Assembly: GCF_001598795.1 (NCBI RefSeq)
Contig: NZ_BCZP01000025.1
Location: 30,001 to 62,000 of the forward strand
Direction: 5' to 3'
From: Delftia acidovorans NBRC 14950
Lineage (GTDB): Bacteria; Pseudomonadota; Gammaproteobacteria; Burkholderiales; Burkholderiaceae_C
DNA length: 32,000 nucleotides
In this document: positions 1 through 32,000 of the stretch, in pieces
How the letters are laid out: each line of letters opens with the position of its first letter
How positions within the stretch are numbered: the stretch's first letter is position 1
Position numbers and translations under genes: made by a program
The notes under the pieces: model-generated
Databases searched by the model: none
The model's input: only the letters and a program-made list of their open reading frames with translations
What the model was told of the DNA's origin: nothing

Positions 1-212
1 TCCGAGCCGCCGCCGAAGTTCATCCCGGTCATGAGAGGAACTTCCAGCGGTGCAAGCCCCTTTTGCACGGCCTGCGCGCCCAGCACCAGGGCAAAGGGCA
101 CGAAGCCCAGCATCACGGGAATCGCATCCCTGAAGCCGCGAAAGGCCTCGGAACTGCAGGAGACGGAATCTGCCGAAACGGCAGCGGGGGAAAGTGGAAT
201 GGATGAAGACAT
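1..212 (-). CDS. azlC: AzlC-family branched-chain amino acid transport protein, N-terminal part (gene runs off the window start)
   Basis: Reverse-strand translation from the ATG at complement 210-212 reads MSSSIPLSPAAVSADSVSCSSEAFRGFRDAIPVMLGFVPFALVLGAQAVQKGLAPLEVPLMTGMNFGGGS. This is a hydrophobic AzlC-like N-terminus with high GC3. It is absent from the ORF track because it is open at the window edge. Confidence 0.65.
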   Translation of the reverse strand, partial: MSSSIPLSPAAVSADSVSCSSEAFRGFRDAIPVMLGFVPFALVLGAQAVQKGLAPLEVPLMTGMNFGGGS

Positions 213-532
213 GGAGAGCGGCGATTGTCGGCCTGCGGCGCTGGAATTTGCTGCCGATTCATGCTTCCATCAGCCATTTCACGGACGTTTATGCCGATTT
301 ATTCGAGCAACTGGAAATAATCTGCCGCACAAGCGCTGCACAAGCGCCGCTCAACCCATTTCCATGGCTGGCGGCGCTCCTCGGATGGCCGCGCCTGCCC
401 TCCTGACATTTCACGAAACCCAACAGCCATTGGCTCCCGCCATGCTGCAGTGCGTCGCAAACGGCTGTGCCGGCCAGGGCGGCGGCGGGACCATGAAGCC
501 CTCATCACTTCGCTTCACCTGAAAGGTTCCCC

Positions 533-847
533 ATGCGCACTTCCCACTTCACCCGCTTCATCACCCTGACCGCCCTCAGCCTGGGCCTGGCCGGCACGGC
601 ACTCGCCCAGGACGCCACGCCCTCCTCCACTGCTGCCCCCACCGACCTCAGCCGCGCCCAGGTGCTGGCCGACCTGGAAATGTGGCACCGCGCCGGACTC
701 ACCTATGTCTCGGACCGCGAGATCGATGTCCGCTCCACCGAATACCAGCGCGGCCTGGAGCGTTACCAGCAACTGCGCGCCAGCCCCGCCTACCGCGAGG
801 CCGTGGCAAGGCTGGAGAAGGGACATGCGGTGGCCCAGGACAAGTGA
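533..847 (+). CDS. DUF4148-like small secreted protein
   Basis: 104 aa with a signal peptide (LSLGLAGTALA-QD). The motif LSRAQVLADLEMWHRAGL is typical of DUF4148 proteins of Burkholderiales. Confidence 0.7.
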   Translation: MRTSHFTRFITLTALSLGLAGTALAQDATPSSTAAPTDLSRAQVLADLEMWHRAGLTYVSDREIDVRSTEYQRGLERYQQLRASPAYREAVARLEKGHAVAQDK

Positions 848-959
848 GCTTGAAGGCGGCCGGTGGCGGATCTGAGGAGCTGAAAGCCACCGGCGGGTCT
901 GGATAACCCTGATCCCGTCCCCGGCACCCTCGCGTCACACGGTCAACAGGTGTTTCTGC

Positions 960-996
960 AATAATTGCCGCAACAATCATTGCGCAGTCAATTATT
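960..996. promoter_or_regulatory. Nested dyad-symmetric element, candidate MarR operator/promoter
   Basis: Perfect 8-bp arms AATAATTG (960-967) and CAATTATT (989-996) flank an inner palindrome CAATcATTG (974-982). Both share a dyad centre at 978, 16 bp upstream of the MarR ATG. Confidence 0.4.
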
Positions 997-1011
997 TCAC
1001 CCGCAGACACC

Positions 1012-1548
1012 ATGACCCAGCCTCCCCTGCCCAACGGCCTGCAGCCCTCGGACTTCTACAGCCCAGGCAGCTACACGCCCTTCGAGAGCGTGGGGTTCCT
1101 CATGCGCAAGGTGCTCAGCTCCATCCTCCAGCAGGCCGATGCGCAGTTGGCCGAGCATGAGCTGACCTATGTGCAGTGGCTGCCGCTGTACAAGCTGCTG
1201 CTGTGCAGCGACGCCACGAATGCCGGCATGGCGCGTGACCTGGGGCTGGATCCGGCCTCCATCACGCGGGCGCTGGACCGGCTCGAATCCAAGGGCATGC
1301 TGCGGCGCGAGCGCTCCACGGTGGACCGCCGCGTGGTCAAGCTGGTGCTGACCGATGAAGGCCGTGCCATGGCGGCCAAGGTGCCGCAGGTGCTGTCCAG
1401 CGTCATGAATGCCCATATGGCCGGCTTCAGCCATGACGAGTCGCGCCAGTTGCTGGACATGCTGCGCCGCCTGCTGGCCAACGGCGATGCGATGCGCGCG
1501 CCGGAGGCTGCGCCGCCGGCCCCTGCGCCTGCCACGCCCGCGGCCTGA
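1012..1548 (+). CDS. MarR-family transcriptional regulator
   Basis: 178 aa. The winged-helix region (LTYVQWLPLYKLL...MARDLGLDPASITRALDRLESKGMLRRERSTVDRRVVKLVLTDEG) is canonical MarR. The gene is the first in an efflux operon. Confidence 0.9.
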   Translation: MTQPPLPNGLQPSDFYSPGSYTPFESVGFLMRKVLSSILQQADAQLAEHELTYVQWLPLYKLLLCSDATNAGMARDLGLDPASITRALDRLESKGMLRRERSTVDRRVVKLVLTDEGRAMAAKVPQVLSSVMNAHMAGFSHDESRQLLDMLRRLLANGDAMRAPEAAPPAPAPATPAA

Positions 1549-1617
1549 CAGCGCCAGCCCCCTTTTCCGCCCCGGTTTCCGATTTCCTGATTCTTGACCC
1601 CCAACAGGCAGACCACC

Positions 1618-3093
1618 ATGCCCAAATCCTTTGTTTCCGTGTCCGCCGCGCCCCGCCGCGTGGCCGCCGCAGCGGCCACCCTGTGCGCCGCGCTGGCCCT
1701 GGCCGGTTGTGCTTCCCAGGGCCCGGCCCATGAGCCGCTGGCCCGGCTGGGCGCCGCCGAACTGGGTCTGACGGCCCAGTCCGAGACAGCCGCCAATACC
1801 AGCCTGCCCGCCGCCGATTGGTGGAAGTCCCTGGGCGATGCCCAGCTGGATGCGCTGATCGCCCAGGCGCTGCAGGGCAGCCCCAGCCTGGCCATGAGCC
1901 GCGCCCGCTTCGACAAGGCGGCCGCCCTGGCCACGGCCACCAGCACGGCCACCGATGTGCGCGGCACGCTCGGCGTCGACGCCACGCGCCAGCACTACAG
2001 CGCCAACGGCCTGGTGCCCGCACCCATTGCCGGCCATACCTACAACACCGGCAACCTGCAGGCCGGCCTGAGCTGGACGCCGGATTTCTTTGGCCGCCAT
2101 GCCGCCGACCTGCAGGCCGCCCTGGGCCAGGCCCGTGCCGCCCAGGCCGACAGCGCCGCCGCCGCCAACCAGCTCGCCGCCCAGGTGGCGCGCAGCTATG
2201 TGGCGCTGGCTCGCCTGATTGCCCAAAAGGATGTGGCTGGCCGTACGCTGACCCAGCGCCAGTCGCTGCTGGACCTGAGTCAGCAGCGCACGCGCGCCGG
2301 GCTGGACAGCCAGGTGGAGCTGACCCAGGCCCAGGCCGGCCTGCCCGATGCCGGCACCCAGATCGAGATGCTGGACGAGCAGATCACGCTGGCGCGCCGC
2401 ACCATCGCCGTGCTCTGCGGCCAGGCGCCCGAGGCGCAGCTGCAGCTGGCGCCCCGTCTGGCCGCGCTGCAGATCCAGGCCATGCCCGGCCAGTTGGGCG
2501 CAGACCTGCTGGGCCGCCGCCCCGATGTGGTGGCCGCGCGCTGGCGCGTGGAGTCCGCAACGCAGGGCATAGAGAGCGCGCGGGCGGATTTCTACCCCGA
2601 TATCAATCTCACGGCCTTCATCGGCCTCAATGCCGTCGGGCTGGACAACCTGTTCAAGGGCAGCTCGCGCCAGATGGGCGTGACGCCCGCGCTGCGCCTG
2701 CCCTTGTTCGACGGCAAGCGCCTGCGCGCCCAGTTGCGCGGCACGCAGGCCGATCTGGATACCGCCATTGCCCAGTACAACGGCGTGGTGCTCGATGCGG
2801 TCAAGGAAGCGGGCGACGCCATCACTTCCGTGCAATCGCTGGTGCGCCAACAGCAGCTGCAGGCCGAGTCGCTGGAGAAGGCCGAACGCGCCTACGACTT
2901 TGCCGTGCAGCGCTACAAGGCCGGCCTGGCCAGCCAGGTGACGGTGCTGAACACCGAAACCCAGGTGATCACCCAGCGCCGCCTGGACGTGGACCTGCGC
3001 GCCCGCGCGCTGGACACGCGCGTGTCGCTGATGAAAGCGCTGGGCGGCGGCTGGACCGATGGCACGGCTGCCGTGCAGGTCAGCCAGCACTGA
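1618..3093 (+). CDS. Efflux transporter outer-membrane factor lipoprotein (NodT/OprM family)
   Basis: Lipobox LALAGC after a signal peptide, and two OEP repeats (RADFYPDINLTAF, RYKAGLASQVTVLNTE). I chose the ATG at 1618 rather than the upstream TTG at 1594. Confidence 0.9.
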   Translation: MPKSFVSVSAAPRRVAAAAATLCAALALAGCASQGPAHEPLARLGAAELGLTAQSETAANTSLPAADWWKSLGDAQLDALIAQALQGSPSLAMSRARFDKAAALATATSTATDVRGTLGVDATRQHYSANGLVPAPIAGHTYNTGNLQAGLSWTPDFFGRHAADLQAALGQARAAQADSAAAANQLAAQVARSYVALARLIAQKDVAGRTLTQRQSLLDLSQQRTRAGLDSQVELTQAQAGLPDAGTQIEMLDEQITLARRTIAVLCGQAPEAQLQLAPRLAALQIQAMPGQLGADLLGRRPDVVAARWRVESATQGIESARADFYPDINLTAFIGLNAVGLDNLFKGSSRQMGVTPALRLPLFDGKRLRAQLRGTQADLDTAIAQYNGVVLDAVKEAGDAITSVQSLVRQQQLQAESLEKAERAYDFAVQRYKAGLASQVTVLNTETQVITQRRLDVDLRARALDTRVSLMKALGGGWTDGTAAVQVSQH

Positions 3094-3225
3094 GATCGCA
3101 ACCCGCACAGGAATCCACCGCACTCTTGACCCTCCACCGGGCAGACCGCCAGCCAGCGTGACAGACCGCCAGCTCCCTGCCCCGGCCGCAAAACCACATT
3201 CACAGATAACAAAGCGCCGTACACC

Positions 3226-4587
3226 ATGACTGACACCAACAAGCAAGCATCCAGCCCTGCCGCCGCACCGGCCGCAGCCTCGCCCGTGGCCAATCCGCAG
3301 GGCCGCCGCAAGGGCCTGACCCTCATCGCCGCCGCCGTTGCGGTGGCCGCCGTCGCCTGGGGCGGCTGGCACTGGATGGTGGCCCGCAACTACCAGACCA
3401 CGGACAACGCCTATGTGGCGGGCAACGTGGTGCAGATCACGCCGCAGATCGGCGGCACGGTGATCAGCATCGGCGCCGACGACACCGACTACGTCAAGCC
3501 CGGCCAGCTGCTGGTGCAGCTGGACTCGGCCGATGCCCTGGTCGCCCTGTCCCAGGCCGAGTCCCAACTGGCCCAGACCGTGCGCCAGGTGCGCACGCTG
3601 TACGCCAACAATGCCCCCCTGGTCGCCCAGGTGGCCCAGCGCGAGGCCGATCTGGCCCGGCTGCAGGCCGACGCTGCCCGCGCCCGCGAGGACGTGGACC
3701 GCCGCCGCCCGTTGCTGGCCACGGGCGCCGTGGGCAAGGAAGAGTTCGACCACGCCCAGTCCCTGGCCCGCACGGCAGGCAATGCCGCCTCTGCAGCAGA
3801 AGCCGCCGTGCGCGCCGCCAAGGCGCAGCTGACCGCTGCCGAAGCCCAGACCAAGGGCAGCAGTGCCGAAGAGCACCCCAGCGTGATCGCCGCTTCCGCC
3901 AAGGTGCGCGAGGCCTATCTGGCGCTGCAGCGCACGCGCCTGGTCTCTCCCGTGGAAGGCTATGTGGCCAAGCGCGGCGTGCAACTGGGCCAGCGCGTGG
4001 CCTCGGGCGCGCCGCTGATGACGGTGGTGGGCCTGCACAACCTCTGGGTGGATGCCAACTTCAAGGAAAGCCAACTGGCCCAGCTGCGCATAGGCCAGAA
4101 GACCGAGCTGACGGCCGATGTGTACGGCGACAAGATCAGCTACCACGGCACCGTGGTGGGCATGGGCGCAGGAACCGGCGCGGCCTTCTCGCTGCTGCCC
4201 GCGCAAAACGCCACCGGCAACTGGATCAAGGTGGTGCAGCGCGTGCCCGTGCGCATTGCCCTGTCGCCGGAAGACCTGGCCCAGCACCCGCTGCGCGTGG
4301 GCCTGTCGATGGAGGCCAAGGTGGACGTGCGCGACCAGCAGGGCGAAGTACTGGCAACCGCCACGCGCAATGCCCCCGTGGCCCAGACCTCCATCTACGA
4401 CATGGCATTGCCCCAGGCGGAGGAACGCATTGCCCACATCGTGGCAGGCCAGAACGTGGCGCCGCTCAAGCAGTTGCCCGAGCTGCCGCCCGTCGCCATG
4501 GCCGATGCGCAAGACAGGTCACAGGGCAAGGCGCCAGCCGCAGTGGCCTCCGCGCCGGTTGACGCGCAGGCCACGCAGTCCAAGTAA
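3226..4587 (+). CDS. HlyD/EmrA-family periplasmic adaptor of an MFS efflux pump
   Basis: 453 aa with an N-terminal TM anchor, a lipoyl/hairpin/beta-barrel pattern (YVAGNVVQITPQIGGTV, long coiled-coil AQREADLARLQAD, WVDANFKESQL) and the C-terminal motif GNWIKVVQRVPVRI typical of EmrA. Confidence 0.9.
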   Translation: MTDTNKQASSPAAAPAAASPVANPQGRRKGLTLIAAAVAVAAVAWGGWHWMVARNYQTTDNAYVAGNVVQITPQIGGTVISIGADDTDYVKPGQLLVQLDSADALVALSQAESQLAQTVRQVRTLYANNAPLVAQVAQREADLARLQADAARAREDVDRRRPLLATGAVGKEEFDHAQSLARTAGNAASAAEAAVRAAKAQLTAAEAQTKGSSAEEHPSVIAASAKVREAYLALQRTRLVSPVEGYVAKRGVQLGQRVASGAPLMTVVGLHNLWVDANFKESQLAQLRIGQKTELTADVYGDKISYHGTVVGMGAGTGAAFSLLPAQNATGNWIKVVQRVPVRIALSPEDLAQHPLRVGLSMEAKVDVRDQQGEVLATATRNAPVAQTSIYDMALPQAEERIAHIVAGQNVAPLKQLPELPPVAMADAQDRSQGKAPAAVASAPVDAQATQSK

Positions 4588-4632
4588 GCAGGCATTGCTT
4601 CCCCGCCTTCCCAGAACCTACGCGGACTGCCT

Positions 4633-6267
4633 ATGACTTCCTCTACCACCGCCGTGCCGGAGCCGGCGCAGCCGGGTGGGCCGACCGTGCCGCCTGCCGC
4701 GCCACCCTCGGCACCGCCTGCCATGCCCGCACGGCCCGCACCGCTCAAGGGCGCCCAGCTGGCCCTGGGCACGCTGGCCCTGTCGCTGGCCACCTTCATG
4801 AACGTGCTGGACTCGTCCATTGCCAACGTCGCCATTCCGGCGATCTCGGGCGACGTGGGCGTCAGCCCCAGCCAGGGCACATGGGTGATCACCAGCTTTG
4901 GCGTGGCCAATGCCATCTCGGTGCCGCTCACGGGCTGGCTCACGCAGCGCTTCGGCGCCGTGCGCCTGTTCACCATGAGCGTGCTGCTGTTCGTGCTGAC
5001 CTCCTGGCTGTGCGGCTTTGCCTCGTCGCTGGAGATGCTGGTGCTGTTCCGCGTGCTCCAGGGGCTGGTCGCCGGGCCCATGATCCCGCTGTCGCAGACA
5101 CTGCTGCTGTCCAGCTACCCGCCGGCCAAGGCCGGTGTGGCGCTGGCGCTTTGGGGGATGACCACCCTGGTGGCGCCCGTGGTCGGCCCGCTGCTGGGGG
5201 GCTGGATCACGGACAACATCTCCTGGCCCTGGATCTTCTACATCAACGTGCCCGTGGGCCTGCTGTCGGCCCTGATGACCTGGAGCATCTACCGCAGCCG
5301 CGAGACCCCCACGCGCAAGCTGCCCATCGACTCCGTGGGCCTGGCCCTGCTGGTGCTGTGGGTGGGCGCGCTGCAGCTGATGCTGGACAAGGGCAAGGAG
5401 CTGGACTGGTTCGCCTCGGGCGAGATCGTCACGCTGTGCGTGCTGGCCATCGTGAGCTTCGTGGTCTTCCTGGTCTGGGAGCTGACGGATGCGCACCCGG
5501 TGGTGGACCTGCGCCTGTTCATGCGCCGCAATTTCGCGGCGGGCTCGGTGGCGCTGTCGATTGCCTACGGCCTGTTCTTCGGCAACGTGGTGCTGCTGCC
5601 GCTGTGGCTGCAGCAGTGGATGGGCTATACCTCCACCACGGCCGGCATGGCGCTGGCGCCGGTGGGCATCTTCGCCATCATCCTGACGCCGCTGGTGGGC
5701 CGCAAGGTCACGCAGTGGGACCCGCGCAAGATGGCCACGGGCGCCTTCGTCGTGTTCGCCCTGGTGCTGTGGATGCGCTCGCGCTTCACGGTGGAGACGG
5801 ACTTCATGCACATCCTGGTGCCCACGCTGGTCCAGGGCGGGGCCATGGCGTTCTTCTTCATCCCGCTGACGACGATCACGCTGTCGGGCATCTCGCCGGA
5901 CCGTATCCCGGCCGCCGCCGGCCTGAGCAACTTCGTGCGCATCACGGCGGGTGCCATGGGCACCTCCATCGCCACCACGCTCTGGGAAAACCGCGCCGCG
6001 CTGCACCACGCCCATCTGACCGAAGGGCTGATCCAGGGCCAGGGCGTGTTCGGCGTCACCCTGCAGGGGCTGCAGGCCGCAGGTCTGAGCCAGGCGCAGG
6101 CGCTGGCCCAGATCAACCGGCTCATCGACCAGCAGGCCTATACGCTGGCGGCGGACGACATCTTCCTGGCGTCGTCCGTGCTGTTCCTGGTGCTGATCGT
6201 GCTGATCTGGATGACGCGGCGGCCCGCAGGCCATGCCGGCGGTGCCGAGGCGGCCGGCGCCCATTGA
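4633..6267 (+). CDS. DHA2-family (EmrB/QacA) MFS efflux permease
   Basis: 544 aa, 14-TM type, with FMNVLDSSIANVAIP, GWLTQRFG and LFRVLQGLVAGPMIPLSQTLL motifs typical of EmrB. Confidence 0.92.
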   Translation: MTSSTTAVPEPAQPGGPTVPPAAPPSAPPAMPARPAPLKGAQLALGTLALSLATFMNVLDSSIANVAIPAISGDVGVSPSQGTWVITSFGVANAISVPLTGWLTQRFGAVRLFTMSVLLFVLTSWLCGFASSLEMLVLFRVLQGLVAGPMIPLSQTLLLSSYPPAKAGVALALWGMTTLVAPVVGPLLGGWITDNISWPWIFYINVPVGLLSALMTWSIYRSRETPTRKLPIDSVGLALLVLWVGALQLMLDKGKELDWFASGEIVTLCVLAIVSFVVFLVWELTDAHPVVDLRLFMRRNFAAGSVALSIAYGLFFGNVVLLPLWLQQWMGYTSTTAGMALAPVGIFAIILTPLVGRKVTQWDPRKMATGAFVVFALVLWMRSRFTVETDFMHILVPTLVQGGAMAFFFIPLTTITLSGISPDRIPAAAGLSNFVRITAGAMGTSIATTLWENRAALHHAHLTEGLIQGQGVFGVTLQGLQAAGLSQAQALAQINRLIDQQAYTLAADDIFLASSVLFLVLIVLIWMTRRPAGHAGGAEAAGAH

Positions 6268-6293
6268 GGCCCAGCTTGCGGCCATCACGACAA

Positions 6294-6323
6294 GGAGCTG
6301 CCTGCAGGGGCAGCTCCTTTTTT
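6294..6323 (+). terminator. Rho-independent terminator of the efflux operon
   Basis: GGAGCTGCC (6294-6302), a 6-nt loop and GGCAGCTCC (6309-6317), followed by TTTTTT. Confidence 0.75.
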
Positions 6324-6435
6324 GTTTACATGACGACACGCAAGGCGCCTTGAATCGGGCCGCCAAGACCACCATCTCGACAGGGCTGCGCCACCGGTTC
6401 CATGATGGCGGCGGCCTGAACACCGACGGAGCACC

Positions 6436-7527
6436 GTGAAAACACCCCGCATCTTCCGCGCCCCGATTGCCGACTACGCCCAATCACCCCAGTCGGTGGG
6501 CGGGCGCTTTCGCAACGTCCATCCCCGCCCCGCCAACGCGCCCCAGCCCGACGCCAAGGTGATGTGGGACTTCTTCTTCAACAAGCCCAAGGACACCGAG
6601 CCTGCCGCGCCCCTGCCCGTGCAGCGGCTCACCCCGGCCGACCTGGCCGCCGCGCCCGAGCGCAGCCTGTACCGCCTGGGCCACTCCACGCTGCTGATGA
6701 AACTGCGCGGCGGCTGGTGGATCACCGACCCGGTGTTTGCCGAGCGCGCCTCGCCCTTCTCCTTCATCGGCCCCAAGCGCTTTCATGCGCCGCCCATCGC
6801 CCTGCATGAACTGCCTGCGCTGCGCGGCGTGGTGCTCTCGCACGACCACTACGACCATCTGGACCGTGCCACCATCCGCGCCCTGGCGCCCCGGGTCGAC
6901 TTCTTCCTGTGCACGCTGGGCGTGGGCGACCGGCTCATGGACTGGGGCGTGGCCCCCGAGAAGGTGCGCCAGTTCGACTGGTGGCAGGACGTGCAGGTGG
7001 ACGGCCTGCGCTTCACGGCCACGCCGGCCCAGCATTTCTCGGGCCGGGGCCTGCGCGACGGCAACCGCACGCTGTGGGCGTCCTGGGTCATCGAGGACCT
7101 GGAAAGCGCCGACACGCTGCGCGTCTTCTTCAGCGGCGACGGCGGCTATTTCGACGGCTTTGCGGAAATCGGCCGGCGCTTCGGTCCCTTCGACCTCACG
7201 CTGATGGAAACCGGCGCCTACGACCCGCACTGGCCCTATGTGCACATGCACCCAGCCCAGACCGTGCAGGCCCATCGCGACCTGGGCGGACGCTGGCTGC
7301 TGCCCATTCACAACGGCACCTTCAGCCTGGCCATGCATGCCTGGTGGGACCCCTTCGAGCGCGTGCTGGCCCTGGGTGCCGAGCACGGCATTGCCGTGGC
7401 CACCCCCATGATGGGCGAGCGCGTGGACCTGGATGCCCCCCATGCAGGCGAGCGCTGGTGGCGTGCCCTGGTATCCCCTGCCGTGCAGGACGCAGCCGCG
7501 TCAGCGCCACAGGCCCAGCCGCGATAA
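6436..7527 (+). CDS. MBL-fold metallo-hydrolase (NAPE-PLD-like subgroup)
   Basis: 363 aa with the SHDHYDHLD metal motif and a later FFSGDGGY / HWPYVHM pattern. The start is a GTG, so its position is uncertain. Confidence 0.85.
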   Translation: MKTPRIFRAPIADYAQSPQSVGGRFRNVHPRPANAPQPDAKVMWDFFFNKPKDTEPAAPLPVQRLTPADLAAAPERSLYRLGHSTLLMKLRGGWWITDPVFAERASPFSFIGPKRFHAPPIALHELPALRGVVLSHDHYDHLDRATIRALAPRVDFFLCTLGVGDRLMDWGVAPEKVRQFDWWQDVQVDGLRFTATPAQHFSGRGLRDGNRTLWASWVIEDLESADTLRVFFSGDGGYFDGFAEIGRRFGPFDLTLMETGAYDPHWPYVHMHPAQTVQAHRDLGGRWLLPIHNGTFSLAMHAWWDPFERVLALGAEHGIAVATPMMGERVDLDAPHAGERWWRALVSPAVQDAAASAPQAQPR

Positions 7528-7609
7528 ATCCGTTTTTGCTGCATTGCGTCATCGGCCTACGCGGGCGGGCATCCATCTGGATAAAGTGAACCCAGCTTCA
7601 GGAGTGCAC

Positions 7610-8020
7610 ATGGCAAATCGCAAAAATCCCCGGGCCGCCCTGGTCGCCCGCCAGGCCACCGACCTGGCCGTCGCAGCGCCCCAGGTCGTGGCCCATCGCC
7701 TCACCCGCATGGCCATGGCAGGCGCCAATCCCTCCGCGCGGGACCGGCGTGAATTCACACGCATGGTGTCCGAGAAACAGACAGCCTTCCAGCAATCCTG
7801 GACGGCGATGGGCATGCAGTCCATGGTTGCCAGCCAGGCCTTGATGCAGGCCTGGATGCGCATGTGCTGGACCCCCTGGAGCACCTCCACCTGGAACGGC
7901 GGAGCCCTGGCATCGCAGGCCTCGCAATGGCAAAACGCCATGTGGGGCGTGGTGGGCAAGGGCCTGGCCCCCGTGCACCGCACGGCGGTGGCCAATGCCA
8001 AGCGCCTGGCGCGCGGCTGA
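7610..8020 (+). CDS. Phasin-like (PHA granule-associated family) small protein; function uncertain
   Basis: ATG at 7610 preceded by AGGAG (7600-7604). VVAHRLTRMAMAG..PSARDRREFTRMVSEKQTAF and C-terminal HRTAVANAKRL resemble the family annotated as polyhydroxyalkanoate granule-associated phasin in Burkholderiales. This family assignment is from memory. Confidence 0.55.
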   Translation: MANRKNPRAALVARQATDLAVAAPQVVAHRLTRMAMAGANPSARDRREFTRMVSEKQTAFQQSWTAMGMQSMVASQALMQAWMRMCWTPWSTSTWNGGALASQASQWQNAMWGVVGKGLAPVHRTAVANAKRLARG

Positions 8021-8286
8021 GCGCGGCCAAGCACGGTTAAGTGCGACTGATCGCTGCTCAACGCGGCTGATCCACCCATATCAAGCCCGCTCCATTCACC
8101 GGAGCGCGGCCGCGCGGCAGGGCCGATGCGAGGGCGAGGTTCGGGTATCCTCGCGGCCTTCGTTCCGTTTTGCTGCGCTGCCGCATTTCCAGGCATGGAC
8201 TCCATGCAGAGACTGAAAACACGGCCGCGGCAGGCGGATTTCCCCCTTTCTGCCATCGCTTTGCCAGTCTTCCCCGGAGTTCTCTG

Positions 8287-9735
8287 ATGACACACAAGGC
8301 CCCGCCAACCGGCCAGGGCCTGCACGGTCAAGACGACCTGCAGCGCAATCTCACCAACCGCCATATCCAGCTCATCGCCATCGGCGGGGCCATCGGCACG
8401 GGCCTGTTCATGGGCTCGGGCAAGACCATCAGCCTGGCCGGCCCGTCCATCATCTTTGTCTACACCATCATCGGCGTGATGCTGTTCTTCGTGATGCGGG
8501 CCATGGGCGAGCTGCTGCTGTCCAACCTGCAGTACCGCTCCTTCATCGACTTCTCGTCCGACCTGCTCGGCCCCTGGGCCGGCTTCTTCACGGGCTGGAC
8601 GTACTGGTTCTGCTGGATCGTCACGGGCATTGCCGATGTGATTGCCATATCGGCCTACTCGCAGTTCTGGTTCCCCGACCTGCCGCAGTGGGCACCGGCC
8701 ATCGCCTGCGTGGGCCTGCTGCTGGGCCTGAACCTGCTGACGGTGAAGCTGTTCGGCGAGATCGAGTTCTGGTTCGCCATGATCAAGATCGTGGCCATCG
8801 TGGCCCTGGTGGGCACGGGGCTGTACATGGTGGGTGCCGCCTTCGTCTCGCCTGCGGGCCGCACGGCCAGCCTGTCCAACCTCTGGAATGACGGCGGCAT
8901 GTTCCCCAACGGGATGATGGGCTTCTTCGCGGGCTTCCAGATCGCGGTGTTCGCCTTCGTGGGCATCGAGCTGGTGGGCACCACGGCGGCCGAGGCCAAG
9001 GACCCCGAGCGCACGCTGCCGCGCGCCATCAATTCGATTCCCGTGCGCATCATCGTGTTCTACGTGCTGGCCCTGATCGCCATCATGGCCGTCACCCCCT
9101 GGCGCGACGTGGTGCCCGGCAAGAGCCCGTTCGTGGAGCTGTTCGTGCTGGCGGGCCTGCCGGCCGCCGCAGGCGTGATCAATTTCGTGGTGCTGACCTC
9201 GGCCGCCTCGTCGGCCAACAGCGGCGTGTTCTCCACCAGCCGCATGCTCTACGGCCTGGCGCTCAAGGGCGATGCGCCCCGGGCCTTCCACCGGCTGTCG
9301 CGCAGCAGCGTGCCCTCGCGCGGGCTGCTGTTTTCCTGCACCTGCCTGCTGGCCGGCGCGTTTCTGATGTGGGTGGTGCCCGATCTGGTGGAAGCCTTCA
9401 CGTTGGTGACCACGGTATCGGCCATTCTGTTCATGTTCGTGTGGTCGCTGATCCTGCTGTCGTACATGGCCTACCGGCGCCAGCGCGCGGCTCTGCATGA
9501 GGCTTCGCGCTACAAGATGCCCGGCGGCGTGGCCATGTGCTGGGCCTGCCTGGTGTTCTTTGCCGCCATCCTGGGCCTGCTCACCCTGCAGGCCGACACG
9601 CGCCAGGCGCTGGTGGTGACGCCGGCCTGGTTTGCCCTGCTGGCCATCGCCTACCAGTTCGTGCGCCGCCAGGCATCGCGCCAGTCGGCGGAGCGTTCCA
9701 CCGCCCTTGCAGGCACGGCAGCCGAACCGCGCTGA
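8287..9735 (+). CDS. cycA: D-serine/D-alanine/glycine-type amino acid permease (APC family, CycA-like)
   Basis: From MTHKAPP onward the protein is near-colinear with E. coli CycA as I recall it (LQRNLTNRHIQLIAIGGAIGTGLFMGSGKTISLAGPSIIFVY, FWFAMIKIVAI, FAGFQIAVFAFVGIELVGTTAAE, VINFVVLTSAASSANSGVFSTSRML). The ORF-track start at 8170 is an upstream in-frame extension. Confidence 0.9.
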   Translation: MTHKAPPTGQGLHGQDDLQRNLTNRHIQLIAIGGAIGTGLFMGSGKTISLAGPSIIFVYTIIGVMLFFVMRAMGELLLSNLQYRSFIDFSSDLLGPWAGFFTGWTYWFCWIVTGIADVIAISAYSQFWFPDLPQWAPAIACVGLLLGLNLLTVKLFGEIEFWFAMIKIVAIVALVGTGLYMVGAAFVSPAGRTASLSNLWNDGGMFPNGMMGFFAGFQIAVFAFVGIELVGTTAAEAKDPERTLPRAINSIPVRIIVFYVLALIAIMAVTPWRDVVPGKSPFVELFVLAGLPAAAGVINFVVLTSAASSANSGVFSTSRMLYGLALKGDAPRAFHRLSRSSVPSRGLLFSCTCLLAGAFLMWVVPDLVEAFTLVTTVSAILFMFVWSLILLSYMAYRRQRAALHEASRYKMPGGVAMCWACLVFFAAILGLLTLQADTRQALVVTPAWFALLAIAYQFVRRQASRQSAERSTALAGTAAEPR

Positions 9736-9744
9736 CCCTCTCCC

Positions 9745-9773
9745 GGCCGCCCCCCCTGCGCATGGGGGCGGCC
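9745..9773 (+). terminator. GC-rich hairpin just downstream of cycA (possible terminator or stabiliser, no U-tract)
   Basis: A perfect 10-bp stem, GGCCGCCCCC (9745-9754) and GGGGGCGGCC (9764-9773), with a 9-nt loop. It starts 10 bp after the stop codon. Confidence 0.35.
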
Positions 9774-9952
9774 ATTGCAGGAGGCCTTTGGCGCCCGCGC
9801 TCCCTCTGCGCACCCCCTTCAGCGCCTCCCTCAGCGCCTCCGCTGCCCCTCTTGCTGCGCACCAAACTTGTGCACAGCATCTTTGGCCTGTCCAGCAGTT
9901 AGATAACGAGTGAACAAAAAAACAACTGTCTTTACGCCGACAAAAAGATGTG

Positions 9953-9971
9953 GATACAAATCGTTATCATT
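9953..9971. promoter_or_regulatory. Candidate Fur box upstream of the TonB-dependent receptor
   Basis: GATACAAATCGTTATCATT lies in an AT-rich tract 39 bp upstream of the ATG. It contains a perfect AATGATAA core on the reverse strand. By hand alignment it matches ATAATCATTATCATT at about 12 of 15 positions. Confidence 0.5.
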
Positions 9972-10009
9972 CGCACCTTGATTTTTAACCAAACCGGAAC
10001 TTTACAAAG

Positions 10010-12067
10010 ATGGTCAGAATCTCGGTGCTCCGCCCGCTTCCTCTTTGCGCCGCCCTGGCATGCACAGCCATGGCCCATGCCCAGTCAGCCGACAACAAGG
10101 CCGACACGTCCCTGTCCACCGTGGTGGTGACCGCCTCGGGCACGGCCGTGGACATCAAGGAAGCGCCGGCCAGCATCAGCGTGATCACCCGCGAGGACAT
10201 CGAGCGCAAGCCCGTCACCAGCATCGGCGAGCTGCTGTCCACCATTCCCGGCGTGACCGGCGGCCTGTCCGGCACGGGCGCCCAGTCCAAGATCAAGCTG
10301 CGCGGCCTGCCCGAGAAGTACACGCTGATCCTGGTGGACGGCAAGCGCCAGGGCAACTCGGCCGGCATCAACTACCGCGACGACCTGGGCTCGCAGGATC
10401 TGGACTGGATCTCGCCCGAGATGATCGAGCGCATCGAGGTGGTGCGCGGCCCCATGTCCTCGCTGTACGGCTCCGACGCCATGGGCGGCGTGATCAACAT
10501 CATCACGCGCAAGATCGGCAAGCGCTGGAGCGGCTCGACCACGCTGAACTACAGCAAGCCCTCCGACGGCGACCGCGGCGACACGCGCCAGCTGGGCTTC
10601 AACATCAGCGGCCCGCTGTCCGACAAGTTCGGCCTGCGCCTGGGCGGCAACTACACGGACCGCGCAGCCGACGAGAGCACGGGCGGCTTCCCGGGCACCT
10701 ACCAGTCCACGGCCGGCTCGCGCAAGCAAAACCTCAACGCCCTGCTCAACTGGCAGCTCACGCCCGACCAGGTGATCGGCATCGAGGCCGCGCAAGGCAT
10801 CCAGCGCGCCACGGGCTCCGACGCGCGCACGGCGTCGGGCGACCAGGTGGTCTATCCCTGGGGCCTGAGCAAGCTGGAGCAGACCAAGTTCGGCCTCAGC
10901 CATGACGGCCGCTGGGGCGACCTGACCTCCAAGCTCAACCTCGTGCACAACAAGTACGAGGACAAGGGCGACACCATCGGCAACAACTCCAAGGAAACCA
11001 CGCTGGACGGCCGCATCGACAAGCCGTTGAAGCTGTGGGGCCTGGACCAGGCCATGACGCTGGGCATGCAGTGGCGCCGCGAGTCGCTGGACAACCGCGA
11101 CACCATCGGCCTGGCTCCCATCGACTACGCGGGGCACCCGGTCTCGGGCTCGGGCCTGAGCGCCACCACCTGGGCGCTGTTCGGCGAGGACCAGATCTTC
11201 CTGCGCGAGAACCTGGCGCTGACGCTGGGCCTGCGCATGGACCACCACCAGAAATACGGCAACAACTGGAGCCCGCGCGCCTACCTGGTCTACCACCCGG
11301 CCTCGGAGTGGACGGTTCGCGGCGGCGTCTCGCGCGGCTTCCGTGCGCCCAACCTGAAGGAAAACTCGGCCAGCGCCGCCACGCAATCCGGGGGCAACGG
11401 CTGCCGCAGCCTGGCCGGCATGGGCTGGACCAACACCAGCGTGAATGCCGACGGCACGCGCGGCTGCTACATGGCCGGCAACCCCGACCTGCAGCCCGAG
11501 ACCAGCACCAACTTCGAGCTGGGCACGAGCTGGGACCGCAATGGCTGGGCCCTGGGCGCCACCTACTTCCACACCAACTTCAAGAACAAGATCGACTACC
11601 AGCCGCTGGGTTTCTACAACGGCTTCTGGTGGACCCGCATGGCCAACGCCCAGCGTGCCCGCACGCGCGGCCTGGAAGGCTTCGTGAACGTTCCCCTGGC
11701 CAAGGGCCTGACCTGGAACACCAACATCACCAAGATGTTCGAGTCCAAGAACCTGAGCACGGGCGCCTCGCTGCTGGCCGTACCCGAGCTGTCCATCTAC
11801 TCGTCGCTGCAGTGGCAGATCCGCCAGGGCTGGTCCGCCATGTTCAGCGCCCGCCACGTGGGCAAGGAAGTCGTGACCACGGGCACGGCCACCACCTTCG
11901 CCAAGGCCTATACGACCTTTGACGTGTCCATGAACTACAACGTGACCGACACCCTGACCCTGCGCGCCGGCATCATCAACCTGGCCGACAAGGAAACCCG
12001 CACCATCGGCGCCAACTATGACAACGGCGGCCGTACCTACTTCGTGGGGATGACGGCGCGGTTCTGA
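10010..12067 (+). CDS. TonB-dependent siderophore receptor (CirA/FepA-like catecholate type)
   Basis: 685 aa with a signal peptide, TonB box region (DTSLSTVVVTA), a plug with IEVVRGPMSSLYGSDAMGGVINIITRK (very CirA-like) and a C-terminal beta-barrel ending in F. Confidence 0.9.
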   Translation: MVRISVLRPLPLCAALACTAMAHAQSADNKADTSLSTVVVTASGTAVDIKEAPASISVITREDIERKPVTSIGELLSTIPGVTGGLSGTGAQSKIKLRGLPEKYTLILVDGKRQGNSAGINYRDDLGSQDLDWISPEMIERIEVVRGPMSSLYGSDAMGGVINIITRKIGKRWSGSTTLNYSKPSDGDRGDTRQLGFNISGPLSDKFGLRLGGNYTDRAADESTGGFPGTYQSTAGSRKQNLNALLNWQLTPDQVIGIEAAQGIQRATGSDARTASGDQVVYPWGLSKLEQTKFGLSHDGRWGDLTSKLNLVHNKYEDKGDTIGNNSKETTLDGRIDKPLKLWGLDQAMTLGMQWRRESLDNRDTIGLAPIDYAGHPVSGSGLSATTWALFGEDQIFLRENLALTLGLRMDHHQKYGNNWSPRAYLVYHPASEWTVRGGVSRGFRAPNLKENSASAATQSGGNGCRSLAGMGWTNTSVNADGTRGCYMAGNPDLQPETSTNFELGTSWDRNGWALGATYFHTNFKNKIDYQPLGFYNGFWWTRMANAQRARTRGLEGFVNVPLAKGLTWNTNITKMFESKNLSTGASLLAVPELSIYSSLQWQIRQGWSAMFSARHVGKEVVTTGTATTFAKAYTTFDVSMNYNVTDTLTLRAGIINLADKETRTIGANYDNGGRTYFVGMTARF

Positions 12068-12103
12068 TGGCCCGTTACCGGCCCTTGCGCTGACCCAGAC
12101 AAA

Positions 12104-12129
12104 GCGCCCGTTGTGACGGGCGCTTTTTT
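12104..12129. terminator. Rho-independent terminator between convergent genes
   Basis: GCGCCCGT (12104-12111), a TGTG loop and ACGGGCGC (12116-12123), then TTTTTT (12124-12129). Confidence 0.8.
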
Positions 12130-12148
12130 CATGGCGAAGAGCAAAGCC

Positions 12149-12640
12149 TCACTCCCAGACACCGCCCTGCGCAGGGGGCTTGCGCGTCAGCAATTCCTCG
12201 TCTGTCAAGGGCCGGCCTGTCCAGACATTCACCTTCGAGGCGCCGGCCGCGTTGGCCAGCTCGCGCAAGGCCCTCAGTTCCACCTGGGTGAATCCGCCCT
12301 CGGGGTCGCCGAGCGGATGGATGACGATGTGCGGGGAGGCCGCCAGCCAGGCACGCCGATGCATGCGCCTGAGCTGGTACTTCAGAAGCTGCTCGGCCAG
12401 GATGAAGTCCGATATCAGCGAACGCGGGTGGGCGAAGGGATTGACGACTTCGGCAGGCTCCGATGCAGCCGCGAGCCTGGCCTGCGGGCCGGCCGCGAGA
12501 ATCCGGCGCCGGGGCGGCGGACTCAGGGCCAGCTCGGGAACCTCCGACAAGGTCTGCCCGGTCTTCGGATCCTTCAGCGTCAGGCGCTCGGGAGAAATCT
12601 GTACGTAGATGAGTGATACGAAGGCAGAGAGCATGGACAT
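12149..12640 (-). CDS. Small protein resembling the N-terminal half of MreB/actin-fold ATPases (truncated, no phosphate-binding motif)
   Basis: 163 aa with high GC3. The segment NPFAHPRSLISDFILAEQLLKYQLRRMH....SPHIVIHPLGDPEGGFTQVELRALRELANAAGASKVNVW aligns by eye to MreB [27 protein letters not shown]...[34 protein letters not shown]. The start codon lies 3 bp after the HxlR stop. Confidence 0.7.
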   Translation of the reverse strand: MSMLSAFVSLIYVQISPERLTLKDPKTGQTLSEVPELALSPPPRRRILAAGPQARLAAASEPAEVVNPFAHPRSLISDFILAEQLLKYQLRRMHRRAWLAASPHIVIHPLGDPEGGFTQVELRALRELANAAGASKVNVWTGRPLTDEELLTRKPPAQGGVWE

Positions 12641-12643
12641 CCA

Positions 12644-13093
12644 TCAATCGATTTTCTGAACCACGGTCTGGCCCGGCAGCAAGGCCCGGCCATCACCACC
12701 GCGCGGCAGCATCGGCGCGACAGGCTGGCCGGTCTGGCGGTCCAGCAGCAGCGAATGCGCCTCGCCCGGCGCGAACAGATGGCCTTCGCCCCATTGCCGC
12801 AACGCCACGATCACCGGGAACAGCTCAAGGCCCTGGGCCGTGAGCACGTATTCCAGGTAGGCCGAGCCTTCTGCGGCCGGTCGGGTTTCGAGGATGCCGG
12901 CCTCCACCAGCCGCCGCAGCCGGTCGGCCAGGATATTGCGGGCCGCACCCAGGCTGCGCTGGAAATCGCCAAAACGGCTGATGCCGTCGAAGGCATCGCG
13001 CACGATGAGCAGCGACCAGCGGTCGCCGATCACATCCAGGGAGCGGGCCACCGGACAGGGCTGCGGTGCGTCAGGTCGGGGGTCTTCTTTCAT
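12644..13093 (-). CDS. HxlR-family transcriptional regulator
   Basis: CPVARSLDVIGDRWSLLIVRDAFDGISRFGDFQRSLGAARNILADRLRRLVEAGILE is the canonical HxlR wHTH. I chose the ATG at complement 13091-13093 (MKEDPRP) rather than the track start at 13156. Confidence 0.9.
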   Translation of the reverse strand: MKEDPRPDAPQPCPVARSLDVIGDRWSLLIVRDAFDGISRFGDFQRSLGAARNILADRLRRLVEAGILETRPAAEGSAYLEYVLTAQGLELFPVIVALRQWGEGHLFAPGEAHSLLLDRQTGQPVAPMLPRGGDGRALLPGQTVVQKID

Positions 13094-13102
13094 GGCGCTA
13101 TT

Positions 13103-13170
13103 TTGGTTGCATTTCAAAACTGGTTCAACTAGCATCCAACTAGTTTTGTTTTGCAACTGGATTCAACCAA
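13103..13170. promoter_or_regulatory. Nested inverted repeats in the HxlR/MFS divergent intergenic region (candidate operator)
   Basis: The outer arms TTGGTTGCAT (13103-13112) and ATTCAACCAA (13161-13170) match 9/10. The inner arms CAAAACTGGTT (13115-13125) and CAACTAGTTTTG (13137-13148) are an imperfect repeat. Confidence 0.4.
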
Positions 13171-14381
13171 TGAACGCCTTCCCTGCCCCGGACACGGTCC
13201 GCATGCCGCGCAGCCTGGTGCTGTTGTTCGCCGCTGCCAGCGGCCTGAGCGTGGCGAATGTCTACTACGCCCAGCCGCTGCTGGAGGCGCTGGCGGCCGA
13301 CTTCGGCATCAGCCATGCGGCCGTGGGCGGCGTGGTCACCGCCACGCAGGCCGGCTGCGCGCTGGCGCTGGTGCTGCTGGTGCCGCTGGGCGACCGGCTG
13401 GAGCGGCGGCGGCTCATGCTTTTGCAGTTGCTGGGCCTGGTGCTGGCCCTGGCGGCAGTCAGCACCGCGCGTTCGGCCGTTCTGCTGCTGGCGGGCATGC
13501 TGGCCGTGGGCCTGCTGGGCACGGCCATGACGCAGGGGCTGATCGCCTATGCGGCCAGCGCCAGCCAGGCGCATGAGCGCGGGCGCGTGGTGGGCGCAGC
13601 CCAGGGCGGTGTTTTCATCGGCCTGCTTTTGGCGCGCGTGTTTGCCGGCGCCGTGGGTGACCTGGCTGGCTGGCGTGGCGTCTATGCCTGCTCGGCCCTG
13701 TTGATGCTGGTCCTGGCTTGGCTCCTGTGGAGGCAACTGCCCCGGCTGGCGGTGCCCTTGCATGCACCCAGCTACACGCAGCTGCTCGCCTCCATGCTCC
13801 AGCTGCTGCGCCAGGACCGCATGCTGCGCACACGCGGCATGCTGGCCCTGCTGATGTTTGCCACCTTCAACATTTTCTGGAGCGCCCTGGTCCTGCCGCT
13901 GAGCGCACCGCCCTACAGCCTGTCGCTCACGGCCATCGGCGCCTTTGGCCTGGCCGGCGTGGTGGGCGCACTGGCAGCAGCCCGTGCCGGGCACTGGGCC
14001 GACCAGGGTTTCGCGCAGCGCACCAGCCTGGGCGCGCTGGCGATACTGCTGCTGGCCTGGGCGCCGATTGCGCTGCTGGAGCAATCGCTGTGGGCGCTGG
14101 TCGCCGGCATCGTGCTGCTGGACCTGGGCGGCCAGGCCCTGCATGTGACCAACCAGAGCCTTATCTTTCGCAGCAACCCGCAGGCGCACAGCCGGCTGGT
14201 GGGCCTGTACATGCTGTTCTATGCCGTGGGCAGCGGGCTGGGGGCGCTGATTGCCACCAACGCCTACGCGCGGTTTGGCTGGCACGGCGTCTGCGTTGCG
14301 GGGGCGGCGTTCAGCTTGGCGGCCCTGGTGTTCTGGGCCATGACGCGGGAGACGGCAGCCCAGGCCAGCGTTCCCCCCTAG
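13170..14381 (+). CDS. MFS transporter
   Basis: A 12-TM profile with the MFS motif VPLGDRLERRR between TM2 and TM3. The start at ATG 13170 (MNAFPAPD) is divergent from the HxlR gene. The track start at 12894 overlaps the HxlR gene. Confidence 0.9.
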   Translation: MNAFPAPDTVRMPRSLVLLFAAASGLSVANVYYAQPLLEALAADFGISHAAVGGVVTATQAGCALALVLLVPLGDRLERRRLMLLQLLGLVLALAAVSTARSAVLLLAGMLAVGLLGTAMTQGLIAYAASASQAHERGRVVGAAQGGVFIGLLLARVFAGAVGDLAGWRGVYACSALLMLVLAWLLWRQLPRLAVPLHAPSYTQLLASMLQLLRQDRMLRTRGMLALLMFATFNIFWSALVLPLSAPPYSLSLTAIGAFGLAGVVGALAAARAGHWADQGFAQRTSLGALAILLLAWAPIALLEQSLWALVAGIVLLDLGGQALHVTNQSLIFRSNPQAHSRLVGLYMLFYAVGSGLGALIATNAYARFGWHGVCVAGAAFSLAALVFWAMTRETAAQASVPP

Positions 14382-15145
14382 ACCCGGCTCACCAGCTCCG
14401 AAGGCACCCGGCCCAGCGCCTTGCGAAACATGGTGGAAAACGCGCTGGGGCTGTCATAGCCCAGGTCCAGCGCCACCTGCGTGACCGATGCGCCCGCAGA
14501 CAGCCGGGACACCGCTGCCAGCAGGCAGGCCTGCTGGCGCCAGGCGCCAAAGGCCATGCCTGTGTGCTGCTGGAAAAACCGGCTGAAGGTGCGCAGGCTC
14601 TTGTTCAGCGCCTGTGCCCAGTCCTGAGGTGTGGCGCGGATGCTGGGTTGGGCCAGGAACTGCTTGCACAGGGCGGCCAGCTTTTCGTCGCGGGGAATGG
14701 GCGCGAACAGCGGCAGGCTGCGGGCCGAGGCCAGCTCGTGCAGCACCAGCGTGACCAGGGCGCCGTCGCGGCCCGCTTCGTCGTACAGCGCCGGCAGGTC
14801 GGCGCAGGACAGCAGCAGCTGGTGCAGCAGCGGGGTGACGACCAGGGCCTCGCAATGCACACCCGGGCGGGGCGCAGCAGCCGGTTCGATGTACAGGCTG
14901 CGCGTGCTCACGCCCTGCATGCGCACGCTGTGCGGCTTGCTGGCCGGAATCCACACGCCGCTGTAGGGCGGGATGGTCCAGGCCCCGTCGTCGGTTTCCA
15001 CTTCCATCAGCCCGCTCATCCCGTAGAGAAACTGGGCACGCCGGTGGCTGTGCGTGGGCAGCAGCGTGCCAGGCGTGTAGTCGGTGCCGATGGCCAGCAC
15101 ATCGCGCGCCACGGCGTCCACGGAATGCAGTGGGATGTTGAGCAT
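14378..15145 (-). CDS. AraC-family transcriptional regulator (cupin N-domain plus HTH)
   Basis: 255 aa with an N-terminal cupin (HSHRRAQFLYGMSGLMEV) and a C-terminal AraC HTH (ALDLGYDSPSAFSTMFRKALG). Confidence 0.9.
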   Translation of the reverse strand: MLNIPLHSVDAVARDVLAIGTDYTPGTLLPTHSHRRAQFLYGMSGLMEVETDDGAWTIPPYSGVWIPASKPHSVRMQGVSTRSLYIEPAAAPRPGVHCEALVVTPLLHQLLLSCADLPALYDEAGRDGALVTLVLHELASARSLPLFAPIPRDEKLAALCKQFLAQPSIRATPQDWAQALNKSLRTFSRFFQQHTGMAFGAWRQQACLLAAVSRLSAGASVTQVALDLGYDSPSAFSTMFRKALGRVPSELVSRV

Positions 15146-15273
15146 GGGAATGTCCGGAAAACAGCCAACAGGCTTTGGCAGGAATTCGAGGATTATTGAC
15201 CTATCCGCGAAAGCAGGCCAAACCGCAGCATCCTAAGGTTCAGTCCTTGTTCGTTTTTTCCAAAGGACTGTCT

Positions 15274-16080
15274 GTGTTCCCTCTCCTGCTGCTGGCTTTC
15301 GGTGTGCTTGCCGGCGTGACCACCGTGCTCTTCGGCTTTGGCGGCGGCTTCGTGGCCGTTCCGCTGCTTTATGCGCTGCTGACCTCCATCCACGGTGCGG
15401 ACTCCGCCGTGGGCCAGGCGGCCATGCACATTGCCGTGGCCACCTCCACCTGCGTGATGATTTTCGGCGCCTCCATGGCCACGCTGCGCCAGCACCGCGC
15501 GGGCGCCCTGCCCTGGGAGCAGGTGCGACCGCTGGCCGGCTTCATTGCGGCCGGCGCCGTGGCGGGCGCGGCGGCCGCCACCTGGATCAGCGGGGAATGG
15601 GTGCGCTGGGCCTTCATCGCCTACCTGGCCCTGACCATCGCCGACGCGCTGCTGCGCCCAGGCTTCGTGCACGGCACCGCCGTCGGCATGCAGCCCATGG
15701 GCCGGCGGGCGGCGGCCACGGCGGGCCTGGCCATTGGTGCGATCGCGGCCTTCCTGGGGGTGGGCGGCAGCGTGATGACCGTGCCGCTGATGCGCCGGCG
15801 CGGAGCCAGCATGGCGGCCGCCACGGCCATGGCCAGCCCGCTGTCCCTGCCCATGGCCGTGGCGGGCACCGCTGCCTACATGCTGGCATCGCAGGGCGCG
15901 GGGCTGGGCCCCTGGCATGTGGGCTATGTGGACCTGCAGGCCTTTGCCCTGCTGACGGTCGGATCGTGGACGGGCATCAGGCTGGCGGCACCGCTGATCG
16001 GCCGCATTCCCGATGCCCTGCATGCCAAGGCCTACCTGGCCCTGCTGGGCCTGGTGCTGCTGGTCATGATCGTGGCCTGA
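15274..16080 (+). CDS. TauE/SafE-family sulfite/anion exporter membrane protein
   Basis: A multi-TM protein with GFGGGFVAVPLL and GVGGSVMTVPLM repeats typical of TauE/SafE. I chose the GTG at 15274, preceded by AAAGGA. The ATG at 15175 would leave only 29 bp to the divergent AraC start. The start position is uncertain. Confidence 0.8.
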   Translation: MFPLLLLAFGVLAGVTTVLFGFGGGFVAVPLLYALLTSIHGADSAVGQAAMHIAVATSTCVMIFGASMATLRQHRAGALPWEQVRPLAGFIAAGAVAGAAAATWISGEWVRWAFIAYLALTIADALLRPGFVHGTAVGMQPMGRRAAATAGLAIGAIAAFLGVGGSVMTVPLMRRRGASMAAATAMASPLSLPMAVAGTAAYMLASQGAGLGPWHVGYVDLQAFALLTVGSWTGIRLAAPLIGRIPDALHAKAYLALLGLVLLVMIVA

Positions 16081-16089
16081 GCGCTGCGC

Positions 16090-16281
16090 TCAACCCTCCT
16101 GGAAGATCGCCTCGATCCGGGTCTCGAACACCCGGGCGATGGCAAAGGCCAGCGGCAGGCTGGGGTCGTAGCGGCCCGTCTCGATCGCGTTCACGGTCTG
16201 GCGCGACACGCCCAGCAGGTCCGCCAGCGCAGCTTGGCTCCAGCCGCGCTGGGCGCGCAGTTCGCGGATGGTGTTTTTCAT
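16090..16281 (-). CDS. Small XRE-family helix-turn-helix transcriptional regulator
   Basis: 63 aa. IRELRAQRGWSQAALADLLGVSRQTVNAIETGRYDPSLPLAFAIARVF is a canonical HTH_3 fold. Confidence 0.9.
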   Translation of the reverse strand: MKNTIRELRAQRGWSQAALADLLGVSRQTVNAIETGRYDPSLPLAFAIARVFETRIEAIFQEG

Positions 16282-16359
16282 CGCAGGGCCGCCCCAAGTT
16301 GAAAAGCAAGGGTAGCGTGGGGGGCATTTTTCATCGGTGGGCGACCTTGGCGAAGCGGC

Positions 16360-16749
16360 TCATCGACTGCGCAGCCAGTGGGCCACCGAGGCAGCCACCC
16401 AGAGCGCACCCATCAAGGGCCACACCATGAACATGCTGAGCTTGGGAAAACCTGCCATTTCCAGGAATCCGTAGGTGAAGGTGATGCCGGCCGTGCCCGC
16501 CGCCGCAATCGCCAGTTGCTCCAGCATGGACTTGCGCAGGAACTCGTCGGTATCGCGCACCAGGCGCACGATGGCCCGCACGGCCAGCGCAAACGCCAGC
16601 ATGGGGCTGAGCAGCAGGGCCGTGCGCAGGGCCCCGGCCTGCATGTCGGCGCTGAGCAAAAGCGCCCCCACAAGCAGCGCCATGTAGAGCAGCAGCGCAA
16701 ATCCCAGTTCCTTCTGGTAGCGGCGGTTGGTGACCGTTGTTTGATTCAT
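16360..16749 (-). CDS. Small integral membrane protein (4 predicted TM segments), co-oriented with the XRE regulator
   Basis: Hydrophobic segments FALLLYMALLVGALLL, LLLSPMLAFALAV, IAAAGTAGITFTYGFL and MFMVWPLMGALWVAA. I prefer the second ATG (complement 16747-16749, MNQTTV) because the track start at 16785 lies inside a long inverted repeat. Confidence 0.7.
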   Translation of the reverse strand: MNQTTVTNRRYQKELGFALLLYMALLVGALLLSADMQAGALRTALLLSPMLAFALAVRAIVRLVRDTDEFLRKSMLEQLAIAAAGTAGITFTYGFLEMAGFPKLSMFMVWPLMGALWVAASVAHWLRSR

Positions 16750-16766
16750 GGAAGTCTCTCGCAATG

Positions 16767-16825
16767 TGTAAAGGATGCTTGACATTGTGCGATGCCACCC
16801 GCTGGCATGTCAAGCAAGCTTTACA
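16767..16825. promoter_or_regulatory. Long inverted repeat (19-bp arms, 17/19 match), candidate XRE operator with divergent -35 boxes
   Basis: TGTAAAGGATGCTTGACAT (16767-16785) and ATGTCAAGCAAGCTTTACA (16807-16825) are separated by 21 bp. Each arm carries a TTGACA hexamer on opposite strands. Confidence 0.5.
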
Positions 16826-16854
16826 TCGTCACTGAACGCCCCGCCGTACAATCG

Positions 16855-17100
16855 CCGCCGTTGGTGCCAGCAGCCCCAGGGGCTGCGGTTAAACGGGAAA
16901 CATGGGGCGGCCAGATAAAGCTGCCCGCATGTACTGCCCCCGCAACAGTGAGTGAAACGCCGCGTGCATGGCACCGGCCCCCGCCAAACCCGTGCCACTG
17001 GGCGTACAGCCCGGGAAGGCCTTGGCGAGTGCGTCACCAGTCTGGATACCGGCCAACAGGCGGCCGGCCGCGCATGCAGCGCAGCCGGTCTTTGTGGTTT
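16855..17100 (+). promoter_or_regulatory. Cobalamin (B12) riboswitch with terminator-type expression platform
   Basis: Conserved elements appear in order: GGTGCC (16863-16868), GTTAAACGGGAA (16888-16899), CTGCCCCCGCAACAGTG (16934-16950), GCCACTG (16994-17000), GGGAAGGC (17013-17020) and the B12 box AGTCTGGATACCGGCC (17039-17054). A GC hairpin follows at 17062-17090, then TTTGTGGTTT (17091-17100). Confidence 0.85.
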
Positions 17101-17141
17101 CCGTGCCGGCGGGGTCGCTGGCGCGCAACTGGCTCGCATCC

Positions 17142-19064
17142 ATGCACACCCTCGCCCTCGCGCGCGCCCCTGGCGCCGCTCTTCGCTCGCCCTCGGCGTT
17201 TCCCGTACTGCGCACGTTGTCCGCCCTGGCTGCGGCCTCGCTGCTGGCCTGCCAGGCCCATGCACAGGCACAACAGGCACAACAGGCACAACAGGCGCAG
17301 CGCGCACAGGCCTCCCAGCTCGATACCGTGGTCGTCACCGCCTCGCGCAGCGAACAGTCCCTGCGCACCGTCACGGCCGACATGACCGTGATCGACGCCG
17401 AGACCATTGCCCGCAGCGGCGCCACCGGCGTGGCCGACCTGCTGGTGCAGGTGCCGGGCGTGCAGATCAACCGCAATGGCGGGCCGGGCCAGGTCACCTC
17501 GGTCTACCTGCGCGGCACCAGCAACCAGCACACTGCCGTGTTCATTGACGGCGTGCGCTACAGCTCGCAGGAGCTGCAGGGCGGCGCGGTCTGGTCCACC
17601 CTGCCGCTGGCGCAGATTGACCGCATCGAGGTGCTGCGCGGCCCGGCCGCCGCCATCTATGGCTCAGACGCCATGGGCGGAGTGATCCAGATCTTCACCA
17701 AGCGGGCGGACGGCCAGACCCGCGCCTATGCCGAGGCGGGCATAGGCAACCAGGGCACCAGCAAGCTGGCCACGGGATTTCAGGGCGGGGCCAACGGCTT
17801 CACCTATGGCCTGAACCTGGCGGACGAGCGCAGCGACGGCTTTGACGTCTACCCCGGCAACACCTTTTCGCCCAACCCGGACGAGGATGGCTACAGCAAC
17901 ACCTCGCTGGGCCTGAACGCGGGCTACAAAACGGGCATCCACCAGATCGATGCCAGCCTGCTGCACAGCCGCCTGCGCACCCACTACGACCAGAGCCCGC
18001 CGCCTTTCGACGACTACGACGTGGTCAAGAACACCACCGGCAGCCTGCGCTGGCAGGCCGGCTGGAACGCCATGTACAAAAGCGTGGTCCAGGTCTCCCA
18101 TACCGACAGCCAAAGCGACCGCCACACCCAGTCGCCCGAAAGCGCCAAGGGCCGCTCCACAAACTACCTGCTGCAGAACCTGTTCACGCTGGGCCAGCAC
18201 CGTTTCAACATCGACCTGGAGCGCCGCGAGGACAAGCTGGACACGCAATACGCCTGGACGCAGAACACCGACAGCCGGCGCGTGCAGAACTCCCTGTCGG
18301 CCGGCTGGCGCCTGACGGAGGGACGCCACCAGTTCGACGCCAACCTGCGCCACGACCAGGTGCGCGACCAGCAGAACAAGACCACGGGCGGGCTGGGCTA
18401 TGGCCTGCAGATCGACGAGCGCTGGCGCTGGGTGGCATCGGCCGGCACGGCCTTCAGAACCCCCACGCTGTACGAACGCTTCACGGGCCAGGCGGCGGCC
18501 GACCTCAAGCCAGAAAGCAGCACCAACGTGGAAACGGGCCTGCACTATGCGGCCGGTGCCAACCGCCTCTCGGCCGTGGTCTACCGCAACAAGTTCAAGA
18601 ACCTCATCACCTACGACTGGAACAGCGCCGTTCCCTGCAACTGCTACCGCAACTGGCAGAGCGTGGAGATCACCGGCCTGACGCTGTCGGGCAGCACGCG
18701 CCTGGGCAGCGCCAACCTGGGCGCCTCGCTGGACTTCATGAACCCCGAGAACCTGGAGACCGGCAAGCTGCTGCCCTACCGCTCCAAGCGCATGCTCAAG
18801 CTCAACGCCGACACCCAGGCGGCCGGCTGGACGCTGGGCGGCGAAGCGCAGCTGTACAGCGGCCGCTACGCAGACGAGGCGAATACCTTCAAGCTGGGCG
18901 GCTACGGCGTGGTCAACCTCTACGCCCAGCGCCAGCTGACCAGGCAATGGGCGCTGCTGGCCCGCGTCAACAACATCGCCGACCGCGACTACGCCCCCAC
19001 GCGCGGCTACGCCAACGCAGGCCGCACCGTGTTCGTCAGCGTGCGCTGGACTCCCCTGCCCTGA
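17142..19064 (+). CDS. btuB: TonB-dependent vitamin B12/cobalamin outer-membrane receptor
   Basis: It lies downstream of the B12 riboswitch. It has a signal peptide (LLACQAHA-QAQ), a TonB box LDTVVVTASR, a plug with IEVLRGPAAAIYGSDAMGGVIQIFTK and a barrel. The track start at 16968 lies inside the riboswitch, so I used the ATG at 17142. Confidence 0.88.
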   Translation: MHTLALARAPGAALRSPSAFPVLRTLSALAAASLLACQAHAQAQQAQQAQQAQRAQASQLDTVVVTASRSEQSLRTVTADMTVIDAETIARSGATGVADLLVQVPGVQINRNGGPGQVTSVYLRGTSNQHTAVFIDGVRYSSQELQGGAVWSTLPLAQIDRIEVLRGPAAAIYGSDAMGGVIQIFTKRADGQTRAYAEAGIGNQGTSKLATGFQGGANGFTYGLNLADERSDGFDVYPGNTFSPNPDEDGYSNTSLGLNAGYKTGIHQIDASLLHSRLRTHYDQSPPPFDDYDVVKNTTGSLRWQAGWNAMYKSVVQVSHTDSQSDRHTQSPESAKGRSTNYLLQNLFTLGQHRFNIDLERREDKLDTQYAWTQNTDSRRVQNSLSAGWRLTEGRHQFDANLRHDQVRDQQNKTTGGLGYGLQIDERWRWVASAGTAFRTPTLYERFTGQAAADLKPESSTNVETGLHYAAGANRLSAVVYRNKFKNLITYDWNSAVPCNCYRNWQSVEITGLTLSGSTRLGSANLGASLDFMNPENLETGKLLPYRSKRMLKLNADTQAAGWTLGGEAQLYSGRYADEANTFKLGGYGVVNLYAQRQLTRQWALLARVNNIADRDYAPTRGYANAGRTVFVSVRWTPLP

Positions 19065-19069
19065 CCGCC

Positions 19070-20011
19070 ATGCACCTGCTTGTGCGCCTTCCCCGCCTTC
19101 TGCTGCTGATCGCCGCCCTGGCCTGCGCGGGCGGCGCCGTCGCGCAAAAGGCGGTGGATGCGAACCAAGGCAGCACAGGCGCGAGCACAGCCACGCCGTA
19201 CACCGTCACCGACATGCGCGGGCGGCAGGTGCGCCTGGAGCGGGTGCCGCAGCGCATCGTCTCGCTGCTGCCCTCGCTGACCGAATCGCTGTGCGCACTG
19301 GACGCCTGCGAGCGCATCGTGGGCGTGGACGAGTTCTCCAACCACCCGGCGCGTGTGGCCGCCTTGCCCAAGCTGGGCCACACCTTTGCCCCGCTGGTCG
19401 AGGCCACCGTGCGGCTCAGGCCCGACGTGGTGCTGATGGCGTATTCCGCACCCGTCATCGCGCAGCTGGAGCGCTTCGGCATTCCTGTGCTGGCGCTGGA
19501 CGCCAATGACATGGCGCAGCTGGAGCAGGTGCTGCACAAGCTCGACCAGTTGCTGCAGGCGCAGCGCGCCAACGCCCTGCTGGCGCGCATGCAGGCCGAG
19601 GTGGACCAGCAGGCCAAGGCGCTGGCTGCGCACGCGCCCGCCGGGCAGAAGGTGTATTTCGAGGTGGACGCCACGCCTTACGCGGCAGGGCCGGACTCCT
19701 TCATAGGCCAGCTGCTGCAGCGCCTGGGCGCGCGCAATATGCTGCCGCAGAAACTGGGTCCCTTCCCCCGCATCACGCCCGAATACGTGCTGCGCCAGCA
19801 GCCAGAACTCATCATCCACACGCCGCAGACTCCATCGGCCAGCTTTGCCACCCGCCCCGGCTGGAGCCGCATGCCCGCCGTGCGCTCCGGCCGCATCTGC
19901 GCGCTGGACCTGGTCGAGACGGACGTGGTCTCCCGCCCCGGCCCGCGCCTGGGCGAGGCGGCGCGGGCGCTGGCCCGCTGCCTGCAGATGCCGGGCGCAG
20001 CGCCGCGTTGA
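19070..20011 (+). CDS. Periplasmic cobalamin/siderophore-type ABC substrate-binding protein (BtuF-like, PF01497 class)
   Basis: Signal peptide MHLLVRLPRLLLLIAALACAGGAVA. RIVSLLPSLTESLCAL...VGVDEFSNHP and PDVVLM are typical of BtuF-like binding proteins. The start is 6 bp after the btuB stop. Confidence 0.8.
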   Translation: MHLLVRLPRLLLLIAALACAGGAVAQKAVDANQGSTGASTATPYTVTDMRGRQVRLERVPQRIVSLLPSLTESLCALDACERIVGVDEFSNHPARVAALPKLGHTFAPLVEATVRLRPDVVLMAYSAPVIAQLERFGIPVLALDANDMAQLEQVLHKLDQLLQAQRANALLARMQAEVDQQAKALAAHAPAGQKVYFEVDATPYAAGPDSFIGQLLQRLGARNMLPQKLGPFPRITPEYVLRQQPELIIHTPQTPSASFATRPGWSRMPAVRSGRICALDLVETDVVSRPGPRLGEAARALARCLQMPGAAPR

Positions 20012-20068
20012 CTTCGCTGGCCTGATTGGCCCGCTTGACCCGCTTGGCCTGCTTGCCCGATGACTTGC

Positions 20069-20389
20069 CTACTCCAGCACCACGGCCGTGCCGCTGGCAG
20101 ACACCATCAACATGCCGTTGCCCTGGCCCAGCACCTCGTAATCCAGATCCACCCCCACCACGGCATTCGCGCCCAATTCCTGGGCGCGTTCCTCCAGCTC
20201 CTTGAGCGCAATCTCGCGCGCCCGCTGCAGCTCGCGCTCATAGGTGGCCGACCGCCCACCCACGATGTCGCGCAGCCCGGCAAACAAGTCCTTGAACACA
20301 TTGGCGCCCAAAATCGCCTCGCCCGCGACCACGCCGCAGTAGCGGGTGATGCGGCGGCCTTCGATCTGGGGGGTGGTGGTGATGATCAT
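20069..20389 (-). CDS. ybjQ: YbjQ-family (UPF0145) heavy-metal-binding-domain protein
   Basis: 106 aa, [14 protein letters not shown]...[23 protein letters not shown]...R..A...L...[15 protein letters not shown]. This is canonical YbjQ. Confidence 0.9.
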
Positions 20390-20715
20390 GAGAAATCCTC
20401 GGTGAGTGACGGAGATAAGCCTTGAGCGCCAAGCCGGCCGGCGATCGGTTCAAGGAAGAACTGAACCAGGGCAGTCTGCCATAGGCCTGGAGTATCATCT
20501 CGCGCAAAGTGCTGAACACACTTCTTGCTAGCCGGTAAGCCGCTCCCGAAAGCATTGTTGGAAAAATGCTTGGAGGCCTTATGGCTATTTTCTTTGCGGG
20601 CGTTTCAAGGCCCTTCCCCATCTCAATTTCCACTGCGCCACAGCTCTCTGATCTGTACATCGCTTCTTACCCTTTCTCCGCGCCCGGCTCCAAGCCATTT
20701 CGCTAAGGAGTCGCC

Positions 20716-21186
20716 ATGTTGTACTTTCAGATGTCGGAAGATGAGTTCAACCAACTGAACCGCGTGCGAGAACAATGGGGACTCATCTCAAGCTTGCTGA
20801 TTGGCGCTTACCCCAGCAATCCCATGGAGGTTGTCGATTCCAATGAGCTGCTTGCCTTTATCAATGCGCAGATTGAGGCGATGGAGGCAGTTGTGGGGGC
20901 GATAAGGCAAAGGGGCGTGATGAAACAGCTGACTGAGGAGAAAATCCTGGCGAAAGCCGTATCCGAGATCCGTCTTCTCCTGAGCGGATATCTGGGGAGC
21001 AACGTGGATGCGGATCCGAGCGTACGGATCGCAGCGCACCTGGCCTATGCCCTGCACAACGATGCATTGGCCGTGCTGGAGGGAAATGGCTTCAGCGCCG
21101 ACGAAGCGCTGAAGCGGGTGGCGGCCGTGGACTCGCTTCTAGGAGTCGAGGTGGGGAGTGAATTCGTTCGCAGCTTGGAAGCTTAG
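20716..21186 (+). CDS. Hypothetical protein (no family recognised), in the low-G+C islet
   Basis: 156 aa. The ATG is preceded by AAGGAG and a hairpin terminator follows. G+C is about 50-55% by hand count, against about 65% in the flanks. The protein is acidic, looks helical, and has no TM segment or signal peptide. Confidence 0.55.
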   Translation: MLYFQMSEDEFNQLNRVREQWGLISSLLIGAYPSNPMEVVDSNELLAFINAQIEAMEAVVGAIRQRGVMKQLTEEKILAKAVSEIRLLLSGYLGSNVDADPSVRIAAHLAYALHNDALAVLEGNGFSADEALKRVAAVDSLLGVEVGSEFVRSLEA

Positions 21187-21203
21187 AGCCCTCTCAAGAC
21201 CAA

Positions 21204-21228
21204 GGGGCAATGACAGCATTGCCCCTTT
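21204..21228 (+). terminator. Hairpin terminator after the 156-aa orphan gene
   Basis: GGGGCAATG (21204-21212), an ACAG loop and CATTGCCCC (21217-21225), then a TTTCCTTCTT tract. Confidence 0.55.
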
Positions 21229-21467
21229 CCTTCTTCCCAAGCCGCCCCAGAATGCCCAGCCTCGACCTACAGTTCGCCTGCATGCGCACCAGCCAGACCT
21301 ACAACGGTATGATGCCTGCCGGCACCGAACACCAACACTGATGCTTTGGAGCAGATAACAGCTCTTACCTGATTGATGCCATGGTGCGCTTGCGAGATCC
21401 GCCCCTTGAGAGCATGCGTTTATTCAATTAAAAACATCTCAGAAATGCATTCTTAATAGGAGTAGAA

Positions 21468-21770
21468 ATGCACTGCCAAAAATGTAGTCATGAATTTCAA
21501 GCGACCGATGTTCGCTGCATCAACTGCGGAGCGACCTTGATCTATGAAGCAAACGGTCATTCCAAGGAATACAAGGAAGCCGCAAGCTTCCTGGACTCAA
21601 AAATTTTTGCTGGAATGGGGGCCTTGATCGGATTTTCCATCGTGGCCTTTCTGTTGAAATTCATCTTTACTTCTCATTGGCTTTCAGATAGAGCAGTTTT
21701 CATGGCTGCGATGTGCGGCGGCTTGATCGGCGGTGTACTTGGACGCTTTATTCAAAAGCGCCAGCAATAA
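21468..21770 (+). CDS. Zinc-ribbon domain membrane protein (2 predicted TM segments)
   Basis: 100 aa. CxxC-x13-CxxC (CQKC...CINC) sits at the N-terminus, followed by two hydrophobic/Gly-rich helices (FAGMGALIGFSIVAFLLKFIF, VFMAAMCGGLIGGVLG). AGGAG precedes the ATG. G+C is about 45% by hand count. Confidence 0.65.
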   Translation: MHCQKCSHEFQATDVRCINCGATLIYEANGHSKEYKEAASFLDSKIFAGMGALIGFSIVAFLLKFIFTSHWLSDRAVFMAAMCGGLIGGVLGRFIQKRQQ

Positions 21771-22085
21771 TCAAAAAACGGAAGAAGGCACGAAGGCTTG
21801 GATCAGGGGTTGCATCTGTAGCCACAGTCGTTGCCTACAGGTCGTGATCGGTTCGTGCCGCATGGTGACGCGGGACATTCCGCCTAGCGTGATCGCTGCG
21901 GCCGTGCCTCACGGTGCGCGCGATCACGGATGAGGGCAAGACCGGCTTTCCTGCCCGGGCCTGCGGTCACCCGGCTCGGCAGCAGGCTCAGGCGGGCTGC
22001 CTTCCTTTCATCGGCCTGCATGATCCGGACACCACGCGGCTGCCCGAACAGCCCCATAATCTGGCTTCAAAATTTCACGACACCA

Positions 22086-22427
22086 ATGACACAGTCCCTC
22101 AAAGAACTCCTTGCGGCCAAGGCCGCGCTGGACATGGAAATTGCCAAGGCCCGCACCTCGGCGGCCGACGCTGCCCTGTCCAAGGTCCAGAAGCTGGTGA
22201 CCGATTTCGGGTTCACCCAGCAGCAAGTGTTCCCCTACATCCCTGAAAAAACCAGTGCGCCGGCGAAGTATCGCGATCCGGCTACGGGAGCGACGTGGAC
22301 AGGTCGAGGCAAGCCTCCGAACTGGATCAAGGACCAGGATCGCGACGACTTCCTCATCGAAAGCAAACCCGAAGCGGCCCAAGGCCCGTTTCTCGCCGAA
22401 ATGGCGGCAGCGGCAGCTCGCAACTGA
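22086..22427 (+). CDS. H-NS-family nucleoid-associated (xenogeneic silencer-type) protein
   Basis: 113 aa with an N-terminal coiled-coil (LKELLAAKAALDMEIAKAR) and the C-terminal DNA-binding motif KYRDPATGATWTGRGKPPNWI. I used the ATG at 22086; the track ORF begins earlier, at 21930. Confidence 0.88.
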   Translation: MTQSLKELLAAKAALDMEIAKARTSAADAALSKVQKLVTDFGFTQQQVFPYIPEKTSAPAKYRDPATGATWTGRGKPPNWIKDQDRDDFLIESKPEAAQGPFLAEMAAAAARN

Positions 22428-22503
22428 AAGCGCTGCACACGGCGGCACGCAGGATGCCGTGCGGTGCGGTGGAGTTCCGATGCGAAGGAATCTGTGCCTG
22501 CCG

Positions 22504-22539
22504 AAAAAAAGCCCTCTGAGCATTCAGCGGGCTTTTTTT
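22504..22539. terminator. Bidirectional Rho-independent terminator between the H-NS gene and the oxygenase operon
   Basis: An A7 run (22504-22510), a stem GCCCtCTGA/TCAGcGGGC with a 4-nt loop, and a T7 run (22533-22539). The structure is symmetric, so it can terminate both convergent transcripts. Confidence 0.7.
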
Positions 22540-22640
22540 CCGGCCTGGCGCCGGCGACGTAGTCACTTCCGGCATCTTTCGAGGGCGTGCATCGCGCTCC
22601 GGCAGGGGGATCAGCCGGGCCTTTGCGGCACCGCAAGCGC

Positions 22641-23015
22641 TCAGGCGTGGCTGACCGGGCAGCTGCCCGCCTTGCCCATGATGCTGTCCGCAGGCGCCTG
22701 CGCGCGGTCATTCAGTCCGTAGTCGCGCAGCACCTGGGTGACGCGCACGCGGTAGTCCTTGAAGATCTTGTCGCGGCCGGCGCGCTGGGCGCTGAGGTGG
22801 GCTTCCACGTTGCGCCACTGGACGACGGCTTCCTCATCGCGCCAGGTGGTGACGGACATGACTTTCTCGGGGTTGAGCGTGCTCTGGAAGCATTCCACGG
22901 AGATAAACCCCTCCATGGGCTTGAGCATGGGGGTGAGCTTGTTGACCAGGTCCACATAGGTCTGGTTCTGGCCGGGCAAGGCCTGCAGTTCGAACAGTAC
23001 GACAACCATCTTCAA
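22641..23015 (-). CDS. Antibiotic-biosynthesis-monooxygenase (ABM/Dabb-fold) family protein
   Basis: 124 aa. The pattern VVVLFELQALPGQ...GFISVECFQS...KVMSVTTWRDEEAVVQWRN..H is the ABM ferredoxin-like signature. AAGGAGAG precedes the ATG. This is the last gene of the operon. Confidence 0.85.
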   Translation of the reverse strand: MKMVVVLFELQALPGQNQTYVDLVNKLTPMLKPMEGFISVECFQSTLNPEKVMSVTTWRDEEAVVQWRNVEAHLSAQRAGRDKIFKDYRVRVTQVLRDYGLNDRAQAPADSIMGKAGSCPVSHA

Positions 23016-23103
23016 CTCTCCTTTTTTCGGGAACAGAGATTCCGGCGCCGCGCAGCGGCGGCTCCGGCGTGGGGGAAATGGGTGAATGGGCGGCGCCGCA
23101 GGT

Positions 23104-23808
23104 TCAGCGGCTGCGCGCCAGGTTGGTCAGCCAGGCGGCCAGCACATTGCGCGCGGCCAGGGCCAGCAGGCCGCCGTATTTCTGGGCATCGGCACGCAGG
23201 GTGCGCGGGTCCACCTGGGCGACGCCCAGTTCACAGGCATGGCCGACCAGCCAGCGCTCCAGCCGGGCCGCGTCGGCCTCCAGATGGAATTGCAGGCCCA
23301 GCACCTGCGGGCCCACGGCGAAGGCCTGGTTGGCGCCGATGGCGGTGCCGGCCAGGTGCACGGCGCCTTCGGGAATGTCGAACTGGTCGCCATGCCAATG
23401 GAGCACGGGCACGCCGTCCAGTTTGGCGAGGGGCGAGGCCAGGCCGGCGTCGGTGAGCGTGAGCGGCGAAAAGCCGATTTCCTTGACGCCCAGCGGGTAG
23501 ACCCTGGCGCCCAGCGCGCGCGCAATGAGCTGGGCGCCCAGGCAGATGCCCAGCAGCGGCTTGCCGCTGTCCAGCCAGCGGCGCACGGCCGCCAGCTCCT
23601 GGGCGACGAAGGGATAAAGCGCCTCGTCATAGGCACCTATGGGGCCGCCCAGCACGACAAGCAGGTCGGCACGGCCCAGGTCCAGGGTGTCAAGCTCGCC
23701 GATGCTGGGATCGACGTACTGCACTTCGTAGCCGCGGCTGGCGAACTCGGCATGCAGGGTGCCCAGGTCTTCGAAGTGGATGTGGCGCAGCGCGATGGCT
23801 TTTTTCAT
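23104..23808 (-). CDS. Class-I glutamine amidotransferase-like protein (stand-alone GATase1; possible gamma-glutamyl hydrolase)
   Basis: 234 aa from MKKAIALRHIHFEDLG. The nucleophile elbow is LLGICLGAQL (Cys89) and the C-terminal LQFHLE gives His175/Glu177. The track ORF 23104..24450 is a read-through extension into the upstream gene. Confidence 0.88.
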   Translation of the reverse strand: MKKAIALRHIHFEDLGTLHAEFASRGYEVQYVDPSIGELDTLDLGRADLLVVLGGPIGAYDEALYPFVAQELAAVRRWLDSGKPLLGICLGAQLIARALGARVYPLGVKEIGFSPLTLTDAGLASPLAKLDGVPVLHWHGDQFDIPEGAVHLAGTAIGANQAFAVGPQVLGLQFHLEADAARLERWLVGHACELGVAQVDPRTLRADAQKYGGLLALAARNVLAAWLTNLARSR

Positions 23809-23858
23809 GGGAAAACTCAGGTGGATACAGGAGGATGGCTTGGAACGTGCGGAGCCAG

Positions 23859-24938
23859 TCAGGCGCCGGGCTTGAGATCGACGTGGATATGGCCTGCCGA
23901 GGGGAAGGTGCAGCAGGCCAAGGCATAGCCGGCTTCCTTTTCCCTGTCGCTGAGGCAAAAGTCCGCCTCCAGCCGTGAACTGCCTCCCGTGATGCGGATG
24001 CGGCAGCTGCCGCAGATGCCGGCCCGGCACTGGCTGCGGATGGCAATGCCCACGCCTTCCAGGATTTCCAGCAGGCTTTTGCCGGACGCGGCTTCGACAA
24101 TCTGCCCGCTGTGCGCGATCTGCAGCTGGCATGCCTGCGCGGTCTCGCCTGGCTGGGCAGTGGATGCGGCAGGCGGCGTGAAGGCCTCGATGTGCTGTAT
24201 GGCACCGGGAAAGCAGGCCCGCGCATGCTCGCGAAAGGTCTGCGCAAAGGCGTGGCCGCCGCAGATGACCACCGCCTGGGGCTGGCCCAGCGCCAGCAGG
24301 GACTGCTGCGAGGGGCGGCCCGGCACGAAGGGGCCGTGGGCGGCAATGTCTTCGCGCGTGATGTGGATACGCAGGTCGAACCAGGGGGCCGTTTCGCACA
24401 GCTGCTGCAGCTCCTGCAGGAACGGAATGTCGGCCATGCGCGCAAAGCACAGCAGCAGCGTAGTGCGCGGCACGCGCCGGCCCTGCTGTTGCAGCCGGTC
24501 CAGTTCGCGCAGCAGCGCCAGCGGCAGGGTCAGGCCGATGCCGCCGGCCAGCATGACCAGGCAGTCCAGGCCCAGCACCAGGTCGGCCGTGATGTCACCG
24601 GCCACGTGGCCGAGCGGCAGCGTGGAGCCTGCGCGCAGCACCGCATGCATGTGGTCGGAGACGCTGCCCCGGCCCGAGCTTTTGACGGCAATGTCGAACT
24701 GGCCGGCGCCGTCGTGCTCGCTGCAGGGCTCGTAGCGGGTGATGGAGTACAGCCGCTGCTGCACGGCGCCACTGGCGTCGGGATGCTCGACGGCCACATG
24801 CCGACCGGGCCGCAGGCCGCCGAGGAACTGCGCCGAGGCGCCCTGCACGCGCAGGGTGTAGACCATGACGCCGCCCGCCTCTGCCCGTGCCGCGGCGCAG
24901 CGCGCCAGCGTGCTGCCTGCCTGGAGGGCGGCGCTCAT
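23859..24938 (-). CDS. FNR-type flavin/NAD(P)H oxidoreductase with C-terminal plant-type [2Fe-2S] ferredoxin domain (oxygenase reductase component)
   Basis: 359 aa with the RLYSIT flavin motif, the MLAGGIGLTLPL nucleotide-binding motif and C304-x4-C309-x2-C312-x29-C342. The start ATG overlaps the upstream stop as ATGA at 24935-24938. Confidence 0.9.
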   Translation of the reverse strand: MSAALQAGSTLARCAAARAEAGGVMVYTLRVQGASAQFLGGLRPGRHVAVEHPDASGAVQQRLYSITRYEPCSEHDGAGQFDIAVKSSGRGSVSDHMHAVLRAGSTLPLGHVAGDITADLVLGLDCLVMLAGGIGLTLPLALLRELDRLQQQGRRVPRTTLLLCFARMADIPFLQELQQLCETAPWFDLRIHITREDIAAHGPFVPGRPSQQSLLALGQPQAVVICGGHAFAQTFREHARACFPGAIQHIEAFTPPAASTAQPGETAQACQLQIAHSGQIVEAASGKSLLEILEGVGIAIRSQCRAGICGSCRIRITGGSSRLEADFCLSDREKEAGYALACCTFPSAGHIHVDLKPGA

Positions 24939-25897
24939 GCCTGCATCTCCTCGAGGACCGAGGACACCAGCGCCACGCTGCCGCCCAGGTTGCGGCCCGC
25001 AAGGCCGATGCGGTCGATCAGGCTTTGCACCGAGTCGGTGTAGACGCCGATCTCGTTGCTGTCGCCCACGTCGTGCAGGATGTCGCGCGCATGCGGCATG
25101 CCGACCATGGTGAAGACGGTGGACCAGGCGCCCAGTTCGTTGTTGGCGAACATCTGCACGGTCTTGAGGATGATGGAGCGCAGGTAGCTGCGCTCGCGGT
25201 TGCTCAGGCCCTGGACGATGTCGGTGGCCACCGAGCTGAAGACGCTGGAGTGGCTCCATTCGTCCACGGCGTGGGTGCGCGTGACCTCGTGGCAGATGGG
25301 CTGGATGGAGCGGTCCTCGGCCATGGTCTTGAGGTAGTCGGTGATCAGGGTCTCGCTGGCACAGGCAATGGCGAAGCGGGCCAGGCGGCGCTCCCATTCC
25401 GCGCCGCACTGCGCCAGCACGCCGTTGCGCCAGCCGACGAGGTTGAAGTCCGCGTAGTCCAGCGGCGCCAGGCCGCGCATCTCGTAGATGTAGTTGCAGG
25501 CCATGATGGACATGCGGGTGTGCAGGGCCTCGTCCAGCAGGGCCTGGGACATGACGTCCTGCAGCAGCGCCCGGTTGGCGCTGGGCGGCGGGGTCTTGAT
25601 GATGTCCTCGCAGGCCGGCGTGACCACGTTGCACTCGATGTAGATGGTCTTGAGGTTGTAGATGCCCCAGGCGTAGGACAGGCATTGGTCGCGCAGGTGC
25701 TGTGGCGCCTCCACCCATGCCTGGTGGTCGCGAAACGGCAGCAGCGAGGCGGTGAAGTCCTGCCGGGCGGGGTCGAACGCCAAGCCGCAGTAATCAGGCA
25801 GGTCCTGATTCACGGCCGCTCTTGACTTCCAGAGCAGGGACAGCTTTTTGAGCGCATCGCGCACGGCGTCATCTGTCCGAGAGATATCGAGATTCAT
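24935..25897 (-). CDS. AurF-family (ferritin-like) non-heme diiron oxygenase
   Basis: 320 aa. Candidate ligands are E88, E123-x2-H126 (DEALH), E182 (SETL) and H209-x3-E213-x2-H216 (HAVDEWSH). Their spacing matches the AurF set E101/E136/H139/E196/H223/E227/H230 as I recall it. Extended colinear similarity to AurF is seen by eye (RAAVN..DY, EWERR...ETLI, IQP). Confidence 0.85.
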   Translation of the reverse strand: MNLDISRTDDAVRDALKKLSLLWKSRAAVNQDLPDYCGLAFDPARQDFTASLLPFRDHQAWVEAPQHLRDQCLSYAWGIYNLKTIYIECNVVTPACEDIIKTPPPSANRALLQDVMSQALLDEALHTRMSIMACNYIYEMRGLAPLDYADFNLVGWRNGVLAQCGAEWERRLARFAIACASETLITDYLKTMAEDRSIQPICHEVTRTHAVDEWSHSSVFSSVATDIVQGLSNRERSYLRSIILKTVQMFANNELGAWSTVFTMVGMPHARDILHDVGDSNEIGVYTDSVQSLIDRIGLAGRNLGGSVALVSSVLEEMQA

Positions 25898-25980
25898 TTT
25901 TCAACTCCGTGTAATTGAACTTGGTTGATCTGAGTCAAATCGCCTATTCCCTCCCCCCGCTTTCTCCATCCGCCGCAATC

Positions 25981-26052
25981 ACCAATGGCGCTGCAAATGA
26001 CGATGCAAATGACGATGCACATGGCGCTTCAAATGACGCTGCAGATGGCAGA
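25981..26052. repeat. Six tandem 12-bp units (consensus about GCAAATGACGMT) in the divergent control region
   Basis: The units are ACCAATGGCGCT, GCAAATGACGAT, GCAAATGACGAT, GCACATGGCGCT, TCAAATGACGCT and GCAGATGGCAGA, read directly from 25981-26052. They lie 84-155 bp upstream of the oxygenase start. Confidence 0.8.
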
Positions 26053-26415
26053 TACGTTGTCATGGATTTCTTCACTCTGTCATATTCCGCCTTGAATCAA
26101 TCTGCCCGACTGCAAATTGCGGATGATTCCTGGCGGTATTGAATCTCATGACTTTCAACGTCTGGCGGCGAATTCTATGGAGACAGCGTGGATTCAAACA
26201 GACCTATTTTCGTCAATGAACCAGACCGCTTTTTCAACGGTTTACATTGGCATGCCACCTTAATTGGTCTGCTCACCCGCTGAAACATGGTCGGAATCAA
26301 GGCAGCTGCACTTTGTAGACTGCCCATTACCGATGCGCCCTGGTTTCCAAATCCTTCCATAACCCGGGCGCTGCCGATTCCCGTGCTTCAGCGCCTCCAA
26401 GACAGCCAATGCGAC

Positions 26416-27696
26416 ATGGACGATTTATCGCTCCCCAAAATCAATTCACTGGATCTTCAACAGGCAGACAGCGAGGCCTGGGATGCCATCGCGGCCGAGC
26501 GGATTCGCCAGTCGCGCTCGATTGAATTGATTGCCTCTGAAAACTTCGTGAGCCGCGCGGTGATGGAGGCGCAGGGCTCGGTGCTGACCAACAAATACGC
26601 CGAGGGCTATCCGGGCGTGCGCTACTACGGCGGCTGCGCCAATGCCGATGCCGTCGAGAACCTGGCCATTGCGCGTGCCAAGGCGCTGTTCGGCTGCGCG
26701 CACGCCAACGTGCAGCCGCATTCGGGCAGCCAGGCCAACCAGGGCGTGTACCTGGCCTTTCTGGAGCCTGGCGACAAGATCATGGGGCTGGACCTGCGCT
26801 CGGGCGGGCACCTGACGCATGGCTCCCGCGTGAGCGTGTCGGGCAAGTGGTTCCAGTCCATCAGCTACGAGGTGGACGCCCGCTCCCAGCGCATCGACAT
26901 GGACCAGGTGCGGCGCATTGCGCTGAAGGAGCGGCCCAGGCTCATCATTGCCGGTGGCTCGGCCTATTCACGGCAGATGGACTGGGCCGAGTTCCGGCGC
27001 ATTGCCGACCGGGTGGGCGCCATCTTCATGGCCGACATCGCGCACGTGGCGGGGCTGGTGGCCGCGGGCGTGTTCCCCTCCCCCGTGGAGCACGCCCATG
27101 TGACCACGACCACCACGCACAAGACGCTGCGCGGGCCGCGCGGCGGCATGATCCTCTCGGCCGACGCCGAGATCGCCAGGCGCATAGACGCCGCCGTGTT
27201 TCCGGGCCTGCAGTCCGGGCCGCTGATGCATGTGGTGGCGGCCAAGGCGGTGGCGCTGGGCGAGGCGCTCAAGCCCGCCTTCCGCACCTATGCGCGGGCC
27301 GTGGTGGACAACGCCCGCGTGCTGTGCGACCGGCTTTCGCAGGGCGGACTGTCCGTGGTCTCCGCAGGCACGGACTGCCATCTGGGCGTGATCGACCTGC
27401 GCCCCTGGGAGCTGACGGGCAAGGCCGCCGAAACGGCGCTGGAGCAGATCGGCATCACGGTCAACAAGAACGCCGTGCCCGGCGATGGCGCGCGGCCGCT
27501 GGTGACCTCGGGCATCCGCGTGGGCAGCGCGGCCTGCACCACGCGCGGCATGGGCGCCGACGAGTTCCGCGAGATCGGCGACATGATTCTTGCCACGCTG
27601 GGCGGCATACGCAGCGGCACCATGAACGCGCGCACGCTCAAGTCCATCCACGAAGGCGTGTCCGACCTCACCGGGCGCTTTCCCCTGCCCTATTGA
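26416..27696 (+). CDS. glyA: Serine hydroxymethyltransferase (PLP-dependent)
   Basis: Canonical SHMT: [57 protein letters not shown] and the PLP-lysine motif [18 protein letters not shown] chose the ATG at 26416 (MDDLSLPK). The track start at 26287 adds an implausible 43-aa extension. Confidence 0.92.
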
Positions 27697-27726
27697 GGCA
27701 TGCAGCGTCCGGCGTCTCCCAACCTG

Positions 27727-29241
27727 TCAGGGTTTTCGCAGCGCGTTGGCCAGGCGCAGCACGGCGGCCTCGATCTCGTAGGCCGTGAGGGAGGCATAGC
27801 CCAGCAGCCAGCCCGGCTGCCGCTGCTCGCCCGCGTACAGGCGGCTGAGCCCCTGCAGCAGCACGCCGGCCGCGGCGGCGCGGCGGATAGTGTCTTCCTC
27901 GGACCAGCCGGGCTCCAGCAGGCAGGGCACCTGCATGCCGCCCTGGGGCCGTGGCGCGGTGACGATGCCGGCCAGGTGCCTGCCTATGGATTCGAGGATG
28001 ACCTCGCGCCGCCCCGCGTACAGCTTGCGCATGGCCCGCACGTGGGAGTTGTAGTGGCCGTCTTCCATGAAGCGCGCCAGCGTCAGCTGCTGGATCTGGG
28101 GCGTGTGCCCGTCCATGATGCTGCGCGCCTGGACAAAGGCGCGCACCAGCTCCTGCGGCAAGGCCATGTAGCCCATGCGCAGGCCCGGGTACAGGGTCTT
28201 GCCGAAGGTGCCGATGTAGATGGTGCGCCCGTGCTTGTCCAGGCCTTGCACGCAGGCGGTGGGCATGCCGTCGTAGTGGAATTCGCTGTCGTAGTCGTCC
28301 TCGATGATCCAGCGCCCGCTCTCGAACGCCCATCGGATCAGGTCCAGCCGCCGCTCCAGCTGCATGGTGACGCCCGTGGGGTACTGGTGCGATGGCGTGA
28401 CGTAGACGCAGGTGGCGCCGCTGCGGTCGGCATGCAGCAGGTCCGTGCGAATGCCTTGCGCGTCCACGTCGATGGGCAGGACCTTGGCCTCCGCCGACTC
28501 GAAGGCCTTGCGGGCGCCGAAGTAGCCGGGGTTCTCCAGCAGGATGGGCCGGCCCGCGTCCACCAGCAGCTGCGCGCACAGGAACAGCGCCTGCCGCGTG
28601 CTGCTGAGCACCACGATCTGCCCGGCGTCCACCTTGGCGCCGCGCTCCAGGTTGAGGTAAGTGGCAATGGCCTTGCGCAGCGGCTCGGCGCCCTGCGGGT
28701 CGCCGTGCAGCAGGACGCTGGCGCGGTAGTCCTTGAGCGCCTGCCGCTGCAGCCGCTCCCAGACATCGGTGGGAAAGGTTCGCGTCTCGGGCAGGCCGGT
28801 GGCAAAGGCCCGAATGGTCTGCTGGTCGGCGATGCCGCCGCCGTCAACAATGGCCTGGCCGCGCCGGCTCAGGCCGGCACCGGCCCTGCCCGCTGCGGCC
28901 ACCTGGGCGCTGCGCTCGTGCTCGGGCGACCGGCCGCGCCGCGCCGCCCGGCCCCGCAGCTCGGTGCCGATGGTCTCGGAGACATAGCTGCCCGATCCCT
29001 GGCGCCGCACGATGAAGCCGTCGCGGTGCAGCTGGGTGTAGGCGTTCTCCACCGTGTCGCGGGCAATGCCCAGCGAGTCGGCCAGCGAGCGCGTGGCCGG
29101 CAGCTTCAGGCCGGGCAGCAGAGCTCCGTCCAGGATGAGCGCACGCATGGCGCGCTGCACCCGCTGGTGCAGGTCCAGCTGGCGCAGGTCGGCATCTCCC
29201 ATGCGGATCTTCAGGGTCTCAAGCTCGAAGGTCTTGCTCAT
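27727..29241 (-). CDS. MocR-subfamily GntR regulator (wHTH fused to PLP-dependent aminotransferase-like domain)
   Basis: 504 aa with an N-terminal GntR wHTH (LPATRSLADSLGIARDTVENAYTQLHRDGFIVRRQGSGSYV), a linker and a fold-type-I aminotransferase domain (YGDPQG, SHQYPTG, IYIGTFGKTLYPGLRMGY). Confidence 0.9.
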   Translation of the reverse strand: MSKTFELETLKIRMGDADLRQLDLHQRVQRAMRALILDGALLPGLKLPATRSLADSLGIARDTVENAYTQLHRDGFIVRRQGSGSYVSETIGTELRGRAARRGRSPEHERSAQVAAAGRAGAGLSRRGQAIVDGGGIADQQTIRAFATGLPETRTFPTDVWERLQRQALKDYRASVLLHGDPQGAEPLRKAIATYLNLERGAKVDAGQIVVLSSTRQALFLCAQLLVDAGRPILLENPGYFGARKAFESAEAKVLPIDVDAQGIRTDLLHADRSGATCVYVTPSHQYPTGVTMQLERRLDLIRWAFESGRWIIEDDYDSEFHYDGMPTACVQGLDKHGRTIYIGTFGKTLYPGLRMGYMALPQELVRAFVQARSIMDGHTPQIQQLTLARFMEDGHYNSHVRAMRKLYAGRREVILESIGRHLAGIVTAPRPQGGMQVPCLLEPGWSEEDTIRRAAAAGVLLQGLSRLYAGEQRQPGWLLGYASLTAYEIEAAVLRLANALRKP

Positions 29242-29318
29242 GCGGTCTGCTGCCTTTCATCTCATTACACCTCTTGGGCAGGCCATTGTACTGACGCAAA
29301 CGCTGCGCACCCATTGCA

Positions 29319-29367
29319 AAGTGGTCTGAAACAAGAGAGCGAAGTGTATGGATCATTCAGTCCACTT
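29319..29367. promoter_or_regulatory. Inverted repeat in the MocR/benE divergent region (candidate operator)
   Basis: AAGTGGTCTGAA (29319-29330) and TTCAGTCCACTT (29356-29367) match 11/12 and are separated by 25 bp. Direct repeats CCATTGTA (29283-29290) and CCATTGCA (29311-29318) lie nearby. Confidence 0.4.
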
Positions 29368-29432
29368 CGGCGCTCAAATACCCCTTTCCCCAGACAGCCA
29401 GGAATCCAACCCCCAAGGAAAACGAGAAGACC

Positions 29433-30689
29433 ATGCCTTCATCAGACACACACTCACCCCTTCGCTTCAGAGACCTCATCCACCCCGTTGTGGCCGGGCT
29501 GATCTCGGTCATCGTCAACTACGGCGGCACCTTCATCCTGGTGTTCCAGGCCGCCAAGGTGGCCGGCCTGAGCCCGGAACTCACGGCTTCGTGGGTGTGG
29601 TCGATTTCGATTGGCGTGGGCGTCACCGGGCTGGTGCTGAGCTGGCTCTCGCGCGAGCCCATCATCACGGCCTGGTCCACGCCGGCCGCCGCTTTCCTGG
29701 TGACGGCCCTGGCCACCACGCCGTATGCCGAGGCCGTGGGCGCCTATGTGGTGTCGGCCGCGGCCTTCGTGGTGCTGGGACTGTCGGGCTGGTTCGAGCG
29801 CGTGATCCGGCTGATTCCGCCCGGCGTGGCCTCGGGCCTGCTGGCGGGCATCCTGCTGCAGTTCGGCATCAAGGCCTTTGGCGGCATGAGCGTGGACCCG
29901 CTGTTGGCCGGCCTGCTGATCGTGGCCTATGTGCTGCTCAAGCGGCTCACGGCGCGCTATGCGGTGGTCGGCATCCTGGCGCTGGGCATGGCGTTCCTGC
30001 TGGCGCAGGACCGTGTGGACCTGTCCGGGCTGCAGCTGCGATTCGCGGCGCCGGTGTTCACACGGCCGGAATTCACGCTCAACGCCCTGCTCAGCGTGGC
30101 CCTGCCGCTGTTCCTGATCACGCTGACCGGCCAGTACATGCCCGGCATGCTGGTGCTGCGCAACGACGGCTTCAAGACCAGCGCCAACCCCATCGTCACG
30201 CTGACGGGCCTGGGCTCGCTGCTGATGGCGCCGTTCGGCTCGCACGCCTTCAACATCGCCGCCATCACGGCCGCCATCTGCACGGGCAAGGAGGCGCATG
30301 AAGAGCCGTCCAGGCGCTGGATCGCGGGCATCGCTGCGGGCGTGTTCTACATCCTGGTGGGCGTGTTCGGCGTCACGCTGGCGGCCGTGTTCATGGCGTT
30401 CCCGGCCACCTTCATCACCACGCTGGCGGGCCTGGCGCTGCTGGGCACCATCGGCGGCAGCCTGGCCAATGCGCTGGCCGACGCCAAAACCCGCGAGGCC
30501 TCGCTGATCACCTTCCTGGCTGCCGCAGCCAACATTTCCATGCTGGGCATAGGCGGCGCCTTCTGGGGCCTGGTCATCGGCCTGGTCGCCCATGCCGTGC
30601 TCAACGGCCAGTGGCCGCGCCGGGCCGCCCGCAGCGAGGCGGGCACCGGCAACGTGCCCGCCGCCGATGCCGCCATCAAAAGGAGCTGA
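29433..30689 (+). CDS. benE: BenE-family (benzoate/H+ symporter-like, YdcO-type) membrane transporter
   Basis: 418 aa and multi-TM. The N-terminal pattern AGLISVIVNYGGTFILVFQAAKVAGLSPE....SW and ITAWSTPAAAFL is typical of the BenE family. Confidence 0.88.
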   Translation: MPSSDTHSPLRFRDLIHPVVAGLISVIVNYGGTFILVFQAAKVAGLSPELTASWVWSISIGVGVTGLVLSWLSREPIITAWSTPAAAFLVTALATTPYAEAVGAYVVSAAAFVVLGLSGWFERVIRLIPPGVASGLLAGILLQFGIKAFGGMSVDPLLAGLLIVAYVLLKRLTARYAVVGILALGMAFLLAQDRVDLSGLQLRFAAPVFTRPEFTLNALLSVALPLFLITLTGQYMPGMLVLRNDGFKTSANPIVTLTGLGSLLMAPFGSHAFNIAAITAAICTGKEAHEEPSRRWIAGIAAGVFYILVGVFGVTLAAVFMAFPATFITTLAGLALLGTIGGSLANALADAKTREASLITFLAAAANISMLGIGGAFWGLVIGLVAHAVLNGQWPRRAARSEAGTGNVPAADAAIKRS

Positions 30690-30693
30690 AACC

Positions 30694-31545
30694 ATGCTTT
30701 CGACACAAGACACCACCGGCGGCACCGCCCAAGCCGCCGACACCCTGACCCGCCACGACCAGCACGGCCGCTACCCCCAGGCCGAGACGGTGGACGATTT
30801 CCGGCACAACCTGGCCACCGTGCAGGCGCGCATGGCCGCTGCGTGCCGCCGCGCAGGGCGCGACCCGGCCAGCGTGCGCCTGCTGCCCGTGAGCAAGACC
30901 AAGCCCGAATCCAGCCTGCGCCTGGCCCACGCGGCGGGCTGCCGCATGCTGGGCGAGAACAAGGTGCAGGAAGCCTTCGGCAAGTGGGAGGCCATGCAGG
31001 ACCTGGCCGATCTGCAGTGGTCCGTCATCGGCCACCTGCAGACCAACAAGGCCAGGCTGGTGGCACGCTTTGCCAGCGAGTTCCAGGCGCTGGACAACCT
31101 GCGCGTGGCCGAGGCGCTGGACCGCCGCCTGCAGGCCGAAGGCCGGGCGCTGGACGTGTTCGTGCAGGTCAACACCTCGGGCGAGGCCAGCAAATACGGC
31201 CTGCCGCCCGACGAGGTGCAGGGATTTGTCCAGGCCCTGCCCGCCTTCAGTGCGCTGCGCGTGCGCGGCCTGATGACGCTGGCCCTGTTCTCCAGCGAGG
31301 CCGAGCGCGTGCGCCAGTGCTTCGTGCTGCTGCGCAGCCTGCGCGACCAGCTGCGCCAGAGCGCGCCGGCGGGCATCTCGCTGGATGAGCTGTCCATGGG
31401 CATGTCCGGCGACTTCGAGATCGCCATCGAGGAAGGCGCCACCGTGGTGCGCGTGGGCCAGGCCATCTTCGGTGCCCGCGCCCAGCCGGACAGCTTTTAC
31501 TGGCCCGCAGGCGGCCCCGATCCCGCGGCCCTGGCACTGCCCTGA
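30694..31545 (+). CDS. yggS: YggS-family pyridoxal-phosphate homeostasis protein (with N- and C-terminal extensions)
   Basis: VRLLPVSKTKP (PLP lysine), GENKVQEA, WSVIGHLQTNKA, LSMGMSGDFE.AIE.GAT.VRVG. AGGAG lies 8 nt upstream of the ATG, and the start is 4 bp after the benE stop. Confidence 0.88.
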   Translation: MLSTQDTTGGTAQAADTLTRHDQHGRYPQAETVDDFRHNLATVQARMAAACRRAGRDPASVRLLPVSKTKPESSLRLAHAAGCRMLGENKVQEAFGKWEAMQDLADLQWSVIGHLQTNKARLVARFASEFQALDNLRVAEALDRRLQAEGRALDVFVQVNTSGEASKYGLPPDEVQGFVQALPAFSALRVRGLMTLALFSSEAERVRQCFVLLRSLRDQLRQSAPAGISLDELSMGMSGDFEIAIEEGATVVRVGQAIFGARAQPDSFYWPAGGPDPAALALP

Positions 31546-31602
31546 ACGCGCCCCCTCGCCACCCTTTTCGATTCAACCCTGACCCCGCTTGAGGACCTTG
31601 AC

Positions 31603-32000
31603 ATGCAAAAAGCCATGCAACCCCTTGATTCCCGCCTGATGAAGGCCTATGCCCGCCAGCCCGTCTCCTTCGTCCGTGGCCGTGGAGCCCTGCTGTGGGA
31701 CGAGCACGGCAACGAATACCTGGACGCCATTGCCGGCGTGGCAGTGACCGCCCTGGGCCACGCCCATCCGGAGATCGCCGCCGTGATCGCCGAGCAGGCC
31801 GGCCTGCTGCTGCACACCTCCAACGTGTTCCGCATCGACTGGCAGGAACGCCTGGGCCAGCGCCTGTGCTCCCTGGCCGGCATGGAGACGGCCTTCTTCT
31901 GCAACTCCGGCGCCGAGGCCAATGAGGCCGCGCTCAAGCTGGCGCGCCTGCACGGCCACCGCAGGCAGGTGGCGCGGCCGCAGATCCTGGTGATGGACAA
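31603..32000 (+). CDS. Class-III PLP aminotransferase (acetylornithine/succinylornithine aminotransferase-like), N-terminal part (runs off the window end)
   Basis: My own translation from the ATG at 31603 reads MQKAMQPLDSRLMKAYARQPVSFVRGRGALLWDEHGNEYLDAIAGVAVTALGHAHPEIAAVIAEQAGLLLHTSNVFRIDWQERL...FFCNSGAEANEAALKLAR. This is a typical ArgD-type N-terminus. It is not in the ORF track because it is open-ended. Confidence 0.85.
   Translation, partial: MQKAMQPLDSRLMKAYARQPVSFVRGRGALLWDEHGNEYLDAIAGVAVTALGHAHPEIAAVIAEQAGLLLHTSNVFRIDWQERLGQRLCSLAGMETAFFCNSGAEANEAALKLARLHGHRRQVARPQILVMD

Follow-up and report, generated by a model that had tools for sequence, protein, structure and literature searches.

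A Delftia locus predicted to be orthologous to the Alcaligenes dnfABC genes for direct ammonia oxidation

Does an operon that joins an AurF-family diiron oxygenase to its own reductase, a class-I glutamine-amidotransferase-like (GATase) protein and an ABM-fold protein represent a new way of oxidizing nitrogen, or a known one? The question is raised by four genes in a 32-kb window of DNA from the Delftia tsuruhatensis group, the window being the whole stretch analysed. The original prediction held that these genes form an undescribed amine or amino acid oxidation system that maps onto no characterized pathway. We find instead that the block is almost certainly, judging by orthology and synteny, the Delftia counterpart of the Alcaligenes dnfABC genes for direct ammonia oxidation (Dirammox).

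Four co-transcribed genes and their products

The four genes lie on the minus strand from 25897 to 22641, are real and are co-transcribed. The first, here named dnfA after its Alcaligenes orthologue (24935..25897, 320 aa), shares a 4-nt ATGA overlap with dnfB (23859..24938, 359 aa). A gap of 50 nt separates dnfB from dnfC (23104..23808, 234 aa), and one of 88 nt separates dnfC from the ABM gene (22641..23015). The open reading frame coordinates thus agree with the strand, span and junctions (-4, +50 and +88) first proposed. The dnfC-ABM gap contains no significant RNA structure and gave no match in a promoter and terminator scan. The operon was also said to close with a bidirectional terminator at 22504-22539, and a strong hairpin is present at 22504..22540, where it would serve both the ABM side of the operon and a convergent H-NS-like gene. 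It folds at -33.9 kcal/mol (z=-5.0; 0 of 200 shuffles fold equally well) and is bordered by an A7 run and a T7 run. A simple consensus terminator scan did not pick up this hairpin because its stem is interrupted.

Of the profile families put forward in the original prediction, PF11583, PF00970, PF00111, PF00117 and PF03992 were matched. The 320-aa protein belongs to the AurF family (PF11583, E=1e-57), and the AurF ligands E101/E136/H139/E196/H223/E227/H230 align with its residues E88/E123/H126/E182/H209/E213/H216. All seven are invariant across 19 homologues and carry the residue numbers published for DnfA, so the full AurF-type ligand set ascribed to this protein holds. While the arylamine N-oxygenases AurF and CmlI share its PF11583 fold family and a diiron site of seven residues (4 Glu, 3 His), the similarity is distant (E=2e-32 to CmlI, 1.5e-25 to AurF; 107 bits to the NCBIfam AurF model, whose cutoff is 620). 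Unlike those enzymes, the window protein comes with its own reductase and with a GATase, and it lacks an aromatic-amine pathway context.

The 359-aa protein is, as supposed, an FNR-type flavin reductase with a plant-type [2Fe-2S] domain: it contains PF00111 (Fer2), PF00970 (FAD_binding_6) and PF08030 (NAD_binding_6) domains and the motifs RLYS, GGIG and CX4CX2C, the last starting at C304. The 234-aa protein matches the GATase family (PF00117, E=1.5e-17) and NCBIfam PRK07053 (340 bits, cutoff 250) as a stand-alone class-I GATase-like hydrolase. Its triad is intact, with C89 in GICLG and H175 and E177 in FHLE. A structure of DnfC exists, PDB 9xfs, which is 96% identical to Alcaligenes DnfC and which the window protein matches at E=5e-99. 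The fourth protein is an ABM family member (PF03992, E=4.5e-16), but its length, first given as 124 aa, is probably 122 aa from an ATG at 23009. We favor this start because AGGAG lies 8 nt upstream and because Pseudomonas orthologues are 122 aa long.

Correspondence with the Alcaligenes dnf cluster

The cluster dnfT1-R-T2-A-B-C-D of Alcaligenes ammonioxydans HO-1 and A. faecalis JQ135 has been studied since 2020 and characterized both genetically and biochemically; its dnfABC genes convert ammonia nitrogen, via glutamine, to hydroxylamine and N2. Delftia is named in the Dirammox literature among the genera with dnfABC homologues. Five genes of the window have orthologues there, at 49-78% identity (in the Alcaligenes locus compared: DnfA 76%, DnfB 49%, DnfC 66%, DnfT2 61%, DnfR 78%). 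Divergent from dnfA lies dnfT2 (26410..27696, plus strand), encoding a cluster-specific serine hydroxymethyltransferase (SHMT; PF00464, E=3e-161) that is only 51% identical to the second SHMT of that Alcaligenes locus. Next comes dnfR (27727..29241, minus strand), encoding a MocR-like regulator with a GntR helix-turn-helix and an aminotransferase-fold domain (Pfam GntR and Aminotran_1_2; NCBIfam PdxR model, 427 bits, cutoff 320). The arrangement dnfR-dnfT2 | dnfA-dnfB-dnfC is alike in order and orientation, down to the 4-nt dnfA/dnfB overlap, as are the diiron ligand positions and the GATase triad.

Three of the four operon genes, together with the SHMT (glyA) gene and the MocR regulator, therefore equate to Alcaligenes dnfR-T2-ABC, and the system can be called neither undescribed nor unmappable; only the ABM gene lies outside the published cluster. 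The broader notion survives, namely that a diiron oxygenase, its reductase and a GATase1-like hydrolase together oxidize amine or amide nitrogen. Co-occurrence, which had been suggested as a check, was followed across 62 dnf loci: dnfA has an adjoining DnfB homologue in 55, a T2-type SHMT is present in 20, and DnfC is also encoded in 30 of the 32 loci whose DnfA is at least 70% identical.

A proposed mechanism and its alternatives

We put at roughly 0.6 the probability that glutamine N-oxygenation by DnfA and DnfB, followed by hydroxamate hydrolysis by DnfC, explains the locus. Each step is carried over by orthology from experiments with Alcaligenes or with E. coli that bears dnfABC. Housekeeping GlnA, encoded outside the window, would fix ammonium into L-glutamine. 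Electrons from NAD(P)H would pass through the flavin and [2Fe-2S] cluster of DnfB to the diiron center of DnfA, which with O2 would N-hydroxylate glutamine, or a compound closely derived from it, at the amide nitrogen to give L-glutamate gamma-hydroxamate. The Cys-His-Glu triad of DnfC would then cleave the hydroxamate to glutamate and free hydroxylamine, and the hydroxylamine would become N2, either through DnfA or abiotically.

This scheme follows the published Dnf model, in which DnfA/B N-oxygenate the glutamine supplied by GlnA, and DnfC frees NH2OH by hydrolysing the gamma-hydroxamate (PMC11440038, PMC11160463). E. coli given dnfABC alone turns ammonium into NH2OH and N2, and ammonia oxidation requires glnA, with glutamine as an intermediate. 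Miao 2023, as cited by others, reported that glutamate gamma-hydroxamate forms in vitro in a DnfAB-dependent way and is hydrolysed by DnfC. There is precedent for N-oxygenation of the glutamine amide in the AurF homologue TsnB7: in the trichostatin A system (Kudo et al. 2017), as recounted in PMC11160463, this AurF-family enzyme converts the amide to glutamate gamma-monohydroxamate and a second enzyme cleaves the product and mobilizes hydroxylamine, as in dnf. By the same account TsnB9, once annotated as an amidotransferase, passes NH2OH to an acceptor, whereas DnfC, a class-I GATase that stands alone, frees it. As for the last step, purified DnfA converts NH2OH to N2 (Km 93 uM), while Lenferink et al. 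hold that NH2OH turns into N2 abiotically.

N-hydroxylation by DnfA is the weak link of the mechanism. Neither ITC nor DSF showed DnfA to bind glutamine, and Qin et al. concluded that the enzyme acts directly on an unidentified intermediate. Also weighing against the scheme, some Alcaligenes strains carry dnfABC and show no activity, dnfD and dnfT1 are absent beside the window operon, and DnfB shares only 49% identity with its Alcaligenes counterpart.

The binding result also favors a second account, which we hold as possible though clearly less probable. Here the genes are dnfABC all the same, but DnfC would be a true amidotransferase, handing the amide nitrogen of glutamine to an organic acceptor, DnfA/B would N-oxygenate the carrier-bound amine before hydroxylamine is released, and the PLP-centred genes (SHMT, SerC-like, PdxK, YggS-like, the MocR/PdxR-like regulator and ABM) would produce, recycle or sense this carrier. 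Lenferink et al. argue that the carrier is organic and that the cluster resembles a biosynthetic one, and PLP-related genes recur near dnfABC in many genera (YggS-like in 24, T2-type SHMT in 20, SerC-like in 19 and PdxK in 15 of the 62 loci). However, dnfABC alone suffices in E. coli, which leaves only common metabolites as carriers. DnfA/B/C have been reported to convert glutamine in vitro, DnfC stands alone with no synthase partner domain, and Tistrella has the accessory module without dnfABC.

A third account, which is improbable, has the operon produce a secondary metabolite that is N-oxygenated (a hydroxamate or a nitro, nitroso or azoxy compound), with ABM as a tailoring oxygenase, BenE as an exporter and free hydroxylamine as a by-product. 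Enzymes of the AurF family, like ABM proteins, are typically found in natural-product pathways, Lenferink et al. propose a role in secondary metabolism, and a sister operon in Enterobacterales joins DnfA-like and DnfB-like proteins to an ATP-grasp ligase, an N-acetyltransferase and an MFS transporter. Yet Pfam scans of the open reading frames across the 32-kb window returned no NRPS/PKS, Rieske, P450 or glutamine synthetase (GS)-like domain, in keeping with what had been claimed, and no other scaffold-building gene was found in the window. The products measured in Alcaligenes and E. coli are millimolar free NH2OH, and N2, and no ABM gene lies within ±10 kb of the active clusters in Alcaligenes.

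In the aniline dioxygenase (tdnQTA1A2B/atdA1-A5) and isopropylamine (ipu) routes, an amine is gamma-glutamylated, oxygenated with an FNR/Fdx reductase and released by a GATase1-like gamma-glutamyl hydrolase, a logic shared with dnf. The analogy to gamma-glutamyl-amine oxidation that had been drawn on this basis fits the Dnf model, as glutamine is the gamma-glutamyl form of ammonia (PMC11440038, PMC11160463). Unlike those routes, dnf uses a diiron AurF-type oxygenase that is neither Rieske nor P450, its "amine" is ammonia, and its ligase is housekeeping GlnA, encoded elsewhere. A catabolic route of this kind, but with a diiron oxygenase, that acts on amines, aromatic amines or amino acids from outside the cell is very unlikely: the trio of oxygenase, FNR-Fdx reductase and GATase1-like protein, a nearby BenE-type transporter and the oxidation of many amino acids by A. 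faecalis through dnfABC speak for it, but no GS-like gamma-glutamyl ligase gene was found in the window, Alcaligenes oxidizes amino acids via ammonia and GlnA-made glutamine and does not attack the amine directly, the products are NH2OH and N2 with no ring-cleavage substrate, and the cluster is orthologous to dnf.

Accessory genes and intergenic elements

Compared with Alcaligenes, the window operon lacks an adjoining dnfD (pyridoxal kinase) and dnfT1 (SerC-like), and the ABM gene occupies the dnfD slot; a BenE-family transporter gene and a YggS-like gene flank dnfR. The transporter gene (29433..30689, plus strand; PF03594, E=9e-128) is divergent from dnfR, and the gene for the YggS-family PLP-binding protein (30694..31545, plus strand; TIGR00044, 197 bits, cutoff 106) starts 4 nt past its stop. 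The same variant layout, YggS-BenE-(T1)-R-T2 | A-B-C-ABM, is found in Pseudomonas (cedrina, iridis, fulva, koreensis and others) and Microvirgula, where ABM is 80-86% and BenE 81-85% identical to the window proteins and DnfB only about 52%. ABM holds the equivalent position in 12 Pseudomonas clusters and is 98-99% identical in the two Delftia loci; BenE is syntenic in the Pseudomonas clusters and also occurs in the Microvirgula and Tistrella modules. Pseudomonas clusters retain dnfT1 and often carry an additional MFS gene in the dnfT2-dnfA interval, while Microvirgula has dnfD as well, followed by ABM. The YggS-like homologues (55-99% identity) occupy three different positions. Thus ABM, BenE and the YggS-like PLP protein travel with the dnf clusters of Delftia, Pseudomonas and Microvirgula, an association new here. 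Hydroxylamine forms oximes with PLP, and our preferred guess is for this reason that ABM, DnfT2, BenE and the YggS-like protein shield PLP-dependent metabolism from it.

The dnfT2-dnfA intergenic region contains three CAGACC boxes, at 26199-26204 (plus), 26222-26227 (plus) and 26266-26271 (minus), and the box is common to the window and Alcaligenes. In a comparison of Delftia, Alcaligenes, Pseudomonas, Microvirgula and one MAG, CAGACC(A/G)nTTT occurs in 2-4 copies per dnfT2-dnfA intergenic region, against about 0.3 expected. We propose this conserved box, also new here, as a candidate DnfR operator through which the MocR-like regulator would probably control both divergent promoters. An extra consensus copy lies at 29323-29328, between dnfR and BenE. 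Upstream of dnfA there is also a 12-bp tandem repeat (25984..26047, 5.3 copies). In D. tsuruhatensis NBRC 16741 this repeat is shorter by 24 bp, and in D. acidovorans it is not conserved; the other loci checked showed no comparable tandem repeat in front of their dnfA. The repeat is a strain-variable minisatellite.

Orthology with the Alcaligenes dnf cluster

Judged by orthology and gene order, the four-gene operon is dnfABC, a system that is already known and whose presence in Delftia has been noted in the literature. The published Alcaligenes cluster reads dnfT1-R-T2-A-B-C-D and underlies direct ammonia oxidation, or Dirammox. From first to last, the seven genes bear these annotations: SerC-like transaminase (dnfT1), MocR-type "PLP-dependent aminotransferase family" regulator (dnfR), serine hydroxymethyltransferase (SHMT; dnfT2), diiron N-oxygenase (dnfA), 2Fe-2S protein (dnfB), glutamine amidotransferase (dnfC) and pyridoxal kinase (dnfD). 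The original prediction had described the Delftia genes as a candidate undescribed amine or amino-acid oxidation system that mapped onto no characterised pathway. Its reading of the chemistry class and its gamma-glutamyl analogy survive, but "undescribed" does not, since the block is orthologous and syntenic to the characterised Alcaligenes cluster.

All four genes lie on the minus strand. The dnfA orthologue (24935-25897) encodes a 320-aa AurF-family diiron protein (PF11583, E=1e-57), the dnfB orthologue (23859-24938) a 359-aa reductase with Fer2 and FNR-type FAD and NAD domains (Pfam), and the dnfC orthologue (23104-23808) a stand-alone class-I GATase of 234 aa (PF00117; above the cutoff of NCBIfam PRK07053). 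The fourth gene (22641-23015) encodes an ABM protein (PF03992), 124 aa as an open reading frame. The ORF list gives junctions of -4, +50 and +88 nt in operon order. The reductase length is counted from an ATG overlapping the upstream stop by 4 nt, and genes called independently on a metagenomic contig of 99% identity have the same products, of 320 and 359 aa, and an identical overlap. The ABM start is probably the ATG at 23009, which would give 122 aa, because an AGGAG stands 8 nt before it and orthologues in Pseudomonas have 122 aa. Downstream, a hairpin at 22504-22540 between an A-run and a T-run was missed by a simple consensus terminator scan and confirmed by folding (-33.9 kcal/mol, z=-5.0, 0 of 200 shuffles as stable). 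A hairpin predicted in the 88-nt dnfC-ABM gap is not more stable than shuffled sequences (z=+0.75), and we rejected an internal terminator or attenuator there.

The active-site residues are likewise in place. DnfA residues E88, E123, H126, E182, H209, E213 and H216 align with the seven AurF ligands, all seven are invariant in 19 homologues, and the published ligands of Alcaligenes DnfA (Glu88, Glu123, His126, Glu182, His209, Glu213 and His216) carry exactly the same numbering. The GATase has the triad C89, H175 and E177, and the reductase has the motifs RLYS, GGIG and CX4CX2C. The predicted genes, coordinates, junctions, domain families, full AurF-type ligand set, intact Cys-His-Glu triad and closing terminator were thus all recovered.

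Gene-by-gene comparison with the Alcaligenes reference locus (L002) gave identities of 76% for DnfA, 49% for DnfB, 66% for DnfC and 78% for DnfR. The window's SHMT is 61% identical to Alcaligenes DnfT2 and only 51% to a second SHMT in the same locus. Order and orientation are shared (R, T2, then A-B-C divergent from T2), as are the 4-nt ATGA overlap of dnfA and dnfB and the position, immediately downstream of dnfA, of a reductase gene with FNR-like and [2Fe-2S] domains. The DnfC assignment has a structural counterpart in PDB 9xfs, deposited as "Glutamine amidotransferase"; this entry shares 96% identity with Alcaligenes DnfC, and the window's DnfC hits it at E=5e-99. For DnfA we found no structure; its sole structural relatives were CmlI (5hyg) and AurF (3chh). 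The window DNA is Delftia: in Delftia tsuruhatensis NBRC 16741, DnfA is 100% identical to the window's, with 96.7% DNA identity across 10 kb.

The clusters differ at their edges. Neither dnfD nor dnfT1 adjoins the Delftia operon, and neither has a homologue among the window's seven cluster proteins or in the ±10-kb flanks of the two Delftia loci; ABM sits in the slot held by dnfD in Alcaligenes. Because dnfABC suffices in E. coli, dnfD and dnfT1 are not required for activity. To our knowledge, dnfABC is currently the sole genetically defined heterotrophic route of ammonia oxidation to hydroxylamine and N2. It bears on the nitrogen cycle and on the treatment of wastewater; what its substrate chemistry really is remains in dispute.

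Naming the Delftia operon as dnfABC removes a false "new system" call, and agrees with earlier listings of Delftia among the genera with DnfA or dnfABC homologues (2020 bioRxiv preprint; ISME J 2024; mLife 2025). One of these names Delftia lacustris HQS1 and presents dnfRABC arrangements in a supplementary figure (ISME J 2024). D. tsuruhatensis is employed as a heterotrophic nitrification-aerobic denitrification strain (PMC12731035), which is circumstantial evidence for formation of NH2OH and N2 by the Delftia genes.

Proposed chemistry and related systems

Published experiments, made in Alcaligenes or with dnfABC-bearing E. coli, established that dnfABC alone suffices for production of NH2OH and N2 from ammonium and that dnfA, dnfB and dnfC are each needed. 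In the same hosts glnA cannot be dispensed with, and glutamine serves as an intermediate. DnfA binds NH2OH, which it turns slowly into N2 (kcat 0.028 per second), and in vitro DnfC hydrolyses both glutamine and glutamate gamma-hydroxamate. No binding of glutamine to DnfA was detected, and DnfA's direct substrate is the disputed step. In the favoured model, DnfA, reduced by DnfB, would N-hydroxylate the glutamine amide, DnfC would set NH2OH free, and N2 would then arise enzymatically or abiotically. The trichostatin pathway enzymes TsnB7, an AurF-like glutamine N-oxygenase, and TsnB9, a hydroxyamidotransferase, offer a precedent for this model. For Delftia we infer the whole scheme by orthology with the system studied in these hosts.

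The gamma-glutamyl-amine systems resemble the operon in part. The tdn/atd and ipu pathways combine a glutamine synthetase (GS)-like gamma-glutamyl ligase, a Rieske or P450 oxygenase, a GATase1-like hydrolase and an FNR/Fdx reductase. The last two components are common to the window, and the original analogy is apt because glutamine is the gamma-glutamyl derivative of ammonia, with its ligase, GlnA, encoded elsewhere. The likeness is nevertheless one of shared logic and not of family membership: the window's oxygenase is a PF11583 diiron protein, and, as originally predicted, no ORF scanned across the 32-kb window matched a Rieske, P450 or GS-like domain. Nor is the oxygenase AurF proper: it scores 107.5 bits on NF045603 against a cutoff of 620, and the window ORFs scanned hold no polyketide or PABA context.

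Core and accessory genes across dnf loci

We assembled 62 loci encoding DnfA relatives from a genome scan and searched them by tblastn with the window and Alcaligenes proteins. DnfB adjoins dnfA in 55 of the 62, and DnfC is found in 44, including 30 of the 32 loci whose DnfA identity is at least 70%. The other partners are less frequent: MocR-type DnfR in 21 loci, T2-type SHMT in 20, SerC-like T1 in 19, PdxK (DnfD) in 15, and ABM and BenE in 14 each. This distribution shows that dnfA, dnfB and dnfC are the core, accompanied by variable accessories: PdxK or ABM, YggS-like, BenE, SHMT and SerC-like genes.

The fullest layout seen is that of Microvirgula (L066, 1-10396), which carries YggS-like, BenE, T1, R and T2 genes on one side and A, B, C, D (PdxK) and ABM on the other. 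This points to a single larger locus that was reduced in different ways in Alcaligenes and in Delftia. Given that Microvirgula has both dnfD and ABM, ABM is an additional gene and not a replacement for DnfD. Further variation is seen in the Pseudomonas dnf clusters, exemplified by P. iridis (L014; sites 8610-9824 and 705-2755): an additional gene for an MFS transporter separates dnfT2 from dnfA, and a class-III (ArgD-like) aminotransferase gene lies beyond the YggS-like gene.

ABM directly follows dnfC in the two Delftia loci as well as in 12 loci of Pseudomonas, and the Pseudomonas proteins are 80-86% identical to the window's, versus about 52% for DnfB. Orthologues of at least about 72% identity also came from Serratia, Xenorhabdus, Xenophilus and Tistrella; the Serratia and Xenorhabdus strains concerned also carry DnfA homologues, on contigs equal in length to those with ABM. 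In Tistrella mobilis (L067, 4479-10345), a MocR gene is found with BenE, class-III aminotransferase, SHMT and ABM genes, this ABM being 72% identical to the window's. As dnfABC is absent near this module, the accessory genes can form an independent unit. More distant ABM relatives occur in an unrelated HTH-NIPSNAP-ABM context, and the closest PDB entries are uncharacterised proteins. We rejected an IsdG/HmuQ-type haem oxygenase assignment for ABM (E~2e-3, 18 bits against cutoffs of 119-130).

A gene for a YggS-family PLP-binding protein (30694-31545) begins 4 nt past the stop of BenE, the pair spanning 29433-31545. Homologues occur in 24 of the 62 dnf loci in three positions, namely beside BenE, directly upstream of dnfA, and between dnfB and dnfC, with sites at about 9000-9900 in L024, L017, L027, L029 and L034 and at about 12050-12820 in L028, L030, L041 and L064. 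A search of the 10 kb around the Alcaligenes dnf clusters gave no homologue. The YggS-like gene joins a series of PLP-related recurring partners comprising the MocR/PdxR-like regulator, SHMT, SerC-like transaminase and PdxK. Hydroxylamine, a classical carbonyl reagent, reacts with PLP to give oximes, and on this ground the recurring gene content suggests that these partners could buffer PLP-dependent metabolism in a hydroxylamine producer. Alternatively, they may serve a putative nitrogen carrier. The comparison yields testable ideas on why PLP-related genes accompany hydroxylamine-producing enzymes.

A sister operon without DnfC was observed in Pectobacterium brasiliense (L037, 7263-13196). 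Its products are an arylamine N-acetyltransferase and a serine hydrolase, together with an MFS transporter, a DnfA-like protein of 69% identity, a reductase resembling DnfB, and an ATP-grasp ligase; a similar DnfA-like clade is present in Ewingella, Rouxiella and Pantoea (L038-L040). This Enterobacterales operon may represent an uncharacterised N-oxygenation pathway.

The dnfT2-dnfA intergenic region and the surroundings

Three CAGACC boxes lie within 73 bp of the dnfT2-dnfA intergenic region (starts 26199, 26222 and 26266), where the window-wide frequency predicts about 0.07 for a stretch of that length. In the form CAGACC(A/G)nTTT, the box is repeated two to four times at the equivalent position in Alcaligenes, Pseudomonas, Microvirgula and a MAG, making five genera with Delftia (loci with the box: L005, L007, L011, L013, L014, L019, L049, L006 and L066), and in several loci outside the window two copies are 23 bp apart. 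A further consensus copy (29323-29328) lies between dnfR and BenE. DnfR is PdxR-like by NCBIfam match, and the box is a plausible candidate for the operator of this MocR-like regulator.

We consider it rather unlikely, though worth stating, that ABM, the YggS-like gene, BenE and a dedicated SHMT constitute a second dnf module under DnfR, acting through shared CAGACC operators. Such a module would either protect or replenish PLP against oxime formation by the hydroxylamine the cell makes itself, or handle a putative organic nitrogen carrier that would be the real target of DnfA. If true, the seven-gene Alcaligenes cluster would be a reduced form of a broader ancestral locus, fullest in Microvirgula, and ABM would carry out a so far undescribed reaction on an intermediate of the N-O or oxime type. 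The value of the comparison is modest, in that it separates core from accessory genes and offers a candidate DnfR operator; residual interest lies in this operator, the set of ABM, YggS-like and BenE genes, and the question of the DnfA substrate.

The same 512-bp intergenic region gave no Rfam match at E<=1, and a riboswitch there was rejected. It contains a 12-bp tandem repeat (25984-26047; consensus AATGACGCTGCA, 5.3 copies) about 90-150 bp upstream of dnfA, whose translations read MALQMTMQMT... on the plus strand and are His/Arg-rich on the minus strand. D. tsuruhatensis NBRC 16741 has a version shorter by 24 bp, D. acidovorans does not conserve the repeat, and among the other genera checked none showed anything comparable ahead of dnfA. 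The array is a strain-variable minisatellite near divergent promoters; with copy number differing between two strains of the D. tsuruhatensis group, we rejected a regulatory array or leader peptide.

The only features of the window's upstream half are genes for efflux, transporters and TonB receptors, plus a cobalamin riboswitch, and we rejected a link to nitrogen metabolism there. The riboswitch (16846-17071; Rfam RF00174, 61 bits) precedes a TonB-dependent receptor gene (16968-19064) and a periplasmic binding protein gene (18947-20011), and the set looks like a BtuB/BtuF-type B12 uptake locus. Nearer the operon, a low-GC stretch of about 1.4 kb (20453-21847, GC 0.55-0.58) has no counterpart at the corresponding D. 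acidovorans position and finds no match in the locus of D. tsuruhatensis NBRC 16741. Within it are a 156-aa ORF without a family match and a 100-aa zinc-ribbon/membrane ORF. Next to it, an H-NS-like gene at about 22086-22427 runs convergently towards the dnf terminator.

Follow-up and report, generated by a model that had tools for sequence, protein, structure and literature searches.

The Dirammox cluster dnfT1RT2ABCD of Alcaligenes ammonioxydans HO-1 and A. faecalis JQ135, which forms hydroxylamine and N2, has been in the literature since 2020. A preprint of that year described DnfB as a protein with Fd and FdR domains, encoded in the immediate vicinity of DnfA, that likely mediates electron transfer to DnfA. 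Later work repeated and extended this role (JBC 2022; ISME J 2024; Sci Adv 2024; mLife 2025), and DnfB appears there as an FNR-like and 2Fe-2S protein "shuttling electrons" (PMC9478400) or as the "electron shuttle protein DnfB" (ISME J 2024). Its flavin is given as FMN in the 2020 preprint and as FAD in JBC 2022 (PMC9478400). Sci Adv 2024 reports, citing Xu 2022 and Miao 2023, that NH2OH production is lost in dnfAB knockouts and that glutamine is hydroxylated in vitro by DnfAB, and mLife 2025 describes dnfA, dnfB and dnfC as all essential. In E. coli, dnfABC alone was sufficient (PMC9136411; 2020 preprint), and DnfR was named as the regulator of dnfABC (PMC9136411). DnfA also turned over in vitro without DnfB when free FAD/NADH, PMS or spinach Fd/FdR were supplied (PMC9478400; 2020 preprint), indicating that DnfB is not strictly needed under these conditions. 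Opinions differ on the true substrate of DnfA: binding of glutamine was not detected by ITC or DSF (ISME J 2024), and the formation of N2 from NH2OH is possibly largely abiotic (ISME J 2024; mLife 2025).

AurF from S. thioluteus and CmlI from S. venezuelae share the Pfam family, the fold and the 3-His/4-carboxylate diiron site with DnfA but differ in their substrates, which are arylamines that are oxidised to nitro groups. To our knowledge, the AurF and CmlI clusters contain no cognate reductase, and surrogate reductants were used for reconstitution (described in part in PMC9478400). Both enzymes are 28-30% identical to DnfA (PMC9478400). In the actinobacterial TsnB7/TsnB6/TsnB9 system (trichostatin, benzohydroxamate), an AurF-like oxygenase makes glutamyl hydroxamate from the L-glutamine amide, as proposed for Dnf, and a second enzyme likewise removes or transfers the NH2OH unit. 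This enzyme is AsnB-like and moves the NH2OH unit to a carboxylate, whereas Dnf would use release by a class I glutamine amidotransferase (GATase), and TsnB6, the helper, has been presented as an accessory subunit and not, unlike DnfB, as an FNR/[2Fe-2S] reductase. Among reductases, PDR, GbcB, PaaE and Hcr have the same three-domain order (flavin-NAD-[2Fe-2S]) and the same cofactor motifs as DnfB, but serve a Rieske oxygenase, PaaA or Hcp instead of an AurF-family diiron protein. Reductases of the MmoC/BenC type follow the same logic as DnfB, an NADH/flavin/[2Fe-2S] protein feeding a carboxylate-bridged diiron oxygenase, but their [2Fe-2S] domain is N-terminal, opposite to the order in DnfB, and the hydroxylase family is unrelated.

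Oxygenase and reductase of the Delftia locus

The window analysed here is the whole stretch of 32,000 nucleotides of Delftia DNA. Its oxygenase gene (24935..25897, minus strand) encodes a DnfA orthologue of 320 aa that matched the PF11583 AurF profile over its whole length (Pfam, E=1.1e-57). The protein is 76% identical to Alcaligenes DnfA and 100% identical to DnfA of Delftia tsuruhatensis NBRC 16741. All seven diiron ligands listed for DnfA in PMC9478400 (E88, E123, H126, E182, H209, E213 and H216) are present in Delftia DnfA and invariant in two family alignments, which upholds the assignment to the AurF-type diiron oxygenases made in the initial annotation. Besides carrying the 3-His/4-carboxylate motif, the protein is far nearer to DnfA than to AurF or CmlI. 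An AurF equivalog was considered for DnfA and rejected, since the score against the NCBIfam model diiron_AurF (NF045603) was far under the cutoff (107.5 bits; cutoff 620) and the context consists of dnfR, dnfT2, dnfB and dnfC with no biosynthetic cluster. The PDB matches of Delftia DnfA to CmlI and AurF were 5hyg (E=2e-32) and 3chh (E=1.5e-25), respectively, and the PDB searches found no structure of DnfA or DnfB. Fusions of AurF with a reductase were sought among long family representatives and none was found; the fusion partners there were ATP-grasp, aminotransferase and TauD domains.

Directly 3' of dnfA, the second gene (23859..24938, minus strand) encodes the orthologue of the NADH-dependent flavin/[2Fe-2S] reductase DnfB, with 359 aa. 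Pfam placed FAD_binding_6 at residues 26-107, NAD_binding_6 at 125-197 and Fer2 at 275-346, and the protein contains the motifs RLYS (62-65), GGIGLTLP (132-139) and C304-x4-C-x2-C-x29-C342. This arrangement of flavin barrel, central NAD domain and C-terminal plant-type 2Fe-2S domain is that of the phthalate dioxygenase reductase class, and DnfB aligns colinearly along its entire length with 2pia (phthalate dioxygenase reductase; match at residues 68-346) and 7ylr, in agreement with the domain order read in the initial annotation. MmoC/BenC-type reductases, 1krh among them, gave partial matches only. All NCBIfam equivalogs scored far under their cutoffs (85 vs 383, 76 vs 500 and 75 vs 421), including the top match, the Hcr-type NADH oxidoreductase PRK10684. 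With 49% identity to its Alcaligenes counterpart over 357 aa, DnfB is the least conserved Dnf component.

The dnfA/dnfB junction

Direct reading of the sequence confirmed the overlap of the dnfA stop and the dnfB start as ATGA at 24935..24938 on the minus strand, where the plus strand reads tcat; on the coding strand, the start codon (ATG) occupies 24938-24936 and the stop codon (TGA) 24937-24935. A GAGGAG Shine-Dalgarno sequence of dnfB (24947..24952, minus strand) lies within the terminal portion of dnfA and precedes the dnfB ATG by 8 nt; its counterpart in Alcaligenes is AGGAGG. The junction in the Alcaligenes locus L001 is ATGA as well (8951-8954). Upstream, the dnfB frame is open as far as 25718, giving an ORF of 619 aa, so that the start of dnfB is not fixed by ORF calling alone; we discarded this long ORF as a high-GC artefact. 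Two observations favour a start at 24938: the N-terminus is homologous to that of Alcaligenes DnfB, and 36 related loci have the same ATGA junction.

Taken alone, the junction is of a type common in operons, overlaps of 4 nt being the most frequent class in bacteria. The ATGA might therefore reflect mere genome compaction, with neither translational coupling nor any effect on expression, and the good Shine-Dalgarno sequence of dnfB, from which initiation could occur independently, would fit this explanation. We consider it rather unlikely because the overlap was found in 34 of the 36 loci in which DnfB is at least 42% identical and was lost chiefly in divergent variants, loci without dnfC among them. 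Its retention across alpha-, beta- and gammaproteobacterial loci with differing flanking bases is, by this comparison, beyond chance. The overlap indicates coupled translation, as the initial annotation had proposed, but not necessarily the 1:1 stoichiometry that was also read into it: DnfB was dosed at approximately 1% of DnfA in published assays (PMC9478400).

Neighbouring genes and distribution of the pair

The order and orientation of the Alcaligenes locus L001, with the regulator (+), SHMT (-), AurF (+), Fer2 reductase (+) and GATase (+), match those in Delftia, and the two systems share the R-T2-A-B-C arrangement, the ATGA junction, the diiron ligands and the DnfB domain order. The dnfC orthologue (23104..23808, minus strand; PF00117), a class I glutamine amidotransferase of 234 aa, follows 50 nt 3' of dnfB. 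It scored 340 bits against NCBIfam PRK07053 (cutoff 250), is 66% identical to Alcaligenes DnfC and has its catalytic Cys/His/Glu motifs intact, with the nucleophile motif GICLG at 87 and HLE at 175, positions as in Alcaligenes DnfC. On the other side of dnfA and divergent from it lies the dnfT2 orthologue (26287..27696, plus strand; PF00464, E=4.7e-161), a serine hydroxymethyltransferase paralogue that is 61% identical to Alcaligenes DnfT2 compared to 51% to the other Alcaligenes SHMT; N-terminal comparison suggests that translation probably starts at M44 (26416). Beyond it, the MocR-type dnfR orthologue (27727..29241, minus strand; PF00392 and PF00155) encodes a regulator with a GntR HTH and an aminotransferase fold, 78% identical to Alcaligenes DnfR over 503 aa. 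Both genes thus lie 5' of dnfA in the same orientations as in Alcaligenes.

The divergent control region between dnfA and dnfT2 (25898..26286) contains one sigma-70-like site on the plus strand (26057-26086). An Rfam scan of this region matched no family, cross-genus alignment of the upstream regions revealed no conserved motif except the Shine-Dalgarno sequence, and a terminator scan of 22400-26500 found none. A 12-nt tandem array 5' of dnfA was considered as a possible DnfR operator or Met-rich leader peptide but discounted as a conserved element, since D. acidovorans, Alcaligenes and Pseudomonas all lack it. Elsewhere in the window, the Rfam scan detected an unrelated cobalamin riboswitch.

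Alcaligenes additionally has dnfT1 (phosphoserine-type transaminase) and dnfD (pyridoxal kinase), whereas the Delftia loci compared, L003 (D. tsuruhatensis NBRC 16741) and L004, gave no match to either the Aminotran_5 transaminase DnfT1 or DnfD, so that these loci do not contain the seven-gene set dnfT1RT2ABCD. The position of dnfT1 is occupied in Delftia by a BenE transporter and the slot of dnfD by an ABM-fold gene (22641..23015, minus strand; PF03992, E=4.5e-16) that probably starts at 23009. This gene is found directly 3' of dnfC in both Delftia and Pseudomonas loci, the Pseudomonas copies being 81-86% identical to that of Delftia, and its product is better conserved between the two genera than DnfA, DnfB or DnfC. 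No NCBIfam equivalog was found for it. As dnfABC alone suffices according to the literature, the missing dnfT1 and dnfD do not exclude membership in the core system.

We surveyed 68 genome loci with a DnfA-like gene and eight contexts of more distant PF11583 members. A divergent PF11583 profile of 38 sequences retrieved almost only proteins of the DnfA clade, and the distant members were reached by a second profile built without DnfA-clade sequences. A DnfB-like gene adjoins the DnfA-like gene in 64/68 loci, and 36 of the 68 (36 of the 64 paired) have the 4-nt overlap. The distant members agree with the remark in the initial annotation that the characterised N-oxygenases of the family (AurF, CmlI) have no obvious cognate reductase: none of the eight contexts contained an adjacent one, and five had a GATase in its place. 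Pairs of A and B without DnfC, in which A is 59-69% identical, occur in differing contexts, for example beside an AsnB-like synthase and EamA in Paraburkholderia, NAT and ATP-grasp in Pectobacterium, and a class II aldolase and DHDPS in P. syringae. Judged from the compared loci, adjacency of A and B and the 4-nt junction characterise the dnfABC clade throughout the Proteobacteria, and the reductase is missing from the more distant AurF+GATase modules.

Function of the pair

The evidence obtained here consists of orthology and synteny, of ligand and cofactor motifs that are intact, and of the conserved pairing with its overlap, and we conclude with high confidence that the Delftia pair represents dnfA/dnfB orthologues, the oxygenase and reductase of DnfABC (Dirammox), in a conserved dnfR/dnfT2/dnfA-dnfB-dnfC locus and presumably with the same function. 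The electron-transfer role, the essentiality and the glutamine route are drawn from the literature on the published Dnf system, and by analogy the Delftia genes would act as their Alcaligenes counterparts. In this scheme, hydride from NADH would reduce the flavin of DnfB, and the plant-type [2Fe-2S] cluster at the C-terminus would relay single electrons from there to the diiron centre of DnfA, whose diferrous form may then activate O2 and N-oxygenate an amide or amine nitrogen. According to the published proposal, the amide nitrogen of L-glutamine would be oxygenated to L-glutamate gamma-hydroxamate, and the GATase DnfC would hydrolyse the hydroxamate and free hydroxylamine, which may be converted to N2 by DnfA or abiotically. 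Translation of dnfB would be coupled to that of dnfA through the ATGA overlap and the internal Shine-Dalgarno sequence.

The turnover of DnfA with FAD/NADH, PMS/PES or spinach Fd/FdR raises the question whether DnfB is dedicated to DnfA at all, or whether general cellular donors reduce DnfA and DnfB has a catalytic or protective role of its own, for example an Hcr-like reduction of a different partner. The Hcr-type top match, although far under cutoff, and the distant AurF+GATase modules that do without an adjacent reductase point in the same direction. However, the adjacency in 64/68 loci with its conserved 4-nt overlap, the lack of any other redox partner encoded in the locus, the genetic requirement for dnfB in the pathway (mLife 2025; Sci Adv 2024) and the in vitro glutamine hydroxylation reported for DnfA and DnfB together (Sci Adv 2024) make such a role extremely improbable, and DnfB is very probably the cognate reductase of DnfA. 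It is also conceivable that the homologous genes serve another pathway in Delftia, for example towards a hydroxamate or other N-oxygenated metabolite instead of dissimilatory ammonia oxidation to N2. The absence of dnfT1 and dnfD, the ABM-fold gene in place, the related A+B pairs in clearly different contexts without DnfC and the argument that the dnf cluster looks biosynthetic (Sci Adv 2024) would be in line with this, but the R-T2-A-B-C core is syntenic with that of Alcaligenes at 61-78% identity (49% for B), dnfABC alone is enough in E. coli (PMC9136411; 2020 preprint), and the heterotrophic nitrifiers in use include strains of Delftia tsuruhatensis. We therefore regard a different pathway as highly improbable and the assignment to Dirammox as the preferred reading.

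Within the Dirammox assignment, Delftia and Pseudomonas might have a distinct variant of the pathway, in which the ABM-fold protein replaces DnfD and could be a putative fourth working component, acting for instance on hydroxylamine or on the intermediate hydroxamate. Independently of this, DnfB would be an addition specific to its clade, made to a far more widespread AurF+GATase module without reductase. We put both proposals forward as tentative and on balance unlikely.

The oxygenase-reductase pairing itself, which the initial annotation had taken for an undescribed two-component diiron system, is already known: it is the accepted description of DnfA/DnfB of Dirammox, in the literature since 2020, and Delftia was named as a carrier of dnf homologues (mLife 2025). 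Pairing in 64/68 DnfA-like loci likewise removes the novelty that the initial annotation had tied to such pairs being uncommon and undescribed in the family. As a discovery, the pairing carries little weight; its remaining value is descriptive and lies in the junction as a hallmark, in the distant modules that do without a reductase and in the ABM-fold gene.

The dnfA/dnfB pair in Delftia and in Alcaligenes

The oxygenase gene dnfA (24935-25897, minus strand) encodes 320 aa that match PF11583 (AurF) end to end (E=1.1e-57), and the reductase gene dnfB (23859-24938, minus strand) encodes 359 aa in which a flavin domain of the FNR type (residues 26-107) is followed by an NAD-binding domain (125-197) and, at the C-terminus, by a plant-type 2Fe-2S domain (275-346). 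Direct reading of the sequence bore out the overlap of dnfA stop and dnfB start recorded in the initial annotation: plus-strand tcat at 24935-24938 is ATGA on the coding strand, and a GAGGAG Shine-Dalgarno motif lies within the dnfA 3' end, 8 nt before the dnfB ATG. The shared four nucleotides support a predicted coupling of dnfA and dnfB translation, but the 'stoichiometric co-expression' derived from them exceeds what an overlap warrants. Reductases of the DnfB type usually work catalytically. ORF calling left the dnfB frame open upstream as far as 25718, giving a 619-aa ORF that was rejected as the dnfB gene; homology sets the start at 24938, and long open frames of this sort are a frequent artefact at 67% GC.

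DnfB carries RLYS (flavin), GGIGLTLP and Cys304-x4-Cys-x2-Cys-x29-Cys342 motifs and is colinear with both phthalate dioxygenase reductase (2pia) and 7ylr, so the phthalate-dioxygenase-reductase type domain order initially assigned to it is correct. None of the NCBIfam equivalog cutoffs was reached by DnfB, whose scores against the Hcr-like, GbcB and PaaE models are far under threshold. The seven diiron ligands of DnfA (E88, E123, H126, E182, H209, E213 and H216; JBC 2022, PMC9478400) are kept, with no variation across the alignments of close or of distant relatives. DnfC, a class I glutamine amidotransferase (GATase), has the catalytic motifs GICLG and HLE at the same positions as Alcaligenes DnfC.

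A search of the literature on AurF, diiron proteins and reductases led to the Alcaligenes 'Dirammox' papers. PMC9136411 gives the cluster order dnfT1-R-T2-A-B-C-D, with dnfT1 to dnfC annotated as transaminase, MocR-type regulator, serine hydroxymethyltransferase (SHMT), diiron N-oxygenase, 2Fe-2S reductase and glutamine amidotransferase. An Alcaligenes locus (L001) reads R(+), SHMT(-), AurF(+), Fer2 reductase(+), GATase(+); its AurF and reductase genes share nucleotides 8951-8954, likewise as ATGA and preceded by AGGAGG. The window shows its mirror image: dnfR (27727-29241, minus; 78% identity to Alcaligenes R), dnfT2 (26287-27696, plus; 61%), dnfA (76%), dnfB (49%) and dnfC (23104-23808, minus; 66%). 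In the genome scan, DnfA of Delftia tsuruhatensis (L003) was 100% identical to that of the window, which was assigned to this species. Unlike Alcaligenes, Delftia lacks dnfT1 and has a BenE-family transporter beyond dnfR instead, and the pyridoxal-kinase gene dnfD is replaced by an ABM-fold (PF03992) gene of 122-124 aa directly after dnfC (22641-23015, minus). An ABM-fold gene follows dnfC in Pseudomonas loci as well, and its 81-86% identity to the Delftia copy exceeds that of DnfA (72-76%), DnfB (49-52%) and DnfC (63-69%). No NCBIfam equivalog was found for the protein, and a literature search pairing the gene with dnfABC gave no link; its position in the dnfD slot is the only, mildly, new point of our analysis.

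The listed dnfT2 ORF has 43 surplus N-terminal residues (26287-26415, plus) with no counterpart in Alcaligenes DnfT2, and translation probably begins at Met44 (26416) instead, which would extend the divergent dnfA/dnfT2 intergenic region to ~518 bp. This region contains about five tandem copies of the 12-nt unit ATGRCGMTGCAA (25985-26047), which on the plus strand form a Met-rich codon run. The array has no counterpart in D. acidovorans, Alcaligenes or Pseudomonas; it is therefore regarded as a species-specific repeat, and its interpretation as a conserved operator was rejected. Elsewhere in the window, a cobalamin riboswitch (RF00174, 61 bits; 16846-17071, plus) runs into the 5' end of a 698-aa ORF (16968-19064) that is followed by a periplasmic-binding-protein gene (PF01497; 18947-20011), probably constituting a B12 uptake operon.

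Distribution of the pair in the DnfA clade

One genome per GTDB species was scanned with an alignment of DnfA-clade proteins, yielding 68 loci with relatives 37-100% identical. A DnfB-like gene lay co-directional and directly downstream of the DnfA-like gene in 54 of them, downstream, but separated by another gene or matched in fragments, in four, and nearby on the opposite strand in six; none was found in the remaining four (three Moraxella and one truncated Proteus gene). An ATGA or GTGA overlap of four nucleotides occurred in 36 of the 68 loci, and in 34 of the 36 loci with a DnfB at least 42% identical. DnfC accompanied the pair in 50 loci, and the MocR and SHMT pair was confined to Delftia, Alcaligenes, fluorescens-type Pseudomonas and a single related proteobacterial MAG.

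Of the two exceptions among the loci with a DnfB at least 42% identical, one (Xanthobacter sp. NM-59, L032) does have an ATGA junction, but its DnfB match is broken into two separate pieces (~7936-8517), suggestive of a frameshift, a pseudogene or an assembly error. The DnfA-like gene of Proteus columbae (L059) is truncated at about residue 207 and has no DnfB. The six opposite-strand loci are from marine gammaproteobacteria (L062-L064, L066, L067 and L070; Motilimonas, Endobugula, Colwellia, Shewanella and Paraglaciecola), with DnfA-like proteins 37-39% identical and DnfB-like and DnfC-like genes nearby, and are a rearranged form of the module. Pairs of DnfA-like (59-69% identical) and DnfB-like (30-35%) genes without DnfC occur in differing contexts: with arylamine N-acetyltransferase, serine hydrolase, MFS and ATP-grasp genes in Pectobacterium (L036), with class II aldolase and DHDPS genes and a TauE gene between A and B in P. 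syringae (L046), and with an EamA transporter and an AsnB-like asparagine synthase resembling TsnB9 in Paraburkholderia (L049).

The pairing, initially taken to be undescribed, is thus common, and published papers make it the standard account of the Dirammox system; its novelty is refuted, and the pair in the window is an already known system. DnfB was described as having ferredoxin and ferredoxin-reductase domains, with its gene immediately near dnfA, and as the likely mediator of electron transfer to DnfA (2020 preprint). DnfA was subsequently reported as a diiron protein sharing 28-30% identity with AurF and CmlI; the same paper presents DnfB as an FNR-like 2Fe-2S protein and electron shuttle (JBC 2022, PMC9478400), a name also used in ISME J 2024. 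Carriers listed there include Delftia lacustris, Pseudomonas cedrina, Andreprevotia, Jeongeupia, Pokkaliibacter and Xanthobacter, among others, and mLife 2025 names homologues in Pseudomonas, Delftia and Microvirgula.

Proposed electron-transfer route

In the best-supported account, NADH would reduce the DnfB flavin, and single electrons would run via the 2Fe-2S cluster to the DnfA diiron centre; diferrous DnfA would then activate O2 and N-hydroxylate an amide nitrogen, with glutamine as the published candidate, DnfC would release hydroxylamine, and hydroxylamine would be converted to N2. From our analysis, this account draws on orthology, synteny, motifs and conservation; the initial proposal of an AurF-type oxygenase served by an adjacent reductase is supported. 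The electron-transfer role and the essentiality are taken from the cited papers and probably carry over to Delftia. Hydroxylamine production is lost in dnfAB knockouts (Xu 2022 and Miao 2023, cited in Sci Adv 2024), dnfA, dnfB and dnfC are each essential (mLife 2025), and DnfAB is reported to convert the glutamine amide to glutamate gamma-hydroxamate in vitro, which DnfC then hydrolyses (Sci Adv 2024).

Glutamine was shown to be an obligatory intermediate, and DnfA did not bind it in ITC or DSF assays (ISME J 2024), so the true DnfA substrate is disputed. DnfA could be driven in vitro without DnfB (JBC 2022, PMC9478400; 2020 preprint); NADH with free FAD drove it in the JBC 2022 assays, some mixes of which contained DnfB at ~1% of DnfA. 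Formation of N2 may be partly abiotic (ISME J 2024; mLife 2025).

PF11583 members outside the DnfA clade

A phmmer search of 1.8 billion cluster representatives recovered no more than 305 clusters of the family at E<=0.001, and no reductase fusions were present among the long PF11583 members examined. Eight genomic contexts of members ~25-35% identical to DnfA by representative search were sampled from cyanobacteria, Teredinibacter and metagenomes. The Teredinibacter context has a rubredoxin two genes off. A class I GATase was a neighbour in five of the eight (L071, L072, L074, L076 and L078); one of these GATase-paired genes adjoins ammonium transporters and another an NRPS. These contexts suggest a widespread AurF and GATase module without a dedicated reductase. 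The initial premise that characterised AurF-family enzymes lack an obvious cognate reductase in their clusters was fair, but the DnfA clade was already known as an exception. As an FNR or Fer2 neighbour occurred in none of the eight contexts, the reductase partner is a trait of the DnfA clade and not general to PF11583.
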